Virus record (IMG/VR): IMGVR_UViG_3300034072_001021
Coordinates: 186,001 to 250,000 of that record
Length of the DNA stretch: 64,000 nt
Strand: one strand, 5' to 3'
The position numbers and the translations under genes were made by a program. The notes below the pieces were generated by a model, which was given only the letters and a program-made list of their open reading frames with translations, made no database searches and had not been told where the DNA came from. Below, one piece after another: positions 1-64,000 of this stretch. How positions within the stretch are numbered: position 1 is the first letter of the stretch; every line of letters starts with the position of its first letter.

Positions 1-621
1 GGCCACATGGCCATGGCCGTGGTCATCGGTGCCAAGCAATCCCTGCGCAACGCCGAGAACACCATCGCTTCGGTCAAGACCCTCGACGCCATCGCTCGTG
101 CCTCCGGTAAGCCGGTCATCATGCACCTGGGCTTCAACGCCAGCAAGTCCGTCTCCGACGCCGATGTCGACCGTGAAGCTCACGGCATGATCTCTGCTCT
201 GTCGGTACTGTGCTCGCGTCGTAACCACGGCCTGGACACCGCAGACCTGCGTTCGTTCTTCGACTTCACCAAGTCGACCGGCGCTCCTGCTCAACTGGCT
301 CGCATCCATGTGACCGACAACGTCGACTTCTTCGATCGCACCATGAACAACGGCGGCCTGTCGGCTGCTTACCTGTTGCGTGAGCAGAACGACGAGACCC
401 CCGGCACCTTCGTACCCTACTGCACCTACGGCACCATGCCGTCGATCGCGCAGTTCAACAGCAGCCTGTTCTTCGGTATCGAGAACGGTACGCTGGCGGA
501 CTTCCGTGAGCACGTGCAGCAACTGCAGAAGGAAATCGACATGCAGAAGCGCACCACCAGCGAGGCCGTTGGCTTCCTCGGCGCTGATGACAAGCTGTCC
601 GACACCGGTCTGGTGTTGTAA
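1..621 (+). CDS. phuZ: PhuZ tubulin-like protein, 3' part (5' end outside window)
   Basis: Frame is open from base 1. C-terminal part resembles PhuZ (LDTADL..FF.F.K, QLA) and ends in the acidic-hydrophobic tail DDKLSDTGLVL. It lies upstream of the DNA polymerase/chimallin block as in phiKZ-like phages and has strong C-ending codon bias. Confidence 0.8.
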   Translation, partial: GHMAMAVVIGAKQSLRNAENTIASVKTLDAIARASGKPVIMHLGFNASKSVSDADVDREAHGMISALSVLCSRRNHGLDTADLRSFFDFTKSTGAPAQLARIHVTDNVDFFDRTMNNGGLSAAYLLREQNDETPGTFVPYCTYGTMPSIAQFNSSLFFGIENGTLADFREHVQQLQKEIDMQKRTTSEAVGFLGADDKLSDTGLVL

Positions 622-624
622 GTA

Positions 625-665
625 GCATTGAGGACTGTGGGAGGAAACTCCCACAGTCTTTATGC
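625..665 (+). terminator. Hairpin after phuZ (GCAT-flanked family)
   Basis: 13-bp stem aggactgtgggag-GAAA-ctcccacagtctt with outer GCAT/ATGC, directly after the stop codon. Confidence 0.7.
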
Positions 666-695
666 CGTCTCTGATTAAACCGATAAGGACACGCA

Positions 696-1157
696 ATGAG
701 TAACAGTAAAGCTCCAAATGCAGTAGTCGTCTCTGCACAACGCTTGCAAGATCTGCGTGATCTTTGCCAACCTTCGAATTTCAATACCACTGAGCAAGCA
801 CACAATGCCTTGCACGACGGTATCAGCAAACTGCTGAATGAGCGCAACGGTGTTGAGATCGTTCCTCATCGACTGATGATCGCCGATCGTTTCAAAGTAA
901 ACAAAGATTCTGAAGAAGTCTGGATCGTCACTGATCGCATTCGTGAATCTACGATCAACTTTAGTTCGTCCATCGTCCATGGCCTTGAGATCAATTCGTT
1001 CATAACGTCGAAGCCAGATAGGCTAATCGTGGTAACTGACACCGGTAGTAAAGACGGATACCTGAATCTTGATACGGGTATTCTGTACGAAACTATCGAC
1101 GGCATTGACATGACAATCGATCATGTCAATAAAGTCTATCTCATCAGCCAGCTTTAA
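696..1157 (+). CDS. hypothetical protein
   Basis: 153-aa ORF with an aaggac RBS, in tandem with neighbours. Confidence 0.75.
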   Translation: MSNSKAPNAVVVSAQRLQDLRDLCQPSNFNTTEQAHNALHDGISKLLNERNGVEIVPHRLMIADRFKVNKDSEEVWIVTDRIRESTINFSSSIVHGLEINSFITSKPDRLIVVTDTGSKDGYLNLDTGILYETIDGIDMTIDHVNKVYLISQL

Positions 1158-1171
1158 CCAGGAGCATCATC

Positions 1172-1891
1172 ATGCAAGTTACCGTAACCGATAAAGGCAC
1201 CATCCTCGACGCCGATGGCAAGCCGATGTATCAGCTGATCACTGAACCACATCGCACCGATGCGTTCATGTACGAAGATACCTTCGGCGGTGCCATCCTG
1301 ATGCGCGTAGGCTTCATCTCTCCGATCCCGCCGCGCCATCTCGATAACGGCGATTACGTCCATGACTCGCGCCCGATCGCATGGCCGCTCATCCATCCGT
1401 ACTGGGTAGTGCGCATGTCCGAAGACGCGAACATGATGATGGCCTACGTCGAGTCCGTCGATGATCTCAAAGTCTACTGGCCCGAAGCTACCGAGATCAC
1501 TGTGTTCGAAGAGAACGTCACCAAGTACCGTTTCAACAGTAACTTCCAGAAGCCGTCCTGGCTGGCCGAAGTACATCATCCGGACTTCAAGGTACTGCCG
1601 CACCGTCTGGGCGCATTCCGCATCTTCAATCCGAACGATGCAGATCTGAACATCATCGGCTTCGGTCCGGACGTCGACTACGCCGTCCAGCTGAACAACC
1701 ACAAGCTGGAATACGGCGTCCATGACAACGCCGAGTTCCAGGAAATGTACGATGGTCTCGAGAACGGCTGGCGCGATCTGCAGATCGAATACTACCCGGC
1801 CGAAACCATCGAGCTGGCCGAGAAGAAAGCCAAAGAACTGATCGCGTTCCACACCCCGATGGCCGAGATCCCGACCGAACTCCACATCTAA
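1172..1891 (+). CDS. hypothetical phage protein (RPIAWP..HPYW..WPEA motif family)
   Basis: 239 aa, aggag RBS, phage-like codon usage; W/P-rich motif I recall from phage hypothetical proteins. Confidence 0.8.
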   Translation: MQVTVTDKGTILDADGKPMYQLITEPHRTDAFMYEDTFGGAILMRVGFISPIPPRHLDNGDYVHDSRPIAWPLIHPYWVVRMSEDANMMMAYVESVDDLKVYWPEATEITVFEENVTKYRFNSNFQKPSWLAEVHHPDFKVLPHRLGAFRIFNPNDADLNIIGFGPDVDYAVQLNNHKLEYGVHDNAEFQEMYDGLENGWRDLQIEYYPAETIELAEKKAKELIAFHTPMAEIPTELHI

Positions 1892-1901
1892 GGAAAACCA
1901 C

Positions 1902-2195
1902 ATGGCGCAGGTAATCATTGCAACCGTACGTGTCGACAACCTTGACGATCACTATGATCTCTATGCTTACCTGCGTGACTCATGTATCCCGGATGTCAGA
2001 CCGTTGTTCAACTGCCTGGCTGACCATTACGATGACAAACTCAAAGCGGCCGCTCTTATCAAACGCGCTGATGGGCTGCATGAGTTGGTGATCTGGTCTG
2101 GTTACGCGGAAGTGCGATTTAAGGCAAGTGTTCCTCGTAATCCACCAACGGTTGAAGAATTCACGACTCATCTTTTAAAGGAAAGCGCATTATGA
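1902..2195 (+). CDS. hypothetical protein
   Basis: 97 aa, aagga RBS, stop overlaps the next start (ATGA). Confidence 0.7.
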   Translation: MAQVIIATVRVDNLDDHYDLYAYLRDSCIPDVRPLFNCLADHYDDKLKAAALIKRADGLHELVIWSGYAEVRFKASVPRNPPTVEEFTTHLLKESAL

Positions 2196-2401
2196 GTGCT
2201 GACGTGTTTGAATGTGAAAAGTGCGGTAACGTTGACTCTATCCACACCACCCAAACCACATCGGCTGGTTATCTGTGTCATCGTTGCCTTACTGGAGAAT
2301 GGCATGGTCAGTTCAGTGAGGAACGATATTCGTTTGAGAAACACGGCCCGGCCTTGAATAAGGTCAATCCTGAAGATGGTTTCAACACCAGCTTCAGTTA
2401 A
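2192..2401 (+). CDS. small Zn-ribbon protein
   Basis: CEKC...CHRC Cys pairs; translationally coupled; followed by a terminator hairpin. Confidence 0.7.
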   Translation: MSADVFECEKCGNVDSIHTTQTTSAGYLCHRCLTGEWHGQFSEERYSFEKHGPALNKVNPEDGFNTSFS

Positions 2402-2403
2402 AC

Positions 2404-2437
2404 GCATAGAGAGCAGGGGCTTGATCCCCTGCTCTCT
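2404..2437 (+). terminator. GCATAG-family hairpin
   Basis: 12-bp stem agagagcagggg/cccctgctctct preceded by GCAT, with a T-tract shortly downstream. Confidence 0.7.
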
Positions 2438-2493
2438 GACCTTATTTTTTAAGGTAAATAAATCCCCGATCGACCTATCGTGTAGGGGGATCT

Positions 2494-2835
2494 ATGAATA
2501 TCAAATTTAAGGGCCCTACGGGCTTGATTTTCGACGTTTCTTCTATAAACCAGATGCTGGATGAGGAGGGAGTCTTTTCGCCCCTTGCAACGCAGTATGT
2601 GGTCGAGAGAGACCTAGTCGAAAAACTAGGACTCACAGTAATCAGCGACATCCCACAGTATCCATCGCTGCGTGAACAGTACAGTAATGTACGAAAGCTC
2701 ATGGCCCATCATGGATTAGAGTTTCATACACGCCTTCCGGAGTATATTGTCGGAATGTTGCGGATGTTCATCATCTCTGTGGTGATGGACAAGGAAGTAC
2801 TCATTATCTGCCTGCAGAAACAATTAAGGAGCTAA
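2494..2835 (+). CDS. hypothetical protein, small-ORF array member 1
   Basis: 113 aa, gggga RBS; ends in the beta-turn-beta segment FIISVVMDKEVLIICL. Confidence 0.7.
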   Translation: MNIKFKGPTGLIFDVSSINQMLDEEGVFSPLATQYVVERDLVEKLGLTVISDIPQYPSLREQYSNVRKLMAHHGLEFHTRLPEYIVGMLRMFIISVVMDKEVLIICLQKQLRS

Positions 2836-2838
2836 CCA

Positions 2839-3438
2839 GTGCGGTTCATCAGTTTGCCTATTTCGGATTTGGTCAGCTATATCACCGACAACATCGATGA
2901 GTGGCCAGCCGGGTACAACCTAGAGCCTGGACAGGAAGCCCAGACAATCATCGATGCGGCAGCAGCATTTGCTACCCACTACATCTTCTCCGGACTGCCA
3001 CATGTGGCGGAAAAGAAAGATCCATTGGAGACCATGCTTGAGGTGCTTGGTTATCCAATCCACTTGATCAGTTACGAGCAAGTTGAAGATATCTGCGACG
3101 AGATCGACGAATACTTCCTTGCCATGACCGCCATTATGGATGTAATGGTCGATGGTATTGGTGAGTATCTCAAGAACAAAGAGATTACCGTTTCTCACAA
3201 GTCAGGATGTGAAGACATCGTTATCAACATTGATGACGACATCCGCCTGATCCAACTGCGCAAGCTGAATGGCCAGTTGAAAGAAATGATGCCGCCGAAG
3301 AAGATCACTGCCAAGAACATTGATGATGCTGAACTGGCAGTCGGTCGTTTCGTTCGTAAAGCGTTTGATGCAGCGTCATCTGAAGCGGTGCGTGTAGAAC
3401 TCAAGCGCATCTTCGACGAAGAGATCAAGCGCCATTGA
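2839..3438 (+). CDS. hypothetical protein, array member 2
   Basis: 199 aa, GTG start after an aggag RBS. Confidence 0.75.
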   Translation: MRFISLPISDLVSYITDNIDEWPAGYNLEPGQEAQTIIDAAAAFATHYIFSGLPHVAEKKDPLETMLEVLGYPIHLISYEQVEDICDEIDEYFLAMTAIMDVMVDGIGEYLKNKEITVSHKSGCEDIVINIDDDIRLIQLRKLNGQLKEMMPPKKITAKNIDDAELAVGRFVRKAFDAASSEAVRVELKRIFDEEIKRH

Positions 3439-3453
3439 TAAAGGAGAGGCGAT

Positions 3454-3885
3454 ATGATTCCTGTATTGGTGTCGTCGTCTTCCCTTGAAGCAGTTGTCAC
3501 TGACATCTTCAATGACCAGTTAGGCAGTTGCTTCCCATCTGACGTATCGAGTCTGATAAGTCGTCTGTGTGTCAGTTATAATGAGACACAGGAAGATCTG
3601 TTGATTGATGCTGCCATTAAAGGCATGGAACGGGAGTTGTCCGACTACTCCCCAATCGACATGGTCGTTGAGTTCTTCATCAGGCTCGTGGACGGTTACG
3701 TCAATAAGGAGACACACCTCCCCGTACTCCAGTACGAGGCTACCCGAGAAACAATCGTGATTACTTCACGGTTGAAACCTAAACCAGCAGTGATCGATTC
3801 ATTGATCAAAGAGTACCGACATGCTGAATCCAGAGGTGATTACCTACCGGAGCGGTATCGTCGAGCATTCGAAGGATTGTTATAG
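3454..3885 (+). CDS. hypothetical protein, array member 3
   Basis: 143 aa, ggagagg RBS. Confidence 0.75.
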   Translation: MIPVLVSSSSLEAVVTDIFNDQLGSCFPSDVSSLISRLCVSYNETQEDLLIDAAIKGMERELSDYSPIDMVVEFFIRLVDGYVNKETHLPVLQYEATRETIVITSRLKPKPAVIDSLIKEYRHAESRGDYLPERYRRAFEGLL

Positions 3886-4309
3886 GTCCTGGGGTGTACC
3901 GTATGTGGTCACCCGTGTGACTGTTAATAACGGGCCAGGGATGGTCAGGTTTGTCATGGTTGGTCTTCCGATCGACCATCGTGAGTTGCTGAAGATACAG
4001 GACGAGCTGTACGCTTTAGGGCTCGATGTCCCGTTGTTGGACATCATAAACTGTGGTCTAATGATGCACGACATCCTGGATACCGCGATAGTGCGCAGAT
4101 GGATGCGCAACAAGAACCCCACCAAACAACGACTGTTCTTACCGGATCTTGAAAAGACGTCCGACGTGATAAGCAGTCTTTTCTCTGGTCTCATGGCATC
4201 ATTCAAATTAAATTGCAAAGCCATAGACTATGATAATGGAGAGTTACTGTTGGAGATCTCTCGCGATGTCAAATGGGATGAACTCAATCGTTTTGAACCT
4301 AAACGATGA
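3821..4309 (+). CDS. hypothetical protein, array member 4 (true start probably near 3890)
   Basis: ORF tiles between neighbours; start is uncertain. Confidence 0.65.
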   Translation: MLNPEVITYRSGIVEHSKDCYRSWGVPYVVTRVTVNNGPGMVRFVMVGLPIDHRELLKIQDELYALGLDVPLLDIINCGLMMHDILDTAIVRRWMRNKNPTKQRLFLPDLEKTSDVISSLFSGLMASFKLNCKAIDYDNGELLLEISRDVKWDELNRFEPKR

Positions 4310-4718
4310 GAAGGCGCTAGGCGAGCCGGGACGAAAGTTACTCGAGCTTGTCAGCGCCCAGGTTTTAGTCTATGCCGCAATCGCATTATTCGTGTTTGAA
4401 GAGAGTTACTATGCGGACGACTTACTGGCAAATTATCCAGAACAACACATTACCTTTATAGAGTGGCTGGAGCACTTCGGTGACGCCGCCTCTAAAGAAA
4501 TTCAAGACTTAAGGACTTTCTATGAAATACCCAATGATGCGTCCGATGCGAGTCCCGGCAGAAATGCTACGCCGTATCAACTCATTCGAGTCGGATATTC
4601 GGGCTCAGATGAATACCTCTTTGTCCGAGCGTCCAAGTGTGAAAGTCATCATCACCTTGGAAACAAATGGCGAGTTCTTAACGAAAGCGATGCGGGCATG
4701 TCAGGCCACAGGTCTTAG
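4278..4718 (+). CDS. hypothetical protein, array member 5
   Basis: Within ORF 4230..4718; probable start MNSIVLNLND. Confidence 0.6.
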   Translation: MNSIVLNLNDEKALGEPGRKLLELVSAQVLVYAAIALFVFEESYYADDLLANYPEQHITFIEWLEHFGDAASKEIQDLRTFYEIPNDASDASPGRNATPYQLIRVGYSGSDEYLFVRASKCESHHHLGNKWRVLNESDAGMSGHRS

Positions 4719-5061
4719 TCTCGACCAGCTGTTTGAGGTCTTGTCTGAGAACTTCATGGCGCGCCTCAATGACACGTTCCCACTAGCCCCCATGATGGAT
4801 TCCAAGATGCCATCTCAGGCTCAACTGGAAATCCAAGACAGTATCAGTTCGATTCTCGACGAACTGGAGCGTCAGGCCCAGTTCATTAACCGTAACAACA
4901 CCGAGAGTCTCAAGATTCTGGAGATTGACAATGATGATGAATGGGCACTCATCGAACTCAAACCCCGCAATGAACCTGACGCTCCCGCTGACGCTGGTGT
5001 TACAGTTAGACTCCCGGCACGTCGAAAGAACCGACAGGCTCCTGCTAATTCCAGCAATTGA
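4639..5061 (+). CDS. hypothetical protein, array member 6
   Basis: Within ORF 4522..5061; probable GTG start MKVIITLET. Confidence 0.6.
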   Translation: MKVIITLETNGEFLTKAMRACQATGLSLDQLFEVLSENFMARLNDTFPLAPMMDSKMPSQAQLEIQDSISSILDELERQAQFINRNNTESLKILEIDNDDEWALIELKPRNEPDAPADAGVTVRLPARRKNRQAPANSSN

Positions 5062-5434
5062 AGCTGCTCTGCGCGGTCTACTGACATCGTCTATCTCGGT
5101 TCAGTTTGCCGGCCTTGTCACCTTCTGGCGAGACCTGATCAAAGAGAACATGACTTGCAATGCCATCGACTTGTCGTGGGATAGAACGCTACTAACCGTG
5201 GAGGAGGCTTTCGAACCTCTTCTCGAATCTTTAAATGTCTATGTGGAATCTCTGCGCGAATACGGTAAGATCGATAACCTTATCGTGGACGTTCTCGGAT
5301 TAAATGCAATAGACGGTAGCGTCATAGTGAGGATAAGTGATGGCCGAGACAACAGCCATAATCCACGGCGCCGGGATCTACAAGAATTTCCTAAGCGACC
5401 TGTCACAGGTCATGGATCATTCGTACGATATTGA
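4925..5434 (+). CDS. hypothetical protein, array member 7 (start uncertain)
   Basis: ORF tiles the gap and ends in VDVLGLNAIDGSVIVRIS plus a tail. Confidence 0.55.
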   Translation: MTMMMNGHSSNSNPAMNLTLPLTLVLQLDSRHVERTDRLLLIPAIEAALRGLLTSSISVQFAGLVTFWRDLIKENMTCNAIDLSWDRTLLTVEEAFEPLLESLNVYVESLREYGKIDNLIVDVLGLNAIDGSVIVRISDGRDNSHNPRRRDLQEFPKRPVTGHGSFVRY

Positions 5435-5687
5435 CGAGATATTCGTCCATTATCGCGACTGGGTCCGTCGTGGTGAATTGTTTGTCGACGAGTTTGTGAT
5501 GCCGATGTTCCCTCCCAGCTACAACGGTAAGGAACTCGTCGAGAGTGAAGATTTCATAGCGTTGAGAAATGCTATGATAAACCTGTACTGCGCGCTAGAC
5601 CACGCCACCCCAGGCATGGACAGACGCAGAGTTTGCCATGCGGCCTATTCGGAAGACGACGAGGCAGTAGTCATCGTTTTGCGTTAA
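5337..5687 (+). CDS. hypothetical protein, array member 8
   Basis: 116 aa, ending VCHAAYSEDDEAVVIVLR. Confidence 0.65.
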   Translation: MMAETTAIIHGAGIYKNFLSDLSQVMDHSYDIDEIFVHYRDWVRRGELFVDEFVMPMFPPSYNGKELVESEDFIALRNAMINLYCALDHATPGMDRRRVCHAAYSEDDEAVVIVLR

Positions 5688-5695
5688 GGGAAATC

Positions 5696-5998
5696 ATGCG
5701 AATCATTAGTACTTCTGCGGCAATTGCTGAATTGTTGCCCGAGGTATTTTACGCACTGGACCCCGATGCCCCTCTGGACACTGAGGAGCTTCCAAGGTCG
5801 CTGCGGCGATACATCAATAATCTCATCATGGCCGCGTTCTTCTACCGTAGTGTCGACGACATTATCGATAGTGACTGGCTAACCAAGATCAGGCGAGATC
5901 CGTCTTTCCTAATGGTCTCCAGATTCCGATGGGTGGAATTGGATGTTATCGATACCGAGGGTACATATATCTTAATCATCGAGGAGAACCAACGATGA
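5696..5998 (+). CDS. hypothetical protein, array member 9
   Basis: ATG after an aaggg RBS; stop overlaps the next ATG. Confidence 0.7.
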   Translation: MRIISTSAAIAELLPEVFYALDPDAPLDTEELPRSLRRYINNLIMAAFFYRSVDDIIDSDWLTKIRRDPSFLMVSRFRWVELDVIDTEGTYILIIEENQR

Positions 5999-6408
5999 GC
6001 ATCACCGAGTATATCGGGTCTGTCGTCAATTTCGACACGGCAGCCCCAGGGATTCTGGGTACGAACCGACGTAACGTCCAAGTGCTCGCTGTACTGGACA
6101 TGGACACTGCGGCTATGATGTCCGATGTCCGTGCCCGGCATTCCCAAGTCAAGAACTACATTCAGGATCTCCCTGAAGCGGCCAGTTCCTACAACTACGT
6201 GAAGATCCGTTATATGAACGGTGACATCGAAGTTCTCGGTGTACCGTGGATCAAACACGATACCATTGAGGTGGTCACTAGCCGCAAGCTGGTAATCACC
6301 GTGAACAATGTCACCGATACCGTCGAGAACACAGTCAAGCAGGCACTTCTCCAAAATGGCATCGACTTTTCTATTGAACAAATCGGGACGGTTTCGCAGC
6401 CGACCTAA
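5995..6408 (+). CDS. conserved phiKZ-like hypothetical protein upstream of DNA polymerase
   Basis: gaggag RBS, 137 aa, beta-rich; position matches the conserved gene I recall before the polymerase in this family. Confidence 0.75.
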   Translation: MSITEYIGSVVNFDTAAPGILGTNRRNVQVLAVLDMDTAAMMSDVRARHSQVKNYIQDLPEAASSYNYVKIRYMNGDIEVLGVPWIKHDTIEVVTSRKLVITVNNVTDTVENTVKQALLQNGIDFSIEQIGTVSQPT

Positions 6409-6847
6409 AAGCCAGGTGGTGTTCGGAGCAAACGCCGAGAACACCCTCATCTATCCATTTGATCATCACTTCTTCATGAGGTACGGTGACTTCGTAGAAA
6501 AGGTCGGCAACATCGAAGGGATTGTGTATTCTGGAGATGAATGCACTGGCGGCATGATCGACATTCTCACTCCATACACCATCGTCGACATCATGCTCAA
6601 TGAAGAAAAAGAAGACATGAGTCTGACGACGTCTATTCAAGATACCTTGTATGACGAGTATGAGTACGATCTTGTCAATAAGGTTCTTGACGAGCTGTAT
6701 CGTTTCTACATGACCTCGGGCAAACCCCATGGTTTTTACGAGATCTTGAACATGGCTTCGATGAATGATCGATTCATTTATCTGAGCGACTTTTTCGGTG
6801 TCCGTGAAGAAGATTCGATGATCTACGTCTTGACCGAAAGTGAATAA
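6308..6847 (+). CDS. hypothetical acidic protein, array member 10 (start probably 6416 or 6476)
   Basis: Open frame, acidic, same C-terminal beta-hairpin pattern. Confidence 0.6.
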   Translation: MSPIPSRTQSSRHFSKMASTFLLNKSGRFRSRPKSQVVFGANAENTLIYPFDHHFFMRYGDFVEKVGNIEGIVYSGDECTGGMIDILTPYTIVDIMLNEEKEDMSLTTSIQDTLYDEYEYDLVNKVLDELYRFYMTSGKPHGFYEILNMASMNDRFIYLSDFFGVREEDSMIYVLTESE

Positions 6848-6914
6848 AAACTAAGGGTGACTCTATTATGAGTCACCCTACTTTATTTTTTCTTTTGTAC
6901 AGGACACAGCATCG

Positions 6915-9200
6915 ATGGAGAACCCATTCGTACTTCCCAAGGAAGCTTACACGCGTGATCTCGACCTGCTGAAAGGCTATTTCAAGCAGAATGTGTTCTT
7001 CCTCCACCGGATGACCGGTCAGTCGGAAGACCAGTGTCTTAAGTTCCTCAGAAAGACCCTGTCTCGTAACGGTCGTTTCCCGATGCAAGACCCGAATATG
7101 CTGGTTCTTCGTCAAGACAGTCCGGGCAATCGCGTAAAAGACGAAATGACGCTGCTCAGCTACGTCAAAACCGTTACCGACAGTGACCGTATTCTCTCTC
7201 CGTCCATGGTTTGCTACGAAAACCCGAATGTCCTGAAGTCTCCTTCGGCAAAGTTCGTGGAATCGGGCATCGCTGGCCGTAAGAAAGCCAAGAACGAGAT
7301 GTTCATGGCCCAGGTAGCCGAAGATAAGGTCCTGGAAAAGATCAAAGACGCCGAGCAGAACGCCAAGAAGATTGCGATTAACTCGCTGTCGGGTATGCAT
7401 GGCTTCACTGGCAACATTCTGTACGTAAAATCGGGTCACTCGAGCCTGACTTCCATGTGCCGTTCGGCTACCGGATACGGTAACGCCAACAACGAGAAGC
7501 TTTTGGCAGGTTCTCGTCATTATCACTCGCCCAAAATCACAGTCGCCAACATGGCGGCGCTGGTTACCAGCCAACCTCACGCCGAATTCGAAGCCGCCAT
7601 GCAAAAATGTGGCTTTGTCTACCCGAATGTTGAGCAAACTGCTGAATGTATCCGTCGCAGCACTGACCTTTACTGGCGCAACCCAGCTCAATTCCAGAAG
7701 ATCGTGGACTTCATTGTCCGCATGACTCCGTTGGAACGTGCCATCGTGGTCTACACGGGCGACCTTTATCACATCACCAAGTACAATGATGAGTTTGTCC
7801 GTACGTTCATGGACAAGATCATCAAGTTCGATCCGTCTAAAGACGATACCGTGATCGAAGACCCGAAGAAACTGCTCGACGGTAAGTCAATTGACGACGA
7901 TACCAAGGTTCTGGCTACTTACCTCAATGCCGATCTGGCTCGTGGTGAGAACTTCGACTCAATGGCCAAGAAAGGAATGAACGAGGCACTGCTTTATATT
8001 GCCCGTACAGCCCTAAACATCCAGAACGTCCTGCAGGAATACTTCGATTTCATCCGTGTCTTCCTGACCCCTGTGCTGTTGGCTCCTACTGTGGCTAACA
8101 TTAAAGGCATTCTGCGTCGCGTGGTGCTGGCGTCAGACACAGACTCCACCATTTTCACTACTCAGGAGTGGGTGACTTGGTATACCGGCAACGATAATCG
8201 CACCAAAGAAGGCGATGGTATCTGGTACACCACCACTTACATTGCCTGTCAGTGCATCGTACACGTCCTGGCCAAGCTGTCGGCTAACATGGGCGTTATC
8301 AAGGAAGACCTTCATCGTCTCACCATGAAGAACGAGTATGCATTCCCGGTCTTTACCCTGACCAGTCGTGCAAAACACTACTACGCATTCATGAGCTGCC
8401 GTGAAGGTAACGTCTATAAGGACTACGAGATGGAGATCAAGGGCGTGGCCCTGCGCTCCTCTACCGTGCCTGTGTCGATTATCAAGGCTGCCAAGGGATT
8501 CATGAAGGAAGTCATGAACCGGGCTGACCAGAACCAACAGTTCACCCTGGAAGAACTGTACCACAAGGTCTGGTCGTACGAGCAGGATATCTACAACTCC
8601 ATCAAGAACGGGGAACATAAGTACCTGAAGTCTGCACAGATTCAGGAATCTTACCCGAACATGAACAAGGAGAATCCTTACCTGGAGAAATCCAACTACA
8701 AACACTACCTCATGTGGGAAGAAGTGTTTGCGCCGAAGTACGGTCATGTTGAGAACCCACCCTACACCTGCATTAAGGTGCCGCTGGCTATCAAGAACAA
8801 GACCGACATGGCTGGTTGGTTCGCCAAGGTTGAGGAAACCGATCCCGAGTTCGCTGCTCGACTGAAGCACTACCACACGATGACCGGTCGGGACAAGATT
8901 GGTACACTGTACCTACCCTACTCGATTCTTGCTGGTATCGGCATGCCCGAAGAAGTCATGGTCATGATTGACGTACGTCGTCTGACCTACGAGATCCTGG
9001 AGTCGTTCTACATGATTCTGGAATCACTGGGCGTGTTCCAGGTCGATAGCAAGTACGTGCGTCTGATCAGCGACATCTATACTCCTGAAGGTGAAGTTAA
9101 TCTGCAGCCCTTGGCGACAGACTCCAACAGCACGATCGACGATGATGAAGAAGAGGACTTCCTTTACGAAGAGGAAGAAGACGACGAAATCTACTGGTAA
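6915..9200 (+). CDS. DNA polymerase family B, polymerase-domain half (phiKZ gp50-like)
   Basis: PolB motifs KxxxNSxxG (KKIAINSLSGMHG), YGNANNE and SDTDS; no exonuclease motifs; acidic C-terminal tail. Confidence 0.92.
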   Translation: MENPFVLPKEAYTRDLDLLKGYFKQNVFFLHRMTGQSEDQCLKFLRKTLSRNGRFPMQDPNMLVLRQDSPGNRVKDEMTLLSYVKTVTDSDRILSPSMVCYENPNVLKSPSAKFVESGIAGRKKAKNEMFMAQVAEDKVLEKIKDAEQNAKKIAINSLSGMHGFTGNILYVKSGHSSLTSMCRSATGYGNANNEKLLAGSRHYHSPKITVANMAALVTSQPHAEFEAAMQKCGFVYPNVEQTAECIRRSTDLYWRNPAQFQKIVDFIVRMTPLERAIVVYTGDLYHITKYNDEFVRTFMDKIIKFDPSKDDTVIEDPKKLLDGKSIDDDTKVLATYLNADLARGENFDSMAKKGMNEALLYIARTALNIQNVLQEYFDFIRVFLTPVLLAPTVANIKGILRRVVLASDTDSTIFTTQEWVTWYTGNDNRTKEGDGIWYTTTYIACQCIVHVLAKLSANMGVIKEDLHRLTMKNEYAFPVFTLTSRAKHYYAFMSCREGNVYKDYEMEIKGVALRSSTVPVSIIKAAKGFMKEVMNRADQNQQFTLEELYHKVWSYEQDIYNSIKNGEHKYLKSAQIQESYPNMNKENPYLEKSNYKHYLMWEEVFAPKYGHVENPPYTCIKVPLAIKNKTDMAGWFAKVEETDPEFAARLKHYHTMTGRDKIGTLYLPYSILAGIGMPEEVMVMIDVRRLTYEILESFYMILESLGVFQVDSKYVRLISDIYTPEGEVNLQPLATDSNSTIDDDEEEDFLYEEEEDDEIYW

Positions 9201-9208
9201 GGTGTGTT

Positions 9209-9529
9209 ATGGAAACCAAGAAAGACCAGCCGTGTAAGATCTTGCATTTTAAGCCAAGGCAATATACAGTGTCTATTGCAGATCTGGGTGCATCATTGAT
9301 CTGTGATACATCGCTGTCTTCCATGGTTTCCGCAACCTGCATCTCGCCAATGTTGTCCGTCATTGTCTCTGATAAGTCTACCATTAGTACGGCATTGTCC
9401 GGAAATTCGGTAGACCTCAGAGACATCCTTGATCAGGCAGCCAAGCTCCATGAAGACATAAACCCAGAATTGGCCAGTGCTTTCATGGAACTCCTTAACA
9501 AAATAAGGAAGGACGATAGCAATGAGTGA
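9209..9529 (+). CDS. hypothetical protein
   Basis: 106 aa with an RBS; overlaps the next start. Confidence 0.6.
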   Translation: METKKDQPCKILHFKPRQYTVSIADLGASLICDTSLSSMVSATCISPMLSVIVSDKSTISTALSGNSVDLRDILDQAAKLHEDINPELASAFMELLNKIRKDDSNE

Positions 9530-9899
9530 CGATAAGCCCGATGACCTTCCGATCTCTGAGGCAGACATCAAACTCCTCAGTATTCAGATCGACCCGAATG
9601 ATCCTGATCCAAACAAGACTGTCAGGACTATCTTGGGTAATATGGTGAGTCACACCGATGCCACTGTCCCACTTGGAATGAGTTACGAACAGAGTGCCAA
9701 TTATGGCCCTGGTGATTCTTCCGGTATCGTGAAAACGGTAATCTCTGTAACGTACCACGGTCAGCAACACCGGATCGCGATTCCCTCTGAGTGTACTCTT
9801 AAGGAACTGTACATGGAAATTTCCCGTCAAGTCGCTGCGTTCGACCCTAACGGTGAAATCTGCCTGGAACGCCAAGGTATGGCCACTGATGCTTGGTAA
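9522..9899 (+). CDS. hypothetical protein
   Basis: 125 aa, aagga RBS. Confidence 0.7.
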   Translation: MSDDKPDDLPISEADIKLLSIQIDPNDPDPNKTVRTILGNMVSHTDATVPLGMSYEQSANYGPGDSSGIVKTVISVTYHGQQHRIAIPSECTLKELYMEISRQVAAFDPNGEICLERQGMATDAW

Positions 9900-9909
9900 A
9901 AGACACAGG

Positions 9910-9943
9910 GCATAGAGAGGAGGCTACGGCCTCCTCTCTATGC
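9910..9943. terminator. Bidirectional GCATAG-family hairpin
   Basis: Perfect 15-bp GCATAGAGAGGAGGC-tacg-GCCTCCTCTCTATGC between convergent genes. Confidence 0.8.
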
Positions 9944-9945
9944 TG

Positions 9946-11055
9946 TCACTCGAGATATTGCTTGATATTGCGGGCAATGTAGTCGGCCAAGTACTCAGCT
10001 ACGTCAGCTGGGATCTGGTTGACCAGATACTTACCACTCTCTGCCTCACGCAAGCTACGACGAATCCGATTCCGGTCTGCGTCGTTCTTTACGTTCTTAC
10101 TGAGGTAATCGAAACGTAGCAACATTGCAATGCATGGAAGACGTGCAATGGTCAGTGCCCAGATCGCTTGGTTGGTGTAGGCAATGTCGGGCATCTTGAC
10201 GACCTGCAGAAGATTATCCTGACCAATCACCGGGATGTTGGCCATGATTTCCATGTAGGTGTGCGTCTGAGAGATGAACTTGTCCACCACATCCTTGAGC
10301 GCCTTCTCAACCCGAGGGTAGAAGTCTGCCAGATAGAACGGCATGTCGCTGTCCAGTCTGACGTAATCCTGACTGCCCAGAAGAGAATGCACGGTATTCA
10401 GAATAGCCACATCCAAATGACTGGTCAGCATATTGGGAATGATGACCTGAGTAAGGAAGTGAGCCACTGGCTGAACGAAACCATCAGGAGCAGTGTTAGC
10501 CACTGTCATCCGCCACAAGTGGTACTGACATGCTAGAAGCGGGATATTGATTTCCACTACAGCAGTAGCGCCTTTAGCAAGACCCTTGATCTCGTTGGTA
10601 CCGTCAAGTTCAATGATACCGCAACCACTGACTGGATGTGACAGAACCCGGATAGGACTCATGTCTTTCCAGTTGAACCAGATCTGAGCAGGTGTGATTG
10701 TGTCATCAGCGATTGCAATGATGATCTCTTTTACACCTTTGCCATAGAAATAGCTGTCGGTGGTGACTCGGCCGTGGTGCGCCCCGTTACAGAACCCCAT
10801 CTGACCAGCCAGACGATTCACGATGCTGGACACCCGTAGGTAGTAATCGGGAAGGTCACCGTCAAACTTGACATCTATCTGCCCAAGGATGCGCTGAAGG
10901 ATATGGTCGCTCTTCAGGTAGCCTGGGTTCAATGCTCGGTAGCGTCGATACTGACCTACCTGTACATTAAGGATCTCTCGCTTAATGTTGTCAAAGGCCA
11001 TCGTAGCAGTGTTTGTCTGCCGTAGCGTCAGGCCTGAATTGAAGAGTGCGTACAT
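9946..11055 (-). CDS. conserved phiKZ-like protein, probable virion component (gp52-like position)
   Basis: Long minus-strand ORF divergent from chimallin, as in phiKZ synteny; start 11055 or 11001. Confidence 0.7.
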   Translation of the reverse strand: MYALFNSGLTLRQTNTATMAFDNIKREILNVQVGQYRRYRALNPGYLKSDHILQRILGQIDVKFDGDLPDYYLRVSSIVNRLAGQMGFCNGAHHGRVTTDSYFYGKGVKEIIIAIADDTITPAQIWFNWKDMSPIRVLSHPVSGCGIIELDGTNEIKGLAKGATAVVEINIPLLACQYHLWRMTVANTAPDGFVQPVAHFLTQVIIPNMLTSHLDVAILNTVHSLLGSQDYVRLDSDMPFYLADFYPRVEKALKDVVDKFISQTHTYMEIMANIPVIGQDNLLQVVKMPDIAYTNQAIWALTIARLPCIAMLLRFDYLSKNVKNDADRNRIRRSLREAESGKYLVNQIPADVAEYLADYIARNIKQYLE

Positions 11056-11286
11056 GGAAATGGTTCCATTGTTAATAAGTCTCAAAGGATAGCTAGACTT
11101 ACAGCCAAACATCATTTCGTGTAAAAAATAACATGTTTACCCCTATTGTATAGGAGATGTGCTCCGGGCAGGGTTGTGACCCTGTCGCCAAGGGAGGGTA
11201 TTTCCTTTTCCCGGTTTTTATCGGTGTACACGCAGTAAAAATAAACCCCACCAACTGATACGATGAAGCACGGAATGTAAATTCCA

Positions 11287-11313
11287 TTCGAATTATTCAT
11301 GTAGATACATTAT
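11287..11313 (+). promoter_or_regulatory. Bipartite motif TTCGAA-N12-ATACATTAT upstream of chimallin
   Basis: The same motif with identical 12-nt spacing occurs at six intergenic sites. Confidence 0.7.
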
Positions 11314-11382
11314 CAACGTGAATAGTGGAGCAACGCTTCAACGTTCACTAGGCCTAGTAACAAAAACCCAAGGAGTGTTTCA

Positions 11383-13278
11383 ATGTCCGTCAACGATCCG
11401 CACAACGGTCAAGAATCCGTGAACACTGGCGCCGAGCAGCGTCAAGACCGTGCAGCCCCTCAGCAGCAACAGCGTCAGGCCCCGGTGGTTAACTCCATCC
11501 TCGACCTGAACCGTCTCCTGGGTGGCGGCATGTCCCGTCGCACCAGCGGTGAACAACTGATCGCCGCCATCGCCGCCTGCAAGTTCTGGTTCTCCGCTGA
11601 CCGTCAACTGGCCGCCGCCGGTGGCATCGATCTGACCAAGATCCAGGTGATCGGCCTGGAAGCTTCCGAGCACAACGTCGAGGTCTCCTCGGTCATCCTG
11701 GCCTACCCGGTCGAGTCCCAGGGCACCCTGCGTGTTCTGACTCACTTCCTGGCCCTGGAATCCAGCCTGGCTGAAGAGAACCAGGTCCGTACCGTCAACC
11801 TGAACCATCGCGACTACCCGCTGCCGGTAGTGGTCTCCGACTACATGACCGAGTCCTACATGGCTCTGGTCGATGAGATCGTGAAGAAGCACTTCGAGCA
11901 GTCCCGTCGCAACGTCGAAGTACAGCGTGCCGGCTGGCGCACCGTCTCCCGCAAGGTCAACTTCTCCGAGCCGGAAAGCACCGAAGCCCGCAACGTCGTG
12001 TTCTACGCCCAGGCGGCCATCGTGGCCATGTACAACCACGTCTACGAGCGTGACCTGTACTTCAGCCTCGAGTGGCTGAGCAAGAACTCCACCCTCGAGA
12101 TCTCGGTCGACATGTCCGGCCGTGAGGCCCACAGCGCCGATGGCCTGCCGCGCCGCCGCGACATCGCGGTGAACGTAGCCGGTAAGGTGGCCAAGGGCGA
12201 CCAGACTGCTTCGGTTGGCCTGGCCAGCCTGGGTGGTTACGTCAGCCTGATGTACTCGCCGCCCCAGGACGAAGACCGCTGGAATCGCAACGTCCGTCGC
12301 GATACCCCGTACTTCACTCCGACCCTGATCATCAACGCCATCGACACCGGCACCAACAGCATCACTGCTGAGCAGCTGCTGCTCGGTCTGGCCGGCGCTT
12401 CGGTGATCAGCTCCAACCAGGCGTGGGCTCAGACCTTCCTGCCGGGCGAAGTTGCCCGCGGTGAGATCGACTACCGTGACACCGGCCTCCTGGGCCTGCT
12501 CGGTCCGGACAAGACCGCTTTCGAGATCGAAGCACGTACCAACCTCGACACCGACAAGTGGGGTCAGTACTTCTTCTCCCTCGTGAACGAGAACCTGGCC
12601 TGGGCTATCGAACTCGAGGAGGGTGGTGACAACTCCTGGATCATGGGTCTGCTGCTCGACGCTGCTTCCGACACCAGCCCGAACCGTGACGCCGTACGTC
12701 GTCTGTACGACTTCGCCGATCGTCTGACCAACAACAACTTCTCCCGTCGCGCTGCCGAACTGGACGTCACCGTCCCGCTGCAGCTGTCCGGTGCCCGTTA
12801 CCTGACCGGTACCTGGATCGACGAGCGTGGTGAAGAGCGTGACCTGCGCGAGTGGGATCTGCTCCGTTGGATGGCCCAGAACCCGACCGACGAAGGCACC
12901 TCGGCCCTGAACTACCAGGACGTCATCGACCGCGTCGACCTAGACGTGGAAGTGCGCGTATCCGAGCAGTTCACCCAGCTGACCAGTGCTCTGGGCGCGT
13001 CGAACGTGAAGTTCAGCCGCTACGTCGACCTGGCGTACATCAATCCGAAGTTCATCCAGGCCCTGGCCGCTGCTGTGGCAGACTGCAAGATCAACATCGA
13101 TCAGCGCAGCGCTCACTACAGCTTCGGCGCTCGTCGTCTGCGTGGCAACACTCGCATCCGCGATTTCGTGGGTGGCGACCTGACCAACGGCATGCTGTCC
13201 AGCCGTCGGATCGGTGGCAACGAGCGTTCCCTGCGTGGTCACGTGGGCAACGGCTTCGGCCATGGTTCGTCCTTCTAA
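11383..13278 (+). CDS. chmA: chimallin / PhuN nuclear shell protein
   Basis: 631 aa with a Q-rich disordered N-terminus. GTWIDERGEERDLREWD and YINPKFIQAL resemble chimallin segments. It lies directly upstream of the nvRNAP beta' subunit and has extreme codon bias. Confidence 0.9.
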   Translation: MSVNDPHNGQESVNTGAEQRQDRAAPQQQQRQAPVVNSILDLNRLLGGGMSRRTSGEQLIAAIAACKFWFSADRQLAAAGGIDLTKIQVIGLEASEHNVEVSSVILAYPVESQGTLRVLTHFLALESSLAEENQVRTVNLNHRDYPLPVVVSDYMTESYMALVDEIVKKHFEQSRRNVEVQRAGWRTVSRKVNFSEPESTEARNVVFYAQAAIVAMYNHVYERDLYFSLEWLSKNSTLEISVDMSGREAHSADGLPRRRDIAVNVAGKVAKGDQTASVGLASLGGYVSLMYSPPQDEDRWNRNVRRDTPYFTPTLIINAIDTGTNSITAEQLLLGLAGASVISSNQAWAQTFLPGEVARGEIDYRDTGLLGLLGPDKTAFEIEARTNLDTDKWGQYFFSLVNENLAWAIELEEGGDNSWIMGLLLDAASDTSPNRDAVRRLYDFADRLTNNNFSRRAAELDVTVPLQLSGARYLTGTWIDERGEERDLREWDLLRWMAQNPTDEGTSALNYQDVIDRVDLDVEVRVSEQFTQLTSALGASNVKFSRYVDLAYINPKFIQALAAAVADCKINIDQRSAHYSFGARRLRGNTRIRDFVGGDLTNGMLSSRRIGGNERSLRGHVGNGFGHGSSF

Positions 13279-13303
13279 GTAAGGTCGGTCCGTTAAATAG
13301 TTT

Positions 13304-13321
13304 GGGGAGCTTCGGCTCCCC
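13304..13321 (+). terminator. Rho-independent terminator
   Basis: ggggagc-TTCG-gctcccc followed by a T-rich tract. Confidence 0.75.
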
Positions 13322-13363
13322 AGGCTATGTTCTTTTGTTTTAATCCCAACCACAGGAGCGAGC

Positions 13364-14827
13364 ATGAACAAACGCAATGGCATTTACTTGCGGGTGCTCA
13401 ACTACGACACTATGTTCCGGCATATGTCGACCCAGGCAATCCTCATGAACGACTTCAACATCGATCTGGAGAGCGACCGCCTGAAGTTGAATCGCCTCAT
13501 TTATGCCAGCCTTGATGGTGACTCACTCAGCAACACAGCAAGCTGCGACTGTGGTGAAATCGTCGGCATGGATAATTACGGTGTGCGCTGTAACACCTGT
13601 CTGTCCACTGTCGTACCGATCACCGAAAAGCCGCTGGAATCGAAGCTGTGGCTGCGCGTCCCTCCGGGCATCAAGGCGTTCATTAACCTGACCGTCTGGC
13701 GCATTCTTTCCAAGAACCTGACTCACTCCAACTTCAGTATCCTCGAGTACCTGTGCAACCCCCGCTACCAACCGCCTGGCAATCTCGCGGTAGACAAGAT
13801 GCGGAAACTGGAACGCCTGGAAATCCCTCGCGGCTACAACCATTTCATCGAGAACTACGAAGCAATCCTGGTGGCGTTGTTCAAGGCCGGCCTGCTCGGG
13901 CCTTCTGCCTCGGCACGTCAGCGGCGCAAGATCATGCGCTTCCTCCAGGAAAACTACGACCGTACGTTCTCCGAGTACATGCCATTCCCGACACGCCTGG
14001 GCTTTATCCGGGAGAGCGCGAATAACCGCATCACGGCCGACCCGAAGATGGTAGCAGCGATCAACGCCGCGCACATCCTCATCGGTATCGAGACTCGTGA
14101 GTCGGCTGAGAACCAGCCCAAGCTCACACAAGCGGTTAAAGAGGCTCGGGTAGTCACGGCGCTACAGGGCATGGATTCGTACTACAAGACTTTCGAGTCT
14201 GAAATCGTCTTCAAGAAACCGGGCATTTCCCGTAAGCTGGTATATGGCACCAAGCCGTACTTCAGTTTCCGGGCAGTGATTACCTCCCGCCAGAAGCCGC
14301 ACCGCCAAGATGGATTGGAGCTGCCCTGGTCGTTGAGTACGTTGCTGTTCAAGCTCCATCTGCAGAACAAGCTGATGGATCGGAACTACACGCCCAATGA
14401 AATGGAGGCGATGATCTACGAGAACACGCTGCGTTGGCACCCTGAGTTGGATCGTCTGTTCAAAGAGCTACTTGCCGAGGCTCCGAATGGTACCATCCCA
14501 ACGACCTTCGGGCGCAACCCGACGCTGACTCGCGGATCGATTGGCTACAACCAGATCGACACCATCAAGACAGACCCGACGGATAACACCATCTCCCTGT
14601 CTCCGCTGAACCTGATCGACAAGAACGCCGACTACGATGGCGACGCGCTGTGGGGTGAGCTTCCGCTCGACCATAAGAACGCCAAAATCATGTCCCGCCT
14701 TGACCCGGTCACCGGCGTGATGGACCTCAATAAACCTTTCACCGTCTCGCGAAACACGACGTTGCCGGCGCCGCTTATCGCGACCCTGACGAACTGGATC
14801 ATTGAGGGCGACGCTGTATCGAAATAA
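13364..14827 (+). CDS. non-virion RNA polymerase beta' N-terminal subunit (phiKZ gp55/56.1-like)
   Basis: Zn site CDC..CNTC, FRAVIT, RNPTL and the catalytic NADYDGD motif. Confidence 0.92.
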   Translation: MNKRNGIYLRVLNYDTMFRHMSTQAILMNDFNIDLESDRLKLNRLIYASLDGDSLSNTASCDCGEIVGMDNYGVRCNTCLSTVVPITEKPLESKLWLRVPPGIKAFINLTVWRILSKNLTHSNFSILEYLCNPRYQPPGNLAVDKMRKLERLEIPRGYNHFIENYEAILVALFKAGLLGPSASARQRRKIMRFLQENYDRTFSEYMPFPTRLGFIRESANNRITADPKMVAAINAAHILIGIETRESAENQPKLTQAVKEARVVTALQGMDSYYKTFESEIVFKKPGISRKLVYGTKPYFSFRAVITSRQKPHRQDGLELPWSLSTLLFKLHLQNKLMDRNYTPNEMEAMIYENTLRWHPELDRLFKELLAEAPNGTIPTTFGRNPTLTRGSIGYNQIDTIKTDPTDNTISLSPLNLIDKNADYDGDALWGELPLDHKNAKIMSRLDPVTGVMDLNKPFTVSRNTTLPAPLIATLTNWIIEGDAVSK

Positions 14828-14842
14828 GGAGCAACCAAACCG

Positions 14843-15466
14843 ATGGCAATTGCAGTCTATGCAAGCGACGATGACTACGGCTTCATGCGCTATGGTCTTC
14901 CCTCCACCAACGAGAGAAGCATGCTGCGTGACCGAATCGAGCACACCGCTCGCTCGCACGGGTTGCTGGATACGGACTTCTATCGCCGAGCGATAGATAA
15001 GTTCAACTCCATCGACTTCGAGCGCATTGAGCGCAAGATCGAGGCCGTCCGTCGTAAGGTGACCCACATCTTCGACCGCGACATCATTAAACCGATGTCG
15101 TCGATCGGGGAGTTCCAGCAAGCAGGTCCCAATCAAGCTCGCTGGCTCATGGCAAACCCACGGGCTAAGAAATTGTTCGAGCAAGATATGATCCATGGCT
15201 GGCGTGACATGTTCACCAATCGTAACCCAGGCCGTTATGGGGACGATGATCCTGACTACCAACAGGTGATGAACGGTCTTGCCCAGTTTGACGACGAGGG
15301 CAATGAGAAGTTCGTGCAGTATCTGCATCTCTACGATGAAGATGGCCGTACGGAACTCTCGTTCGCCGACCAAGTCAGGGTCAGGGACAGCATGTGGGCT
15401 AACTTCAACGCGTTCCTAGACGAGGGCCTTGACGACCCTTCGGACGAAAACAACGGTTCGTTGTAA
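14843..15466 (+). CDS. conserved phiKZ-like hypothetical protein
   Basis: 207 aa, aggag RBS, in the core block. Confidence 0.8.
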   Translation: MAIAVYASDDDYGFMRYGLPSTNERSMLRDRIEHTARSHGLLDTDFYRRAIDKFNSIDFERIERKIEAVRRKVTHIFDRDIIKPMSSIGEFQQAGPNQARWLMANPRAKKLFEQDMIHGWRDMFTNRNPGRYGDDDPDYQQVMNGLAQFDDEGNEKFVQYLHLYDEDGRTELSFADQVRVRDSMWANFNAFLDEGLDDPSDENNGSL

Positions 15467-15540
15467 TAAGGAAGCACAGCACATGCCTTGATGGTATGTG
15501 CTGTGTCTACCCTTAATTTCTTTTTTGTCCGAGGTGAACA

Positions 15541-15966
15541 ATGGCTAAAGTCGTCCCCGTCCTTGGTCCTGCAGGTTTTTCATCAGACCTCACGATCAAA
15601 GCAGATGAAGTCATGGCCAATTTCTACATTGGTCAACGATCCCAGTCTGACATGTTTCGCGGGTTCACTGTAAGTCTGAGCGATATTATCGCCCGTTACG
15701 GTAACTCTGAAATCGAGGTAGTGCGTGAACTGCGCAGTAAACTCGAACCCTATCTGGAGCGTCAGTTTGATGAGGTGACGCTGGATGTCACCAGCACATC
15801 TACCGACACCAGTATTCAAATACAGATCTCGGCTATGTTACGAGACGGTAACAAGAGTGTCGATATTGCGCACGTTGTATCGTCAGCCGATTCGAAGATT
15901 CGATCCATCATCGATCTTCAAAATGACGGAAGGCCACTGCGTTTGGCTGACCAACTCTTCAAGTAA
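15541..15966 (+). CDS. conserved protein, possibly gp25-like baseplate/sheath-initiator fold
   Basis: 141 aa, gaggt RBS. The helix then YLERQFDEVTLDVT..IQIQIS pattern is only suggestive of the fold. Confidence 0.6.
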   Translation: MAKVVPVLGPAGFSSDLTIKADEVMANFYIGQRSQSDMFRGFTVSLSDIIARYGNSEIEVVRELRSKLEPYLERQFDEVTLDVTSTSTDTSIQIQISAMLRDGNKSVDIAHVVSSADSKIRSIIDLQNDGRPLRLADQLFK

Positions 15967-15977
15967 TGGAGCTTCAA

Positions 15978-16559
15978 ATGTCCGAGCACGAGCAAAACCA
16001 AGACAACCGCCTGGCCTCGCTGGAAGAGCGCGTAGCGCAGCTGGAAACCAGCCTGCTGCAGGCCAACGACACCATCATCGGCCTGCAACGCACCATCGTC
16101 GAAATCACCGCTGACCACGTGAACCGCATCTTCAACGATCAAGTCCTGCTGGACTCCATCGCTCAACGCGTTCTGGTCGCCGGCGCCAACGCCATCTCCT
16201 TCAAGGCCAAGGCCTCCCGTCAGCAAGCCCCCGAGCTGATGGTCGTGGAAGGCTATCTGAAAGGCGCCATCCGCGTCACCCTGAACGATGAAGGCGTCCT
16301 GGTCGAGATGGAAGACAATCCGGGCAGCGGCAACTGGGTCACTGGCGAAGAACTGCCGGAAGGCATGCGTTCCCCGGAAGTCGCCCACGTGTTCGGTGAT
16401 CTGCTGATCTCCTACGGCGCCGAAGTCGGCAAGGCCTACTTCATCATGGAGAAGGGCGACATCGAAGCCGCACGTGCAGAAGCCAACAAGGCTGCACTGG
16501 CGCTGACTGGTCTGGGTGAAAGCAGCGAAGAACAACCTGCTCCCGAAACCACTCACTGA
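15978..16559 (+). CDS. hypothetical protein with N-terminal coiled coil
   Basis: LASLEERVAQLETSLLQ heptads; strong codon bias; start 15966 or 15978. Confidence 0.8.
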   Translation: MSEHEQNQDNRLASLEERVAQLETSLLQANDTIIGLQRTIVEITADHVNRIFNDQVLLDSIAQRVLVAGANAISFKAKASRQQAPELMVVEGYLKGAIRVTLNDEGVLVEMEDNPGSGNWVTGEELPEGMRSPEVAHVFGDLLISYGAEVGKAYFIMEKGDIEAARAEANKAALALTGLGESSEEQPAPETTH

Positions 16560-16603
16560 TCGGCCAGGGGAGGGAAACCTCCCCATCCATTGGAGATAAG
16601 ACC

Positions 16604-17194
16604 ATGCAACTGAACGAAAACGATTTCAGTGAACTGGAAGCCATGGGTCGTGATACCTGTGCTCGTCTGCGCGAATCCGACTTCGTCAAGCGCCTACTGC
16701 CGCACCTGATCCCGTCTGAAGACGGCGACACCAATCGTCGTGTCGACATCTACGTGGCAGCTGCTGGTCATGCCAATCGCATGATCGAGGTGGTCGCCGA
16801 CAACAACCCTGAAAAGGTGTTGTATGTCGTTCCTCCACTGATCTCTCAGACCCCGATGGTGATCCGTTCTGAAGACTCTCGCCCCGAGACTTCGGTCAAC
16901 GTGCTGGCAGACGAGTTCGAAGTATCGATCACCACTCAGCATCCTGGTTATGTCATTGACCAGTATGTCCGTCGTCTGGTAGACCTGGCGTATAGCCCGA
17001 CCGACGCCATTTCCATGCTGTACTCGCGTATGTGGGCCTCGATCTACATGCGTTACAACATTCCGCTGGAACGCCTGTTTGGCGATCAGGCCGATGCCGT
17101 CCGGAAAGAGTTCAATCTGGATCAGACAGCAACGGCTGAAGAAAAGGGCCCAAAACTCGATGACTTCACCGAAGACGATTTCGAACCCATGTGA
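16604..17194 (+). CDS. conserved phiKZ-like hypothetical protein
   Basis: 196 aa, ggag RBS, acidic tail. Confidence 0.8.
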   Translation: MQLNENDFSELEAMGRDTCARLRESDFVKRLLPHLIPSEDGDTNRRVDIYVAAAGHANRMIEVVADNNPEKVLYVVPPLISQTPMVIRSEDSRPETSVNVLADEFEVSITTQHPGYVIDQYVRRLVDLAYSPTDAISMLYSRMWASIYMRYNIPLERLFGDQADAVRKEFNLDQTATAEEKGPKLDDFTEDDFEPM

Positions 17195-17210
17195 ATTGAC
17201 GCCCTTGGCC

Positions 17211-18353
17211 ATGGGTGTCATGAAAGCCAATCGCACTGACAAGTTCTTTGCGACGGTCTCTGACATCCATCTGGCCCATCCTCGGACAAATACCTACCAC
17301 ATCATCGAGAGCCTCAGGCAGGCATTTCCCGATAATGCGGAGACAGGCAATCTAGATATCATCTTCTTTGCCGGTGATGTGTTTGACCGTCTGATGAATC
17401 TGCCTCAAGATGAGGTGGACGCCATTCAAGAATGGATCGCGGATTTCTTGAAGATCTGCGTGAAATGGAACATTCTGGTTCGTGTCCTCGAAGGTACGCC
17501 GAGTCACGACTGGCATCAGTCCAAGCAATTCGTTAACGTCAACTCGGCGTTGGAAATACAGGCCAATCTCAAGTACGTCGAAACCCTCAGCATTGAGGTG
17601 ATCAATGAGCTTGGTGGTATGAGTGTCCTGTACGTTCCCGATGAATGGAATGCCGATGCTTCAGTTACTTGGAGTCAGGTACAAGAACTCCTGAGTATTC
17701 ATGGGATGCAGAAAGTCGACATCGCGTGCATGCACGGATCGTTCGACTACCAGCTCCCGATTCAGTCACCAAAGAACCACAACAGCGAAAACTACCAGTC
17801 CATCGTCAGGCACTATATCACGATCGGACATGTCCATATTCGCAGCGAGAATGGCATCATTCTGGCTCAAGGTTCATTGGATCGACTGTCGCATGGCGAG
17901 GAAGCTGCCAAGGGTCATTACAGGGCCTGCATTTCCCAAGATGGCAATTACCATTGGTTCGTTGAAAACACCAATGCCAAGATCTACAAGACCTTGGATT
18001 GTCGGGAGATGGAGTTGACCGAAGTGTTCGAGACGATGGAGGAAATGGAGAACTTCCCTGACGGTTCTTACTTCCGCCTTCTTATCAAACGCGACTCGGT
18101 TGTGCACCATGGTCTGAAAGACCTCAGGAAGCGCTTCCCCCAGTTTACGATCACCACTCAGATGGATGAGCTTAAACGTGCAGAGGATGCCCATCTCCTG
18201 CATGCTTACGATCAGAACACGATCGTCAAGCCCATCACGATCACCCCGACCAACGTCTGGCAGGTGCTCGACGAACACATGCGTAAGAAATACCCAGACA
18301 TCCCCGCTAATCAAGCACAGTCGATTGCTAAGGTGCTTGAAAAGTATAAGTAG
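17211..18353 (+). CDS. SbcD/Mre11-like metallophosphoesterase nuclease (gp65-like)
   Basis: SDIH, AGDVFD, GTPSHD, MHG and GHVH motifs. Confidence 0.88.
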   Translation: MGVMKANRTDKFFATVSDIHLAHPRTNTYHIIESLRQAFPDNAETGNLDIIFFAGDVFDRLMNLPQDEVDAIQEWIADFLKICVKWNILVRVLEGTPSHDWHQSKQFVNVNSALEIQANLKYVETLSIEVINELGGMSVLYVPDEWNADASVTWSQVQELLSIHGMQKVDIACMHGSFDYQLPIQSPKNHNSENYQSIVRHYITIGHVHIRSENGIILAQGSLDRLSHGEEAAKGHYRACISQDGNYHWFVENTNAKIYKTLDCREMELTEVFETMEEMENFPDGSYFRLLIKRDSVVHHGLKDLRKRFPQFTITTQMDELKRAEDAHLLHAYDQNTIVKPITITPTNVWQVLDEHMRKKYPDIPANQAQSIAKVLEKYK

Positions 18354-18361
18354 GAGTCAGC

Positions 18362-19231
18362 ATGGCCATCGATCAGTACGCCATGGAGGCCCTCTCCAGC
18401 CGGGAGAAGGGGCAAATACCCATCTCCATCGGCAGTAGTCTGGCCCTCGAGGGTGCTTTCGGCATCCTCGAGGATAACCACAATCCAAAACCAATCATCA
18501 ACAATGTCGACGTCTTGTACGTTAACATCCGGACATTGATCCGGAACATGGTCGGTTCGATTGCAGGAGACCATCTCCACAACGTTCTTCCTGAAGATCT
18601 GGCTAATACTCTGCTCAATGAACTAACCATCATTGAACAGGCTGTTAAGACAGTTTCCAACGGACGGGTTTCGGTAGTACCTTACCTGTGTAGCTATCGG
18701 AGTCTTCCCAGAAAGTTCCCGTTCGCTATCCTTAAAGCAGCTCGCACTGATCTTCAGCAGCAGGCAGCTATGAGGGAAGAGAACACGGTCATTGAGTTCA
18801 AGGAAATCGCTAAAGTCCACCACTACACCAACTTGGTGGAGACGGACATCGACCTTCCCAACGACTCTCGCCGTGTACTCCTCATGACCAACTACGCGGT
18901 TGATCTGCTTCAGCGTTATAAGTTCGGATCGGTGACGTTGCTGGAATCGCATACCGGCGCTACCAAGCCTCCGGCCTTATGGCACACCAAGCTGACCAAC
19001 GGCAAAGAGTTGCCCAATATCCCGTTTGACCGGATGACCCTCCAGTTCTTCGGTGATGGTGGTAACTTATTTACAGGTTATCCAATCAAGTATCGTCGCA
19101 TTCTGCTGGCGATTGCTGAAAAGAACCGCTGGACAGCTATGACTACTAAGGACTATATCCTGAGTTCCGTGAAGAAGGCTTACGAGCCCGAATTGGAACG
19201 TCTGATCATCAGTCTTTACGCCAAAGCCTGA
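18362..19231 (+). CDS. conserved phiKZ-like protein (gp66-like position)
   Basis: 289 aa, aggag RBS, synteny. Confidence 0.75.
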   Translation: MAIDQYAMEALSSREKGQIPISIGSSLALEGAFGILEDNHNPKPIINNVDVLYVNIRTLIRNMVGSIAGDHLHNVLPEDLANTLLNELTIIEQAVKTVSNGRVSVVPYLCSYRSLPRKFPFAILKAARTDLQQQAAMREENTVIEFKEIAKVHHYTNLVETDIDLPNDSRRVLLMTNYAVDLLQRYKFGSVTLLESHTGATKPPALWHTKLTNGKELPNIPFDRMTLQFFGDGGNLFTGYPIKYRRILLAIAEKNRWTAMTTKDYILSSVKKAYEPELERLIISLYAKA

Positions 19232-19300
19232 CGGCCACGTAAAAAAATAACTCACAGACCCATGATGTGAGTGCTCACTTCTTTAAAATTCGGAGGCGAA

Positions 19301-20068
19301 ATGAGCGAAGAACAAGGCGCCCGCGTCGAGACTATTCTGGATGAACCCTCGCTGGTTCTGAAAGCCCGCAAGCAAGAAGGCATGGAAGGCGAACCGACCC
19401 TCCGCGCCGCGTATTACGAGAATAATCCGCGCTTCGTCGTCAAGACCAAGGTGCCGAACGATCGTAATAACGGCAAGATCGAAGCAGCGATGAGCAATCG
19501 CGCTTTCTTCGCTGTACTGCGTGCTGTGGAAATGCTGGCCAACTCGAAAGAGCCCGGCGTGATCTGTATGGACAACAAAGGTCACCGCTTCGTCGAGAAG
19601 AAACGTGATCCGAACCCGTCCATCATGAGCACCATCAAGATCGAGAAGAACGCCGAAGGCGTGATGTCCATCTGCGTCAGCGCCGGCAAGAACCGTCCGT
19701 TGATCGAGTTCACGTTCCTGAACGAAACCTACCACCAGTTCCGCAGTGCCGAAGGCCCGATGCCAGTTGGTGTTGCTTCTCGTCTGTTCGCTCTCGGCTG
19801 GGTCGACACCATGCGCGAGTACATGACCCTGGTCATCGAGAAGAACTACAAACGCCCGGCCTGGATGGATCGTAACCGTCAAGGCGGTCAAGGTGGCGGT
19901 AGCTGGGGCGGCGGTGGTAACCGTCAAGGTGGCGGTAACAACTGGAACGGCGGTGGCGGTCAGCAAGGCGGCAGTAGCTGGAATGGTGGCGGTGGCCAAC
20001 AGCAACAGCAGCAAGCTTCCGTGTCCGGCGGCAATGATTTCAACTTCGACGACGACGTTCCGCTCTGA
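19301..20068 (+). CDS. chmC: ChmC-like RNA-binding shell-associated protein with G/Q/N-rich tail
   Basis: Immediately upstream of the gp68-like gene (the ChmC/gp67 position). Beta-rich N-domain plus a low-complexity tail ending DFNFDDDVPL. Confidence 0.7.
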   Translation: MSEEQGARVETILDEPSLVLKARKQEGMEGEPTLRAAYYENNPRFVVKTKVPNDRNNGKIEAAMSNRAFFAVLRAVEMLANSKEPGVICMDNKGHRFVEKKRDPNPSIMSTIKIEKNAEGVMSICVSAGKNRPLIEFTFLNETYHQFRSAEGPMPVGVASRLFALGWVDTMREYMTLVIEKNYKRPAWMDRNRQGGQGGGSWGGGGNRQGGGNNWNGGGGQQGGSSWNGGGGQQQQQQASVSGGNDFNFDDDVPL

Positions 20069-20180
20069 GTCCATGATTTCAAGGTAGAGACCAATCCATA
20101 AATCCCTAAAACGTTGATGCGTTTCGACACAGGAGCATGAATTTGCTCCTGTGTCGCCTATACCCTTCGGCTGTATTTTA

Positions 20181-20207
20181 TTCGAAGTGGTTTTGGCGAT
20201 ACATTAT
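20181..20207 (+). promoter_or_regulatory. TTCGAA-N12-ATACATTAT motif
   Basis: Exact match upstream of the gp68-like gene. Confidence 0.7.
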
Positions 20208-20235
20208 ACCCTTGATCAAGTAACCATGAGGATTC

Positions 20236-21813
20236 GTGATGCAGATTCAAATGAGGATGCCGGTCGAAGGGCCGCACGGGAAGATCGATATCTCCCACGG
20301 CGAAGAGACCCTTTCCTTGCTGATCGGCAGCTACCATTCGGCAGCTATCACAGACAAAGAGAACCTGTTCAAGGAGGTAAATGAATTCATCAACCGCATG
20401 CTCAGTGACGAAGAGCAGGCAGTGCTTTGGGGTATCTACTCCGACGTGCGCGAATACCTGGGTACCGATGGCATCGTAGGCTCCTACTTCGTTCGAGAGG
20501 AAATCGAGAAGCTGGTGCGGAAGATGTACTCCATCGTGACTTATGACCGTCTGCGCAGTTACGTGGATCGGGCTAACTTCAAGATCCCTGGCGATGTCAG
20601 TGAGGTCTTCAAGGAGTACAACGATCGTGGTCGTGTGAACTACCGCAATCAGACCTACATCCGTGCTGACTACATGGATCTGCAGGCGCTGGCGTTGGGT
20701 CTGCGCTTGATGGTGCCGATCTGGGGCGTATTCATCCAGAACGTCTCTGGCGATCATGGCAATGGGTTTAAGGAATCCGAAGCCGTCAAGATGATCGAGA
20801 TCGCCGGTGTGGTCAATTGGCCTCCGTACAAACGCATGCTCGACTACGTTGAAGCGTGTGTGGGCAAGGATACGTCAGCAATCTCCATGACCACCGTCAT
20901 GGCTGGTCTGTCCAGTGAAGAAGTGCCGCGTCACCTGATGGCCATGGCGCTGGTGCGCAAGATCGCTGTAGGTACGATCTCCACTGGTAGCGAATCCGAG
21001 TCCATGGCTCGTAACCTGTTCAACTACGTCAATGGTACGCTCCAGCGTATGGACGGCCGCTTCCAGAGTGTCACGGGTATCGTGATGCCGAAGAAGAGTC
21101 GTGCAGTCGATAAGTCTGATGAGGATAACTCGTCTGTATGGGATGACTACTCGCAGACCACCGACATCACTGAAGGTTCTCGTCAGCTGATCGAAGTGTT
21201 CTCCGAGAAGGTTGAAACGATCATCATGCGTTCCAACGAGCCGGTCGACATCTCTCGTGTCCAACAGTGCATTGCCATCTGTTCGCGCCACGAGTCCCGT
21301 CCGATCCTGCCGTTCCAGAAAGCGTTGATCTTCTGGGTCATTCGCAGTATCTCTCCTGATGCCCGTGATCTGCTGACCAAGCAGACCATGCTACGCCTGA
21401 TGGGTATTGCTCAGGCGATCCTGGCCCACTGTGGATATTACGAACTTGCCATTCTGATCTCCGCAGAAGAGCACATCAACGAAGAAGGCGTCTCGTTCAT
21501 GCCGACCGAGACTCGTAACAAGATCACCAAACAACAGGCGGAAATCCTCGACCAACAGTATCCTTACTACCGTCAAGAAACGAAGCGCCAAGATCCAGGC
21601 AAGCGGAGCAACGTGGCAGTCACTGCGATCGACATGATCGTAGCTGAGATGTCGGGCATCGCCTGGAAACCTCATGCGCCGCGCGACATCGTGGAGAAGA
21701 TCCCGATGCTGACGCAATCTGGTTACATGTATATCTCCGGCGACATCAAACGTCAGCTGGCCGATATGATAATCCGTATCAACAATACACTCAGGGGGCA
21801 ACATGGAGCTTAA
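20236..21813 (+). CDS. non-virion RNAP promoter-specificity subunit (phiKZ gp68-like)
   Basis: 525-aa helical protein; synteny between the ChmC-like and PicA-like genes. Confidence 0.78.
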   Translation: MMQIQMRMPVEGPHGKIDISHGEETLSLLIGSYHSAAITDKENLFKEVNEFINRMLSDEEQAVLWGIYSDVREYLGTDGIVGSYFVREEIEKLVRKMYSIVTYDRLRSYVDRANFKIPGDVSEVFKEYNDRGRVNYRNQTYIRADYMDLQALALGLRLMVPIWGVFIQNVSGDHGNGFKESEAVKMIEIAGVVNWPPYKRMLDYVEACVGKDTSAISMTTVMAGLSSEEVPRHLMAMALVRKIAVGTISTGSESESMARNLFNYVNGTLQRMDGRFQSVTGIVMPKKSRAVDKSDEDNSSVWDDYSQTTDITEGSRQLIEVFSEKVETIIMRSNEPVDISRVQQCIAICSRHESRPILPFQKALIFWVIRSISPDARDLLTKQTMLRLMGIAQAILAHCGYYELAILISAEEHINEEGVSFMPTETRNKITKQQAEILDQQYPYYRQETKRQDPGKRSNVAVTAIDMIVAEMSGIAWKPHAPRDIVEKIPMLTQSGYMYISGDIKRQLADMIIRINNTLRGQHGA

Positions 21814-23290
21814 CAAGATTCAGTTTCGCGAACGGCCGGGTTATCGCGAGCTGCATCTGCGGCCGTTCAATTCCAACGCAACGCGTGAAGATGTCGAGAT
21901 CCTGAACGAAGTCACCCATGGTGGCGAGCGTCTGGAACCCTCGATCCTCTCTGGCGTGTCCGGGCGTATCATCAAGCCTTCCGCTACCACTTGCGGGGCT
22001 GTGAACATCGCCAACGGTTGGAGTGAACGTCGTCTGATGTTCGCAATGGAAGTCGTCCTCCGTCAAACGCGTACCGCAGTACAGCTGCTGGAGATCAGCG
22101 GCCACACCGATCACGTTGGCGCAGTTGACCGCGGTACTCGTGACGTGGCCCTCGACCGCGACATGCGCCTGTACTTCAACTCGATCACGGAGATCCGTCA
22201 CAACTACATCGAGACGCCTCGTGCCGCAGGCTGGTCGAGTTCGGTTGGTCAGTGCGTACACGTCATCAGTCCTCACGTCCGTCCCGACTTCAGTGTCGAT
22301 CGTTCGACTCAGGGCACAATGACCATGCGTCCGGAAGACATCTTCCATTCAGATCCGCGTGATGTCCTGCAGAAGAGCTTCGAGCGTCATGTTCAGCGTG
22401 AAGGTAACTTCATGGACATGCGTCACAGTGTCGGTAGCCAAGGCCTCGTCCTGTCCGACCGTCGTAACGACACCACCACGCACTTCCTGCATCGTTCTCT
22501 GCGTGCGCTGAACACCGCACACCAGACCGGTGTAGAGCGTCAAGGTATCGAGTTCGACAACTCGGCCGTACTGCGTGATGCACGTGGTCAACTGCGTGAG
22601 CGTACGTTCGTAGGCTTTGCACCGTTGGCGGATCTGGCCCGTGACAGCAACATCATGAGCCAGGGTTTCGTTACGCTGGGTGAACTGATGGACATGAACC
22701 CGGACTTCGACTGGAATGGCGTTGAGGTGGCGTTCCTGCCGCCTGAGCTGCGTCATGACTACAGCGGTAGCACCAGTGACTGGCGTGGTCGTGACCATAC
22801 CACCATTGCTGCGTCCCACATCGCTCGTGCGCTGCCAACGTACATGAACTACCACCAGATCGGTCTGTATCGTTCGCAGATCAACAACATGGGCTTTGGC
22901 GGCGAAGTGTCATTCTTGACCGACTCGTGCCGTGCTCTGAACATCCACGATGAGATCGATCGGTCTCGCCTGGATGCGTTTGAGCAGCGTCTGCGTACTG
23001 AATTGTTCGAAGAGATGCTGCCGTGGGAAGGCTGCATGTTCGACATGAGCATCAGTGCCGAGCTGGGTCGTGACGTGTTCATCTCGTTGTCTCTGGACGG
23101 CGAACCGATGGCTGAGTTCGCATTCCCGCTCTTTGCAGACTCCATGGTTGCTCCGGTAGTAGTTACCGACCATAGCCTGATCACCTCGATGGGTTCCACC
23201 ATCAGCGGTATCGTGGATATGTTCGGCGATCGACTCGCTCGTGACAATCCCCTTCAACTGCCGCGAGGCAACACCCAGTACAAGTTCTAA
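21803..23290 (+). CDS. picA: PicA/Imp1-like nuclear import factor (gp69-like)
   Basis: 495 aa directly after the gp68-like gene; N-terminal LHLRPF and NGWSERRLMF resemble the family as recalled. Confidence 0.72.
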   Translation: MELNKIQFRERPGYRELHLRPFNSNATREDVEILNEVTHGGERLEPSILSGVSGRIIKPSATTCGAVNIANGWSERRLMFAMEVVLRQTRTAVQLLEISGHTDHVGAVDRGTRDVALDRDMRLYFNSITEIRHNYIETPRAAGWSSSVGQCVHVISPHVRPDFSVDRSTQGTMTMRPEDIFHSDPRDVLQKSFERHVQREGNFMDMRHSVGSQGLVLSDRRNDTTTHFLHRSLRALNTAHQTGVERQGIEFDNSAVLRDARGQLRERTFVGFAPLADLARDSNIMSQGFVTLGELMDMNPDFDWNGVEVAFLPPELRHDYSGSTSDWRGRDHTTIAASHIARALPTYMNYHQIGLYRSQINNMGFGGEVSFLTDSCRALNIHDEIDRSRLDAFEQRLRTELFEEMLPWEGCMFDMSISAELGRDVFISLSLDGEPMAEFAFPLFADSMVAPVVVTDHSLITSMGSTISGIVDMFGDRLARDNPLQLPRGNTQYKF

Positions 23291-23299
23291 GGAGCCGGT

Positions 23300-24688
23300 A
23301 TGGATCTTCACAAGTTCAACTCCAAGCTGCTCGGCTGCATCGGTATCGCCGATGAAACCGGCAAAGGCCACCTGAGTCGTGTAATGGCGAATGGTTCGTC
23401 CATCCCGTTCACGATCGGCGGTAAGCGTGTCGTTCTTCCGACCAAAGAGAACCTGCGTTCTCCGGAAGACAACACCATCGTCTTCCACCCGCTGTCCGAG
23501 AACATCACTCGCAGCGAGTCGGAAGTCCTCAAAGCCATGCGCGACACCATCATGTACCAGCTGACCGTGTGTTCTGTCACGCTGCTGACCGAGATGGCTC
23601 GCGTAGCCGCTACCCCGTCCGAGCACAAGCGCCTGGATGCTGCGTCGCAGCGTTACATGAAGAAGCTGGGTGACTTCGATGAACGCGCCTACGAGACCGT
23701 CCGTAAGGGCCTGGTTCGCGTTGGCCCGGAACCCGAGAAGCGCCTGATCTCCATCGCCCTGCGCAAAGGCAAGCAAGCCGACGGCGTGCTGCGTCGTGCC
23801 AGCTACAAGTTCCCGGTGCTGGACAGCGTCCTGGGCGATGATCCCGATCTGCTCGGTGTCAAGTACCCTTCGAAGAAGGCCCGTCAAGCCATCCGTACGC
23901 TGTTCGAAGTGGTGCTGGGTGACGAGACCACCCGTGCTTCGTTCGACTACGGTAGCAAGAACCTGACGGCTCCGTACTTCGATGCGCTGATGAACGCGTT
24001 CTTCAACATGGCCAACCACCTGAACCAGGTGATCGAGACGCATCGTAAGCTGCTGGGCAAAGCCATCGACTCCGAAGGCAATGTCCTGGATCACGACGCT
24101 GCTGATGATCTGCTGTTCGACCTGTCCTGGTACGAGGGCATGGACAACCTGGTGGAAATGCGTAAGCTGGTACCGCCGCAAGAAGGCAACGAAGGCAACA
24201 TCATCGTCCAGGCACCGAAGGAGAAGGAAGATGCACCGGCTCGTGTAGCCGAGCGTATCGCTCCGCCTCGTGACCGCGCCCCGGCGCCCAGCCGGCAGGA
24301 ATCCCGTCCCGAACCGGAAGACCTGCCGTGGGATACCGATGATCGTGCTGCTCCGGTGATCCGTTCCGAACACCCGGTGTTGAAGCGCAAGTCCCTCGAC
24401 GACTTCGGTCGCCGTGACGAGCGTGACAGTCGTGATCGCTATTACGATGATCGTGATCGCCGTTACGACGACCGTCGCGACAGCCGTGACAGCCGCGATC
24501 GTTACTACGACGACCGTCGCGACAGCCGTGACTATCGCCGTGACGAGCGCCCGCCGGTACGCCGCATCGACTTGGGACTGGATACCGGTCGTGATCGTTA
24601 CGATGATCGCCGTGACTTCCGTCGTGATGATCGTGGTCCGGCCCGTCGTGAATTCGGCGGTGGTACGCCGCGCACGATGCGCTTCTAA
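23300..24688 (+). CDS. gp70-like nucleus-associated protein with Arg/Asp-rich tail
   Basis: Synteny after PicA; C-terminal ~100 aa of RD/RY mixed-charge low complexity. Confidence 0.75.
   Translation: MDLHKFNSKLLGCIGIADETGKGHLSRVMANGSSIPFTIGGKRVVLPTKENLRSPEDNTIVFHPLSENITRSESEVLKAMRDTIMYQLTVCSVTLLTEMARVAATPSEHKRLDAASQRYMKKLGDFDERAYETVRKGLVRVGPEPEKRLISIALRKGKQADGVLRRASYKFPVLDSVLGDDPDLLGVKYPSKKARQAIRTLFEVVLGDETTRASFDYGSKNLTAPYFDALMNAFFNMANHLNQVIETHRKLLGKAIDSEGNVLDHDAADDLLFDLSWYEGMDNLVEMRKLVPPQEGNEGNIIVQAPKEKEDAPARVAERIAPPRDRAPAPSRQESRPEPEDLPWDTDDRAAPVIRSEHPVLKRKSLDDFGRRDERDSRDRYYDDRDRRYDDRRDSRDSRDRYYDDRRDSRDYRRDERPPVRRIDLGLDTGRDRYDDRRDFRRDDRGPARREFGGGTPRTMRF
24464..24532 (+). repeat. 27-nt direct repeat, 42-nt period, in the RD-rich tail
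   Basis: tacgacgaccgtcgcgacagccgtgac at 24464-24490 and 24506-24532. Confidence 0.9.
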
Positions 24689-24690
24689 GC

Positions 24691-24722
24691 GGCATAGAGG
24701 AGAGGGGCAACCCCTCTCCTCT
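24691..24722. terminator. GCATAG-family hairpin
   Basis: 12-bp stem between convergent genes. Confidence 0.75.
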
Positions 24723-24730
24723 TTCTTTGG

Positions 24731-25069
24731 TTAAATTCGTGCCTCAACTTGCCGGAACATCCGTTTAACGGTACCGACCATTTCAGGATTAGGTACCTTC
24801 AGTTCCTTGAAATCCTTTCGCATCTGGGTAGGACACGTGAACCCATTGACAGCCATCATGATGATCAGATTTTCAACGGGGTATCCCAACTCAATCAGCA
24901 AGGAGGTAAAGTTGTATTCGAACTTGTGAACAATTCCTGGATCAAGTGCTAAGTTCACAGAACCGGCCAACAGTAGCGATTTGTGAGCATGAACAAAGGT
25001 CAGGAATTCAGGCGAGTGATAGATGGTATTGCCTGAGCTTACCATCATCGACATTAGCGATGCGCTCAT
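24731..25069 (-). CDS. conserved small phiKZ-like protein (reverse strand)
   Basis: 112 aa; a reversed gene upstream of the nvRNAP beta subunit matches family synteny. Confidence 0.7.
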   Translation of the reverse strand: MSASLMSMMVSSGNTIYHSPEFLTFVHAHKSLLLAGSVNLALDPGIVHKFEYNFTSLLIELGYPVENLIIMMAVNGFTCPTQMRKDFKELKVPNPEMVGTVKRMFRQVEARI

Positions 25070-25082
25070 CTAGAGTTCCTTG

Positions 25083-25109
25083 TTTGAATTTTATTCAGCG
25101 ATACATTAT
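25083..25109 (+). promoter_or_regulatory. TTTGAA-N12-ATACATTAT motif
   Basis: One-mismatch copy upstream of the nvRNAP beta gene. Confidence 0.65.
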
Positions 25110-25151
25110 TCATACGGTAAGCTAATAATACCGATGTGTAAGGGGCACACA

Positions 25152-27350
25152 ATGAGTGACGAAAACCCAGACTATCATCAACTGTCGTCGTATGACGGCA
25201 ACGTTCAGCTTCATCCGGAGCTGATGTCGTTGTATGGTCTCAATCCATTCATTCGTCACATCTCGGCTTCTCGAGCTGCGATGTTTACGAACAACCTTTC
25301 TCAGATGGTCGTCATCAAGAACCCGATGGCCAAACGCATCATGTCCGGCATGGAGCGTCCGTTCGGGGAGACCACCTGTTCCATCGAATTCACCGATGAT
25401 GTCGAAATTCTCGAAGTCATCCCACGATTCGCCCACACGGCAGGTGCTAACCGCATCCGCCATTCACCGCAAACAGCGGTGATCTACGAGAACCACGAGA
25501 CCCACAAGATCGGCGTCAAGATGATTGTCGATTACCACATCTCGCACCAGCACTTTGGTACCGAGTTCGTGCGTAACCGCGATGTCATCGACCAGCTGCG
25601 CCGCGGTGCACGGTTCCGTAAGGGCACCAAGCTCGCCCGTTCGCCATTGATCGATGATAATGGCAACTACTGCTACGGTCGTGAGACCAACGTGCTCATG
25701 TGCTCTGACGTGGCAGGGACTGAAGACGGCGTTAAGGTACGCCGTGGCTACATCGAACAAATGGCTCCTACCGGTTTCGAGACCCGTGTCTTCGAGTTCG
25801 GTCGTGAGTACTTCCCCATCAATCAGTCTACTGTACCAGGCCAGTACAAGATCTTCCCGGACATTGGTGAACGTGTAAACAGCAGTGGTCTGCTGGTGGC
25901 TCTGCGTCGTTATGACCCCATCAGCGCCGTGGCCAACATGACCAACGAAGCGCTGCTGCAGCCGGACTACATCTTCGACCGCAAACGTTTCGTGCAACAC
26001 CTGGATGCGGAAGTGGTCGACATCAAAGTCGAACGCAACACGTCCATCAATATCCCGCCCTTGCCAGTCGGGATGGAAGCGCAGTTGTTGAAGTACTACA
26101 ACGCTGACACCGAGTTCTATCGGAAGATCGTTGACGTCTGGATGGATCTGCGTAAGAAGTGCAACCAGCGCAAGATCCAGCTGGAGCTGGAAGACGAGTT
26201 CAGTCAACTGGTGTACGAAGCTATCGGTCGTGTAGGGCCGGACTATCTGCGCCATGACGGCGGTTTCGGCCGTAGCGTTGATGAAACCATCAAGGTGGAC
26301 AAAGTCTACCGTGGTGTCAAGATCGATGCCTGGCGCGTGGAGATCAAGTTCAAGTACCTGTCGATCCCCAACAAGGGCTACAAGATCACCGATATCGACG
26401 GCGACAAGTCCGTAGTGGTAGAGGTGGTTGATGATGAAGACATGCCGCGCGATGAGAATGGCGTGGTGGTTGACATCGTCGTAGACCCCAACTCTCGCTG
26501 GAACCGAGTAACTCCGGCATCCCCCATCGAGATGGTGATCGGTGCATCTGGCCGTGATCTGGGTAAGCGCATCCAAGCCTCGTTCGGCTACGACATGAAT
26601 GTCCAGCTGAAAGAAGAAGAGTGCGAAGATGCGGTGTATCGTCCTGAGAACCTCGAACTGGTCAAGGCAGCTTATGCTGAACTGCTCGAGTACTACAAGG
26701 TCGTAGCGCCATTCCAGTACGAAGACATGACAGATCCTGAGTTCCTGGCGAAGAACCCGGAGCACATGTACGATCATGTCAAGTCCGTGCTGCTGGATCA
26801 CATGTACGGGCTGTATCTGTACATGCCGACCAACAACCCAGTCCATATGCCGACTGTGATCTCGACGATCCGCAAGCGCTGGCCGCCGTTCATTACCCCG
26901 GTGCGTTTCCGTGGTCGTGATGGCAAGATGAAAGTATCGCGCGAACCGATGCTGATCGGTCCGTCGTACTACATCAACCTGGAGAAGACCGCAGAAGACT
27001 CCTGGATGGCCGCTGCATCGTCGCGTTGCAACGTGTTTGGCACTACTGCGCGTCTGAGCAACAACGACAAGTACGACTCTCCCGGCCGCGAGTCCGGTAT
27101 CCGAGTCGGCGAGTCTGAGATCCGCTCTGAGTCTGCTTACTGTGGCGGTGAGGCAATTGCCGATCAGAAGGATGCCAGTAACAACCCGATTGCCCACAAG
27201 TTCGTGGCGCGTCGTGTACTTACCCATCCGACACCGACCAACATGGAAGAGGCGCTGGATCGCAAGATCGTACCTGTGGGTGGTCATCGTCCGCTGGCAT
27301 ACATGCGGCACATGTTCGCATGCTCCGGTAAAGAACTGACCAACGAATAA
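25152..27350 (+). CDS. non-virion RNAP beta C-terminal subunit (gp71-73-like)
   Basis: KITDIDGDK (GxK motif), DIVVDPNSRWNR and GIRVGESE; uninterrupted. Confidence 0.92.
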   Translation: MSDENPDYHQLSSYDGNVQLHPELMSLYGLNPFIRHISASRAAMFTNNLSQMVVIKNPMAKRIMSGMERPFGETTCSIEFTDDVEILEVIPRFAHTAGANRIRHSPQTAVIYENHETHKIGVKMIVDYHISHQHFGTEFVRNRDVIDQLRRGARFRKGTKLARSPLIDDNGNYCYGRETNVLMCSDVAGTEDGVKVRRGYIEQMAPTGFETRVFEFGREYFPINQSTVPGQYKIFPDIGERVNSSGLLVALRRYDPISAVANMTNEALLQPDYIFDRKRFVQHLDAEVVDIKVERNTSINIPPLPVGMEAQLLKYYNADTEFYRKIVDVWMDLRKKCNQRKIQLELEDEFSQLVYEAIGRVGPDYLRHDGGFGRSVDETIKVDKVYRGVKIDAWRVEIKFKYLSIPNKGYKITDIDGDKSVVVEVVDDEDMPRDENGVVVDIVVDPNSRWNRVTPASPIEMVIGASGRDLGKRIQASFGYDMNVQLKEEECEDAVYRPENLELVKAAYAELLEYYKVVAPFQYEDMTDPEFLAKNPEHMYDHVKSVLLDHMYGLYLYMPTNNPVHMPTVISTIRKRWPPFITPVRFRGRDGKMKVSREPMLIGPSYYINLEKTAEDSWMAAASSRCNVFGTTARLSNNDKYDSPGRESGIRVGESEIRSESAYCGGEAIADQKDASNNPIAHKFVARRVLTHPTPTNMEEALDRKIVPVGGHRPLAYMRHMFACSGKELTNE

Positions 27351-27372
27351 TCGGGAGGGGCAACCCTCCCTC

Positions 27373-29475
27373 ATGGAGATAACGATGCGTCGAATCACTG
27401 CACGCAGTTTCATGAACCTCGACATCCATGCGATGTGGCCACTGCCTGATGAAAAGATGGAAGTGGAATTCGATGACGGTGTCATCGAGACCAACACTCG
27501 CCGCATGGTGCTGAGCTGGTTCTGTTGGGAACTGCATCGTAAGTTCCCACTCACCCCGTTGAACAAATCCCACTATGTGGGCAATGGGTTCCCGAGTGCG
27601 GACATGGTGCCGAAAACCATCTCCAACATCGTCCACGACCTCCACTACACCTACTTCGGTGACGGTCATCCTGAGATCCGTGATCACGATGCTGTGTATG
27701 ATCGTGAAGAGGTATGGCGGGTCGTTAAGGATGTAGGTAACGAGATCTACAACGTCCTGTCGATCAACCTGGAAGAGTGGCAAGTATCGATCAACGCGTT
27801 CCATCTGGACGAGCTGTTCTGGTACGAACCTATCGTCAAGATCCGCGACTCGCTGGAGCCTACCCAGATCTCCATCAGCCATGCGCTCGATGCAGCTGGG
27901 CAGATCCTGATGAAAGATCCGGCGATTCTGCACAACCCGATCGTTCGGGGCCTGCGCAGTAAGCAGATCAAGATGGGCCAGTTCCTGCAGATCCTGGTGT
28001 GCCTGGGCTTCCGAGACGACCTGGATCAGACCATCTTCCGGAAGCCGGTGATCAAGGGCTTCTATGAAGGTCTGACCACCTTGCACGATATCATGATCGA
28101 GTCGTGCTCGGCCAAGAAGGCGCTGATGTTCACCAAGAAGCCTCTGCAGATCGTAGAGTACTTTAACCGTAAGATGCAGCTGTCTACGGTGGTGGTCGAT
28201 AAGCTCCTCTGGGAAGACTGTGGGTCGGATCGCTACTCCGAGATCTACGTGGACTCCGTGATCCTGCCGCACCTGGAAGGTAAGCTGTACCTGGGCTCCA
28301 ATGGTAAGCTGACGCCGGTACGTCAAGATGACCACAAGCTGGTGGGTAAAACCATCAAGATGCGCTCTGCGTTCAACTGCAAGCATCGTGGCGAAGGGGC
28401 TGTCTGTCGTGTCTGCTTCGGTGAACTGGCTTGGTCGATTCCTCGCTTCACTTCCCTCGGTCACACCTGTGCTACCGAACTGTGCCGTGAGGGTTCTCAG
28501 CGTACGCTGTCCGTCAAGCACTTGGACGGTAGTTCGATGGTGGAGGTCATCGAGATCCCGGAAGAGTATCAGTCGTACATCGAAGTCTGCGCAGCCAACA
28601 CCGACGCCGATGGCGATGGTAACGTGGAACTGCAAGTGGACGTCGAGCTACTCGGTGAAGAGATCCCGCAGAGTGCCGATGAAAGTTCGCTGATCAAGTT
28701 CAACTCGCGTATCGCCAAGATGACCCCCATGCTCATCCTGAAGTCGACTCCCGAGAAGAATATCGAGAACGCGTCCAACCTGGTGAACCTGAACAAGGAC
28801 ACCAACATCAAGCACCTGAACATCCATCGCTTCACTGCGTTCCGTGAAGTGCAGTTGCGGATGGTCAACCTGCGTGAAGAAGCCACTGAGGTCTACGTCC
28901 CGGTAAGCCAGGGTGCCCGTCTGGGTTCCTTGACCCGCCTGCTCCTGAACCACATTCAGGAAAATGGCTACACTGTCGACGAGAACGGTGACTTCTGCAT
29001 CGACCTGAGCAACTGGGACTTCTCGTCCCCGGCGTTCAGCCTGCCGCGTCGTCATGCCAGTACGCTGGACTTCATGGCAGAGGTCGAGGCATTCATTCGC
29101 TCGCCGTCCAAGAAGTCTGAGCGCAATGGCTTTGCTGGCCGTATGCTCACCAGTTACACCGACCCTGTGACGGCACTGGTAGACTTCAGCGATCTGGTCA
29201 ACTCAAAGCTGCGTGTTAACATCGCGCCCTTGGAGGTAATCCTGCTGAGTCTCATGCGTCCTGCCGATGATCCTGACGACTATAACCTTCCGGATTACGA
29301 TCGCCCGATCAAGTTCGAAGAACATCGTCGGCTGATCCAGGAACGCTCCGCTGGCCAGATCTTCGCCTACGAACGGCAACCGGACTACATCGAGGATGTC
29401 AACGCGTATTCGCCGCACAAGCGCACGCCCGGCCTGCTCGATCCGTTTGTGTTCCCTGAGGTGATCAATACCTGA
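27373..29475 (+). CDS. non-virion RNAP beta' C-terminal subunit (gp74-like)
   Basis: RSAFNC...VCRVCFG Zn site, LCREGSQRTLSVKH, synteny. Confidence 0.9.
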   Translation: MEITMRRITARSFMNLDIHAMWPLPDEKMEVEFDDGVIETNTRRMVLSWFCWELHRKFPLTPLNKSHYVGNGFPSADMVPKTISNIVHDLHYTYFGDGHPEIRDHDAVYDREEVWRVVKDVGNEIYNVLSINLEEWQVSINAFHLDELFWYEPIVKIRDSLEPTQISISHALDAAGQILMKDPAILHNPIVRGLRSKQIKMGQFLQILVCLGFRDDLDQTIFRKPVIKGFYEGLTTLHDIMIESCSAKKALMFTKKPLQIVEYFNRKMQLSTVVVDKLLWEDCGSDRYSEIYVDSVILPHLEGKLYLGSNGKLTPVRQDDHKLVGKTIKMRSAFNCKHRGEGAVCRVCFGELAWSIPRFTSLGHTCATELCREGSQRTLSVKHLDGSSMVEVIEIPEEYQSYIEVCAANTDADGDGNVELQVDVELLGEEIPQSADESSLIKFNSRIAKMTPMLILKSTPEKNIENASNLVNLNKDTNIKHLNIHRFTAFREVQLRMVNLREEATEVYVPVSQGARLGSLTRLLLNHIQENGYTVDENGDFCIDLSNWDFSSPAFSLPRRHASTLDFMAEVEAFIRSPSKKSERNGFAGRMLTSYTDPVTALVDFSDLVNSKLRVNIAPLEVILLSLMRPADDPDDYNLPDYDRPIKFEEHRRLIQERSAGQIFAYERQPDYIEDVNAYSPHKRTPGLLDPFVFPEVINT

Positions 29476-29487
29476 GCTTAACAAATC

Positions 29488-29520
29488 GAAGGGAGGGCAA
29501 CCTCCCTTCTTCTTTTTCGT
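29488..29520 (+). terminator. Rho-independent terminator
   Basis: gaagggagg-gcaa-cctcccttc followed by a T tract. Confidence 0.7.
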
Positions 29521-29653
29521 TTGGAGGTTTATGGTGTATGTGGAAGGCGTGGGACTATATAGGATTTCTATGGACGTCCTTGGACTTGTTTTTTGATAAC
29601 AATGTAGGGATTCTTATGTAGAAAGGGTTTATGCGGGTTAACAGGGCATTCCA

Positions 29654-31810
29654 ATGAAAATCGATGTGTATAGTCATGCCATCCGTGTAACTGATGTCAT
29701 TACAGATCGCGACTTGCAAGCAATGATGTCGTTCTGTCGTCCGTTGGTTGAATACGGATTCGAGAAGAAAGGGAAGCGGTTTGTCCCTAAGGGTCTCCGT
29801 ACATACGCGTCTGCAACACGTAATCGCAAAGAGTTCGGTTTTCATCGGAATCAACTGCAAGATTTGAAACGCCATTTGTTTCAGAATCATGGTTACGTGG
29901 AGCGACTCGTTCCGATAACTTATCATCCTATCGAAGAGATCAAGGTCGAGAAAGTTGAATTTGAAATCCGCAAGATGCATTCTCCTCGTGAGAAGCAGGT
30001 GGGTATCATCGACTACGTACTGGATGATGAGAATCCTGCATGGGATGCCATCATTAAGATGGTTACGTTGCAGACAGGTGGTGGTAAAGCACTGTCAGTA
30101 AAAACACCAGTACGTATACCTGGTGGCTGGAAGCTGATGGGTCAGTTGAAGGTGGGTGATGAGATCATTGCTCGCGACGGATCAACGACCACAGTGAAAG
30201 GATATTATCCTCAAGGCCCGAGAAAGATGTACCGGGTTACATTTGAGGATGGTCGATGGGTCGACGCTGACCTTGAACATCTGTGGTATGTCCAGACATT
30301 CTCTGGATGGAGGACGGTCACTACCGAGACCATCATGTCCATGATGAGTCGTCGGGCCGCTGTGAGCATTCCGCTTATTGAGCCAGAACGAGATAAGCTC
30401 AGGGAGCGCTTTGTCTCCATTGTCAGAGCACTCGGAACTGCTAAAGACGGTACATTCACAGTTAAAACCACCGATGCCAACAAACTGGCCTATCAGGTCC
30501 GTTCTGTAGGCGGTAAAGCATCCGTCCGGGACATGGGCGACGGGTATTCCGCAGTCACTGTGGAGAAGCGTCCCAAAGAAAGAACACTGGCTATCCGCTC
30601 TATTGTTCCAGTAGGTGTCGAGGAAGCTGCATGTATCGAAATCCACCACGAAGAAAAGCTTTACGTTGTGAAGGACTTCATTGTCACCCACAACACCTTC
30701 GTGGCTCAGTACTGCATGAACCAGCTAGGTGCACGCACCATCATCCACTTCAAGGGTGGTTACGTGCAGCGTTGGAAAGACGATCTGGAGGAAACCTTCA
30801 ACTTCAAACGTGGGGAGTTCCTGATTGTCCGTGGCTCCAAAGATCTGGCAGCATTGCAGCAGATGAGTCTTGATGGTGACCTGAAAGCTAAAGTCATTAT
30901 CATCACTTCGGCTACGATGCGTGATTACATCAAGGACTACGAAGAATCCAACGGACATAGCAAGCAGTTCCCAATCAAGCCTATCGATTTCTACCCGAAA
31001 TTGGGTATTGGCTTCCGGGTCACTGACGAACTGCACCAAGAGTTCCACAACAACTACAGGATCGACCTCTATACCCACGTGCCCAAGTCGCTTGGTCTGT
31101 CTGCCACCATGGTCAGCTCAGACGCTTTCAAGAACAAGGTGTACGACATCGCCTATCCGGTAATGCAACGGCATGACGGTGGCGGGTATCACGTTTACAT
31201 CGGTGTGATGGCTGTACTGTATCACATGGATGAAGATGTGCGGATTCGTTACATGGGTGCCCAAGGGTACTCACACACGACATTCGAAGAATCGATCATG
31301 CGACATAAAGGCCTGCTGAAGAACTACCTCAAGATCATCGATCATGCGATTTACCATCGCTTCGTTTCGGTGCGCGAGGAAGGTCAGTCTGCACTGGTGT
31401 TCTTCGCCAGGGTAGATATGTGCACGCTGATGGTCGAACGCCTGAAGAAGATGTACCCTGAACTGAACATCGTCCGTTACGTAGGTTCTGAGAACGATTC
31501 GTACGAAGACTTCTTGGAAGCAGACATTGCGGTATCGACGATCGGTTCTGCCGGTACTGCTGTTGACAAGCCCAACCTGCGGTCGAGTTTCATGACCACA
31601 GCGATCGATTCGCGCCAATCTAACGAGCAAGTACTGGGTCGTACCCGTCCGCTTAAAGACTGGCCACACGTGACTCCTGAGTTCATTTACTTCGGGTGTC
31701 TAGAAATCGATAACCACATGAAGTACCACCGTAACAAGAAAACGTTCTTCCACAGCAAAGTGCTGAGTCATGGGGAAATGATTTCTCGTTACGCGTTAAC
31801 CCTGAAATAA
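29654..31810 (+). CDS. SF2 DExH helicase (gp75-like) containing an intein
   Basis: LQTGGGK|T Walker A split by an insertion; DELH, LSAT and QVLGRTR motifs. Confidence 0.92.
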   Translation: MKIDVYSHAIRVTDVITDRDLQAMMSFCRPLVEYGFEKKGKRFVPKGLRTYASATRNRKEFGFHRNQLQDLKRHLFQNHGYVERLVPITYHPIEEIKVEKVEFEIRKMHSPREKQVGIIDYVLDDENPAWDAIIKMVTLQTGGGKALSVKTPVRIPGGWKLMGQLKVGDEIIARDGSTTTVKGYYPQGPRKMYRVTFEDGRWVDADLEHLWYVQTFSGWRTVTTETIMSMMSRRAAVSIPLIEPERDKLRERFVSIVRALGTAKDGTFTVKTTDANKLAYQVRSVGGKASVRDMGDGYSAVTVEKRPKERTLAIRSIVPVGVEEAACIEIHHEEKLYVVKDFIVTHNTFVAQYCMNQLGARTIIHFKGGYVQRWKDDLEETFNFKRGEFLIVRGSKDLAALQQMSLDGDLKAKVIIITSATMRDYIKDYEESNGHSKQFPIKPIDFYPKLGIGFRVTDELHQEFHNNYRIDLYTHVPKSLGLSATMVSSDAFKNKVYDIAYPVMQRHDGGGYHVYIGVMAVLYHMDEDVRIRYMGAQGYSHTTFEESIMRHKGLLKNYLKIIDHAIYHRFVSVREEGQSALVFFARVDMCTLMVERLKKMYPELNIVRYVGSENDSYEDFLEADIAVSTIGSAGTAVDKPNLRSSFMTTAIDSRQSNEQVLGRTRPLKDWPHVTPEFIYFGCLEIDNHMKYHRNKKTFFHSKVLSHGEMISRYALTLK
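30089..30694 (+). mobile_element. 202-aa Ala-start (class 3-type) intein in the Walker A of the helicase
   Basis: Starts ALSVKTPV, has block B EHLW and block F AACIEI, ends VTHN followed by Thr. Removing it restores GGGKT. Confidence 0.93.
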
Positions 31811-31855
31811 GCTAGGGAGGGGTCATCCCCTCCCTATGCCCAACTACCAAGAGGA

Positions 31856-32821
31856 ATGACCATGATCGAGAAACACGAAGAACAGGTGCTGACAGTCATC
31901 AATCAAATGGCCCAGGTCATGGGCGATCCCAGCTACGTATCGGCCTACCCTGCGCTGCACGGTATGTTCGTGAGCATGCGCATGGGTCTGGATGCACTCA
32001 CTGGCACTATTCTTGGCAGTATGCGTCGAGAAGCGGTCCATGGCATGGATCAGGCAGCAATGCTGTACAAGATCGTGACGGGTAAGTCGGCCGGCATTCC
32101 TGAAGGTTTCATCGAGAACTTCAACCCGCTCAACGGCATTTCCTCTTATCCAAAGCGTACGGTGTCGGGGATCGTCAACTACGCCAAGAAGTGGCACGGT
32201 CTGGACAATGAGATCCTGACGTTCAATCAGAACGGTACTATCGCAGAGTACAATACCGAAGACAACTCGGTAAAAGTGCTCTTCGAGGGTTCCGATGCAT
32301 ACCTCGTGTTAGAGAGCGCTGATAGCAACCGCGCCAAGTTCCATTCCCCACTGATGTACGAGCCGCTGACCATTTCGGTAAATGTGCTGTGGATGGAGCA
32401 AACGTTCTCCAAACCCCTTATTGATTTACTGTGTGTACAAGAGCACATCGTGGACGACAGTAAGGAGGTTCTGGGCAACCTGTGGGATACGCCGGATGCA
32501 CACTTCAAAACCCGAGAGATGCCGGAGGCTGGCACTCAACTCAAGGTATTGTTGAGTGGTCGGATGTATGGTCGCGCTTGCCGTGGGTTCTGTCGCTTCA
32601 ACTTCAACGGTTATCAGTTCACGCTCGAGACCGAGGAGTGCTGGGAACCCACGCGCCACCACAAGTTCAAAATCACCACGGTTACCATGGTAGACGGCGG
32701 TAGTACAGTTTACCAGTGGTACCATAACCCGATTCTGGTTATGGATCTGCGGGACAATATCGAGCACATCATGAAAGACCTGCTCGATAAACATGAACTG
32801 GAAATGAAAGAGGAGTCCTGA
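31856..32821 (+). CDS. hypothetical protein
   Basis: 321 aa with an RBS. Confidence 0.8.
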   Translation: MTMIEKHEEQVLTVINQMAQVMGDPSYVSAYPALHGMFVSMRMGLDALTGTILGSMRREAVHGMDQAAMLYKIVTGKSAGIPEGFIENFNPLNGISSYPKRTVSGIVNYAKKWHGLDNEILTFNQNGTIAEYNTEDNSVKVLFEGSDAYLVLESADSNRAKFHSPLMYEPLTISVNVLWMEQTFSKPLIDLLCVQEHIVDDSKEVLGNLWDTPDAHFKTREMPEAGTQLKVLLSGRMYGRACRGFCRFNFNGYQFTLETEECWEPTRHHKFKITTVTMVDGGSTVYQWYHNPILVMDLRDNIEHIMKDLLDKHELEMKEES

Positions 32822-32839
32822 TCCATCACAATCCATCGA

Positions 32840-32866
32840 TTCGAATTTATTTCAACAATACATAGT
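32840..32866 (+). promoter_or_regulatory. TTCGAA-N12-ATACATAGT motif
   Basis: Variant copy upstream of a small ORF. Confidence 0.6.
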
Positions 32867-32903
32867 GCTGTTGAATAAACCAATCGAATCGATGGAGGTT
32901 CGC

Positions 32904-33146
32904 ATGAACATGCTCTATAAAAACATCAATGCGAACTTCCGCATTGTACTGGACTTCGGTATGGAATACAACCATGCCAAAAAGATCGTAGCTCGCCTTG
33001 CTGGCAAGATCATTCTTGACATCAAACATGACGGCGACGATCATGTACGCATTGAGTACATCGAACACGGCATCAAAAACCGTGTACGCTTCAACAAAGT
33101 GATGGTCGAAGCTTATGACCTTGATGCTGCTCTGGCTGCACTGTAA
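32904..33146 (+). CDS. hypothetical small protein
   Basis: ATG 32904 follows ggagg; strong codon bias. Confidence 0.75.
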   Translation: MNMLYKNINANFRIVLDFGMEYNHAKKIVARLAGKIILDIKHDGDDHVRIEYIEHGIKNRVRFNKVMVEAYDLDAALAAL

Positions 33147-33156
33147 AAGGATTACG

Positions 33157-33188
33157 GCATAGAGGGAGGCTCAGGCCTCCCTCTATGT
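33157..33188. terminator. Bidirectional GCATAG-family hairpin
   Basis: GCATAGAGGGAGGC-tcag-GCCTCCCTCTATGT between convergent genes. Confidence 0.8.
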
Positions 33189-33217
33189 CTATTTCTTTTT
33201 TGGCTTACGGCAACAGC

Positions 33218-36088
33218 TTATAATCCGTAATATGCCAGCACATTTTGACGGGACTTCTCGTTAGGGATGTCCTTCAGCACGTCTTCCCACTTGATCAGAC
33301 GCTTCACAGCCAGGTCACGCTTTTCCGGATCAGCAGTCGACATCAGCACCGAGGTCAGGTTGTTGAAGTTACGCAGGCCTTTGGTACCGATGGCCATCTG
33401 ACCAACACCGGTGTAGATCTTCTTGGCCGAGCAGATATCTTTGCTGTGCTCGTGGAAGAAGTTCAGCAGCTCAGTCCAGCCTTGGACGAAGTCTTCGCCA
33501 TCCAGACGCAGGACACGACTGATGCAGCGATCCAGCAGGGTCTGGTACGGCGCTGCTTTCACAGCGTTGTCACCAGCTTCATCACGACCTTTGGCGTAGC
33601 TCTTCAGGTCTTCGCTCACGAACTTGACAGTCATCGTCATTGACTCCTCATGAATGTCACTGATACGCTTCTTAATGGAAGCAGCGTCCAGTTGGGTTGA
33701 AATACTGAACAGACGAGCAGCACGACTTGCAAGTGCAGCTTCATCTGTGTTGATGCCTGGAAGGATCTGACCACGGGCCCAAGCTTTGATCTCGCGCTTA
33801 GTCCAGTGTTCTACCTTACGATGGTCACGGTTCCGATCGCGGACGTAGATGCCCGACGGTGTGGATGGAACCCGAATACCGTTGAGAACATAAGATCTGG
33901 CATCTTCACGGTACCAGAAGACCGGTACTTTGAATCTGACGTAGATCTCTTCCCAGAGGTCTTCTTCAGGCGCCTTCTCAGTAGCTGAGATTTGCTTTCG
34001 CAACCATGCCTTCAGTTCAGCGTCACGCCATTCGATTGGCAGCTTATTTGGACGAGTGGGATCATTGATGAACACACCGTCTTCGAGCGCCAATGGACGT
34101 ACGTTGGATTTCAGATAATCAACAACCTCATCGACAGACCAGTGCACAGCACTTGTGTTGAACTGCACGCTAATCAAACGCTTTGCACGTTCGATGCACT
34201 CTGGATCACGCACCGAGAAATCAGCATGGACTTCGTCATTGGCCAAAGCCTTGATTTCGTCCCACGACCATGACAGAGGACTGTCCAACTTACGCAACCG
34301 ATCTTCAACCAGAACACCGTTGGTGGTCTTGAGAGGGTTCACCGAGTTGCGGTAGAAGTTGTAGATGTGATCGTCAGTCCAGTGCGGATCGATCCTGAAC
34401 TTAGAACGGATAGCCAGAAGAACATCTGCTTCAGAGAAGTTAGATGCTTTCACATCACCTTTCAGATACCCGATCAACTCCTCCTCACTTGCGTAATTCG
34501 GATTTGTGATTTCAGGCAGTTCTTCAGCAGGCGTCTCACCATTTGCAATGTAAGCAATCGCTTGCTCATCATTGTAACGGTCTGGCACTCGGAACTTGAT
34601 CCGAGCAGAAAGCAGCACCAGGCTCTTGGGTTTGCTGGTGTTGGCCTTACCTTGAGCCCAGGCCTTCAATGTCTCTGTAGACCAGTCTGCCGGATGTTCC
34701 TTGTCACGGTTCCGATCATTGAGCAGTACGCCGCTGTTAAAGCCCTCTGGGAGCTTCCCTGTAGCGAAGTAAGCATGAAGGTCAACGTCTGTCCAGTTAT
34801 CGACAGCTGTCGTACAACGCGCTCGTAGAGCGGCCATGAGCGTGGCATGTGTGACATTCATCCCCATGGGGATCAGACCCCACACCCAGCCGATCAGCTC
34901 AGACGCAGTCCATTCGGAGGCAGTCAGGAACTTACGCCGTTCGACATTGTCGATGACTTCCTTACCGATAGCGTGACAGAGTGCATTTACCAGTTCTTTA
35001 TCTTCGGTAACGACCACGGAAACTTGAGAAGGTTCTTCGTGAACTTCCTCATTGACCACAATGGGTTCTTCCGACGTGCCCTCACTGACGACATCATCAA
35101 CTGGGAGATCGTCTGCCGATGCAACTTCTTCGACAACGACGGGTTCTTCGTCATGGTCTTCTTGGACGACCTCTGCTTCATCCTCGGTTGGATTACTTTC
35201 GGTAACCTCATCGATGACTTCCTCTTCTACCGGATAACGGGCAGCAAGTACAGCAGACGCTTCAGTATCACCACTTTCAATCAGACTGTTCAGTTGATCG
35301 TCCGAGTAAGAAGCGTAATCATGAGTGAAGCTCGGGACTTCTCCAGTGGACACCCAATGACGAAGCTCGTCGATACCCCAGAACCATTCACCACCAAAGT
35401 GACTGATCGCTGTCTTCAACAACTCGGGGTTATCGGACTCGATCTCACCGAGTACCCAAGCGTGCAGCTCAGGATCACTCCACTTGTCCGCCTCTTTATC
35501 GAGACGATTACGATCATTGACCAACACACCTGTGCTAGTCATTGCCGGATAAACAGATTTCTGGATGTACTGGCAGTAATCTTCGAACGTGATGCCCATC
35601 GGCAACTCGAAACGGTTACATGCCTCATCAATGGCGTACATCTGGTATTTCTCAGGGGTTCCGAAGAACCCCATGCCCAGATCAATCAACTCACTGTCAT
35701 TCCAGTGAGTGGCATCTTTGACCCAGCGATCTGGATCGTTGACGTAGTTGCCGTTGATGGTCTTCTCAGGGACCTTCTCGAAGAGCAGCCAGTTGTCGAG
35801 GTCTTCTTCACCCCAACTTACAGCATCTTTATCTTCGAGCACGGCCTTGGAACGCACTGCTACGTAGAACTCAGTGGTGCCGGTAGTGTAGTTGGTGAAC
35901 AGTTCGCCAGACGCTAGGGCGTACAGTTCAGCCAGACTCCACTCGTTGAGAGGTTTGGCCTCACGCTCAACGTCGCCCACCCAGAGACCGTTACTGGTCT
36001 TGGCTGGTTCTCTCCCGAACTGCTCGTACAAAGAGACTTCTCTCTTCGACCAAGCAGCAGGATAGCGGCCGTCGTATTTGTCGGACAT
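33218..36088 (-). CDS. 956-aa repeat protein (gp79-like position) with a tandem ~80-aa Trp-rich module
   Basis: Seven copies of G-x4-D-x2-R-x7-W-x3-E(L/I)-x-AW, an acidic linker and a helical C-terminal domain. Confidence 0.85.
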   Translation of the reverse strand: MSDKYDGRYPAAWSKREVSLYEQFGREPAKTSNGLWVGDVEREAKPLNEWSLAELYALASGELFTNYTTGTTEFYVAVRSKAVLEDKDAVSWGEEDLDNWLLFEKVPEKTINGNYVNDPDRWVKDATHWNDSELIDLGMGFFGTPEKYQMYAIDEACNRFELPMGITFEDYCQYIQKSVYPAMTSTGVLVNDRNRLDKEADKWSDPELHAWVLGEIESDNPELLKTAISHFGGEWFWGIDELRHWVSTGEVPSFTHDYASYSDDQLNSLIESGDTEASAVLAARYPVEEEVIDEVTESNPTEDEAEVVQEDHDEEPVVVEEVASADDLPVDDVVSEGTSEEPIVVNEEVHEEPSQVSVVVTEDKELVNALCHAIGKEVIDNVERRKFLTASEWTASELIGWVWGLIPMGMNVTHATLMAALRARCTTAVDNWTDVDLHAYFATGKLPEGFNSGVLLNDRNRDKEHPADWSTETLKAWAQGKANTSKPKSLVLLSARIKFRVPDRYNDEQAIAYIANGETPAEELPEITNPNYASEEELIGYLKGDVKASNFSEADVLLAIRSKFRIDPHWTDDHIYNFYRNSVNPLKTTNGVLVEDRLRKLDSPLSWSWDEIKALANDEVHADFSVRDPECIERAKRLISVQFNTSAVHWSVDEVVDYLKSNVRPLALEDGVFINDPTRPNKLPIEWRDAELKAWLRKQISATEKAPEEDLWEEIYVRFKVPVFWYREDARSYVLNGIRVPSTPSGIYVRDRNRDHRKVEHWTKREIKAWARGQILPGINTDEAALASRAARLFSISTQLDAASIKKRISDIHEESMTMTVKFVSEDLKSYAKGRDEAGDNAVKAAPYQTLLDRCISRVLRLDGEDFVQGWTELLNFFHEHSKDICSAKKIYTGVGQMAIGTKGLRNFNNLTSVLMSTADPEKRDLAVKRLIKWEDVLKDIPNEKSRQNVLAYYGL

Positions 36089-36098
36089 GGAATGATCC

Positions 36099-37400
36099 TT
36101 AGGTAAAGGCCTTATGAAGATCGAGTTCGGCCGTTTTCAGTTCCTTAGCGTGCGCCGAGGCCATCATGATATCCATGAACTTCGATGCGACAGAGGTGTT
36201 TTCAGCAGCCAGACCAAACGGAAGTGCAGCCAATGCCTCGCCTGCGCACTTAGCACAGAAACCATCGCCCGGCGTCTTACAGAATGCAGGCGAACGAGTC
36301 AGCACTGACTTACCTTCGAGTGATTTGGCACGGGCTTCATCGAGCAACACCACTCCTTTATCTGTGATTTCCCACAGACCGGCGTAGTATTCGCCTTGAC
36401 CCGGTTCGATATTGCGAACAATACCCAACTTGCTGCCACAATCGTCCTCTGCAATGCTGGTGTTCTGGAACACACGCATGAAGAACTTCACGGCTTCACC
36501 GCCGAGAGCGGTCAGAGCACCACGATAGAAGGAACCGGCACGAGTGGAGTTGAACATTGGCACTACTTTGGAGGTATCCCAGCCTTCGTTCAGGCTATTG
36601 ACCACCAGTTCAGCGCTACCGCCCTCGTTAAAGCCAGCTTCAGGACCGTGAATCAGGAACATACGCTTACGAGCAGTGCCGAAAGTCTTGTTGGAAATCA
36701 AGAAACCCTCGGAAGGGTCGTCTTTGATCCACTTACGATCCATGTCGATCAGCTCATTCTGAATTTTCGAGACGACTACCGGGTCATGGAGACGATCTTC
36801 GTTCTCTTTCAGGCGCTGAGCACGCACATCTTTAACTTTCGGGTCGGTAGTCAGTGCTTTAGGTGACAACGTCGGCACAAAAAGCTGCACGAAACCAGCC
36901 AGAGCACCCACACAACGACCAAATCGCATGTACATCTTGACCGGAATCTGGTCTTCAGTCGGTTCGACACCTGAAATCTCCGGATCATCGACCAATTTCT
37001 TGGCAATGATGCGCTCGATAGCCGAAATACTACACGGACCGACTTGATAACTGATGCGTTTACCGAACGGTTCGACCAGAGCGATCCAGTTGAACAGCAA
37101 ATCGCCGTATGTGGAGGTCACTTCAGCCTCACAATTGGGAATTGTGTCCGGTGTTACGGTAATTTGATCAGCCGGATAGTAGAGAGGGGTCATCGGCTTG
37201 GAACCATCGACCACAACCCACTCGTTTCCGTGATCGAGAGGTACGTACATCTCAGTGCTGTTGACGTTGTAGCGCACGTCGTAGGGTTGAGGCACGTAAT
37301 CCTTCGGATCTTTGACGACACTGAACGCCCGAATGACCCATTCCTTCCGGGCGTAGGCTTTTGCTTGCAGTGCCTTTACATAAAGCTCTTCGCGATTCAT
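36099..37400 (-). CDS. virion RNA polymerase beta' subunit fragment (gp80-like)
   Basis: EDDCGS and RSPAFCKT..FCAKCAG beta' Zn motif; RAGSFYRG..TALGGE. Confidence 0.88.
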   Translation of the reverse strand: MNREELYVKALQAKAYARKEWVIRAFSVVKDPKDYVPQPYDVRYNVNSTEMYVPLDHGNEWVVVDGSKPMTPLYYPADQITVTPDTIPNCEAEVTSTYGDLLFNWIALVEPFGKRISYQVGPCSISAIERIIAKKLVDDPEISGVEPTEDQIPVKMYMRFGRCVGALAGFVQLFVPTLSPKALTTDPKVKDVRAQRLKENEDRLHDPVVVSKIQNELIDMDRKWIKDDPSEGFLISNKTFGTARKRMFLIHGPEAGFNEGGSAELVVNSLNEGWDTSKVVPMFNSTRAGSFYRGALTALGGEAVKFFMRVFQNTSIAEDDCGSKLGIVRNIEPGQGEYYAGLWEITDKGVVLLDEARAKSLEGKSVLTRSPAFCKTPGDGFCAKCAGEALAALPFGLAAENTSVASKFMDIMMASAHAKELKTAELDLHKAFT

Positions 37401-37403
37401 GGG

Positions 37404-38225
37404 TTACTCCGACAGCTGCTTCACACGACTCTTGACGTGCTTGAAGATTTGCTGGGTTGAGAAAATATCGTCATGCAGGTTCTCAACGTAGAACATGACT
37501 TCGTCTTGAAGCGCTTCGTTCGATACGTTGGTGTGCAGGGCGATCGAAATGAGGTCGTCTGCCACGACTTCCGGCTTCCCGGAGAGAAGACGTTCCTTGT
37601 TCTCATTGATGAGTGTCATCGGGTCTTCGTAGAGAACGCCGTTCTGAAGCGATTCCAGACCGATGGTCGTTGCAGTACCGACCAGATTCTGATGTTTATT
37701 CAGAACCTGTACGATTTCCTGCAGACCTTGTTTGGCAACTTCAGTGTTCTCGATATTTCGCTGGACAGTTTCATTGATAACAATGATGACATCCATCGGT
37801 ACATCCAGAACGTACTCCATGAGTTCTTCAGGAATCCGATTGGTCAGTAGCGCGAGGATGTCGGTGAAAATCTCAATGCTGTCTTCACCAGCCTCGATGA
37901 TGGCTTTGATTTCTTCATCAAAGTCACTGGGCTTGAAATGAAGTGCATCGAGGATCTCTGCCAGAATGTCCATGCGCAGACGTTCGAGATCCAGACCAAT
38001 GTTCATCTGCTGAAGCAGTGCAGCAACTTGGGTGTAGATGATCCCGATGGCACGATCTGACAGGGTCAGTTGGTCGTGGACGTTAGCCTCCATCTTGAGG
38101 TTAACGATTTGATCACGCCACAGAACAGCGTCGTGTTTCTGAAGTGCAGCAGCCAATGAAGAAACCCCGGCCATCACTTCGGGACTTACGCGGTTGACGA
38201 GAATGTCCGAGAGTTCTTGAAACAT
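37404..38225 (-). CDS. conserved helical protein (gp81-like position)
   Basis: 273 aa, aaggt RBS, co-oriented with the vRNAP gene. Confidence 0.75.
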   Translation of the reverse strand: MFQELSDILVNRVSPEVMAGVSSLAAALQKHDAVLWRDQIVNLKMEANVHDQLTLSDRAIGIIYTQVAALLQQMNIGLDLERLRMDILAEILDALHFKPSDFDEEIKAIIEAGEDSIEIFTDILALLTNRIPEELMEYVLDVPMDVIIVINETVQRNIENTEVAKQGLQEIVQVLNKHQNLVGTATTIGLESLQNGVLYEDPMTLINENKERLLSGKPEVVADDLISIALHTNVSNEALQDEVMFYVENLHDDIFSTQQIFKHVKSRVKQLSE

Positions 38226-38322
38226 CGGTGTTTACCTTTCATAAAAAAAGTTTACTCAACCTAGTATGAGTAAAAGTACAAATAATTGGCCGCCCTTAAT
38301 TTAATAACACAAGGTCTGTGAA

Positions 38323-38727
38323 ATGAGTGAAGTGCCCAAGACACCATACCAAAGTTTGGAACAGCTTAAAAACAGAGCGTTCAATAGCCTGTATCGTTAT
38401 GCCCAGTCGACCCGTGACATCGCGGTTCACAACTGGTTATCTGTCGAGCGTAAAGAACGTGCTCTCGTTCTAGCGGGCTTCATCAAGAAAGACCTTGGAG
38501 AATTCCGCATCCGTCACAGCAACCTCGGCGTTGACTTCGACAAGCTGCCGGGCAAAGTCCGTCAGCACCCCCATCACCCCGAGATGCTGAAGATCGGTGG
38601 TCGATACATTACCTTAATCGATGAACTGGAAGCTACCGTCGGCGCACGTGTGCGTGAGATGGTCGAGCTGGTCACCTATGACATCGACGAAATGAACGAA
38701 ACCGTCAAGAAACAGGCCCAATCATGA
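38323..38727 (+). CDS. hypothetical protein
   Basis: 134 aa; stop overlaps the next start. Confidence 0.8.
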   Translation: MSEVPKTPYQSLEQLKNRAFNSLYRYAQSTRDIAVHNWLSVERKERALVLAGFIKKDLGEFRIRHSNLGVDFDKLPGKVRQHPHHPEMLKIGGRYITLIDELEATVGARVREMVELVTYDIDEMNETVKKQAQS

Positions 38728-40331
38728 GTGACGAACAAAACAACGAAGGCATGGAATCCATCGACGGCGATCCGATGGCAGAAAATGCAATCCCGAATGA
38801 TGATGCGGCTCCTGCAGCTCTCTTCGAGGAAGCTACTGTCGCTGCAGCAGCGAACATCGAGAACGAAAACCATGTTGAAGGCAGCGAGATTGCTAGCCCG
38901 ATCGACATGGAGCAGATCTGGGCGGATCTGGACAAGCCGAATAGCCACGTCACGATGGATTCGACTCCGACCGTCCGTCGTAAGACCGATCCCAACAAGC
39001 CGTATCTGGCTGGTCTGAAGGTTGGTATCGAAGAGATGGAAGCAATCCTCCAATCTCGTGGCCTGACCAACCTGTCCGATGAAAAGATCGCCAACCTCAG
39101 TCAGGAAGATCAGCGCCTGATCAACCTGGCCCGTGCACTGTCGCCTATTTGGCAGAACGTGTACTTCGACGATCTGGACAAGACGGGTGACTGGCATCAG
39201 ACCCTGCTGCACAACGAGACCAAGCTCTCGGCAGGTCGTGTACGCCCCGAGAACATGAAAGATCCGGTGCTGGCTATCCGGGCTACGTTCGGTCAGGGCT
39301 CGGTCGTTCAGGTTCCGCTGTGGAACACTGGCCTGTGGGTTTCTTTCCGTGCGCCAACTCTGCAAGAGCTGGCTGACTTCGATCAGCGTACGCGCATGGA
39401 GAAGATGAACCTCGGTCGTTCGAGTAATGGCATGTCCTTCTCGAACATCGAAGTGTACACTGTCGAGACCTATGCACGTTTCGCCCTGGAACATGTCGTC
39501 TCGGTCAACTATCAGTTCGAAACCGGCAACCATGTCGAAGAGCTGATGACTGTCATCAAGAACCGCGATTACCAGCAGGTAATCTGGGGTATGGTGATGG
39601 CGATGTATCCGGATGGTTATCCGTTCCGTCAGCCGTGTGTGGCCAACACCGACACCTGCAACCATGTGGATGAACTGGTCATCAACTTTGCTCGTATGGG
39701 CTTCGTTGATCGCAGCAAGTTCACCGAGAAGCAGGCGCTCATGATGGCTTCCCGTAAGACCATCCGTGATCGCAAGTGGCTGGAAGAGTATCAGCGTGAG
39801 TTCACGTTCTTCGAGAAACGTATCGTCATCAACGATACCCTCACTGCTGTACTGCGCGTCCCGACACTGCACGACCAGATCACTGCCGGTCATCTGTGGG
39901 TGGAAGGTATCGCCAAGGCAACCAACGAAGCCTTCGGTGCTCGCCTGTCCGAACTGGAACGCTATCGCCACATCATGCGTTCGGGTGAATTGACCAACCT
40001 GCGTCAGCACAGCCACTGGATCGCCAACTTCGAACACGCCGTTGACCAAGACAGCGCACCGCGCATCATCGACGATTACGAGAACAAAGATCGTATTCTC
40101 GAAATGCTCAGTGAAATGCCTGACGTCAGCACCAAGCTGTCCGAAGACATCCTTAAGTGGATCGGTGAATCGACTGTCTCGTACGTGGCCATGCCGAAGT
40201 ACAAGTGTCCGTCGTGCCAGAAGGAAGCTGAAGATCAGAGTCACCCGCACCTGATCCCGATTGACGTGAGCTACGTTTTTTTCACCCTAGCCGTGTTGAA
40301 AATCAGCCAAGTAGAAGGCGCGGCGGTGTAA
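38724..40331 (+). CDS. probable tail/baseplate assembly chaperone (T4 gp26-like traits)
   Basis: 535 aa with an acidic N-terminal IDR, C-terminal YKCPSC knuckle and a slippery site near the 3' end. Function is inferred. Confidence 0.6.
   Translation: MSDEQNNEGMESIDGDPMAENAIPNDDAAPAALFEEATVAAAANIENENHVEGSEIASPIDMEQIWADLDKPNSHVTMDSTPTVRRKTDPNKPYLAGLKVGIEEMEAILQSRGLTNLSDEKIANLSQEDQRLINLARALSPIWQNVYFDDLDKTGDWHQTLLHNETKLSAGRVRPENMKDPVLAIRATFGQGSVVQVPLWNTGLWVSFRAPTLQELADFDQRTRMEKMNLGRSSNGMSFSNIEVYTVETYARFALEHVVSVNYQFETGNHVEELMTVIKNRDYQQVIWGMVMAMYPDGYPFRQPCVANTDTCNHVDELVINFARMGFVDRSKFTEKQALMMASRKTIRDRKWLEEYQREFTFFEKRIVINDTLTAVLRVPTLHDQITAGHLWVEGIAKATNEAFGARLSELERYRHIMRSGELTNLRQHSHWIANFEHAVDQDSAPRIIDDYENKDRILEMLSEMPDVSTKLSEDILKWIGESTVSYVAMPKYKCPSCQKEAEDQSHPHLIPIDVSYVFFTLAVLKISQVEGAAV
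40277..40324 (+). promoter_or_regulatory. Candidate programmed -1 frameshift site (T TTT TTC plus downstream stem)
   Basis: Heptamer is in correct phase; the -1 frame is stop-free into ORF 40340; stem gccgtg/cgcggc starts 7 nt downstream. Confidence 0.6.
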
Positions 40332-40339
40332 GCATTCAG

Positions 40340-40762
40340 ATGAACCTCCATGTGGGCGATCGGAGGTTCGGTTACACGCAGCTACAGAACTACGAGGAAC
40401 CCTCTGTTCTGGACAAGGTGCTGTCTTCGTCCGAAAAGACGCTGGACAGCATTGCTGCACAAATTGTGACTACTGAATGCTACGACGATTATTTTGGAAT
40501 CTACGGGAACAGTTCCCAAGGCGACAGCCCTCTATCTTTGATAGGGATGCATGAACCTGAAGACCTGGCTCTCGTAGACCCGTACGACGTGTACCTTGAG
40601 CGGTACTTGGCTGCCAACGTACTTAAGTTTACGGGGATGACGTTTCAAGAGTTCATGACTCTTACCAAAGATCGTGGTGAAGCTATCCTTCGGCGTTGCG
40701 ATGCCATGGCATCGAAAGAAGACTCAGAAGTAGCCCATCTGGTTGCTGGAATGAAGCCATAA
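40340..40762 (+). CDS. probable chaperone partner (T-part-like), possibly expressed as a frameshift fusion
   Basis: No evident RBS; lies in the -1 frame of the upstream gene; GMTFQEFMTL motif resembles tail chaperone C-terminal parts. Confidence 0.65.
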   Translation: MNLHVGDRRFGYTQLQNYEEPSVLDKVLSSSEKTLDSIAAQIVTTECYDDYFGIYGNSSQGDSPLSLIGMHEPEDLALVDPYDVYLERYLAANVLKFTGMTFQEFMTLTKDRGEAILRRCDAMASKEDSEVAHLVAGMKP

Positions 40763-40792
40763 AGGCAGGGGGTAAATCCCCCTGCTTTCTAT

Positions 40793-40819
40793 TTCGAATT
40801 AAAGGAAGTTATACATTAT
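40793..40819 (+). promoter_or_regulatory. TTCGAA-N12-ATACATTAT motif
   Basis: Exact match following a terminator, upstream of the macro-domain gene. Confidence 0.7.
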
Positions 40820-40890
40820 AAAGATATAACCAACACCAAACTCTATCTGGCTCGGGCCATCCTCGTTGGACAATCTCTACGGAGACTATA

Positions 40891-41337
40891 ATGTCATTGG
40901 ACATCATCGAAGCCGATCTCTTCGATATCCAGGCAGATACCAAAGTCATCACGATTAACCTCGTTGGTGCCATGGGTGCAGGTGTCGCAAAGACTGCCAG
41001 AGATACAATCCCTGGACTGTATAAGCATTACAAGAAGATGTATCCGACTATCACACCGGATCAATTCATCCAGTATACCTACGGTGGAGTGAAATACCTC
41101 CTCGTCCCCACGAAGATTGATTGGAAAGCTCCATCGCCTCGTGACCTCGTATTGTCCAACCTTCACCGGTTGGCGTATCTGACCCGACGCTATAACGGGT
41201 TTGGTACAGTAGCCTTGCCACCAATGGGGTGTGGTAATGGTGGGCTGGATTGGGAGAATGATATCGTGAATTTCTATCACGCGTTGTTCGACCACCATCC
41301 TAGTAAATTTATAGCAGTAATAAAACCAAACCAGTAA
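40891..41337 (+). CDS. macro-domain ADP-ribose hydrolase, DarG/TARG1-like
   Basis: ADLF, N.VGAMGAGVA, PTKIDW and ALPPMGCGNGGLDW signature segments. Confidence 0.88.
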   Translation: MSLDIIEADLFDIQADTKVITINLVGAMGAGVAKTARDTIPGLYKHYKKMYPTITPDQFIQYTYGGVKYLLVPTKIDWKAPSPRDLVLSNLHRLAYLTRRYNGFGTVALPPMGCGNGGLDWENDIVNFYHALFDHHPSKFIAVIKPNQ

Positions 41338-41346
41338 GGGGAAACA

Positions 41347-41787
41347 ATGGAAACTGTACGTCTTACCAACATCGGCAAACACCATCTTCCGAATATCCCA
41401 CATGACGCGCCGTTGATCAGTATCAACGACCGTTACTCTCCGGCTCCGGAGATCCCGAACCGTGACAAACGGCCTGTGCTGTTTGTCACGTTCTTTCCGG
41501 GTGACCACCTGACCAGTACCGAGCGCCATGAGGGCATGACGCCAGACCTGGCCAAGAAGATCGTCAAGTTCGTGGAAGAGCACCGCGACAAGAAGCACAT
41601 CTTCGTTCAGTGCGGTGAAGGTCGTATCCGTTCCTGGACGATCTGCAGTGTACTGGAACGCATGCTCGACTTCACTGTTCATGATACCGAGCGTGCGACC
41701 ATCAAGCAAGGCATGGTGGACAAATACACCCACCACATCCTGATGTCCACGATCGTGGATATGGAGCAGGCTGGTGAACTGCTGTAA
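41347..41787 (+). CDS. CX5R cysteine phosphatase (PTP/DSP-like)
   Basis: P-loop IFVQCGEGRIRS. Confidence 0.8.
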   Translation: METVRLTNIGKHHLPNIPHDAPLISINDRYSPAPEIPNRDKRPVLFVTFFPGDHLTSTERHEGMTPDLAKKIVKFVEEHRDKKHIFVQCGEGRIRSWTICSVLERMLDFTVHDTERATIKQGMVDKYTHHILMSTIVDMEQAGELL

Positions 41788-41872
41788 AAAATAACGGCAG
41801 TAAGCTATATTTTGTAGAAGTGTCTGTCGCTCGAGTTGCCCCCGATAAGAGCGACAGACATGACTACACATC

Positions 41873-42237
41873 GTCCTTGCTGAATGAAGCCCGCGATGAA
41901 AAACAAGAGGCAGAAACAACGAGTGGGGTTAGTCGCCACTCTTGTCCAAAATGGTGAACTTACGGGGTAGCCTGAAAACTGTACCGGCTTAGTCAGCTGG
42001 TGAACCGTACGATCCTCTTCTGGATCTGGAGCGTAGCCCTCTCCATTCGGAGACGGTTAACTCCAGGGACTAATCCAGTTTTGGGTAAGTTGTTTGCGTA
42101 TCTTTCTGCATAGCCTGACGAGGGCATAGCAGGACAGGACGCACGCAGCCGTTGAGTCCTATAGATCCACCGGTGAGGCCGCCCGAAAGGGCCGCCGGGC
42201 TGCCGGGTACGGATTTGCTGGCCAGCCTATAGGACTC
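41873..42237 (+). ncRNA. structured RNA with group I intron-like core (P3-P4-P5-P7-P8)
   Basis: Pairings found by eye: CCAAAATGG/CCAgTTTTGG, TACGG/CCGTA, GGGACT/AGTCC and an extended P8, in group I order. Confidence 0.5.
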
Positions 42238-42271
42238 ATAGTACTAATTCAACCACCATGAGGACGACCTC

Positions 42272-42442
42272 GTGATCCCAAGTGTGAATCTCTCCTCTCT
42301 GCGTCAGCTCAATCGTGATCGCGATTCGACGGACAACCGTCAGAAGACGCTTGATCGCGTTGCAGAGTACCGTGCTGCAGATGAGAAAGTCAAGCAGGTC
42401 TGTCAAGAGAAAGACCTCGAGATTCCTGAGATGCATTGTTAG
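42272..42442 (+). CDS. possible 56-aa small protein
   Basis: GTG after gagg; open to a TAG just before the next RBS (MIPSVNLSSLRQLNRD...). Confidence 0.4.
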   Translation: MIPSVNLSSLRQLNRDRDSTDNRQKTLDRVAEYRAADEKVKQVCQEKDLEIPEMHC

Positions 42443-42451
42443 GAGTTTCTC

Positions 42452-42904
42452 ATGGAAATGTTCCTCGGTGTAAAGATCGTCGCAGCCAAACCCATGACCC
42501 GTCTGGAATACAACCAGTACCGTGGATGGGAACTGCCTAAGGACGAGCGTGGTGATGATGAAGGTTATCTCGTCGAGTACTTCGAGAGCGAACCCAACCA
42601 TCCAGACCACAAAGGTTACATCAGCTGGTCTCCCAAAGAGCAGTTCGATAAAGCACATTACTCCATGGGCTTTGTGGGCGACCTACCTCCGTTCATTCAA
42701 CGAATTCATGGTGAAGCTGCACAGCTCGTGCAAAACTGCACCAAGATCACTGACTTCATTACCAAGTGCAATGAAGGACAGATCGAGAACATCAACCCAC
42801 AGTACCTCGACCTCATGATTCGCCAACGTGCGGTCATGGAGACCCATCTGGGAATCCTGCGTGATCGTCTCGAAATGCTCGCTAAAGGGAAATCCACCCT
42901 ATAG
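42452..42904 (+). CDS. two-domain phage protein (G.K.V.A.PM...YISWSPK domain plus crAss001_48-like helical domain)
   Basis: aggag RBS; both halves match phage families as recalled. Confidence 0.75.
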   Translation: MEMFLGVKIVAAKPMTRLEYNQYRGWELPKDERGDDEGYLVEYFESEPNHPDHKGYISWSPKEQFDKAHYSMGFVGDLPPFIQRIHGEAAQLVQNCTKITDFITKCNEGQIENINPQYLDLMIRQRAVMETHLGILRDRLEMLAKGKSTL

Positions 42905-42919
42905 TGTGCATATTACCGA

Positions 42920-43385
42920 AATACGAGTAATGGCAGAACAGACGGCAGCTATCACGGCGGCTTAAGGTGTTCTGTAAAGGGGTGGTTCCCGTTCCGTTAC
43001 TGGTTTATCTTGAGATATACTCTGCCAATGGCTGACTGACCGAGTGCACACTCCCTCAGGCTTCTGTAGCAAGAGAAGAACACAGCCAAGGGGCGGCGTT
43101 CTCAAGATTACAGGTGTTGGCTTCACCCAGCATCAAGTCCCAACGATTTATGGTAGCTTAAGTTCGAAGCGCCGATCGCCATTGTGCAGATAAGGCAGCG
43201 CGGATCGGATTGGGAGATTCCCGGTCGGCTACCACCCGTTAGGACATCCGTGTCCTTGATTCCATGTCAGTCGGCAACAGCTCTTCGTGGCAGTTCGCAT
43301 TCAACGACTCGGCAGCCTACGTGGCGGCCAACTGGATAGAGGCACGGGTGTCCGTCTAAATCGGCAGACCTCGTGAGCTGTTGAT
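42920..43385 (+). ncRNA. large structured, pseudoknotted ncRNA candidate
   Basis: No ORF; multiple 7-10 bp helices, including crossing pairings. Confidence 0.5.
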
Positions 43386-43422
43386 CCAACCGACAACGAT
43401 CAGAAACCTCCCTTCGTCGGGC

Positions 43423-43524
43423 GGCCAGATAGGTCATTAGTTGGTTGAAGACTCAGGGTGCCATCAGAACTGCACCCATGTACGCAAGTACATACCGAGG
43501 GGTTAAAGTCCCAAGCTCTGGCTC
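43423..43524 (+). ncRNA. tRNA-like element A (10-nt anticodon-position loop, long variable arm)
   Basis: Acceptor ggccaga/tctggct, D stem ggtc/gact, stem gggtgc/gcaccc, V arm atgtac/gtacat, degenerate T arm. Confidence 0.55.
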
Positions 43525-43533
43525 GTTTTCAAT

Positions 43534-43608
43534 TCACGCTTAGCAAAGTGGTAATGCAGCAGACTGTTAATCTGCCTACCCCTGGTTCGAATCCAGGAGC
43601 GTGAGCCA
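43534..43608 (+). tRNA. trnN: tRNA-Asn(GTT)
   Basis: Full cloverleaf: tcacgct/agcgtga, gcaga-ctGTTaa-tctgc, GGTTCGAATCC, encoded CCA. Confidence 0.95.
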
Positions 43609-43810
43609 TATCCGTAAACTACTGTTTCGACAGGAGGGGTGAAAATCCCAACACGGTGTCCCAGAAGTACCGGCGTAAGCTGGGTTCTCCGGGCCTTAAC
43701 CTAGCTGGTTGACTGGTCGGTGCTTTGCATCTAAGTCCGCTTCAGGACATCAACTATAAATAGGGCTGGAGACAGCCCCATTTATTCTCTTTCGTCAGAA
43801 AGGGAAGAAT

Positions 43811-43936
43811 TCAAGTGATTGGAAACCGTGCACCGTGTGATTCGGGCTTAGCCTTAAGACACCATTAACGTCTGAGGGGTGATCCTTTACAACCGCATCT
43901 GCAGTTGTGGTGGTTTGACTCCACCCGCTTGTCTCA
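43811..43936 (+). ncRNA. tRNA-like element B (expanded interior)
   Basis: 6-bp acceptor caagtg/cgcttg stacked on T arm ggtgg-TTTGACT-ccacc; 3' C-TCA. Confidence 0.45.
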
Positions 43937-44032
43937 AACCGGGGAGCCCCCAGAGGGTGCTAATCTAGCCCGCTACATCCGTACTCTCCCGTCGGGTACA
44001 CCAGGGTGTCTGGCCTGCTCCCCACCTATTTC

Positions 44033-44106
44033 GCCTCTATAGCTGGAAGGTCAAGCAGCTCACTTGTAATGAGCCGATCTCAGTTCGATTCTGAGTGGAG
44101 GCACCA
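44033..44106 (+). tRNA. trnT: tRNA-Thr(TGT)
   Basis: gcctcta/tggaggc, gctca-ctTGTaa-tgagc, GTTCGATTC, encoded CCA. Confidence 0.93.
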
Positions 44107-44359
44107 TATTGGGACTGATCGGCGTCGTCACTGGTTATTCTGAAACCTAAATGCGCAAGCACATGGTTATGGATATAAACGATCAACGAAAGTGAAGTCG
44201 TTGCAATGACGAACGATCAGCCCCTCTCAAGCGCGCTTGTAAGAATGTACTCGGTTGCCGATCCAAAGTAACCCTCGTAAGGTGAATTCAGCGTATAGAC
44301 CTCAGGATGAGGGAAAATGCCCGGACACGAGAGGAACACATTCTTACAAGTGGATTATT

Positions 44360-44481
44360 TACCGTGTAGTCTCTCAGGCGGGACACTCTCCACAGGAGCC
44401 TTCGGCACCACCACCCCACCCTATAGTGACTGGTGACCTGTTGGTGTGGAGAGGCATGTTCGATTCTAGTGCACGGTACCC
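44360..44481 (+). ncRNA. tRNA-like element C (~65-nt extended anticodon arm)
   Basis: taccgtg/cacggta, U8A9, D stem gtct/ggac, ctctccaca/tgtggagag, GTTCGATTC loop with a weak T stem. Confidence 0.5.
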
Positions 44482-44611
44482 TATTTCGATGATCGGCCTC
44501 GACTGCTGGCAGTGTGCCCTCAGGGTTGTGGAGATAACCTGAACGGATGACGGCAGTAAGGGCGGTGTCCACTACCCTAGAAACTTGGGTCATCGAACGA
44601 ACAAAAGGACA

Positions 44612-45073
44612 GTGAATGTGAAATGGGTCACCTGGATCGTTTCGTTATTGTTCGTGTTTGTCATGCACTACGCCGACGCTTACCCTCTCACCGAGATCAA
44701 ACTTCTCAGTGATGACGTGACCAGCGTTTATGATGGCGATACGCTCACTGTCCAAGTGCCCTACATTCCAGACGTGTTTGGTAAAGACCTCTCCATCCGG
44801 ATTGTGGGTATTGACACACCTGAGATGCGTAGTACGTGCGCAACTAAGGAACAACGTGATCGTGAGAAAGCTTTGGCCATCAGGGCCAGAGACGTAGTGG
44901 TTGCCATGGTTACATCGGGTCATCGAGTGACCCTGACCAACCTCGATCGAGATAAATACTTCCGTATGCTAGCAAGTGTTTATGTCGACGGACGAAGTGT
45001 TTCCGATGAGCTGATAGCTCAAGGACTAGCCGTCCCTTATTCAGGCGACACCAAGATAGGCTGGTGTGGCTAA
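44612..45073 (+). CDS. thermonuclease (SNase) family nuclease with N-terminal signal/TM segment
   Basis: VYDGDT, IRIVGIDTPE and DKYFRMLA..ELIAQGLA motifs; hydrophobic N-terminus. Confidence 0.9.
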   Translation: MNVKWVTWIVSLLFVFVMHYADAYPLTEIKLLSDDVTSVYDGDTLTVQVPYIPDVFGKDLSIRIVGIDTPEMRSTCATKEQRDREKALAIRARDVVVAMVTSGHRVTLTNLDRDKYFRMLASVYVDGRSVSDELIAQGLAVPYSGDTKIGWCG

Positions 45074-45135
45074 TGATTCCACTGGTTTTATTTTTGCAGA
45101 TACATTACTCATCTGACAAATAACCAATGGAGGTT

Positions 45136-45684
45136 ATGATGGGTAAACTAACGGGCTGGACTGTCGACGACGAGGAAGAAGTATTCGTTCCCTGTCCAGA
45201 CTATCCAGACCTTTTCGACATAGGTTCTAAAGGGACTCTTAGAAGCCGCCGTACTGGTAAAATCTTATCCCAAACCCCTGACCATAAAGGCTACCTTAGA
45301 CATGCCACTAAAATAGGCGGTCGTTCAGGTAAGTCGATTTGCGTAAGGGTTCATGTTCAGGTTGCTAAAGCATTTGTTGGAAGAGAATCTGACGATCTGC
45401 AAGTAAACCATCTGACAGGCGATAAGGCAAAGAACGATTATACATCTCTCGAATGGTGCACTGGTAGTCAGAACTTAGAGCATGCACATGCTACTGGCTT
45501 AATGCGTAATGCCAAGGGAGTTGACCATCCATTAGCAGCACTTTCTCCCGAAGATGTTGCGGTTATACTTTCTCTTAAAGGGAAGGTTAGTCAGAGAGAA
45601 CTCGGAAGAAGATTTGGGGTAAATAAATCAACCATAGCCAGAGTCCATAATGGAATCGGTTATGGTGAAGAAGACCCTAGCTAG
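45136..45684 (+). mobile_element. free-standing NUMOD4-HNH homing endonuclease with C-terminal HTH
   Basis: VHVQVAKAF, VNHLTGDKAKND..LEWCT..N..HA; visibly AT-richer than flanking genes. Confidence 0.9.
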
Positions 45685-45728
45685 TACTCCGCCAAACAAC
45701 ACCACTCCAAACCAAAAGAGTAATTGAG

Positions 45729-45905
45729 ATGACCACCACTGTACGAGTTGAAGCTCACTGCGCTAACAACAAGCAAGTTGTCGTGACCATCCAGAACCGT
45801 GTTTCCGGTGAGGTGCATGAAACGTTCATCTTGCAGGACGGTGAAAAAGCTGATCGCGTTGTCTACGACGATCGTCAGCTGCTGACCCATGAAGAATTGA
45901 AGTAA
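45729..45905 (+). CDS. 58-aa small phage protein
   Basis: MTTTVRVEAHCANNKQVV...; gag RBS; too short for the ORF track. Confidence 0.65.
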   Translation: MTTTVRVEAHCANNKQVVVTIQNRVSGEVHETFILQDGEKADRVVYDDRQLLTHEELK

Positions 45906-45912
45906 AAGTTTT

Positions 45913-46115
45913 GGGATCTTAGCATAGTCCTGTGGGCTTTTGACACGGGGTGGTTAATGCGCCTTGCGGTACTCTTATCGGTGTATAGGGCAGTAGCGCA
46001 TGTGGGTGGTTCTGCATGTTAGCGAAATCCCACAAGACCAGTGGGTTAATCAGGAATCCGAACGGTAAGAAAAGACGCAAAGGAGAAGGGGGTTCGAATC
46101 CTCAATTTCCCGCCA
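45913..46115 (+). ncRNA. 203-nt expanded tRNA-like RNA D with encoded CCA
   Basis: tRNA 5' end GGGATCT-TA-GCAT, hairpin inserted in the D loop, ~95-nt variable region, GGTTCGAATCC T arm, ATTTCCC-G-CCA. Confidence 0.65.
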
Positions 46116-46330
46116 AACACGCCTCCTCAGAAGGGAGCTAGCCGCCTCCGAGGTCCATCCGGAGGAGGGTTCGATGTGTAACACCCAGATGGACTGTTGT
46201 ACGATCTGGACATGTACCAGCCGCAGCAAGTGACTACGGTTGAAGCAGTAACCGAAACAAGCCTCTGACTCCCTGCTGGTCAAACCGGCAGGGAGTTATG
46301 CTCCTATTCCATAAACGCAAGGGGTAAACC

Positions 46331-46711
46331 ATGAATATCCAACACATTCGTCAAATCCACAAGAAAGATGTACATGCACTGTATATCTGGAACGGGGATA
46401 CCGTATCCATGCTGGAGAATAACATCTCCGTCCAAGTCTATGTCAACGAGACCCCCATCGAAATCGACAGTGATTCTGTCATGATCAACGATGATGGCTC
46501 TGGTTACATTTTCAACGTCCGCTCCAATGATGTTGAGTGGCTGAAAACCTACGTAAAGGAAATGTTCCCTCATTTGATCGATGTAGGTCACCCCGTCGTA
46601 GATGGTGAAATATTCGATACGTGGTTTGCTTTCGTGGATGAACGTGGCGCCAAGGTCATCAACAACGATGACGCTGGCTGCACCATCGTGCAGTGGCCTG
46701 CCAATGGCTAA
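46331..46711 (+). CDS. hypothetical protein
   Basis: 126 aa with an RBS. Confidence 0.75.
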   Translation: MNIQHIRQIHKKDVHALYIWNGDTVSMLENNISVQVYVNETPIEIDSDSVMINDDGSGYIFNVRSNDVEWLKTYVKEMFPHLIDVGHPVVDGEIFDTWFAFVDERGAKVINNDDAGCTIVQWPANG

Positions 46712-46895
46712 GGATCGTTTCTCCGAAAGTACGGAAAGCATCTACCGCAACAGCCGGTACGTAGTCTCTCGCGAATTCGGTATAGCACCGAATGGCAATC
46801 GTTTCAACGGCATGTGGGTAGTACGTGATATCAAGACTGGCGAGTACGTTGAGCATTCCGCTCATCGACACGACATGCTTGAGAAGTACGTATGA
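46704..46895 (+). CDS. hypothetical small protein
   Basis: 63 aa from ATG 46704, coupled to the previous gene. Confidence 0.6.
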   Translation: MAKDRFSESTESIYRNSRYVVSREFGIAPNGNRFNGMWVVRDIKTGEYVEHSAHRHDMLEKYV

Positions 46896-46965
46896 GGGGA
46901 GGAGGGCGATCCCTCCTCTTCTTTTTTGCCTGATTCTTATGACATTAACCAACTTGGTCACTGCT

Positions 46966-47532
46966 ATGATTTCGATGGAAGCAGCAAAGAAAGAATGGCA
47001 TCCTGAGTTCACTCCTTCCTTTACTCCGGAGGAGATGCTCAAGATGGGTGTCTTCGAAGGCAAGTACATCAATATCATCAAGGGTATCCCTAGCTCGTGG
47101 AAGAAACTTCCTAAAGTCGTAGGCCCGAAGGATGAAGCTGATGTGGAGCTGAACTACTATAAGATCAAGTCACGTCAGCCTCTGTCTGTCTGGAAGAAGA
47201 ACGGATGGATCATGACGGATGAAGGCGGATGGTTCCATTGGTACTGTCTCTACTATCTGGGTCGTCGTCTCGGCAAAGAAGATGACACTCAGGTAGGGCG
47301 CTGGAAGAGCTTTGTGGCACGTCACATGGGTCAAGTCAAAGCCAGTTGCCGCCTCAACGATGAGAAGTGCCATACTAAGCAACGTCAAGGTCTTCTTCAG
47401 TGGGCTTGGGATTCGACCACGGCGTTCACTGATGAACAACGTGAGAAGAACCTCAAGCGTATGCTGAAGCTGACAGGAACATCTCTACCAGAAGTATCTC
47501 AGGAAAGCTTACCGCCTTCCTTCAGATGGTGA
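46966..47532 (+). CDS. conserved jumbo-phage protein (F.P..TP.EML..GVFEGKY...GWF.WYC.YY.GRR family)
   Basis: Motif pattern recalled from large-virus hypothetical proteins. Confidence 0.8.
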   Translation: MISMEAAKKEWHPEFTPSFTPEEMLKMGVFEGKYINIIKGIPSSWKKLPKVVGPKDEADVELNYYKIKSRQPLSVWKKNGWIMTDEGGWFHWYCLYYLGRRLGKEDDTQVGRWKSFVARHMGQVKASCRLNDEKCHTKQRQGLLQWAWDSTTAFTDEQREKNLKRMLKLTGTSLPEVSQESLPPSFRW

Positions 47533-47570
47533 CATAATGAGAGGAGGGCATCTGCCCTCCTCTCTATGCC
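47533..47570. terminator. Bidirectional GCATAG-family hairpin
   Basis: 12-bp stem, with GGCATAGAG on the minus strand, between convergent genes. Confidence 0.75.
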
Positions 47571-47571
47571 G

Positions 47572-47925
47572 TTACGATTTGACTTCAGGTTCTTCTTTCT
47601 TGTGCTCACGACGATCTTGGATCACAGTAGGTTTACCACTGAATGCCACACCCGTCAGTATTGCACCAAAACTCAAATGGAATAGACCACCTCCAGACAA
47701 CGTGTACGGCTGATACTGCCGATACATGTATTCGTAGAGAAGGTTCTTGAGCGCAGGTTCTAATCCATTGGTCATCGTGATGAAGTCAGCCACAGGCTCA
47801 CGATGCCAACCTATCCAGCTTGGATATATAACGAAATCAAAAACACAGATGACGGTATAGATAAGAGCACACGCCGGTTTCCAGTTATCCATCATCCATT
47901 TAAACATAACTGCTATCCGATTCAT
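47572..47925 (-). CDS. GTA_holin_3TM-like holin candidate
   Basis: WKP...Y..IC.FDF..YP...YQP.TL.GGGLFHLSFGAIL family signature. Confidence 0.7.
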   Translation of the reverse strand: MNRIAVMFKWMMDNWKPACALIYTVICVFDFVIYPSWIGWHREPVADFITMTNGLEPALKNLLYEYMYRQYQPYTLSGGGLFHLSFGAILTGVAFSGKPTVIQDRREHKKEEPEVKS

Positions 47926-48038
47926 GGTTGTGGTCTCGACTGTAGAGTCATAGGATCTGGTTAACTCAATCGTCTAATCAAACTTATTTTAACAGCACAT
48001 GATGAACTTGAATAACAAGCCATAAGGTGGAGGAACTA

Positions 48039-48656
48039 ATGCTGAGTCAACGGAAGGTTGAGCAAGTACTTGCCAACCAGAGCAGTATCGCTCGGAAGCT
48101 TTACGAAATCATGACGGTCGATCAGAAATGGAGCGTCCATCAGGTCTTGATCGAGTTCAAAAACGTTCACGGCAATATGCCAGAACGTAAGGTGATGTCG
48201 GGCTGCCTGAACGACCTTACCGACTCAGGCCTGCTGAAACGCAGTGGAGCCGACCTGTACAGCAAAACACCTACCCGTAAGCCGTCTGTTTCTAAAGACA
48301 TGGTAGCCAAGGTAGCCGACCCCATTGCTGTCAGTTCCCGCGCGCCGGTGGTGGCAGCTACTCCCAAACCGACTGTCTCCAAACCTGCAGCACCTGTCAT
48401 CCCACATTCCACTGTTCCTAAAGAGGTTCCCATGGTCTCGAAGCCAGCATCCACTGCAAAACAAGTCAACAAAGATCCGCTGGAAGTATTGGCAGGTCTG
48501 GTCAACGAAGCTCTGGAAGCCAGCAATAAACTGGTAACCATGGCGGCTGCTCTGGAGAGTGTGTCCTTGGAGCTGAAAGCCGAGCGTGAAAAGACCAAGG
48601 CATACTCCGAGAAGATCCAGCGTCTCGATGCCTTGCTGGCCGAGTTCAAGTCGTAA
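48039..48656 (+). CDS. hypothetical protein (winged-helix-like N-terminus, P/A/K linker, coiled-coil C-terminus)
   Basis: ggagg RBS; composition-based domain reading. Confidence 0.75.
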   Translation: MLSQRKVEQVLANQSSIARKLYEIMTVDQKWSVHQVLIEFKNVHGNMPERKVMSGCLNDLTDSGLLKRSGADLYSKTPTRKPSVSKDMVAKVADPIAVSSRAPVVAATPKPTVSKPAAPVIPHSTVPKEVPMVSKPASTAKQVNKDPLEVLAGLVNEALEASNKLVTMAAALESVSLELKAEREKTKAYSEKIQRLDALLAEFKS

Positions 48657-48711
48657 TACCGAGGAGGGCGGGATATCCCGCCCTCCCTTATTACGTACCC
48701 TTATTTTTTTA

Positions 48712-48738
48712 TTCGAATTTATTTCAACAATACATGAT
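48712..48738 (+). promoter_or_regulatory. TTCGAA-N12-ATACATGAT motif
   Basis: Variant copy; spacer identical to the 32840 copy. Confidence 0.65.
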
Positions 48739-48775
48739 GCTGGTGAACAATCCCCGATGATCTAAGGAGATCACA

Positions 48776-49516
48776 ATGTACAACCAAAACGAATTTGAGA
48801 TCAACGAACACGGTAACGTGATCGTGACCCTTGAAGAAGGCGCAGAAGTGAACTACGGTCGTCTGCGACTCATCACTTCTGAGTCAGGCCGGATGCTGGT
48901 TACGGATCTTCGTAACTATGGTGACGTAGTGGAGATCTTCGGATCTGAAAGCCTGTCTATGGAACTGTTCGATGGGCGCGCCAACTTCAAACTGACTATC
49001 CAGGTCGGTGATGAAGGGTTGGCGGGTACCTTCCGTTTCTGGCCAGTGGTCAATGAAGACGTCGATCCTCTCTGCCGACTGTTTGCTGTGCAAACAGGTA
49101 AGCGAGTGACGGTCGAATCGATGGCAAGGATTCTTGCTGCGTACGAAGGCTGGGATCGTGGACAGGAAAGTGTGGAGAAGTCACATGGACTCGACAACTA
49201 TTACGAAGGAATCGACCCCGACGTAATTGAAGCTACCACCTGGCCACGCATCGAGATGACATTCGACCTGGCTAAAGCGATCCTTGCCGAAAGCATCCGT
49301 GATGAACTTCGCGATCATGCATTCGGTGATAAGGAACTCTACTGGCGCAATAAGTACGGTCATCTCATAGCCACTGGCTATTACGGTCGAGATTCTACTG
49401 ACTGTGCCATGGCCGGGTTTGATGTTCATTTCGATGGTGTCGAAGCTCGCGAGTTAGTGGGTCTTGGTACGTTGGGAGACGTTGAACGCAATGATTCGTT
49501 GGATGACAACGAGTAA
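48776..49516 (+). CDS. hypothetical protein
   Basis: 246 aa, aaggag RBS. Confidence 0.8.
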   Translation: MYNQNEFEINEHGNVIVTLEEGAEVNYGRLRLITSESGRMLVTDLRNYGDVVEIFGSESLSMELFDGRANFKLTIQVGDEGLAGTFRFWPVVNEDVDPLCRLFAVQTGKRVTVESMARILAAYEGWDRGQESVEKSHGLDNYYEGIDPDVIEATTWPRIEMTFDLAKAILAESIRDELRDHAFGDKELYWRNKYGHLIATGYYGRDSTDCAMAGFDVHFDGVEARELVGLGTLGDVERNDSLDDNE

Positions 49517-49571
49517 GTAATAACTCGGGGTCGATATCGACCCCGATTACCCTTAGACCTGAGGAGGTCAC

Positions 49572-49979
49572 ATGTCTCAACAAGCAATTATCTATGCACA
49601 GGCTCTTAACTTCACATGCACAATCGAAGATAAGAAAGTGTTCATTACTGCACTGGCGTTCTCGCTGTGCATTTTGTTGATCAGTATGCTCGCGACATCC
49701 TATTGGAAAGGCACCCCTAAAGGTGCTTTCAGTCGCATCAACCTGATCACCATGTTCTTCTGTATCCTTGGCACCGGTTTCTACCTGCAAGACCAAGATC
49801 GGGTATGTGAGTTCGCTCTCATTAACGAGAAAGGCACATGGATGCAAAAGGATGTTCGTACGATGTTCAGGCCATTTGAAGGAGTTCAATTGATCCTGAT
49901 TTACGACGAGCATGACAAACGGTGGGTGGCAACACCACCTGTCGATAAACTCCTGATGTCTCCGACGAACGGTCGTTGA
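49572..49979 (+). CDS. membrane protein (2 TM segments)
   Basis: gaggagg RBS; two hydrophobic stretches. Confidence 0.7.
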   Translation: MSQQAIIYAQALNFTCTIEDKKVFITALAFSLCILLISMLATSYWKGTPKGAFSRINLITMFFCILGTGFYLQDQDRVCEFALINEKGTWMQKDVRTMFRPFEGVQLILIYDEHDKRWVATPPVDKLLMSPTNGR

Positions 49980-50057
49980 CAAGCAATGGAGTTGCTGTAA
50001 AATGGAGCATGGATGAGAATTATCTCATCCATGTAAAATCAATCTAACGGAGAAATT

Positions 50058-50264
50058 ATGAAGAATGGTAAAAAGAAGAACGGCAAAGCCGTAATCAAGG
50101 AAGAAAAACAAGTAGCTAAAAAGCTAGTGCGTAAGGTCAAGAAATTGATCGTCAAACACAAATGGAAGATAACCAAGTTTGCAGTGATGGGGGTTTACAG
50201 AAATTGGGACGTCATAGAACCGCAACTTGCAATATGGATGGAGGTCATCAAGACTCTGTTCTAA
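50058..50264 (+). CDS. small basic protein
   Basis: 68 aa, Lys-rich, ggag RBS. Confidence 0.6.
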   Translation: MKNGKKKNGKAVIKEEKQVAKKLVRKVKKLIVKHKWKITKFAVMGVYRNWDVIEPQLAIWMEVIKTLF

Positions 50265-50335
50265 TGGAAACAACATAGTGACCACTGCAGAGGTTAGCGC
50301 CTCTGCAGTGGTCTACTGTGCTTTTTTCTTTTTTG

Positions 50336-52060
50336 TTACGCCACGTTTTTCAGTTCATCATTGAACAGTTCGAGCAGTTCGAAAGGATCAGGTGCCTTCA
50401 TGACTTCGGTCATGATCTCAATTGAGTTCACAGGCCCACCAGTCAAGTTAACACCCACCAACCGTTGTTTGCTAGGTGTCACACCTGCGATACGACACAC
50501 CTCGTACATGGTGGTCATCTTCGACAGGTTCATGATGATCTCGCCGTTTGGATACGTCGAACCGATGTCGGCGTCGGACGTATAACGACGTACGAAACTG
50601 TGCACGGTGGGGAGGTCCCTTACCATGCAAATGCCATTTCGTTCCACACTGTGCGTTGGTAGTGTGACGATCCACTCATCCTTACCCAGCAGCAGGTTAT
50701 CCAATTCATCGCTCATGCGATCGCTGAGAGTGCCTGCAACCATGCCATCCTTAAGCATGTCGAAGTAGAACGCATTGACGTTACGCTTCGGGTTGGAGTT
50801 GAAGATACTGTACTCGGACGACTCAGACAGAATACTGATCTGAGTGTTGAGGTCGGTGACCTTCTCATCCAGCATTTCCACACTAATACAGTCGTATACG
50901 TTATAGACTACGTAGTTGACTTTGTAGTCCTTCTGCATCTGCATGTGCCATTCGACACTACCAGGGTGCGCAGACGAATCACCAGTAGGGAAGTAGAGTT
51001 TGCCCCATTCCTCACCTAAGTTCTTCTTCAGGATTGCATCCAGAGCGTAGCTAGGCTCCTTACCCTTAGCACGACGGATATTACGGTAAACCGCAGCCGA
51101 GTCAATCCAGATGTGCGAGGACGGAGTATCGACCACATGCCAACGGTCGTACCATGCCAAGTTCTCTGACTTACCGTCAGCTTTCACTTTCTGGTCAGGA
51201 CCACGACGGTAATGGAAGTTACGGAACTCCCGTGGCACTGAAGGATCAGAGAAGACATCGGCCAGGTTGTAACCACCACGTTCCAGCTCACGGATCATGA
51301 CGGTCATGTCGAAGTCCATGTTCCAGAAGCTAACGAAGTCAGGCTTCCAGTCATGGCATCGATCGATACACCGCTTGATCATATCGCCACCAGACTTCAT
51401 GATGACGATCTCGAACTCCACGCCACGTGGTTTGACGATGTGACCTAGATACTGGTTCAGAGCGTTCTTGATGGTGTTGATCGGATCGGGAATACCTTCG
51501 ATCCAGGTATCAAGAATAGTCACAACCGCCTTGTTCTTGAACGTGACGGTCGAAATGATCACATCTTTACCGTCACCGTTCCACATGTCGGTTTCGGTGT
51601 CGAGTACGGCCACTTGGTTGTGCTTGAACAGACCTGGCCATTTCTCTTGATACTGGCGCTTGATCAGTGTTGCAGGAGAGATGTCGGCACCGTAGATGTA
51701 TTGATTACGGCACAGGGTCTTCAACTGCTGATTGGGGTTACCATATCCCAGGCGCTTGACGATGCTCTTGTTCAGATCGCGCTGAGTGCTTTCGCACTTC
51801 AGTAGACGATCTTCATACTCGACTTCTTTTTTGTCGGTATGGTTGCGGTATTTTTCTTTTGTGATCCAGAACGGCCGAGGGCGGTTCTTGTAGAAGCGTA
51901 GGCGTGGAACTGTAGTACCGTCTTTAAGGTGAACAATTTCCTTGACGGTTAGAAGGTCATCGGAGTCGTTGAGTGCATGTGTCGAGTAGATCGCGTGCTT
52001 ACATTCAATTCCCAAAATGTCCTCTTGGGAGATCTTTGGTGCAACCGATGTTTCAGACAT
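50336..52060 (-). CDS. DNA polymerase 3'-5' exonuclease half (phiKZ gp82-like)
   Basis: ExoI LDTETD, ExoII FWNMDFD, ExoIII YNVYDC; C-terminal SDADIGSTYP PolB motif A. Confidence 0.9.
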   Translation of the reverse strand: MSETSVAPKISQEDILGIECKHAIYSTHALNDSDDLLTVKEIVHLKDGTTVPRLRFYKNRPRPFWITKEKYRNHTDKKEVEYEDRLLKCESTQRDLNKSIVKRLGYGNPNQQLKTLCRNQYIYGADISPATLIKRQYQEKWPGLFKHNQVAVLDTETDMWNGDGKDVIISTVTFKNKAVVTILDTWIEGIPDPINTIKNALNQYLGHIVKPRGVEFEIVIMKSGGDMIKRCIDRCHDWKPDFVSFWNMDFDMTVMIRELERGGYNLADVFSDPSVPREFRNFHYRRGPDQKVKADGKSENLAWYDRWHVVDTPSSHIWIDSAAVYRNIRRAKGKEPSYALDAILKKNLGEEWGKLYFPTGDSSAHPGSVEWHMQMQKDYKVNYVVYNVYDCISVEMLDEKVTDLNTQISILSESSEYSIFNSNPKRNVNAFYFDMLKDGMVAGTLSDRMSDELDNLLLGKDEWIVTLPTHSVERNGICMVRDLPTVHSFVRRYTSDADIGSTYPNGEIIMNLSKMTTMYEVCRIAGVTPSKQRLVGVNLTGGPVNSIEIMTEVMKAPDPFELLELFNDELKNVA

Positions 52061-52187
52061 GTTCGTTCCTTTACAGAATTCTTTTCAGAGCTAAACCTCT
52101 AGGCAAATTATAATGCCGACCAGTAACAATTTACACCAATCTCTATGATTGGTCCTTACGCCACACCCTCCATAAAGAGATTCTGTC

Positions 52188-53519
52188 ATGAACAAAGCCC
52201 TTCAGGCATCGATGGAAGCCATCGATTTTCAGCGTAACTCTACGCTGATTAAAGAACTCGCCATGCAGTTCGATTCGGCAATGAAAAATCCGACCACCGA
52301 AGTCATCAAATCGATCGCTCCGGCTCTCGAGAAGATTGCGAACAAGCACACTGGCATGAAGTTCCGCTTCAACTTCGTTCGTGGCGACGGACACAATGCT
52401 TTCGTTATCCCGCCACAAGCTGACCAGGCCAACCCCATGCGCCCTGATGCAGTCGCTGAGCGTGTTCGTCGACTGGGTCGTCCTGCTTCTGAACAAGAAC
52501 TGTTCAAGGGCACTGTCGACATCAAGACGGGTAAGGTGAGCGGTATCTATTCCGAGATCCCGGTAGACATCTTCCTGGCTGTTGAATTCTTCAATGGTTC
52601 TCTGGGCCAGAATTTCAATGGCGAACACCTGGCTGCGATTACCGCCCATGAAATGGGTCATGGTTTCGGTTATTTGCGTTATCTCGGTCAGATGGTGATC
52701 AGTAACGTGGTGGTCGCCGAGATTGCCCGTCGTCAACACGAAGGTACCGACAACAAGATCGTGCAAGAAGTCGTCAAGGTAGCCGAACAGAAGACTGGCT
52801 GGCGCCTGCGTGATCTGGGCACTATCAATCGTGATACCGATCCTCTGGTCATCCAGCAGATCGTCATGGCAGGTATGGTCGAGAGCATTCGTTCCGAGAT
52901 GGGAACCAAGTTCTACGATCGTCGTGCGTTCGAGTTCACAGCTGATCAGTTCGTGGCTCGTCATGGCGGTGCTGCTCTCATCGTAGAAGCTCTCGATGCG
53001 CTGTACAAGTACTATCCGGGCGGCATTCGCGAATATCGCGGTCGTACGTCGAACATCATGGCGTCAATCACTGGCTACTGCATGTTGCTCGTCAGCACTC
53101 TGGGTACTGGCGTCGGTGTAGCTGCCATGGGTCTCATCAACCCAGTAGCGGGTGCCACACTGTTGATTTACAGTGTCCTGGGCGTCGTAGTCACACTCTT
53201 CGGTAACGTCGATGACGGTATCTATGACCCGATTCCCAAGCGATTCGCTGCCATGCGTCGTGAACTGATCGCTTCCTCCAAGGATCAGAACCTCACCACT
53301 GCTCAGCGCGCCGAAATCATTCGTCAGATCGAGTCTATCGACAACATCCTGGACAAGATGACGGACAAGTCCTACTTCGGTCCGCAACTCATCGGCGAAT
53401 GGCTGGTGGGTGTGTTCACAGGCCGTCCTGCTGAACAGAAGTTTCAACGTATGCTCGAAGAGCTGGTCAACAACCGCCTCTACGAAATGTCCAACAAACT
53501 CCAAGCTAAAACGGTGTAA
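52188..53519 (+). CDS. virion head protein with HExxH metallopeptidase motif
   Basis: AHEMGH plus downstream EFTAD; N-terminal ASME cleavage-type site. Confidence 0.8.
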   Translation: MNKALQASMEAIDFQRNSTLIKELAMQFDSAMKNPTTEVIKSIAPALEKIANKHTGMKFRFNFVRGDGHNAFVIPPQADQANPMRPDAVAERVRRLGRPASEQELFKGTVDIKTGKVSGIYSEIPVDIFLAVEFFNGSLGQNFNGEHLAAITAHEMGHGFGYLRYLGQMVISNVVVAEIARRQHEGTDNKIVQEVVKVAEQKTGWRLRDLGTINRDTDPLVIQQIVMAGMVESIRSEMGTKFYDRRAFEFTADQFVARHGGAALIVEALDALYKYYPGGIREYRGRTSNIMASITGYCMLLVSTLGTGVGVAAMGLINPVAGATLLIYSVLGVVVTLFGNVDDGIYDPIPKRFAAMRRELIASSKDQNLTTAQRAEIIRQIESIDNILDKMTDKSYFGPQLIGEWLVGVFTGRPAEQKFQRMLEELVNNRLYEMSNKLQAKTV

Positions 53520-53521
53520 GC

Positions 53522-53956
53522 ATGAACATCCAGAAACTGCTGCAAATCCTCGATACCTGCGAGAAGCCCGAACTGCGTAAGGCTTTCCTGGAATCGACCC
53601 TGGCCATCGAGCTGGGCTACTCGGTGACCTTGCCTTCTTCCAAAGTGGAATCGGTGGTGGCTTATTTCGAGCAGTTCCATGCCGAAGCTGTCAAGCGTGT
53701 CATCGGCGAAATGAACGAGATGTATCCGATCGCCGTGAACGTGGTGTACAACATGGCTGTGGACGTGTTCCGCAACCGCTACGCCATCTGCCACGAGCCG
53801 ATGCTCCTGAGCTGTGAAGACATCGCCGCTCAACTGTCCCGCCCGGCCTTCGCTGCATCGGTAGATGCTGCACATGCTGAAGCTGTCCTGTGCAAGAACT
53901 CCTCGCTCCTGCGCAGTGACATCGGCCAGTTCATCCGCCGGTTCATCACTCAGTAA
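53522..53956 (+). CDS. probable virion protein
   Basis: 144 aa in the structural operon. Confidence 0.75.
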   Translation: MNIQKLLQILDTCEKPELRKAFLESTLAIELGYSVTLPSSKVESVVAYFEQFHAEAVKRVIGEMNEMYPIAVNVVYNMAVDVFRNRYAICHEPMLLSCEDIAAQLSRPAFAASVDAAHAEAVLCKNSSLLRSDIGQFIRRFITQ

Positions 53957-54004
53957 TAGCCGTGTAGGGGAGCTAAGGCTCCCCTGCCTATTTGGAGATT
54001 GTCA

Positions 54005-55414
54005 ATGGACATGGTTTCTGAAAGCGGTGCTATCACCGATGTGAATGAAATTGCTGCAGCACTAGGATTGACCCCGGAAGTGATCAAGGCCGAAGACGAA
54101 GCCGTTATGGCTACTTCGCTCGAAGATCTCCTCGAGGCAATCAACCAGACAGAGGAAATGGTTGCTGGTGAAGATGTCGATATCGACGTTCTTACTCCAG
54201 CCATGGAATCCATCCTCAATATCGCAAACGAAATCCAAGGCGCTGGCGCTATCTCCCGTGCTGACGCTATCACTCTTCGTCAGATGACCACTTCTCTCGA
54301 AGGGTTCCAGGATCTGTTTGCAACGATGCCGATGAACTCCTTCACCGAAATGCCATCGAAGGTAAACTTCGATGCATCGATGGAAGGCATCTTCGGTGAC
54401 ATCGGCCGCAAGATCGTAGAGTTCGTTAAAGCTATCGTTAAATGGCTGCGTGAACGTGCTAAGGCGTTCATCGGGTTTTTCCGGAGTAACCGCGTCAAGG
54501 TTAAACAGACCGAAGAAGCGGCAAAGAAAGTAGACGACGCGCTTGAGGCATCGGTTAAAGCAATGAAAGCCACTTCCAGCGAGATCGATGAGATTCTGGC
54601 AAGTGGTTTGTTCACTGCGTCTGCTAATGCTCAGGCTGCCGACAACATCAGCAAGACAGCTGAATCGCTCCGTGCACAACGTGCTCAGTTCGATGAACTC
54701 CGTCGTAAGCTCGGTGAGAAGAACGTTGGCGGCTGGGCAAACGGTGTTAAGGCCCGTACTCAGGCAAGTTCGTTCCAGCTCGATGTACCGATGTTGGCTA
54801 CATCCCTGGCATACGGTTCTCGTTCGGGTGGCGTTGCTCATGCGGTATTGTCCCTCCAACTCATCGCTATGAAACTTGGTCGCAATGCGATCGACTCGAC
54901 TAAGAACGACGTAGCGCCAGGGCTGATCGAGGACATCGTAGCTCTGGACAAGAAGCTGTTCGAAGAAAGCAAACTCACTAAACCAGACAACACAGTGGAC
55001 AGTGTGGCAAAAGCCATCAGGGACATTGTCTCTCGGCTACGTGAAGAAGCTGCTGATGTTGACGTGTTGACTGTAAGTGATCCGGAAAATGAAATCCGAA
55101 AAATCATCTCGTCTTTCAACACAGCTCAACTGTCCGGCAAAACAGACACCATGGGCAAAGCAGTTATCACTTCTTCTGAAGCAGCCAACAAGCGCATCAC
55201 TGCTCTTGAGGCAGAGATCATCAAGGCAAACAATGCTGGCGAGAAGCTGGTTGAAAACGATGAGCGGATTGTTCAAGTCCGTCGTCTGAAAACCATCGTC
55301 AAGTCATTCGAGGACGTTGAGTATATCTTCACTTCGATCATGGCGGCGTTTGCTAAGGTAACCACCATCGGTGGTAATCTGGCTAAGAACCCCGGTTCTG
55401 CAAAAGCAGCATAA
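54005..55414 (+). CDS. internal head (ejection) protein with S/A-x-E propeptide
   Basis: Acidic N-terminus with TSLE, AME, SLE and SME sites typical of phiKZ head-protease substrates. Confidence 0.75.
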   Translation: MDMVSESGAITDVNEIAAALGLTPEVIKAEDEAVMATSLEDLLEAINQTEEMVAGEDVDIDVLTPAMESILNIANEIQGAGAISRADAITLRQMTTSLEGFQDLFATMPMNSFTEMPSKVNFDASMEGIFGDIGRKIVEFVKAIVKWLRERAKAFIGFFRSNRVKVKQTEEAAKKVDDALEASVKAMKATSSEIDEILASGLFTASANAQAADNISKTAESLRAQRAQFDELRRKLGEKNVGGWANGVKARTQASSFQLDVPMLATSLAYGSRSGGVAHAVLSLQLIAMKLGRNAIDSTKNDVAPGLIEDIVALDKKLFEESKLTKPDNTVDSVAKAIRDIVSRLREEAADVDVLTVSDPENEIRKIISSFNTAQLSGKTDTMGKAVITSSEAANKRITALEAEIIKANNAGEKLVENDERIVQVRRLKTIVKSFEDVEYIFTSIMAAFAKVTTIGGNLAKNPGSAKAA

Positions 55415-55416
55415 AG

Positions 55417-55450
55417 GCATAGAGAGCAGCCCTAGGGCTGCTCTCTATGC
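55417..55450. terminator. Bidirectional GCATAG-family hairpin
   Basis: Perfect 16-bp GCATAGAGAGCAGCCC/GGGCTGCTCTCTATGC inverted repeat. Confidence 0.8.
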
Positions 55451-55452
55451 TG

Positions 55453-58371
55453 TTACACCGAGTGTGCGTAGAAGTCGATCTCGATACTGTCTTCGACACC
55501 GTAGGTGGCGTTAGGTAGCGCTACCAGCTTCTTCGCAATGCACAGGCGAGACGACTCGTCAGCCATGGAGATCAGATCGTAGTTACGACTGCCGCCAAGG
55601 TTCTTCAGAGTCACACCCAGTACATCGGTACCCATCACTTCCTTCAACTTGGTTTCAAGACCGTTGCGGGTCACTTGAAGCTCCTTGAATTCAGCAGTGA
55701 TGGTCTTACGAGTGCTACGACGAATCTCTTCTTTCAGTGCCTCGTTTTGAAGCACAGACGGAGTGACGTAGTACTTGATCTCCAGGTGTTGACCAGCCTG
55801 GATATTGGTCTCGACGCTCTCATCAACAATCGCCTTGACCAGACCCACAGTCGCTTTCGGATGGAACCACAGAATGGTGTTCTCCAGGAGCTTATCGCGG
55901 ATTGGTTTCAGAGTGATGTTTACCCATTCAACGATCTGGTCAGGAACTGTGTCCTTGTATTCCAGGTCAGTTTGGGTGTTGACGAAGTAGTAGACGCCGT
56001 CCAACAGGCAAAGTTCCACTTGACGCAGGACTGCCCGTGGAGATGCAACGATCGGAGCACCATTCTGAAGAATGATGTCGCCACGGCGATGCAGGTAAAC
56101 CACCTGGTCGTTCTCGATCACCGTTTCTCCTACACGGTGTTCGTAAACGATGTACGGCTTGTCGTCCTGATCGCGTTCGATCACGATGGCGCCCGTTTCC
56201 GGATCGCGTGCAGGGATATTGCTGGTGTAGATCATCGGTACATCTTCATCGTACCGCAAGTACTGCTCTTCACCCACAGTCGAACGAGCACGTGCCCACA
56301 GACCATCGAGAGAAGAACCCAGCTTCAGAGTTACCTGTTCGTGGTAGAGACCAGTGACCTCAGTACCAATCAGGAACTTGCCCATGTCGTTGTCAATGGT
56401 GGTTTCTTGACCATCTTCCACGACTGTGTTATCCACACCGTAGAAGATATCGAAGACTGTGCTCATCTTGGCAGGATACGGATGAGGTGCAACACCTTCA
56501 CCTTCGAACCCGTCCAGATAAACGTAGTCATTCGAATCAACATCCCAAGTCGAACCAAACTGGAACTCGAAGATCCATTCCTTGCTTTCGATGTCACGAC
56601 CCACCAGATTACCGTTGAGATAAACTCGTGACACTTCACCCGGAGGAACGTAAGCCAGCTGAGCTACGAGAGCATCATCTTCCAGATCTTTAAGGGTATC
56701 AGTGCTGTCGGTCATGACCTGCAGTGCCCAACCATTCTCAGTCCGAATGAACCGATGAGTGTTGGTGCTCACGCCCACCCCCAGTGTCCCGTTGTCCGTC
56801 ACGAAGAACCGACGCGTGATCTCTGGAGAGCCGAAGTAGTACGGCCGTACTTTGAACACGTTGTTGGTGATGTCGTAAACGTAATGGAACGGAGTGTAGA
56901 AGTAGTTGTGATTGCGGACATTGTCGATCAGCAAGTCACTTGGCAACGACATGATCGTATTTCGCGATTCACGATCAACAATCGACAGATAACCACCTTC
57001 GTCCTTGTACAGAGTCGAAGGCAGGATGGTGATGCGTTGACCGTTGTCCATCACGTCTGCCATGGACAGAATTTCAGAGATGGATTTATTCAGCGGTACG
57101 ACGTTGGCACCAATGCCGGTCGAGATCTCTTTGATGTCGGGGATCGGAAGTTCCCGACTGGCAGCGTAGAGACGATTGGTGACGTTGTCGATGTCAGTCA
57201 CGCAGCTGAACCCAGCATCTGTCAGTCGATCCAGTTGAGTCTGGATCTGCACATTGGTGATCGGGATCTCGATGTTACCGAGAGCGTTGTTGATCACCCG
57301 CTGCTTCAGCTTCTCGAAGCTGATGGCGTTACTACCACCGGTGGCAGGAAGACCTGCAAGGAAGTAGCTACTAACCATACGCGACGTGGGGCCTGTGTAT
57401 TTGCCGTTGTCGTCGTTATCGTAGTCGAGATACTCAACCGTGAACATGTCGGCGCTGTAGCCCTGCACAGCGAGTTCTAGAGCCCCTTTGGAGCTGTAGA
57501 TATCGATCCGCAGGGCACGGTTCACCAGGCCATTACTGAAATACACCTGAGGCACACTGACGTTCAGTTCACCAGCATTATTCAGCTGCAAAACAGCAGT
57601 CGGTGTGTACGGGTCATAGACCTGATCACTGTGCGTGGTCTTGATCTCTTTCCACTTACCGTTGGCTTCCATGTGATAGACACGGCAGTAGTAGAACGAG
57701 TCGTTGAACGCGTACGACTTGCTGAAGACCTTGGCTGCAGACAGTTGAGCTGTGTAGCTCTTCATGTCCAACTGAACGACCGGAACTTCCATCTGGATGA
57801 ATTCACGACGTTCACTGTTGTAGTTGACGATGTTCCAATTGACGTTGTTCGTCTCCAACTGTTTCATCGGACTCGGCTTCGAGTTGTCGAACACGATCTG
57901 CATACCGCCGTGAGGCATCACACGGACTTCGATCGGATACAGCGACATGAAAGGGACACCACCTGCCCAGACCTTGGTGTGACGAGGGATGACAATCTTC
58001 TTCATCCCAGCTTCACCAGTCTCGACTGCCTTGGCCATCAACTCTTCCTTGTCATAGACCATGAGGATCTCACTGGTCGACGGAGAGGAGAAGACGTTCA
58101 GGTAATCGACATCGCTCATGTGACGATACAGTTCTTCACGGGACATGGCCAGTTCAGGGTACTGTACACGATTGAGGAACTCGTCCTTACGGGCTACGTT
58201 AGCGAACAACGTAGCTGAGAATTCCATCAGGTAAGCGAAGGCGTTGTTGGAGTCCACGATCTGAACTTCATTGTTGGTGATGGTCTCGACGTATTCGATA
58301 CCTGCACCAAAGATGGACATCGGATTGAGCTTCGCCTGCTCGATCATCTCGTCCAATTGACGTCTTGACAT
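55453..58371 (-). CDS. large virion structural protein, probable baseplate (gp87-like)
   Basis: 972 aa; reversed pair with the next gene, as in phiKZ gp87/88 synteny. Confidence 0.75.
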   Translation of the reverse strand: MSRRQLDEMIEQAKLNPMSIFGAGIEYVETITNNEVQIVDSNNAFAYLMEFSATLFANVARKDEFLNRVQYPELAMSREELYRHMSDVDYLNVFSSPSTSEILMVYDKEELMAKAVETGEAGMKKIVIPRHTKVWAGGVPFMSLYPIEVRVMPHGGMQIVFDNSKPSPMKQLETNNVNWNIVNYNSERREFIQMEVPVVQLDMKSYTAQLSAAKVFSKSYAFNDSFYYCRVYHMEANGKWKEIKTTHSDQVYDPYTPTAVLQLNNAGELNVSVPQVYFSNGLVNRALRIDIYSSKGALELAVQGYSADMFTVEYLDYDNDDNGKYTGPTSRMVSSYFLAGLPATGGSNAISFEKLKQRVINNALGNIEIPITNVQIQTQLDRLTDAGFSCVTDIDNVTNRLYAASRELPIPDIKEISTGIGANVVPLNKSISEILSMADVMDNGQRITILPSTLYKDEGGYLSIVDRESRNTIMSLPSDLLIDNVRNHNYFYTPFHYVYDITNNVFKVRPYYFGSPEITRRFFVTDNGTLGVGVSTNTHRFIRTENGWALQVMTDSTDTLKDLEDDALVAQLAYVPPGEVSRVYLNGNLVGRDIESKEWIFEFQFGSTWDVDSNDYVYLDGFEGEGVAPHPYPAKMSTVFDIFYGVDNTVVEDGQETTIDNDMGKFLIGTEVTGLYHEQVTLKLGSSLDGLWARARSTVGEEQYLRYDEDVPMIYTSNIPARDPETGAIVIERDQDDKPYIVYEHRVGETVIENDQVVYLHRRGDIILQNGAPIVASPRAVLRQVELCLLDGVYYFVNTQTDLEYKDTVPDQIVEWVNITLKPIRDKLLENTILWFHPKATVGLVKAIVDESVETNIQAGQHLEIKYYVTPSVLQNEALKEEIRRSTRKTITAEFKELQVTRNGLETKLKEVMGTDVLGVTLKNLGGSRNYDLISMADESSRLCIAKKLVALPNATYGVEDSIEIDFYAHSV

Positions 58372-58383
58372 GAGTCACTCCAA

Positions 58384-59607
58384 TTAAACAGTTGTGGCCG
58401 TAGTGGTGGTCTGAGCTGTGGTTTCTTCGGCCATCATCGTGTTAGGAAGTTTGGGGCCGTCTGCAGGATACGCTTTGGTGAACACCCCTTTACGGATGCT
58501 CTCGTATTCTGACTTAGGAATCCACCATTCCAGCTCGTTGTCATTCATCATGTTGATCCAAGGAAAACCCTTATAGTTAAAAAGCTTCCTTTCGTCTGAT
58601 GGAATCTTGACCATCGCTTTCTGGCGCTGTCCATCGCCCATGTCCGGATTGAACATGACGACGACTTTATTGAACTCCCACAGGGTTATGGGGTCGTTGT
58701 ATTCTGCAACTGTACATTCAAATGTTGTTTGTACAGATTTGTTGTTTTCGTTGTAGGGGTTGTCACGCTGGTAGTTGAACGACGTACCCATGGAAAGACC
58801 CACTGGCATTGCCGCGCCACACGCAGCCCACTTCTGAACGAACTTGCCAGACCAGTCCATCGAGAAACGATAGATGCGGGTCATGTAATCAATTTCATTC
58901 TGGACGATGTTGTAACCGGCAGGCAGAATCTTGGTGCCCAGGTACACACCCCCTATGTAAAGAAGCCACGTAAATAGCGTCAATGATATAGGGTCACCTA
59001 GTGTGTTTTCAAAGGTACAGTCCAGTGAAAAACGACCATTGATCTCAGCAATTGAGTCGTTCATCATCCACACTTCCTTGGCCATACCTTCGTTGGTAGA
59101 GTATGCATGGAGTGTCAGATCGGGCCACCCGGACATGTTGGTCAGGGTGTTGCTGAGAAGCGGCATAAAAGCTTGTTTGTTGTCGAAGATCTGATTGTCT
59201 TTAGGAGACTCATCACGATCATCCCAGCCATCCGGCCAGAGCATCCGACGGACGATTCGTCCGTAAGAATCGGGCTTGGAATTGGCCAAAACTGTCAATT
59301 GACGCATCGCCATGATGTTATCGTATGACAGGTTCAAATTTGGACGTGTAAAGAACGTCAAACCCTGCATGTCAGTGTTAGCGGGAACGGCACTGCCTTG
59401 CTGAGTTCTGTTGTACCCTCCAAGCAAATCTTGGAACCTTGAACCAAAGGCGCCGCTGCCTTGTTCTCTGGTGAGCCGGCTCATTAACGCATTATCACCA
59501 TCGAAGCCACCATTCTTAGCGATGGTGTCTAGGATTTTGAGCATGCCGTTACCGAGCGTATCATCGCCCTGGTTACCGGTTTTAACCTTGAAATACTCAC
59601 TCATCAC
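58384..59607 (-). CDS. virion structural protein, tail-tube/baseplate-like (gp88-like)
   Basis: GLTFFTRPNLNL and SGWPD motifs as recalled; synteny. Confidence 0.75.
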   Translation of the reverse strand: MMSEYFKVKTGNQGDDTLGNGMLKILDTIAKNGGFDGDNALMSRLTREQGSGAFGSRFQDLLGGYNRTQQGSAVPANTDMQGLTFFTRPNLNLSYDNIMAMRQLTVLANSKPDSYGRIVRRMLWPDGWDDRDESPKDNQIFDNKQAFMPLLSNTLTNMSGWPDLTLHAYSTNEGMAKEVWMMNDSIAEINGRFSLDCTFENTLGDPISLTLFTWLLYIGGVYLGTKILPAGYNIVQNEIDYMTRIYRFSMDWSGKFVQKWAACGAAMPVGLSMGTSFNYQRDNPYNENNKSVQTTFECTVAEYNDPITLWEFNKVVVMFNPDMGDGQRQKAMVKIPSDERKLFNYKGFPWINMMNDNELEWWIPKSEYESIRKGVFTKAYPADGPKLPNTMMAEETTAQTTTTATTV

Positions 59608-59633
59608 ACTGTACCTTAAATAAGGAACTTTCC

Positions 59634-60932
59634 ATGAAATCGACAGTCTCTAACGAGGGCCTGGTCCTCGGCGGGGTTTTGGCCAAAGGTGCCATTAGTG
59701 TGGCTGGAGGCCTGCTCGTTAAATACGGCCCTCAAATAGCCAAGACCATTGCTGAAAAGGTTACCGACATCGCCGGTACCAAAGCAATTGAACGGGCTAA
59801 AGAACAACTGGCCAATAGCAACGGAGTGGGTTCCGATCTCGTTCGCTTCACACAATCTGCACGAGTTGAGCCGATTCTTCTGATGGACAAGAACGCAGTC
59901 AACGTACCGTTCATTCAGGACGTGGTACACACTGCCTTCAATATGTTCACCGGCTACTGGCTGTTGGCGGTTTCGCTCGATGCCAAGATCAACGGCATTT
60001 CCGTCGGTCGTCGTCTGGACAAGTTTGCCACTGATCGTTCGCTGGGCGATGCCACGCTTACCATGCTCACCGAGAGTACTGGTTTCGGTAAAACATCGAT
60101 GGAAAGTTTCGGTCTTCCGTTCATTGAAGAGATTCTTCAAGAAGAAACTGCATCGATGGAAGCAGTCGAAGACAAGGCAATGGCCGAAGCTGCCGAAGCT
60201 GCCGCTGAGCTTGCAGGTGAGAAGAAAGAAGAAGAAAACAAAATCACTGGTGGTACTGGTGTAACCAACGCTGCCAAGTATGTCGAGAAGATCACCAACC
60301 TGGCTGTTGGTAGCGTCATCGACGTATCGATCAAGGAAGATGGTAAGGAAGCCGTCGTTCCGGTAACCATTCGTCTGCGTGTCGCTGGCATGCCGTCCGA
60401 CGTCATGGTTCAGACCCTGGCTGTAGGTGGTAAGGACGTTACCTTCCGTAGCCGCTGGCGCGCCTGGCGTGCTGGTGAGATCGGTTTCTGGTCTGACTTC
60501 GTTCTGGCCATGGATCGTGTTGACGCTCACCGCGCTGCCATGATGAAGGATGAGACCGGCTACTACAAGGCCGTGTATGGTCGTGCGACCAACAACCAAC
60601 TGACCCAGGAAATCCTGAAGAACGGCCCATCCCTGTCGACTGCCAGCTCCATCATCGTGATGACTGAGCAGACTGCCAAGGATCTGGAACGTCGCATCAG
60701 CGGTGAACTGAAGAACTTCAAGACCCGCCAGGGTATCTTCGGTCACACCTACTCGATGCTCATGATCATCGTCGATCCTGACTGGGAGTCGGTCACCATC
60801 TACACCCGTGGTATCGAAATGCCGACCAAGCTGACTGCTCGGGACATCAAGACTGCCGGCAAGTCCGACAGTAAAGAACTGATGGAAATCCTCAAGAGCT
60901 ACCAGCTGGGCCGCGCTCCGGGCCGGTTCTGA
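59634..60932 (+). CDS. virion head protein (gp89-like)
   Basis: 432 aa with SNE, SME and ASME sites; synteny. Confidence 0.75.
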   Translation: MKSTVSNEGLVLGGVLAKGAISVAGGLLVKYGPQIAKTIAEKVTDIAGTKAIERAKEQLANSNGVGSDLVRFTQSARVEPILLMDKNAVNVPFIQDVVHTAFNMFTGYWLLAVSLDAKINGISVGRRLDKFATDRSLGDATLTMLTESTGFGKTSMESFGLPFIEEILQEETASMEAVEDKAMAEAAEAAAELAGEKKEEENKITGGTGVTNAAKYVEKITNLAVGSVIDVSIKEDGKEAVVPVTIRLRVAGMPSDVMVQTLAVGGKDVTFRSRWRAWRAGEIGFWSDFVLAMDRVDAHRAAMMKDETGYYKAVYGRATNNQLTQEILKNGPSLSTASSIIVMTEQTAKDLERRISGELKNFKTRQGIFGHTYSMLMIIVDPDWESVTIYTRGIEMPTKLTARDIKTAGKSDSKELMEILKSYQLGRAPGRF

Positions 60933-60960
60933 TCCCTCTCTCATTAGGAAATAAGAGAAA

Positions 60961-61848
60961 ATGAAACTCCTCGACTATGTTCGAAAACTGGGCAAATCTC
61001 TGTCCAAGGATGAGCTGCGTGAATCCATCCGTGTATTCATGCAGGGTCTCCAGAAAGCCATCGAAAGCTTCATGAACGCCGAGACCACGGTTCAGTCGTT
61101 CAAGTCGAAAGCCGGCCGCGACTTCGAAGCCAACTTCGACAAGGCGATTCGTCGTCCCCCGAAACTGTCGGTGTTCGGCTACATCCGTCAAGTGATGGCC
61201 AACATGGCCGTGACTGCTGAGATGCTGTCGGCGCTGGCTGACAAGCAATTCGGTCAAGACGTCGTCGTCGAAGGCATTACCTACAAACGTGCAGAACTCC
61301 TGCGCACTATCGGGTACATGGACTTCGTGGTGTCGTACTCGATGCAGTTGCTGCATTATCTCCTGGTCGCTGAGGCGTCTGTGGTATCGAAGAGTCATGC
61401 CGATGGTCAAGAGCGTCCCAAGCCCGAACTGGCTTGGCTGATGAACAACCAGAAAGCCTACCTGACCCTGCTGACTACCTTTGCTCGCCCCAGTCGTGAA
61501 CTGGCTACGCTTCTGGATGCCATTCCGGACATCGCCATCGGTGACGATGACGAGCGTGTGATCGTTCCTCAGGTCGGTATCAACAAGATCGACCCGCTGA
61601 AAAACAACTTCATTCCGCTGGTCACCAAAGGTGCGATGTCGATCGGCCTGGCCTGGGTTCACTTCCAGGTACATCGTTACGAGCGTCTGAAAGAAGATGC
61701 TCGCTCGATCCAACTGCGCCTGGAACAACTGCGTCTGCAAGCCGAAGGCAAGCAAGATGCTCAACTCGAGCGCACCATCGAGAAGTACGAGCAGTACCTG
61801 AACCGTACTGCTGAGAAAATCGCCAAGATGGAGGAGAAGTGGACATGA
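60961..61848 (+). CDS. virion head protein (gp90-like)
   Basis: 295 aa with a C-terminal coiled coil; synteny. Confidence 0.75.
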   Translation: MKLLDYVRKLGKSLSKDELRESIRVFMQGLQKAIESFMNAETTVQSFKSKAGRDFEANFDKAIRRPPKLSVFGYIRQVMANMAVTAEMLSALADKQFGQDVVVEGITYKRAELLRTIGYMDFVVSYSMQLLHYLLVAEASVVSKSHADGQERPKPELAWLMNNQKAYLTLLTTFARPSRELATLLDAIPDIAIGDDDERVIVPQVGINKIDPLKNNFIPLVTKGAMSIGLAWVHFQVHRYERLKEDARSIQLRLEQLRLQAEGKQDAQLERTIEKYEQYLNRTAEKIAKMEEKWT

Positions 61849-62372
61849 CAGTCCTACGTACCCATCGCGGTTTCGTTCTGGACAGTCGGTCTTCTCATCC
61901 GGAAGGCTACATCGACCTCCCGCTGGTAGATACCCTCTATCAGCGCATGGAGGCCACTCATGACTGGCACGATGATTTCGAATATCTCGAGCAAGTTGTG
62001 AAGGCTGCCAAGCAGCTGCTGTTCACGAAAGACGACCGGTTCATCCTGACATCTCAACTGAAAGAACCGCTTCCTCATTGGGTTCTGAAGTTCACGTTGT
62101 CGACTCTGGACTTCCTGAACGGGAAACCTCGCCAGCTCAGCCTGGAGAATTTCCGTGATCTTATGGTGTTCCATCCGCAAGATGCCGTCACGCACGATCA
62201 CTCCAAAGCGATCCGTGACAACAACTACGGCTGGATGTTCCAGGCTACCCCCGGTGACATCGTCTCTGCGTGGTTGTCCCAGGAAGATGGTTTGACTGAT
62301 CTGGTGATGTCACTTTACCTGATCGGCGGTAAGTTGCCGAGTGATTGGCATTCCAAGTCTGAGGCTCTCTGA
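61845..62372 (+). CDS. conserved phiKZ-like protein (gp91-like position)
   Basis: ATGA overlap with the previous gene. Confidence 0.75.
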   Translation: MTVLRTHRGFVLDSRSSHPEGYIDLPLVDTLYQRMEATHDWHDDFEYLEQVVKAAKQLLFTKDDRFILTSQLKEPLPHWVLKFTLSTLDFLNGKPRQLSLENFRDLMVFHPQDAVTHDHSKAIRDNNYGWMFQATPGDIVSAWLSQEDGLTDLVMSLYLIGGKLPSDWHSKSEAL

Positions 62373-62473
62373 GCCTCAGATTCATCCCTACACCTATGGT
62401 GTGCAGAGGTACACGCGTTGTCCTAGGTTCAACCGTACCTCTTTCTTTGTTTGCAAACATGGAGAACAACCCA

Positions 62474-63715
62474 ATGCGTAACAGCATTCTGCAAAGCGCC
62501 CTTTCCGTATCCCTGGAGTCCGATGACCTCCCGATGGAAGGCGCCGAACTGAACCCGGTCACCGAGACCACTACCGTTCAAGTGGACGAAGTCCTGGAAG
62601 AAGTGCGTGAAGCCGGCGATGCCGTCGAAGAGCACGAAGAAGCCGTCGAAGAACTGGACGGTGCTGCCGAGTCCCTCGAGTCCCTGATCGCCTCCCTGGA
62701 AAGCGCCATCGCCGATGGCGGCATGTCCCCGCAGACCGCCGACGTTCACAGCCGCGCCATGGCCAACGCCGTTCGTCGCCTGCCGATCGATGCCAGCCAG
62801 TTCACCGTCTCCAACGAGTCCTTCGGCGGCACCGGCGACAAGCTGGTTGCTTCGCAAGAAGCTCTGGAAGGCGCCAAGGCCATGCTGTCCAAGATCTGGG
62901 CTGCCATCAAGAACACCGTGATCAACGCCTGGAAAGCCGTGGTCAACTTCGTCCAGACCCTGGGCAAGTCCGCCGCCGCTCTGAACAAGGCCGGCAAGCT
63001 GCTGATCGCCAGCGCCAACTCCGTGAAGGGTGACGCCAAGGGCAAGAAGATCGACGCCACCGGCGTAGCCAAGCTGCTGCACGTGAACGGTGACTTCGAC
63101 GGTAACGTTGCCGGCAAGCTGGCCACCATCGTTTCCAACGGCGCTCAAGTCGTGAACTCTGCCAAGGTCGCTCAGTCCGAGCTGACCAAGCTGGCTGGCG
63201 CCATCGCCACCGGCCGCACCACCACCGAAGAGCAAGCAGCTGGCCACGAAGCCATCCTGAAAGCTCTGCCGAAAGGCGCTCTGCCGGGCGGTCGCGAGAT
63301 CGTCGAAAGCGAAGGTGGCATGCCGAAGCTGACCGCCAAGGTCGATCTGAAGCTGGCCAAAGTCGAGCTGGACGTGCCGGACGCTGCCGCCATCAAGGGC
63401 ATCGGCCAGGGCATCATCAAGATCGCCCAGTTCATCGAAGACTACGACAAGAAGTACTTCAAGGGCCTGCAGAAGTCCATCGACGAGTTCGTCACCAAGC
63501 AGGACAAGCTGATCGTCCGCATGGAGCTGGAAGACAAGGCCGAGACCGCCAAGGTTCGTGCTGAGCTGAACGGCTTCAAGAAGATCTCTTCGATCGCTCG
63601 CGCTGTCGGCCCGGACTACCTGGGCTACGCTGCCAACGCCGCCAAGGCCTCCTTCAACTTCGGTAAGAAGGCTCTGGCTGCCCTGGGTGGCAAGGCTGAA
63701 GCTGCCGCTGCCTAA
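62474..63715 (+). CDS. abundant internal head / inner-body protein (gp92-97 paralog type)
   Basis: Acidic propeptide with SLES, SNESF and SQE sites; extreme codon bias. Confidence 0.8.
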   Translation: MRNSILQSALSVSLESDDLPMEGAELNPVTETTTVQVDEVLEEVREAGDAVEEHEEAVEELDGAAESLESLIASLESAIADGGMSPQTADVHSRAMANAVRRLPIDASQFTVSNESFGGTGDKLVASQEALEGAKAMLSKIWAAIKNTVINAWKAVVNFVQTLGKSAAALNKAGKLLIASANSVKGDAKGKKIDATGVAKLLHVNGDFDGNVAGKLATIVSNGAQVVNSAKVAQSELTKLAGAIATGRTTTEEQAAGHEAILKALPKGALPGGREIVESEGGMPKLTAKVDLKLAKVELDVPDAAAIKGIGQGIIKIAQFIEDYDKKYFKGLQKSIDEFVTKQDKLIVRMELEDKAETAKVRAELNGFKKISSIARAVGPDYLGYAANAAKASFNFGKKALAALGGKAEAAAA

Positions 63716-63736
63716 GCAGTAGCAACCTCGCGCTAG

Positions 63737-63770
63737 ACCTACCGGCTTCACGGCCGGTAGGTCTTTTATT
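63737..63770 (+). terminator. Rho-independent terminator
   Basis: acctaccggc-ttcacg-gccggtaggt followed by cttttatt. Confidence 0.75.
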
Positions 63771-63828
63771 CCGTTTAGACGAATTCTATGGTGAATTGCC
63801 CTACTTAATTTTCTCAGAGAACTTTCCT

Positions 63829-64000
63829 ATGTCCGAGCAAGACCTGCTTACTCCGGTAGGCGACATTAGCGAGGGCTTCTACGATATCCTGGAGTCTCGT
63901 CGAGAGATTGTGGAAGGGAATGCTGAACTCGAATCTTTGTTCAATGCGACAGATGCACTCGAGTCACTTTCCAACCACCTCGACACCTACGACGTCGTTT
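63829..64000 (+). CDS. internal head protein paralog, 5' part (runs off window)
   Basis: MSEQDLL...ELESL...ALESL; open to the window end. Confidence 0.65.
   Translation, partial: MSEQDLLTPVGDISEGFYDILESRREIVEGNAELESLFNATDALESLSNHLDTYDVV

What the first reader, a model, noticed from the sequence alone, without database searches (positions are those of the whole stretch)
2494..6847. Ten consecutive small ORFs with one shared architecture: cryptic paralog array between phuZ and DNA polymerase
Seen: ten co-oriented, overlapping 100-200 aa acidic ORFs. Several open with a short hydrophobic strand (MRFISLP, MIPVLVS, MNSIVLN, MKVIITL, MRIIST). All have a helical middle and a strand-acidic turn-strand segment at or near the C-terminus (VVMDKEVLIIC, SHKSGCEDIVINI, QYEATRETIVIT, IDYDNGELLLEI, GYSGSDEYLFVR, EIDNDDEWALIE, LNAIDGSVIVRI, AYSEDDEAVVIV, VIDTEGTYILII, GVREEDSMIYVL). 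Known: in phiKZ this interval holds gp47/gp48, reported as the import-specificity factors Imp2/Imp5. Inference: a diverged tandem family of adaptors, possibly a cargo-selection panel for the phage nucleus.
Basis: partly seen in the sequence, partly recalled or inferred. Interest (0 to 1): 0.65.

Follow-up and report, generated by a model that had tools for sequence, protein, structure and literature searches.

The report
Conserved small-protein gene array in nucleus-forming phage
Between the tubulin and DNA-polymerase genes of this nucleus-forming jumbo phage lies one operon of eleven genes, ten of which probably share one phage-specific protein shape and sit where phage phiKZ has two known nuclear-import helper genes, so they are candidate cargo selectors, though that role is untested here.

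Summary
The ORFs are real genes, but there are eleven, not ten. The skipped one (5995-6408) is the SH3DP partner of the phage DNA polymerase (Pfam E 3e-28), the phiKZ gp49 family. Terminator-like hairpins at 2407-2438 and 6854-6879 bracket the block. Each ORF has exactly one syntenic ortholog in about 20 related phage genomes.

Sequence and profile comparisons give no significant link between different positions. The only exception is an indirect chain joining o02 and o03 through the two halves of phiKZ gp43.

In BFVD they match many small chimallivirus proteins, several per genome. Those I could place lie in the same array of Noxifer, PhiEaH1, 201phi2-1 and RAY-like phages. PDB and ESM Atlas give nothing.

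By position, o04-o09 correspond to phiKZ gp44-gp48, so o08 matches Imp2 and o09 matches Imp4 (not Imp5). An ancient, fast-diverging structural paralog array is plausible. The import-adaptor role rests only on position and fold.

The parts
2407..2438 (+). terminator-like hairpin (13-bp stem followed by a T run) that closes the upstream unit; the array starts after it
   Evidence: sequence read
2494..2835 (+). o01, 113 aa, GGGGG ribosome-binding site; ortholog family also found at the same position in a clade whose DNA polymerase is 41-44% identical
   Evidence: HH link to family F022, 77% rising to 100% on iteration
2839..3438 (+). o02, 199 aa, GTG start after AGGAG; net charge -16; weak profile match to the gp43 family (N-terminal module)
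   Evidence: HH 18-52% over about 137 columns
3454..3885 (+). o03, 143 aa; hairpin plus a conserved C-terminal 'GDY.PER.RR' tail that matches the C-terminal module of phiKZ gp43
   Evidence: o03+F029 profile against long gp43, 83% probability, P 9e-6
3821..4309 (+). o04, 162 aa from a conserved ATG inside o03 (alternative starts GTG 3905, ATG 3941); takes the position of phiKZ gp44
4266..4718 (+). o05, 150 aa; conserved to about 4640, the tail is off-frame o06; takes the position of gp44.1
   Evidence: HH link to F018, 79% rising to 99.6%
4522..5061 (+). o06, 179 aa from a conserved ATG with an AAGGA site; protein conservation begins at GTG 4639; takes the position of gp45
   Evidence: the o08 model matches a 181-aa DT01 protein taken (by length only) to be the DT01 ortholog of o06, TM 0.51, probability 0.95
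4931..5434 (+). o07; conserved part about 4982-5344, ending '...RISDG'; the last 29 codons are a lineage-specific read-through; takes the position of gp46
5340..5687 (+). o08, 115 aa, folded: strand, five helices, hairpin; second gene upstream of the SH3DP gene, which is the position of phiKZ gp47 (Imp2)
5696..5998 (+). o09, 100 aa, folded: strand, four helices, hairpin; directly upstream of the SH3DP gene, which is the position of phiKZ gp48 (Imp4)
   Evidence: PHROG 3235 E 8e-31; PF20287 E 3e-28; hhalign 100% to the gp49 family; PMC12571901
6356..6847 (+). o11, about 143-163 aa (ATG 6356, or GTG 6416/6419); clade-specific extra gene between the SH3DP gene and the polymerase gene; net charge -15
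6854..6879 (+). terminator-like hairpin (10-bp stem followed by a T run) that ends the array, just before the polymerase gene at 6915

Best explanation
The interval is this phage's copy of the gene block that all chimalliviruses keep between PhuZ and the C-terminal subunit of their split DNA polymerase (phiKZ gp43 to gp49).

Anatomy (shown):
- It looks like one transcription unit, bracketed by two hairpin terminators.
- Its eleven genes are closely packed, with start sites inside or touching the preceding gene.
- One gene (o10) is the SH3DP polymerase partner.

Fold (partly shown):
- The other ten encode small, mostly acidic proteins that appear to follow one plan: a short N-terminal strand, a helical core, and a C-terminal hairpin.
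- This is shown by models for o08 and o09 and inferred from conserved sequence patterns for the rest.
- The fold matches nothing in PDB or ESM Atlas, but matches many small chimallivirus proteins.

Evolution (inferred):
- Each position is its own fast-evolving ortholog lineage.
- o02 and o03 correspond to the two halves of phiKZ gp43.
- o04-o09 fill the six slots of gp44, 44.1, 45, 46, 47 (Imp2) and 48 (Imp4).
- The likeliest origin is ancient tandem duplication, followed by divergence beyond sequence recognition.

Function (inferred, not shown): the proteins act as cargo-specific escorts that present particular proteins to PicA/Imp1 (homolog at 21803-23290) for import into the phage nucleus, as genetics shows for Imp2 and Imp4 in phiKZ.

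My confidence by step: about 0.85 for the block homology, about 0.6 for a shared fold or paralogy, about 0.3 for the adaptor function.
For: Context:
- PhuZ, polymerase and chimallin flank the block.
- phiKZ, Noxifer, Desertfox, PhiEaH1 and 201phi2-1 have the same layout.
- In these genomes, as in the 75 related loci, the o10/gp49 gene lies just upstream of the polymerase gene; tblastn finds homologs in 171 phage records.

Orthology:
- Exactly one hit per locus for every ORF.
- Same-position HH links across clades: o01-F022, o03-F029, o05-F018, o08-F035/F042 at 99% or more after iteration.
- Six ORFs lie between the gp43-like gene and gp49 in the window, in phiKZ and in Noxifer.

gp43 link:
- o03 shares the C-terminal 'RGDYLP' motif with gp43.
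- The short gp43 family matches both halves of long gp43 (96% and 47%). F029 and o03 match the C-terminal half (74-83%). o02 matches the gp43 family at 52%.

Fold:
- Models with pLDDT 89 and 88 have the same order of elements.
- BFVD hits of probability 0.8-1.0 go to several array genes per phage. Every named hit of probability 0.5 or more is from a phiKZ-like jumbo phage.
- Hit lengths equal array gene lengths: Noxifer 3 of 3, PhiEaH1 4 of 4, 201phi2-1 2 of 2.
- The best o09 hits are the gene directly upstream of the gp49 homolog in three other genera.

Function: orf47 is Imp2 (Nlp1 import, and itself imported through Imp1) and orf48 is Imp4 (TopA import). Neither tolerates transposon insertions.
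Against: - No significant sequence or profile similarity exists between different array positions, apart from the indirect o02/o03 chain.
- No sequence link connects any window ORF to gp44-gp48. The best is o07-gp46 at about 6%.
- Only two of the ten proteins were folded. o09 against the o08 ortholog gives TM 0.38, probability 0.14.
- BFVD E-values outside the clade are mostly 1e-3 to 1e-1.
- BFVD hits were mapped to array genes by protein length, not by sequence.
- The motif's base rate is high.
- hhalign self-comparison of long gp43 found no internal repeat.
- The function of any position other than two phiKZ genes is unknown. The neighbouring gene product binds the polymerase rather than acting in import.
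Confidence: 0.55

Rival explanations
1. The ten proteins are unrelated small proteins that happen to share a simple strand-helices-hairpin layout. The block is only a conserved operon of distinct genes, with no common ancestry and no common function.
For: - All-against-all HMM and HH comparisons are negative.
- The motif occurs in 46% of other small proteins of the genome.
- The leave-one-out motif test fails for 7 of 10.
- Direct o08/o09 structural similarity is weak.
Against: - The o08 model matches, with probability 0.8-1.0, several different array genes in each of several phages, plus the DT01 o06 ortholog.
- PDB and ESM Atlas give nothing comparable.
- The short gp43 family matches both halves of long gp43.
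- Two rank-1 results out of ten in the leave-one-out test are unlikely by chance.
Confidence: 0.2
2. The array encodes accessory subunits or assembly factors of the nuclear replication machinery, working with the split DNA polymerase and its SH3DP partner. The Imp2 and Imp4 import phenotypes would then reflect piggy-back entry of complexes rather than dedicated adaptors.
For: - The block is fixed next to the polymerase gene and contains its SH3DP partner.
- Imp2 itself is nuclear.
- Chimalliviruses use unusual replisome parts (PMC13648687).
- Tight translational coupling suits subunits made in fixed ratios.
Against: - The polymerase complex described in PMC13648687 is made of gp82, gp50 and Rhc, and the passages searched do not mention array proteins.
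- Very fast sequence divergence is unusual for core replisome subunits. For example, gp48 finds only phages 95% identical or more.
- The Imp4 phenotype concerns the host protein TopA.
Confidence: 0.2
3. They are host-takeover or anti-defence proteins, the usual role of small acidic early phage proteins, and sit here by chance of genome organisation.
For: They are small, acidic and fast-evolving, and have no database family.
Against: - Position and gene count are kept across the whole virus family. Accessory anti-defence genes normally vary between relatives.
- imp2 and imp4 lack transposon insertions in phiKZ.
Confidence: 0.05

Closest known systems
phiKZ gp43-gp49 block (PHIKZ043-049), between PhuZ gp39 and DNA polymerase gp50
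   Same: - Same neighbours: PhuZ upstream; polymerase, the gp52-like minus-strand gene and chimallin downstream.
- Same orientation and the same tight packing.
- The gp49/SH3DP gene sits at the end.
- Six small genes lie between the gp43-like gene and gp49.
   Different: - gp43 is one 357-aa protein in phiKZ, but two genes here (o02, o03).
- This clade has an extra gene (o11) between the SH3DP gene and the polymerase gene.
- Apart from gp49 and weak gp43 links, no sequence similarity remains.
Imp2 (phiKZ gp47) and Imp4 (phiKZ gp48), cargo-specific nuclear import factors
   Same: - o08 and o09 hold the same two positions.
- The o08 model matches Noxifer gp041, a gp47-family member (probability 0.93).
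- The o09 model matches 201phi2-1 gp80, which holds the position of gp48 (probability 0.92).

   Different: - No detectable sequence homology.
- Sizes differ: 115 against 178 aa, and 100 against 127 aa.
- No functional data exist for this clade.
- The paper reports Imp2 and Imp4 as conserved only in Pseudomonas phiKZ-like phages.
SH3DP, Pfam PF20287 (SH3 fold domain associated with phage DNA polymerases)
   Same: o10 is a full-length member (E 3e-28).
   Different: This applies only to the eleventh ORF, not to the ten that the finding is about.

Membership tests
Chimallivirus gp43-gp49 syntenic block | Lies between PhuZ and the DNAP-C/chimallin genes, on the same strand | tested here: met
   PhuZ ends at 621, polymerase at 6915-9200, chimallin at 11383-13278. 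Same layout in phiKZ, Noxifer, Desertfox, PhiEaH1 and 201phi2-1.
Chimallivirus gp43-gp49 syntenic block | The gp49/SH3DP gene closes the array, next to the polymerase gene | tested here: met
   o10 matches the gp49 family at 100% (hhalign) and PF20287. One clade-specific gene (o11) is inserted before the polymerase gene.
Chimallivirus gp43-gp49 syntenic block | A gp43-like gene heads the run of small genes | tested here: inconclusive
   o02 against the gp43 family: 18-52%. o03+F029 against the C-terminal half of long gp43: 83%, P 9e-6. Shared 'RGDYLP' motif.
Imp2 (phiKZ gp47) family | Sequence or profile homology to gp47 | tested here: not met
   jackhmmer from gp47 reaches 15 loci but not this clade. 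HH probability for o08 against the gp47 family is below 1%.
Imp2 (phiKZ gp47) family | Second gene upstream of the gp49 homolog | tested here: met
   o08, o09, o10 in the window correspond to gp47, gp48, gp49 in phiKZ.
Imp2 (phiKZ gp47) family | Same fold as a gp47-family protein | tested here: inconclusive
   o08 against the Noxifer 167-aa protein (gp041, gp47 family): TM 0.52, probability 0.93, E 0.06. Identity of the hit was inferred from its length. Other array genes match about as well.
Imp2 (phiKZ gp47) family | Needed for import of a specific cargo, and itself imported through Imp1 | not testable with these tools
   Genetic and microscopy criterion. The complex prediction with the Imp1 homolog gave no verdict.
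Imp4 (phiKZ gp48) family | Sequence homology to gp48 | tested here: not met
   gp48 finds only phages 95% identical or more by tblastn, and nothing by jackhmmer in 80 loci.
Imp4 (phiKZ gp48) family | Gene directly upstream of the gp49 homolog, with a matching fold in other genera | tested here: met
   o09 holds that position. Its best BFVD hits are the genes in that position in RAY-like phages (100 aa, E 4e-4, TM 0.65), 201phi2-1 gp80 (probability 0.92) and PhiEaH1 gp026. phiKZ gp48 itself was not among the listed hits.
Single tandem paralog family | Significant sequence or profile similarity between different positions | tested here: not met
   Best of 55 pairs is 11%. Best cross-position value after iteration is 21%, o03 against o02. 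Only the two halves of gp43 are linked, through the short gp43 family.
Single tandem paralog family | Same fold in different positions | tested here: inconclusive
   Same order of elements in o08 and o09. o08 matches the DT01 o06 ortholog (probability 0.95) and several array genes per phage. o09 against the o08 ortholog reaches only TM 0.38. Eight members were not folded.
SH3DP (PF20287) | Passes the Pfam gathering score over the whole domain | tested here: met
   98.4 bits against a cut-off of 25, profile positions 3-121 of 122. Applies to o10 only.

The most novel reading that the evidence does not exclude
All six to nine small genes of this block, in every chimallivirus, descend from one ancestral gene and together form the cargo-selection panel for PicA/Imp1. 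Each paralog would license a different cargo, perhaps including replication proteins. Imp2/Imp4-type adaptors would then be a core, family-wide system that sequence searches have hidden, not a peculiarity of Pseudomonas phages.
Probability: 0.25. Interest if true: 0.8.

Novelty: new member of a known kind. Interest (0 to 1): 0.55.

Why it matters
How the phage nucleus chooses its cargo is an open question. PicA/Imp1 is the only broadly conserved specificity factor, and the adaptors Imp2 and Imp4 were reported as restricted to Pseudomonas phiKZ-like phages.

If the array is a family-wide set of structural paralogs that includes the Imp2 and Imp4 positions, it supplies a ready list of candidate adaptors in every chimallivirus. 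In phiKZ these are gp44, 44.1, 45, 46 and an unannotated gene upstream of gp43.

It would also explain why sequence searches missed them. And it makes the question testable gene by gene with the existing nuclease-fusion selections and knock-down tools.

Tried and rejected
- Megablast of the region against phage records: no match.
- Pfam and PHROG scans of the ten ORFs: nothing below E 0.01.
- hmmsearch, hhalign, hhsearch and iterated hhblits between array families: no significant cross-position hit.
- jackhmmer from phiKZ gp40-gp53 into 80 chimallivirus loci: only gp49 reaches the window.
- hhalign self-comparison of long gp43: no repeat reported.
- Regex for the hairpin motif: the base rate is too high to be useful.
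- Leave-one-out hairpin HMM: mixed result.
- Chou-Fasman prediction on the alignments: agreed with the AlphaFold2 secondary structure at only 0.49-0.53, so I discarded it.
- Structure searches: VIA-align on PDB representatives (both models), Foldseek on PDB (o09) and ESM Atlas (o08) gave no meaningful match.
- Complex prediction of o08 with the PicA/Imp1 homolog: no verdict, score 0.00. This is evidence neither for nor against binding.
- Literature: I found no localisation, interaction or essentiality data for gp43-gp46 homologs.
- The large protein searches were not run. No claim here rests on absence of relatives, and a single pass could not bridge what local profiles failed to bridge.
- Programmed frameshifting between overlapping ORFs was considered and dropped. 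Each overlap has one conserved frame and a conserved start codon for the next gene.


Full report
**What the window is.** The window is part of a complete 259-kb IMG/VR virus record with terminal repeats. It encodes PhuZ (ending at 621), a B-family DNA polymerase subunit (6915-9200) and chimallin (11383-13278). It is therefore a nucleus-forming chimallivirus. The nearest isolate is Pseudomonas phage pPa_SNUABM_DT01, with 71% chimallin identity. Megablast finds no close DNA relative among phage records.

**The observation.**
- Between 2494 and 6847 there are eleven + strand ORFs, not ten.
It is the phiKZ gp49 family (hhalign 100%).
- gp49 is described as a DNA-polymerase interactor whose antisense knock-down gave a strong plaque-formation defect (PMC12571901).
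- Strong terminator-like hairpins at 2407-2438 and 6854-6879 bracket the eleven genes exactly, so they look like one transcription unit.
- Ribosome-binding sites precede most starts. The proteins have pI 4.4-6.3.

**Are they genes?** Yes.
- Each ORF has exactly one counterpart, in the same order, in DT01 and in about 20 related IMG/VR genomes, at 26-55% identity with protein-like substitution patterns.
- The long overlaps are largely artefacts of longest-ORF calling. In every overlap only one frame is conserved.
- Three start codons (o04, o06, o11) are ATGs kept inside conserved codons of the preceding gene.
- In relatives, o07 ends with a TGA that overlaps the o08 start (ATGGCTGA). The window lineage has ATGGCCGA, which adds a 29-residue unconserved tail.

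**Sequence tests of paralogy.** These are negative.
- Family HMMs find no member of another family below E 0.09 in a small database.
- The best of 55 hhalign pairs is o03/o07 at 11% probability.
- I then collected 80 chimallivirus loci through the polymerase, clustered 1113 array ORFs into 73 families and ran hhsearch and iterated hhblits.
- Every strong link joins families at the same position in different clades: o01-F022, o03-F029, o05-F018, o08-F035/F042.
- Cross-position values stay at or below 21%.
- The hairpin motif alone is not distinctive.

**Relation to phiKZ.**
- All clades show the same layout: a gp43-like gene, about six small tightly packed genes, the gp49 homolog, then the polymerase gene.
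- phiKZ and Noxifer have six genes between gp43 and gp49. The window has six between o03 and o10.
- o03 shares with gp43 a C-terminal hairpin followed by an 'RGDYLP' motif.
- The short gp43-like family of intermediate clades matches the N-terminal half of long gp43 at 96% and the C-terminal half at 47%.
- F029 and o03 match the C-terminal half at 74-83%. o02 matches the gp43 family at 52%.
- So gp43 looks like a fusion of two related modules that are separate genes here (o02, o03). This is the only profile-level hint of paralogy. hhalign self-comparison did not confirm it.
- By position, o08 corresponds to gp47 and o09 to gp48.
- The source paper names orf47 Imp2 and orf48 Imp4. Imp5 is orf287. 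Neither gene tolerates transposon insertions.
- gp48 itself finds only phages 95% identical or more by tblastn, so lack of sequence similarity to it says little.

**Structure.**
o08: strand 4-9, five helices, strands 98-104 and 109-114. o09: strand 2-6, four helices, strands 79-84 and 90-95.
- Against BFVD, each model finds its DT01 ortholog and then dozens of small uncharacterised proteins. Every named hit with probability 0.5 or more comes from a phiKZ-like jumbo phage.
- Often there are several hits per genome, and the two hit lists overlap.
- o08 also matches a 181-aa DT01 protein that I take, from its length, to be the o06 ortholog (PA10_00138), with TM 0.51 and probability 0.95.
- Hit lengths equal the lengths of array genes:
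  - Noxifer: 365, 167 and 136 aa (gp036, gp041, gp038).
  - PhiEaH1: 104, 142, 132 and 127 aa (gp033, 028, 027, 026).
  - 201phi2-1: 153 and 128 aa (gp78, gp80).
  - RAY-like phages: 127, 193 and 100 aa.
- The best o09 hits are the gene directly upstream of the gp49 homolog in three other genera.
- Limits: E-values outside the clade are mostly marginal. Hits were mapped to genes by length. o09 against the o08 ortholog reaches only TM 0.38. Eight proteins remain unfolded.

**Function.**
- Nothing here tests function directly.
- The PicA/Imp1 homolog lies at 21803-23290 (28% identity to gp69, E 7e-41).
- A complex prediction of it with o08 gave no verdict.
- The adaptor idea therefore rests on position and fold only.
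- A role with the polymerase, whose SH3DP partner is in the same operon, is a serious rival. The polymerase paper (PMC13648687) describes gp82, gp50 and Rhc, and the passages I searched do not mention array proteins.

**Verdict.**
- A real, conserved, single-operon gene block, homologous by position to phiKZ gp43-gp49.
- The shared architecture is confirmed where it was tested.
- Ancient paralogy is plausible but not proven.
- The import-adaptor function is a reasonable hypothesis at about 0.3.
- I found no paper describing the block as a structural family.

Noticed in passing
gp49 is reported to interact with the DNA polymerase, and its antisense knock-down gave a strong plaque-formation defect.
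   Followed up: yes
L019 17900-18328 (phiKZ NC_004629 about 35899-36327): A 142-aa ORF between gp42 and gp43 has no CDS in the RefSeq record but is conserved in 12 phiKZ-like loci (family F020). It sits where o01 sits, and it also starts with a hydrophobic strand and ends with a hairpin-like segment.
   Followed up: partly
window 2839-3885; L019 18342-19415: phiKZ gp43 (357 aa) appears to be a fusion of two related modules. These are separate genes (o02, o03) in this clade, and about 180-aa genes in intermediate clades.
   Followed up: partly
window 5340-5347: Relatives have ATGGCTGA, where the o07 stop overlaps the o08 start. The window has ATGGCCGA, so o07 runs on for 29 unconserved codons over o08.
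   Followed up: yes
window 3821, 4522, 6356: The ATG starts of o04, o06 and o11 lie inside conserved codons of the preceding gene (His-Ala, Tyr-Glu, Asn-Gly) and are kept in all relatives. This suggests selection on the embedded start codons and translational coupling.
   Followed up: partly
L001 5222-5695 and 5908-6399 (DT01 MW735835): The DT01 annotation lacks the o05 and o07 orthologs (gaps between PA10_00137, 138 and 139). It also gives the o06 ortholog an unconserved N-terminal extension.
   Followed up: partly
window 4925-5061: In the o06/o07 overlap, the o06 tail keeps a basic 'P-R-R-R-K/R' stretch in most relatives, while the o07 frame keeps a hydrophobic 'LPLTLxL' strand. This may be a short stretch of true dual coding.
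   Followed up: no
window 2192-2401: A 69-aa ORF with two CxxC pairs (weak DUF7685 / treble-clef hits) ends the upstream unit, just before the 2407-2438 hairpin.
   Followed up: no
window 21803-23290: Homolog of PicA/Imp1 (phiKZ gp69): 28% identity, E 7e-41.
   Followed up: partly
window 6915-9200: By homology to phiKZ gp50, this 'DNA polymerase' is the C-terminal subunit of a split B-family polymerase (PMC13648687). The N-terminal subunit should be encoded elsewhere in the genome.
   Followed up: no

What the first reader, a model, noticed from the sequence alone, without database searches (positions are those of the whole stretch)
30089..30694. Ala-start class 3 intein with a decayed endonuclease remnant in the helicase P-loop
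Seen: 202 aa inserted at GGGK/T, starting with Ala (no N-terminal nucleophile). It has Trp in block B (EHLW), Cys in block F (AACIEI) and Thr in block G (VTHN), the WCT triplet, and the +1 residue is Thr. The ~65-aa middle (LAYQVRSVGGKA) looks like a leftover LAGLIDADG half-domain lacking the catalytic motifs. Known: WCT class 3 inteins splice through a block-F Cys branched intermediate and are enriched in phage helicases/terminases. Inference: immobile but essential to splice, and possibly a redox or temperature switch on helicase activity.
Basis: partly seen in the sequence, partly recalled or inferred. Interest (0 to 1): 0.6.

Follow-up and report, generated by a model that had tools for sequence, protein, structure and literature searches.

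The report
Class 3 intein splitting phage helicase
A 202-residue self-splicing protein insert (a class 3 intein) interrupts the ATP-binding loop of a jumbo-phage helicase; it is a new member of a well-known kind, it keeps half of its old homing nuclease, and its gene has been swapped between related phages.

Summary
Window 30089-30694 encodes a 202-aa insert placed exactly between GGGK and T of the Walker A loop of a 718-aa SF2 helicase (29654-31810, +). The closest published ortholog, from Pseudomonas phage pPa_SNUABM_DT01 (81% identity), lacks exactly these 202 residues.

The insert meets every sequence criterion of a class 3 (WCT) intein: Ala1, His64/Trp66, Cys182, Thr200-His201-Asn202 and Thr+1. 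These residues align one-to-one with the catalytic residues of the MchDnaB1 crystal structure. The AlphaFold2 model (pLDDT 94.9) matches solved class 3 inteins best.

The middle (residues ~101-159) is homologous to the second half of the LAGLIDADG endonuclease found in full-size relatives (blocks E and H). The first half (blocks C and D) is deleted. This remnant is under purifying selection, so it is not drifting freely.

"Immobile" is not supported. Intein and extein trees conflict strongly. Two helicase genes with nearly identical exteins carry inteins that differ at 44% of bases, with short co-converted flanks. Empty, full-size and half-nuclease alleles all occur at this one site among close orthologs.

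The redox or temperature switch is untested, and the intein has only one Cys.

Verdict: a new member of a known kind, of modest interest.

The parts
29654..31810 (+). Helicase precursor gene (718 aa plus stop): an SF2 helicase of a phiKZ-like jumbo phage, downstream of the split RNA polymerase beta/beta' genes
   Evidence: ORF list. PHROG 16 'DNA helicase' E 2e-30. The intein-less ortholog hits DEAD/ResIII across Walker A to DELH. Synteny with DT01, phage EL and Aeromonas PS1.
29654..30088 (+). N-extein (aa 1-145), ending in Walker A TGGGK (30074-30088)
   Evidence: Alignment with the intein-less ortholog; coordinates.
30089..30694 (+). Class 3 intein, 202 aa (helicase aa 146-347)
30089..30127 (+). 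Block A (ALSVKTPVRIPGG). Residue 1 is Ala, so there is no N-terminal nucleophile
   Evidence: Residue 1 is Ala in 7 and Glu in 2 of the nine orthologs.
30251..30292 (+). Block B (GRWVDADLEHLWYV): Asp61 of the DxxH motif, His64 (B10), Trp66 (B12)
   Evidence: phmmer alignment to MchDnaB1 (6rix) places His64 and Trp66 on its His65 and Trp67. Their roles in MchDnaB1 are described in PMC7664689.
30389..30565 (+). Middle domain (intein residues 101-159): a remnant of the second LAGLIDADG half-domain, folding as alpha-beta-alpha-beta-beta
   Evidence: AF2 secondary structure H101-115, E121-126, H127-139, E143-150, E153-159. hhalign probability 92.6% against the endonuclease region of full-size relatives. 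Weak structural matches to WhiA, I-DmoI, I-MsoI and I-CreI, Z 3.6-5.2.
30422..30451 (+). Degenerate LAGLIDADG motif 2 (block E remnant), VRALGTAKDG, with Asp120-Gly121
   Evidence: Aligns to LLQGLMDTDG of full-size relatives. Asp is kept in 7 of 9 orthologs and is Asn or Ser in two; Gly121 is invariant.
30482..30526 (+). Block H remnant, KLAYQVRSVGGKASV (Arg138, Gly141, Gly142, Ala144)
   Evidence: Invariant or nearly invariant across 33 relatives, including full-size inteins. Invariant in the nine orthologs.
30623..30670 (+). Block F, with Cys182 (F4; codon 30632-30634), the predicted branch-point nucleophile
   Evidence: Cys182 aligns to Cys124 of MchDnaB1 (PMC7664689). It is invariant in 33 relatives.
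30674..30694 (+). Block G, DFIVTHN: Thr200 (G5), His201 (G6), Asn202 (G7)
   Evidence: Invariant in 33 relatives. Thr200 aligns to Thr143 of MchDnaB1.
30695..31807 (+). C-extein (aa 348-718): Thr+1 (30695-30697) completes Walker A GK|T; motif II DELH lies at 31025-31036

Best explanation
Window 30089-30694 is a splicing-competent class 3 (WCT) intein. It sits in the Walker A loop (GGGK|T) of the SF2 helicase of an uncultured phiKZ-like jumbo phage. The precursor cannot form a P-loop, so the helicase should be inactive until the intein removes itself. The inferred chemistry is the published class 3 pathway. Cys182 (block F position 4), assisted by His64, Trp66 and Thr200, attacks the Lys145-Ala146 peptide bond and forms a thioester branched intermediate. 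The N-extein is then passed to the hydroxyl of Thr+1. Asn202 cyclises and releases the intein, and an O-to-N shift restores GGGKT. The 60-residue middle is what remains of a two-lobed LAGLIDADG homing endonuclease. The first lobe (blocks C and D) and several hairpins have been deleted. The second lobe (a degenerate motif E plus block H) survives under purifying selection, most simply as a scaffold on which the splicing fold now depends (the HINT-HEN 'mutualism' idea). The element is one stage of a homing cycle that is visible at this single site. Close orthologs carry an empty site, a full-size LAGLIDADG intein, or this half-nuclease intein. The half-nuclease lineage has been exchanged between helicase alleles by recombination, probably during co-infection, and the cause of the initiating break is unknown. 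Shown here: the insertion point, the motifs, the fold, the homology of the remnant, the selection pattern, and the intein/extein incongruence. Inferred, not shown: that splicing occurs, its mechanism, the role of the remnant, and how exchange takes place.
For: The insertion is exact relative to an 81%-identical intein-less ortholog. All class 3 criteria from PMC2807308 and PMC3196547 are met. His64, Trp66, Cys182 and Thr200 align to His65, Trp67, Cys124 and Thr143 of MchDnaB1. The AF2 model has pLDDT 94.9, and its top Foldseek hits are the class 3 inteins 6riy, 6bs8 and 6rix plus the engineered gp41-1_WCT 6riz. Of the 66 relatives' inserts cut out at G.GK...HN (four of them, P0011, P0037, P0040 and P0075, began at a wrong G.GK), all end VTHN or PTHN followed by T or S, and all but one of those with correct boundaries (P0024, Cys) start with a residue other than Cys, Ser or Thr... 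actually residue 1 is Ala, Glu, Met, Arg, Gly, Asp or Ser in the listing, and Cys in P0024. Both the exteins and the Hint lobes are under strong purifying selection (pN/pS 0.03-0.22 and 0.03-0.35), which implies that a working helicase, and therefore splicing, is maintained. For the remnant: hhalign E 4.6e-7 to block E plus block H of 26 full-size relatives, and the same columns carry the Pfam LAGLIDADG_3 hit. By motif patterns, 28 of 28 reduced relatives keep block H and none keeps block C. The middle domain has pN/pS 0.10-0.41 with p <= 1.5e-4 against neutrality in all 7 pairs. For exchange: L006 and L012 differ at 30 of about 1,545 extein bases but at 266 of about 610 intein bases, with the extein differences clustered within about 125 nt upstream and 35 nt downstream of the intein. 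The trees conflict with AU p values of 3e-6 to 3e-10. The exact mosaic protein is found on three contigs from JGI and ENA. Among 16 orthologs, empty, full-size and half-nuclease alleles are interleaved on the extein tree, while the nine half-nuclease inteins form one clade.
Against: No experiment shows splicing. Pfam and NCBIfam intein models do not reach their thresholds on this sequence. The scaffold role of the remnant is only an inference: solved class 3 mini-inteins of about 125-145 aa have no such domain, and Msm DnaB-1 (139 aa) and Mle DnaB (145 aa) were shown to splice (PMC5222942; chain lengths). Synonymous sites are saturated in most pairs, so the selection ratios are rough. The clades used in the AU tests were chosen after the trees had been seen. 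One AU test was weak (L006 held with L012 and L013 on intein data, p 0.02). The sequences come from metagenomes, so the hosts and any co-infection are unknown.
Confidence: 0.8

Rival explanations
1. The half-domain is still part of a working nuclease. The single LAGLIDADG lobe pairs with a second copy (an I-CreI-like homodimer) or with a partner lobe supplied in trans, cuts the empty GGGK|T site, and drives homing of this reduced intein.
For: The intein lineage has moved between helicase alleles after losing its first lobe. The remnant is under purifying selection. Asp120-Gly121 sits at the position of the catalytic Asp-Gly of motif E in 7 of 9 orthologs, and the two that lack it (L012, L013) are the ones whose intein and extein histories agree. 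An empty target allele exists in nature.
Against: The motif helix is poorly conserved and has a Pro in one ortholog. The Asp is Asn or Ser in two orthologs. The beta1-beta2 hairpin of the DNA-binding saddle and the block D Lys are deleted. No other LAGLIDADG lobe is detectable in the 259-kb genome. Direct intein-for-intein replacement cannot be started by cutting an empty site.
Confidence: 0.07
2. The intein is a conditional switch. Oxidation, metal binding or temperature reversibly blocks Cys182, so that helicase activation is timed to conditions in the infected cell.
For: The related class 3 Msm DnaBi1 in a P-loop is reversibly inhibited by H2O2 through its catalytic Cys (PMC6195587). Zinc and reactive chlorine are reported to do the same (titles of PMC7360933 and PMC8557812). 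[quoted passage not shown]
Against: Cys182 is the only Cys in the intein, so the intramolecular Cys48-Cys118-type trap cannot form. Extra Cys residues in some orthologs (position 3, or in the motif helix) are not conserved. An intein-less ortholog and alleles with different inteins coexist, so no particular regulatory intein is required. Nothing here tests conditionality.
Confidence: 0.12
3. The intein is dead and the helicase gene is a non-functional relic in this phage.
For: No experimental evidence of splicing exists. Standard intein HMMs miss the sequence. A precedent is the class 3-like Arth_1007 intein, which is a pseudogene (PMC3196547).
Against: All catalytic residues are intact and invariant in 33 relatives. 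The reading frame is open. Exteins of intein-bearing alleles evolve at pN/pS 0.03-0.22. Arth_1007 lacks both Cys F4 and His B10, whereas this intein has both.
Confidence: 0.04
4. The intein/extein mosaicism is an artefact of metagenome assembly, with chimeric contigs built from co-occurring strains.
For: All nine orthologs come from metagenome or Logan assemblies.
Against: The exact 718-aa mosaic protein P0002 (= L006) is on three contigs from independent JGI and ENA assemblies. The donor-like intein is only about 80% identical in DNA to the window's intein, so no sampled strain could have supplied it. The flanking differences fade gradually, as in co-conversion, rather than switching at a shared k-mer. 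Three separate incongruences are seen.
Confidence: 0.04

Closest known systems
Class 3 (WCT) P-loop inteins with solved structures: Mycobacterium chimaera DnaB1 (6rix/6riy) and M. smegmatis DnaBi1 (6bs8)
   Same: No N-terminal nucleophile, DxxH plus Trp in block B, Cys at F4, THN at the C-terminus, insertion after the Walker A Lys, and Ser or Thr at +1. They are the best sequence and structure matches.
   Different: They are 125-145-aa mini-inteins whose linker is disordered, while this one carries a folded 60-residue half-endonuclease domain. Identity is only about 20% over the structural alignment. The host protein is DnaB (RecA-fold hexameric helicase) rather than an SF2 helicase. Msm DnaBi1 has a second Cys (Cys48) for its redox trap, and this intein has none.
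Pseudomonas phage EL gp040 helicase intein (NC_007623 47888-50170)
   Same: The same orthologous gene next to the RNA polymerase beta subunit gene, the same GxGK|T insertion site, a non-nucleophilic first residue (Met), xCIS in block F, and VTHN|T. tblastn gives 34% identity over residues 8-202. From my memory only (not verified here; Tori and Perler 2011 is not held), it is listed in InBase among class 3 inteins.
   Different: It is 241 aa with a longer middle region. The exteins are only 31% identical to the window's helicase.
Full-size LAGLIDADG class 3 inteins at the same site of orthologous jumbo-phage helicases (P0011, P0021, P0023), and mycobacteriophage Bethlehem DnaB intein as the studied prototype
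   Same: The same insertion site and Hint blocks. P0011 is 50% identical over 200 aligned residues, with exteins 64-77% identical. The Bethlehem DnaB intein is the biochemically proven class 3 prototype and has a LAGLIDADG domain (PMC2807308).
   Different: They keep both LAGLIDADG motifs (GALIGDG and GLIDTDG) and block D (KFIP), and are about 342-347 aa. The window intein lacks about 140 of those residues.
Degenerating endonuclease domains in the homing cycle, e.g. the PhoVMA intein (7qst)
   Same: An intein that keeps an inactive LAGLIDADG scaffold after losing catalytic residues. The published explanations are the homing cycle and HINT-HEN mutualism (PMC8966425).
   Different: PhoVMA keeps both lobes with only a one-turn truncation of block E. 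Here a whole lobe is gone. PhoVMA is also a class 1 archaeal intein.

Membership tests
Class 3 (WCT) intein | First intein residue is not Cys, Ser or Thr | tested here: met
   Ala1 (codon 30089-30091). The boundary is fixed by the intein-less ortholog, which reads GGGK|TFVAQ.
Class 3 (WCT) intein | Trp at block B position 12, with His at B10 | tested here: met
   His64 and Trp66 align to His65 and Trp67 of MchDnaB1 (PMC7664689).
Class 3 (WCT) intein | Cys at block F position 4 | tested here: met
   Cys182 aligns to Cys124 of MchDnaB1 and is invariant in 33 relatives.
Class 3 (WCT) intein | Thr at block G position 5, and a C-terminal Asn | tested here: met
   Thr200-His201-Asn202 are invariant in 33 relatives. 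Thr200 aligns to Thr143 of MchDnaB1.
Class 3 (WCT) intein | [quoted passage not shown] | tested here: met
   Thr348 (30695-30697).
Class 3 (WCT) intein | Hint (Hedgehog/intein) fold | tested here: met
   AF2 pLDDT 94.9. Foldseek gives 57 PDB matches at E <= 1e-3; those listed are inteins plus Hedgehog and bacterial intein-like (Hint) domains, with class 3 inteins on top.
Class 3 (WCT) intein | Membership of the monophyletic class 3 clade | tested here: inconclusive
   The nearest sequence and structure neighbours are class 3 inteins. All but one (P0024, Cys1) of the relatives collected with correctly cut boundaries share the WCT pattern. [quoted passage not shown]
Class 3 (WCT) intein | Splicing requires the F4 Cys and passes through a block F branched thioester intermediate | not testable with these tools
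   This needs a splicing reporter with Cys182Ala/Ser, Thr+1Ala and Asn202Ala mutants.
LAGLIDADG (double-motif) intein homing endonuclease | Two LAGLIDADG motifs (blocks C and E), each carrying a catalytic acidic residue | tested here: not met
   Block C is absent. Only a degenerate block E (VRALGTAKDG) remains. No Pfam LAGLIDADG model matches.
LAGLIDADG (double-motif) intein homing endonuclease | Block D (conserved Lys, KFIP in relatives) | tested here: not met
   It is deleted relative to P0011, P0021 and P0023.
LAGLIDADG (double-motif) intein homing endonuclease | Block H and the alpha-beta-beta-alpha-beta-beta lobe fold | tested here: inconclusive
   Block H is conserved (Arg138, Gly141, Gly142, Ala144). 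The lobe is reduced to alpha-beta-alpha-beta-beta. Structural matches to LAGLIDADG lobes are weak, Z 3.6-5.2, and Foldseek finds nothing significant.
LAGLIDADG (double-motif) intein homing endonuclease | Site-specific DNA cleavage of the empty allele | not testable with these tools
   This needs purified intein and a duplex carrying the DT01-type empty site.

The most novel reading that the evidence does not exclude
The surviving LAGLIDADG lobe is not junk. A single monophyletic 'half-nuclease' intein lineage, kept under purifying selection, continues to move between helicase alleles of co-circulating jumbo phages. The lobe may serve that mobility, either as one subunit of a homodimeric or trans-completed nuclease, or as a DNA-targeting module that recruits another nuclease (collaborative homing). 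That would be a previously undescribed way for a reduced intein to stay mobile.
Probability: 0.1. Interest if true: 0.7.

Novelty: new member of a known kind. Interest (0 to 1): 0.35.

Why it matters
Class 3 inteins in the P-loops of phage helicases and terminases are already well described, so the element itself adds one more example, in an uncultured phiKZ-like jumbo phage. Three things give it some value. First, a set of close orthologs shows every stage of the homing cycle at one site (empty, full-size nuclease, half nuclease). Clear recombination tracts show that a nuclease-deficient intein still changes hosts, which makes this a convenient natural system for testing how reduced inteins spread. 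Second, by simple motif patterns, all 28 reduced relatives examined keep the second LAGLIDADG lobe (block H) and lack the first-lobe motif (block C). This raises a testable question about dependence of the splicing fold on the endonuclease scaffold. Third, there is a practical annotation point. Pfam and NCBIfam miss this intein, while PHROG profiles for terminase, primase and helicase loader hit it. This explains why orthologous helicases are labelled 'terminase large subunit' or 'DarB-like antirestriction' in public records.

Tried and rejected
Pfam gave only sub-threshold Hint hits (Hom_end_hint E 0.0087, PT-HINT E 0.14), and NCBIfam gave nothing relevant.

A profile of the middle domain from nine orthologs searched against PDB sequences found nothing meaningful. 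Foldseek with the isolated middle-domain model (pLDDT 70) had no hit at E <= 1e-3. VIA-align gave only weak Z values, led by LAGLIDADG-fold proteins. I use these as consistent but not decisive.

The homodimer prediction with two copies of the intein returned 'no answer' (score 0.00, controls not run). It is evidence neither for nor against dimerisation.

Searches of the phage's own 259-kb genome for LAGLIDADG_1, LAGLIDADG_3, Hom_end and Intein_splicing found nothing. A second copy of this intein, or of a P0011-type intein, was also not found. The Intein_splicing model also misses the intein under study, so that negative result is weak.

Two free-standing GIY-YIG genes exist far from the helicase. 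I did not link them to the intein.

The 169-aa ORF on the minus strand inside the intein (30182-30691) is rejected as a gene. Its open length varies from 79 to 170 aa among orthologs, and plus-strand synonymous sites are saturated. The intein shows no compositional anomaly: GC is 51.0% against 48.5% in the exteins.

Tori and Perler 2011 (PMC3133030) and the supplement of PMC2807308 are not held. The InBase listing of the phage EL helicase intein therefore rests on my memory alone.

The exteins were searched separately by reference, and the natural intein-less ortholog was used in place of a joined sequence. Extein columns were concatenated only inside scripts, for trees and identity counts.
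Full report
**Context.** The window is bases 186001-250000 of a 259,140-bp IMG/VR virus record with direct terminal repeats. The region around the finding carries two RNA-polymerase beta/beta'-like genes (25080-27350 and 27373-29475), followed by a 718-aa ORF at 29654-31810 on the + strand. The same gene order is annotated in Pseudomonas phage pPa_SNUABM_DT01, phage EL and Aeromonas phage PS1. The phage is therefore an uncultured relative of the phiKZ-like jumbo phages. By DNA, the only phage record matched is DT01, at 79% identity over the C-terminal half of the gene.

**Checking the observation.**
- Window 30089-30694 translates to 202 residues without a stop, from ALSVKTPVRIPGG to DFIVTHN.
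- The DT01 helicase is 517 aa and 81% identical. Its alignment shows a single gap covering exactly these 202 residues, between GGGK and TFVAQ. This fixes the boundaries. It excludes an alternative start at Ser3, because the spliced product must restore the Walker A sequence GGGKT.
- The intein-less ortholog gives sub-threshold DEAD/ResIII matches (E 1e-4 and 4e-4) running from Walker A to the DELH motif. The host protein is thus an SF2 helicase, and the insert splits its motif I.

**Is it a class 3 intein?** The published definition has four parts: no N-terminal Cys, Ser or Thr; Trp at B12; Cys at F4; Thr at G5. Ser or Thr at +1 is usual, and insertion in an ATPase P-loop is common (PMC2807308; PMC3196547).
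- phmmer against PDB sequences finds gp41-1, MchDnaB1 and Msm DnaBi1 inteins at E 6e-10 to 4e-8.
- In the printed alignment to MchDnaB1, His64, Trp66, Cys182 and Thr200 fall on His65, Trp67, Cys124 and Thr143. PMC7664689 describes exactly these residues as the catalytic triad plus the WCT Trp.
- An AlphaFold2 model built on 33 relatives has mean pLDDT 94.9. Its best Foldseek matches are the class 3 inteins 6riy, 6bs8 and 6rix and the engineered gp41-1_WCT 6riz, at E about 1e-8.
- The word search retrieved 76 proteins with a related insert. I cut out 66 inserts at G.GK...HN. Four of them (P0011, P0037, P0040, P0075) began at a wrong G.GK. All 66 end VTHN or PTHN followed by T or S. Among those with correct boundaries, the first residue is a non-nucleophile in most, Ser in several, and Cys in P0024.
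- Every sequence criterion for class 3 is met. The mechanism itself (obligate Cys182 and a block F branched intermediate) is inferred from these homologs and was not tested.

**The middle domain.**
- Relatives fall into size classes: about 342-360 aa with a Pfam LAGLIDADG_3 hit, about 230-300 aa, and about 202-230 aa.
- In the multiple alignment, the full-size inteins show block C (for example GALIGDG), block D (KFIP), block E (LLQGLMDTDG) and block H (LVRSLGGIA).
- The window intein aligns only with block E (IVRALGTAKDG) and block H (QVRSVGGKA). Everything before them is deleted.
- An independent profile-profile comparison was run with the nine orthologs' middle domain against the endonuclease region of 26 full-size relatives. 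It gives probability 92.6% and E 4.6e-7 over 49 columns, covering exactly block E to block H.
- In P0021 the Pfam LAGLIDADG_3 hit (residues 358-411) covers the same alignment columns.
- Structurally the domain is alpha-beta-alpha-beta-beta, that is, a LAGLIDADG lobe with its first hairpin trimmed.
- Folded alone it reaches only pLDDT 70, and Foldseek finds nothing significant. The exhaustive aligner puts the LAGLIDADG-fold protein WhiA first (Z 5.2), with I-DmoI, I-MsoI, the TliVMA intein and I-CreI at Z 3.6-4.2. This is weak but points the same way.
More precisely, it is the second lobe, and a degenerate motif with Asp120-Gly121 survives.

**Is the remnant decaying?**
- Across nine orthologs whose inteins are 52-93% identical, the domain has almost no indels. 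Gly121, Arg138, Gly141, Gly142, Ala144 and Pro162 are invariant.
- Nei-Gojobori counts give pN/pS of 0.10-0.41 for the middle domain, 0.03-0.35 for the Hint lobes and 0.03-0.22 for the exteins. The middle domain is below neutral expectation in all seven pairs tested (binomial p <= 1.5e-4).
- Synonymous sites are near saturation, so these ratios are upper bounds.
- The domain evolves faster than the splicing core but is constrained.
- By simple motif patterns, all 28 reduced relatives examined keep block H and none keeps block C.
- The simplest reading is the published HINT-HEN 'mutualism', in which the splicing fold has come to depend on part of the endonuclease scaffold (PMC8966425). That remains an inference.

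**Mobility.**
- On the extein tree, L006 is sister to L012 (support 100/100), the window is sister to L008, and L010 joins them. On the intein tree, L006 groups with the window and L008 (97/99), and L010 groups with L007 (95/97).
- AU tests reject the alternative placements: p 2.7e-10 and 1.2e-9 on extein data, and 3.4e-6 on intein data. One test was weak (p 0.02). The clades were chosen after the trees had been seen.
- At the DNA level, L006 and L012 differ at 296 positions. Of these, 266 lie inside the intein. The 30 extein differences are all at third codon positions. Thirteen of them cluster in the 125 nt just upstream of the intein and four in the 35 nt just downstream.
- The window and L008 have nearly identical C-exteins (1-3 differences per 100 nt over most of their length), but their inteins differ at 11-33 per 100 nt. 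Synonymous divergence is 0.22 in the exteins against 0.51-0.75 in the intein.
- The exact mosaic protein is on three contigs from JGI and ENA assemblies, which argues against chimeric assembly.
- With 16 orthologs, the extein tree interleaves full-size inteins (P0011, P0021, P0023), a 228-aa intein of another lineage (P0035), the empty DT01 allele and the half-nuclease alleles. The nine half-nuclease inteins nevertheless form one clade.
- The reduced intein has therefore been exchanged between alleles after it lost its first lobe.
- How this happens is open. Possibilities are plain recombination in mixed infections, a break made by another nuclease, or residual activity of the remnant.
- The genome has no other LAGLIDADG lobe. 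The homodimer prediction gave no verdict.

**The switch idea.**
- Msm DnaBi1, a P-loop class 3 intein, is trapped by a Cys48-Cys118 disulfide under oxidative stress (PMC6195587).
- Here Cys182 is the only Cys in the intein, and the extra Cys residues in some orthologs are not conserved.
- Direct oxidation or metal binding of Cys182 remains possible but is untested.
- The coexistence of empty and differently occupied alleles argues against a required regulatory role.

**Verdict.** 'Immobile' is not supported at the population level, and the switch is speculation. This is a new member of a known kind. The homologous intein in phage EL gp040 has long been in public records, and its listing as class 3 in InBase is from my memory only. 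Interest is modest. The homing-cycle series and the moving half-nuclease lineage are the parts worth following up.

Noticed in passing
window 30089-30694, and public records listed: The intein alone hits PHROG families named terminase large subunit, DnaC-like helicase loader and DNA primase (E 3e-16 to 1e-3), because those profiles contain intein sequence. Orthologous helicases in several public phage records are labelled 'terminase large subunit' or 'DarB-like antirestriction'. Pfam and NCBIfam intein models miss this intein.
   Followed up: partly
window 29476-29653: Relatives (DT01, L008, L010) have a 93-105-aa ORF between the RNA polymerase beta' gene and the helicase. The window has only 178 nt there, and homology to L008 resumes at 29552, so this small gene is absent here.
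   Followed up: partly
L011:2707-3162, and G000:C1:11087-11323 and 76447-76659 (outside the window): One relative has a GIY-YIG endonuclease-like ORF directly downstream of the intein-bearing helicase (Pfam E 3e-6). The window's genome has two free-standing GIY-YIG ORFs far from the helicase. No link to intein exchange was established.
   Followed up: partly
window 33218-36088 (- strand): A 956-aa ORF appears to be built of about seven repeats of a module with the recurring pattern NG-V/L-L/F-VNDRNR ... W ... E-L/I-KAW. No function was sought.
   Followed up: no
P0035, P0011, P0021, P0023: Helicases 64-78% identical to the window's carry different inteins at the same GxGK|T site: a 228-aa intein of another lineage, and 342-347-aa inteins with both LAGLIDADG motifs apparently intact. 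These are candidate active homing endonucleases circulating in the same phage group.
   Followed up: partly
window 25464-27566 and 27220-28635 (- strand): Very long stop-free ORFs (700 and 471 aa) lie antisense to the RNA polymerase genes. They are probably a by-product of codon usage in this 52-59% GC stretch, as is the 169-aa antisense ORF inside the intein, which is not conserved in relatives.
   Followed up: partly

What the first reader, a model, noticed from the sequence alone, without database searches (positions are those of the whole stretch)
33218..36088. 956-aa protein built from a ~80-aa Trp-rich tandem repeat I do not recognise
Seen: seven copies of a core (GLWVGDVER, GNYVNDPDR, GVLVNDRNR, GVLLNDRNR, GVLVEDRLR, GVFINDPTR, GIYVRDRNR). 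Each is followed about 8 residues later by W-x3-E(L/I)-x-A(W/L)-x2-G and preceded by a W-x2-(D/E)...P..T segment. There are also 2-3 partial copies, an ~80-aa acidic linker and a non-repeat helical C-domain. It is co-transcribed with the virion RNAP gene. Inference: a beads-on-a-string scaffold or multivalent binder fused to a conserved virion domain, possibly a lineage-specific expansion.
Basis: seen in the sequence. Interest (0 to 1): 0.7.

Follow-up and report, generated by a model that had tools for sequence, protein, structure and literature searches.

The report
Jumbo-phage capsid protein with expanded repeats
This gene of a nucleus-forming jumbo phage encodes the counterpart of phiKZ gp81 and Goslar gp77: a capsid-binding tail domain behind ten copies of a small module found only in this phage protein family, which normally has two, so it probably forms a long acidic fibre on the phage head.

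Summary
The ORF is on the minus strand (33218-36088, 956 aa). It has seven canonical ~75-aa modules, three degenerate ones, a 75-aa acidic disordered linker and a helical C-terminal domain. Each module scores 35-50 bits against a model built from the other six; shuffled copies score 12 at most.

It is the positional and sequence counterpart of phiKZ gp81, 201phi2-1 gp140 and Psa21 gp088 (PHROG 18270, "virion structural protein"). It lies 10 nt downstream of the gene for the virion RNA polymerase beta' subunit (phiKZ gp80 homologue).

Its C-terminal domain is homologous to Goslar gp77 (hhalign 94.8%, shared PHROG 18957). Cryo-EM places gp77 on the outer capsid surface.

The module has no Pfam family and no fold match in PDB or AFDB. 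Among 1.84 billion representative proteins only 126 carry it, almost always with the same C-terminal domain. The usual copy number is two; one lineage has 3-17, and this protein belongs to it.

Best reading: a Hoc-like capsid-anchored fibre built from a new module. The capsid location rests on remote homology, and what the modules do is unknown. This is a new variant of a known but uncharacterised family, of moderate interest.

The parts
33218..36088 (-). Whole gene, 956 aa (P0001): member of the phiKZ gp81 / Goslar gp77 family
   Evidence: ORF list and translation. PHROG 18270 E 5.3e-58 in 6 stretches and PHROG 18957 E 3.5e-9. It is the only gene in the 259-kb genome with the repeat or the C-domain.
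35831..36061 (-). Unit 1 (aa 10-86), canonical, core GLWVGDVER
35606..35824 (-). Unit 2 (aa 89-161), canonical, core GNYVNDPDR; the best-conserved distal unit (67% mean identity within its clade)
35384..35602 (-). Unit 3 (aa 163-235), canonical, core GVLVNDRNR; lacks the leading Trp
35234..35383 (-). Unit 4 (aa 236-285), degenerate: helices kept, hairpin core lost
   Evidence: Weak HMM hit at aa 236-256; helices in the AF2 model
35009..35233 (-). Acidic disordered linker (aa 286-360), net charge -28; length varies 48-102 aa among close relatives
   Evidence: pLDDT below 50 over 287-356; charge; 33% identity and variable length
34805..35008 (-). Unit 5 (aa 361-428), degenerate: altered hairpin (VIDNVERR) followed by a canonical W-x3-EL helix
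   Evidence: match at aa ~385-424, E 9.5e-4
34586..34804 (-). Unit 6 (aa 429-501), canonical, core GVLLNDRNR; basic (pI 9.2)
34391..34585 (-). Unit 7 (aa 502-566), degenerate: no hairpin core and no Trp
   Evidence: Weak hit at aa 500-521; helices in the AF2 model
34151..34390 (-). Unit 8 (aa 567-646), canonical, core GVLVEDRLR
33926..34150 (-). Unit 9 (aa 647-721), canonical, core GVFINDPTR; groups with unit 1 of two-unit relatives
33698..33925 (-). Unit 10 (aa 722-797), canonical, core GIYVRDRNR; basic (pI 10.5); groups with unit 2 of two-unit relatives
33221..33697 (-). C-terminal helical domain (aa 798-956), homologous to the ordered domain of the Goslar capsid decorator gp77 and to phiKZ gp81 aa 332-470
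   Evidence: hhalign 94.8%, E 5.2e-8 versus gp77. hhalign 96.1%, E 2.8e-9 versus phiKZ gp81. PHROG 18957. PDB profile hit 11fg_A, E 0.007. Most conserved region, 68%.
36099..37400 (-). Upstream gene: virion RNA polymerase beta' C-terminal subunit (phiKZ gp80 homologue), 10 nt from the start codon of the finding
   Evidence: PHROG 2962 E 4.3e-130; tblastn to PHIKZ080, E 7e-54
37404..38225 (-). First gene of the three-gene minus-strand block; positional counterpart of phiKZ gp79
   Evidence: PHROG 5038 E 1.3e-13. Same position in DT01, phiKZ, 201phi2-1, Goslar and L006. No BLASTP similarity to phiKZ gp79 itself.
33156..33189 (.). 15-bp-stem GC-rich hairpin between the convergent gene ends; candidate bidirectional terminator ending the block

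Best explanation
The gene encodes this phage's single member of the phiKZ gp81 / Goslar gp77 family of Chimalliviridae virion proteins. The C-terminal ~140-160-aa helical domain is the conserved part. By homology with Goslar gp77 it docks on the outer face of the capsid between major-capsid-protein subunits, in tens to hundreds of copies per head. In front of it lie ten small modules of ~65-80 aa. Each is built as helix, beta-hairpin (G-h-h-h-x-D-x-x-R), helix (W-x3-E-L-x-A-W), helix. A 75-aa poly-acidic disordered spacer interrupts the array. Together they would project from the shell as a flexible, strongly negative fibre (whole protein net charge -63, pI 4.75), much as T4 Hoc projects its Ig-like domains from a C-terminal capsid-binding domain. 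Shown: the repeat, its restriction to this family, the expansion from two units, the homology of the C-domain, and the synteny. Inferred: the outer-capsid location and outward projection. Speculative: what the fibre does. My preferred guess is weak multivalent adhesion to host-surface or matrix polymers, or electrosteric shielding of the particle.
For: Family membership: PHROG 18270 E 5.3e-58 with 6 stretches. phiKZ gp81, 201phi2-1 gp140 and Psa21 gp088 hit the same PHROG at E 1.5e-227 to 2e-87 and carry the same module. The BFVD fold search returns only these proteins. Synteny: the gene lies directly after the gp80-type vRNAP gene in the window, DT01, Psa21, phiKZ, 201phi2-1, Goslar and the metagenomic locus L006. 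C-domain homology to Goslar gp77: PHROG 18957 matched by gp77 (1.7e-18), P0001 (3.5e-9), P0045 (8.7e-20) and phiKZ gp81 (3.5e-6). hhalign gives 94.8%, E 5.2e-8 over 128 columns covering the whole ordered gp77 domain. The PDB profile hit is E 0.007. Location of gp77: outer capsid surface between two MCP protomers, also present on empty capsids, 60 copies modelled, ~290-680 per virion estimated by mass spectrometry (bioRxiv 10.64898/2026.04.21.720040). There is no second family member in the genome. Module array: confident AF2 model (pLDDT 83.7) with only the linker disordered. The C-domain and unit 10 are the most conserved parts, and the linker varies in length.
Against: The capsid location is transferred across about 16% sequence identity from a 212-aa protein that has no repeats. 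phiKZ gp81 itself is absent from all solved phiKZ virion and capsid structures (no PDB sequence match; not mentioned in the phiKZ atlas paper). GenBank calls it only 'structural protein', whereas gp79 and gp80 are called 'structural head protein'. No ligand, partner or phenotype is known for any family member. The distal units 1-2 are well conserved (58-67%), not hypervariable as host-range determinants often are. The attempt to model the C-domain against the capsid protein gave no answer.
Confidence: 0.55

Rival explanations
1. The protein is an internal head or ejected protein, packaged with the virion RNA polymerase. The array would act as a spacer or scaffold, or as a protein injected into the host, rather than as a surface fibre.
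For: The gene sits in a conserved block with the vRNAP beta' subunit and a head protein. Long acidic disordered segments are common in packaged or ejected phage proteins (general knowledge). phiKZ gp81 has never been seen on the phiKZ capsid surface.
Against: The homologous Goslar gp77 lies on the outside of the shell. It also persists on empty, portal-less capsids that lack the internal vertex complex. There is no match to the phiKZ internal-head-protein family PF12699 or to any other Pfam family. Goslar's five vRNAP subunits do not include gp77.
Confidence: 0.15
2. The protein is a capsid cement or 'staple'. The modules would lie flat on the shell, each binding a successive capsid subunit and reinforcing the large T=27 head.
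For: Many decoration proteins are cementing proteins (review PMC7602432, listed). The whole-protein AF2 model keeps high pLDDT across unit junctions. Every unit is individually conserved by position.
Against: Copy number ranges from 0 (Goslar gp77) through 2 to 17 in phages of one family, which fits a lattice-matched role poorly. A 48-102-aa poly-acidic disordered spacer interrupts the array. pTM is only 0.46, so the relative placement of units is not confidently predicted.
Confidence: 0.12
3. The modules are SAP/HeH-type (Ish1-like) helix-extension-helix motifs that bind nucleic acid or another cellular polymer. They could, for example, serve capsid docking or trafficking inside the infected cell.
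For: 19 of 103 units give sub-threshold hits to Pfam Ish1 (PF10281, best E 3.9e-4), and 2 hit SAP_new25. Rho N-terminal, Ku70 SAP and YqbF domains appear among the weak structural matches. Units 6 and 10 are basic.
Against: All these hits are below threshold (at most 14.5 bits against a 26.6-bit cut-off in a whole protein) and cover only a 13-residue helix. The structural Z scores of 2.3-2.5 are noise level. The protein is strongly acidic overall. Goslar manages with no repeats at all.
Confidence: 0.08

Closest known systems
phiKZ gp81 (PHIKZ081), 201phi2-1 gp140, Psa21 gp088: PHROG 18270 'virion structural protein'
   Same: Same gene position after the vRNAP beta' gene. Same module (helix, G-x-h-h-x-D-x-x-R hairpin, W-x3-E-L helix). 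Same C-terminal domain (hhalign 96.1% to phiKZ gp81). An acidic or low-complexity segment is also present.
   Different: These proteins are 467-570 aa with one or two modules. The window protein has seven canonical and three degenerate modules in 956 aa. None of these relatives has a known function or a solved structure.
Goslar gp77 capsid decorator (PDB 11fg; bioRxiv 10.64898/2026.04.21.720040)
   Same: Homologous C-terminal helical domain (PHROG 18957; hhalign 94.8%). Same gene position after the vRNAP subunit gene gp78.
   Different: gp77 is 212 aa. It has no repeat modules, only a disordered Ala/Pro/Glu-rich N-terminus. Identity in the shared domain is about 16%.
T4 Hoc (highly immunogenic outer capsid protein)
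   Same: Analogous architecture: a C-terminal capsid-binding domain with an N-terminal string of small domains projecting from the shell. Non-essential adhesion role (general knowledge; review PMC7602432, listed).
   Different: Hoc domains are Ig-like beta-sandwiches. The modules here are small helix/hairpin units with no Ig or other Pfam match. There is no sequence relationship. This is a likeness in how it may work, not membership.
HeH/SAP-like motifs, Pfam Ish1 (PF10281)
   Same: The W-x3-E-L-x2-W-L helix start resembles the first helix of the Ish1 motif. 19 of 103 units give weak hits.
   Different: All hits are below the gathering score. The match covers 13 residues only. Structural Z scores to SAP and Rho-N domains are 2.3-2.5. 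That Ish1 belongs to the HeH/SAP clan is from my memory, not tested here.

Membership tests
phiKZ gp81-like virion structural protein (PHROG 18270) | Significant match to the family profile | tested here: met
   E 5.3e-58, 197.7 bits, 6 stretches. phiKZ gp81 scores 1.5e-227 and 201phi2-1 gp140 scores 1.2e-199 on the same profile.
phiKZ gp81-like virion structural protein (PHROG 18270) | Gene directly downstream of the gp80-type vRNAP beta' subunit gene | tested here: met
   10-nt gap in the window. Same order in DT01, Psa21, phiKZ, 201phi2-1 and L006.
phiKZ gp81-like virion structural protein (PHROG 18270) | Repeat module plus C-terminal helical domain in one chain | tested here: met
   Most of the ~120 further module-bearing representatives (102 of 122) also carry the C-domain. 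hhalign of the C-domain to phiKZ gp81 gives 96.1%.
phiKZ gp81-like virion structural protein (PHROG 18270) | Physically present in purified virions | not testable with these tools
   Known only from database annotations of relatives. There are no proteomic data for this phage.
Goslar gp77-type capsid decorator | Homology of the capsid-binding globular domain | tested here: met
   hhalign 94.8%, E 5.2e-8, 128 columns. Shared PHROG 18957. PDB profile hit E 0.007.
Goslar gp77-type capsid decorator | Binds the outer capsid surface between two MCP protomers | tested here: inconclusive
   Complex prediction of the C-domain with the phage's own MCP (G000 84130-86364) gave 'no answer'; the MCP chain folded at pLDDT 26-27. 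Needs cryo-EM.
Goslar gp77-type capsid decorator | Small single-domain protein (~210 aa) | tested here: not met
   956 aa, with an N-terminal extension of about 800 aa.
T4 Hoc-like decoration proteins | Ig-like beta-sandwich domains | tested here: not met
   No Pfam match. The units are helix/hairpin modules.
HeH/SAP clan (Pfam Ish1 PF10281) | Score at or above the Pfam gathering threshold (26.6 bits) | tested here: not met
   Best single-unit E 3.9e-4. Whole proteins reach at most 14.5 bits, and P0001 gives no Ish1 hit at all.
HeH/SAP clan (Pfam Ish1 PF10281) | Helix-extension-helix fold superposable on SAP or Rho-N domains | tested here: inconclusive
   VIA Z 2.5 (Rho-N, 1a62), 2.4 (Ku70 SAP, 1jjr), 2.3 (YqbF, 2hjq); these are noise level.
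phiKZ internal head proteins (PF12699) | Match to PF12699 | tested here: not met
   No Pfam hit even at E 10.

The most novel reading that the evidence does not exclude
The ~75-aa module is a previously undescribed small alpha/beta fold confined to one protein family of nucleus-forming jumbo phages. It is used as a length-adjustable building block (0, 1-2, 3, 6-7, ~10, 14-17 copies) for fibres anchored all over the capsid. Some chimalliviruses would then carry a dense acidic 'fur' of tens to hundreds of such fibres. Its function, whether adhesion to host or matrix polymers, particle shielding, or handling of capsids inside the infected cell, would be new for this virus family.
Probability: 0.4. 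Interest if true: 0.6.

Novelty: new variant of a known kind. Interest (0 to 1): 0.48.

Why it matters
Chimalliviridae (phiKZ-like phages) are model systems for the phage nucleus and are candidates for phage therapy, yet most of their virion proteins have no known role. This analysis links phiKZ gp81 and its relatives, a conserved virion protein without a function, to the one family member with a known place in the particle, the Goslar capsid decorator gp77. It also defines a repeat module that Pfam and the structure libraries do not hold. One lineage, found in compost, soil, subsurface and wastewater samples, has multiplied the module from two copies to as many as 17. If the array is exposed on the capsid, it is a natural display scaffold of adjustable length. 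It is also a candidate factor for adsorption, stability or environmental persistence. The cultured phages pPa_SNUABM_DT01 (966-aa orthologue) and phiKZ (two-module form) allow a direct test.

Tried and rejected
**Searches with no useful result**
- Pfam on the whole protein and its neighbours found nothing for P0001.
- Pfam at E up to 10 on six family members gave only scattered sub-threshold hits.
- Pfam on 103 single units gave only weak Ish1-type hits.
- Foldseek of the whole AF2 model against PDB gave only generic helical-repeat alignments at E > 0.3.
- The two-unit model found nothing in any library: Foldseek PDB best E 1.3, VIA-align against 48,161 chains best Z 3.6, AFDB clusters best E 0.78.
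- ESM Atlas returned nothing usable by features, and TM of 0.35 or less (by query) by structure.
- VIA-align of the whole model matched only the C-domain to generic helical bundles, Z 6.9 or less. The Goslar structure is evidently not in that library.

**Complex prediction**
- The C-domain was modelled against the phage's own major capsid protein (residues 160-744). The verdict was 'no answer'. The capsid protein was folded without an alignment at pLDDT 26-27, so this is evidence neither for nor against binding.

**Literature**
- Searches for phiKZ gp81 / PHIKZ081 and 201phi2-1 gp140 found no functional data.
- The guessed id PMC3323674 for the phiKZ head-proteome paper is not held.

**Other attempts**
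- tblastn of Goslar gp77 against phage genomes finds only Goslar itself.
- Contigs from two metatranscriptome and two wastewater runs were laid on the locus. Fragments of close strains cover the gene with no indels or joints. This does not show transcription or a single transcript, and the one contig spanning the gp80/gp81 junction comes from a run that is probably DNA.
- A 49-kb scan of the DT01 annotation for the capsid gene was a miss.

**Ideas rejected**
- A recent slippage-type repeat: there is no DNA-level repeat, and paralogous units are 20-32% identical.
- A second, repeat-less paralogue serving as the 'real' decorator: none exists in the genome.
Full report
**What is there**

The finding's coordinates hold one open reading frame on the minus strand (33218-36088, ATG start, 956 aa, kept as P0001). 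The plus strand is closed by many stops. An AAGGA lies eight bases before the ATG. The preceding gene ends 10 nt upstream. A 15-bp-stem hairpin (33156-33189) separates the gene's end from a convergent gene.

The window is part of a complete 259,140-bp virus record with direct terminal repeats; the window covers bases 186001-250000 of it. It encodes chimallin, split multisubunit RNA polymerases and other phiKZ-type genes. It is therefore a nucleus-forming jumbo phage of the Chimalliviridae. The nearest cultured relative is Pseudomonas phage pPa_SNUABM_DT01. Near-identical DNA occurs in subsurface, soil, wastewater and sediment metagenomes.

**The repeat is real**

The 59 residues around each align without gaps. 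In a leave-one-out test each ~75-aa unit scores 34.6-50.0 bits against a profile of the other six, while 200 shuffles of the unit reach 12 bits at most.

The secondary structure in two confident AlphaFold models shows the same order of elements in each unit (whole protein pLDDT 83.7, units 8-9 alone pLDDT 85.3):
- a helix starting W-[ST]-x-[DE]-[DE]-h;
- a short beta-hairpin carrying G-h-h-h-x-D-x-x-R;
- a helix W-x3-E-[LI]-x-A-W-x2-G;
- a longer amphipathic helix.

Across 103 units from 14 proteins, the hairpin Arg is invariant. The hairpin Gly and Asp, and the Trp and Glu of the second helix, are at least 90% conserved.

The two long gaps between cores contain three degenerate units (aa 236-285, 361-428, 502-566) that have lost the hairpin or the tryptophans. 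A 75-aa poly-acidic spacer (aa 286-360, net charge -28) is the only disordered segment. Residues ~798-956 form a non-repeat helical domain. Overall the protein is very acidic (net -63, pI 4.75), but the last unit and the C-domain are basic or neutral.

No DNA-level tandem repeat remains. Paralogous units are 20-32% identical, whereas the same unit in homologues of ~53% overall identity is 48-68% identical. The duplications are therefore old and each unit is kept by position.

**What family it belongs to**

Pfam has nothing. PHROGs place the protein in phrog_18270, 'virion structural protein' (E 5.3e-58, six stretches). Its last 125 residues fall in phrog_18957.

The gene upstream is a clear homologue of phiKZ gp80, the beta' C-terminal subunit of the virion RNA polymerase. 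In phiKZ, 201phi2-1, Psa21, DT01, Goslar and a metagenomic contig, the gene after the gp80 homologue is the counterpart of this one:

| Phage or record | Protein | Length (aa) | Modules |
|---|---|---|---|
| phiKZ | gp81 | 473 | 2 |
| 201phi2-1 | gp140 | 467 | 1-2 |
| Psa21 | gp088 | 570 | 2 |
| DT01 | PA10_00167 | 966 | about 10, by homology |
| L006 (metagenome) | P0045 | 1410 | about 17 |
| Goslar | gp77 | 212 | 0 |

phiKZ gp81 and its relatives are annotated only as virion structural proteins. I found no functional study.

**The C-terminal domain and where the protein probably sits**

A profile of the family hits two PDB sequences. One is 'Capsid Decorator gp77' of phage Goslar (11fg_A, E 0.007). 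The other is a 60-chain entity in entry 36za with the same matched sequence.

Three further results strengthen this link:
- Goslar gp77 matches phrog_18957 at E 1.7e-18, the same PHROG matched by P0001, P0045, phiKZ gp81 and Psa21 gp088.
- A 57-sequence alignment of the C-domain aligns to gp77 residues 79-209, its whole ordered domain, with hhalign probability 94.8% and E 5.2e-8.
- The same alignment matches phiKZ gp81 aa 332-470 at 96.1%.

[quoted passage not shown] One well-ordered copy and at least two weaker copies occur per asymmetric unit. It is present on empty portal-less capsids too. Mass spectrometry estimates ~290-680 copies per virion.

The window's genome has only this one gene with the C-domain or the repeat. 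It is therefore the phage's sole family member, not a side copy.

**How special the repeat is**

A profile of the unit was run against 1.84 billion representative proteins and found 126 hits at E of 0.001 or better. Most of them also have the same C-terminal domain; those lacking it are often short fragments.

About 100 representatives have two units, and a few have one. A tree of the C-domain puts every expanded form (3, 6-7, 8-9, 11-12, 14-17 units) in one clade whose early branches have two units. In the unit tree, the last two units of P0001 group with units 1 and 2 of the two-unit proteins. New units were therefore added on the N-terminal side.

Within the ~960-aa clade, mean pairwise identity differs by region:
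- C-domain 68%, unit 2 67%, unit 10 66%: the best conserved.
- Middle units 42-51%.
- Linker 33%, with length varying 48-102 aa: the least conserved.

Close strains in four public runs show no insertions, deletions or joints in the gene.

**Is the fold known?**

Not detectably. The two-unit model gives no meaningful match in any cellular or solved-structure library:
- Foldseek/PDB, best E 1.3;
- VIA-align against 48,161 chains, best Z 3.6;
- AFDB clusters, best E 0.78;
- ESM Atlas, nothing usable.

BFVD returns only the gp81 family: DT01, Psa21, 201phi2-1, Noxifer and Phabio.

The one recurring faint signal is to helix-extension-helix motifs. Nineteen of 103 units hit Pfam Ish1 below threshold, over a 13-residue W-x3-EL-x2-WL stretch. 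Rho-N, Ku70-SAP and YqbF appear at Z 2.3-2.5. This is a lead, not membership.

**How it most likely works**

By homology, the conserved C-domain docks on the outside of the T=27 shell. The N-terminal ~800 residues cannot be inside if the anchor is outside. So ten small modules and a poly-acidic spacer would extend from the capsid as a negatively charged fibre. The plan resembles T4 Hoc (C-terminal capsid anchor, N-terminal domain string), but with an unrelated module.

The range of copy number (0 to 17) and the disordered spacer argue against a lattice-matched cement role. The outside location of gp77 argues against an internal or ejected role. What the fibre binds, if anything, is unknown.

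I put about 0.95 on family membership, about 0.6 on the outer-capsid location, and about 0.3 on an adhesion-type function. The combined best explanation gets 0.55.

The main weaknesses are these:
- The location is inferred across about 16% identity.
- phiKZ gp81 has never been seen in phiKZ capsid maps.
- The structure-prediction test of C-domain/MCP binding returned no answer.

**Verdict**

The functional reading remains inference. The protein is a new, strongly expanded variant of a known but uncharacterised jumbo-phage virion family, carrying a module that no domain or fold library holds. Interest is moderate.

Noticed in passing
PDB entries 36za (chain 7) and 11fg (chain A), seen: In the PDB table, a 147-aa entity with 60 chains in entry 36za is named 'Inner-peripheral baseplate spoke gp220'. 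Its matched sequence is identical to Goslar gp77 over the aligned stretch (chain residues 56-142, gp77 residues 121-207). Sixty copies fit one per capsid asymmetric unit. The paper describes gp220 as a different protein, the phiKZ gp27 homologue. The name looks mis-assigned.
   Followed up: partly
window 11383-13278 (+): Nuclear shell protein (chimallin) gene, PHROG 4795, E 1.3e-65. This marks the phage as nucleus-forming.
   Followed up: no
window 13364-14827, 25080-27350 and 27373-29475 (all +): Three further split RNA-polymerase beta/beta'-type subunit genes (PHROGs 2987, 3295, 3015; Pfam RNA_pol_Rpb2_6 in the second). I did not assign them to the virion or the non-virion enzyme.
   Followed up: no
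window 36396-36763 (inside the vRNAP beta' gene): In wastewater run X7 the summed contig word depth jumps to about 800-1750 here, against about 20 in the flanks; run X4 shows a smaller peak. This is probably a conserved RNAP stretch shared with a far more abundant related phage in those samples.
   Followed up: no
window 33156-33189: Perfect 15-bp-stem, GC-rich hairpin between two convergent genes, with T-runs on both strands. It is a likely bidirectional terminator.
   Followed up: partly
G000 67641-69818 (-), outside the window (locus L017): A 725-aa protein matching many tail-fibre and tail-protein PHROGs. It was seen while looking for the capsid gene. The MCP itself is at G000 84130-86364 (PHROG 3231, E 7e-158).
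   Followed up: no
bioRxiv 10.1101/2024.08.29.610337; homologues P0006 and P0016: A DT01-like jumbo phage (JPTI55) from garden compost is reported to transduce a genomic island in Pseudomonas fluorescens SBW25. Two ~53%-identical homologues of this protein come from 'compost metagenome' records. The expanded-repeat clade may therefore include that phage group. I did not check this.
   Followed up: no
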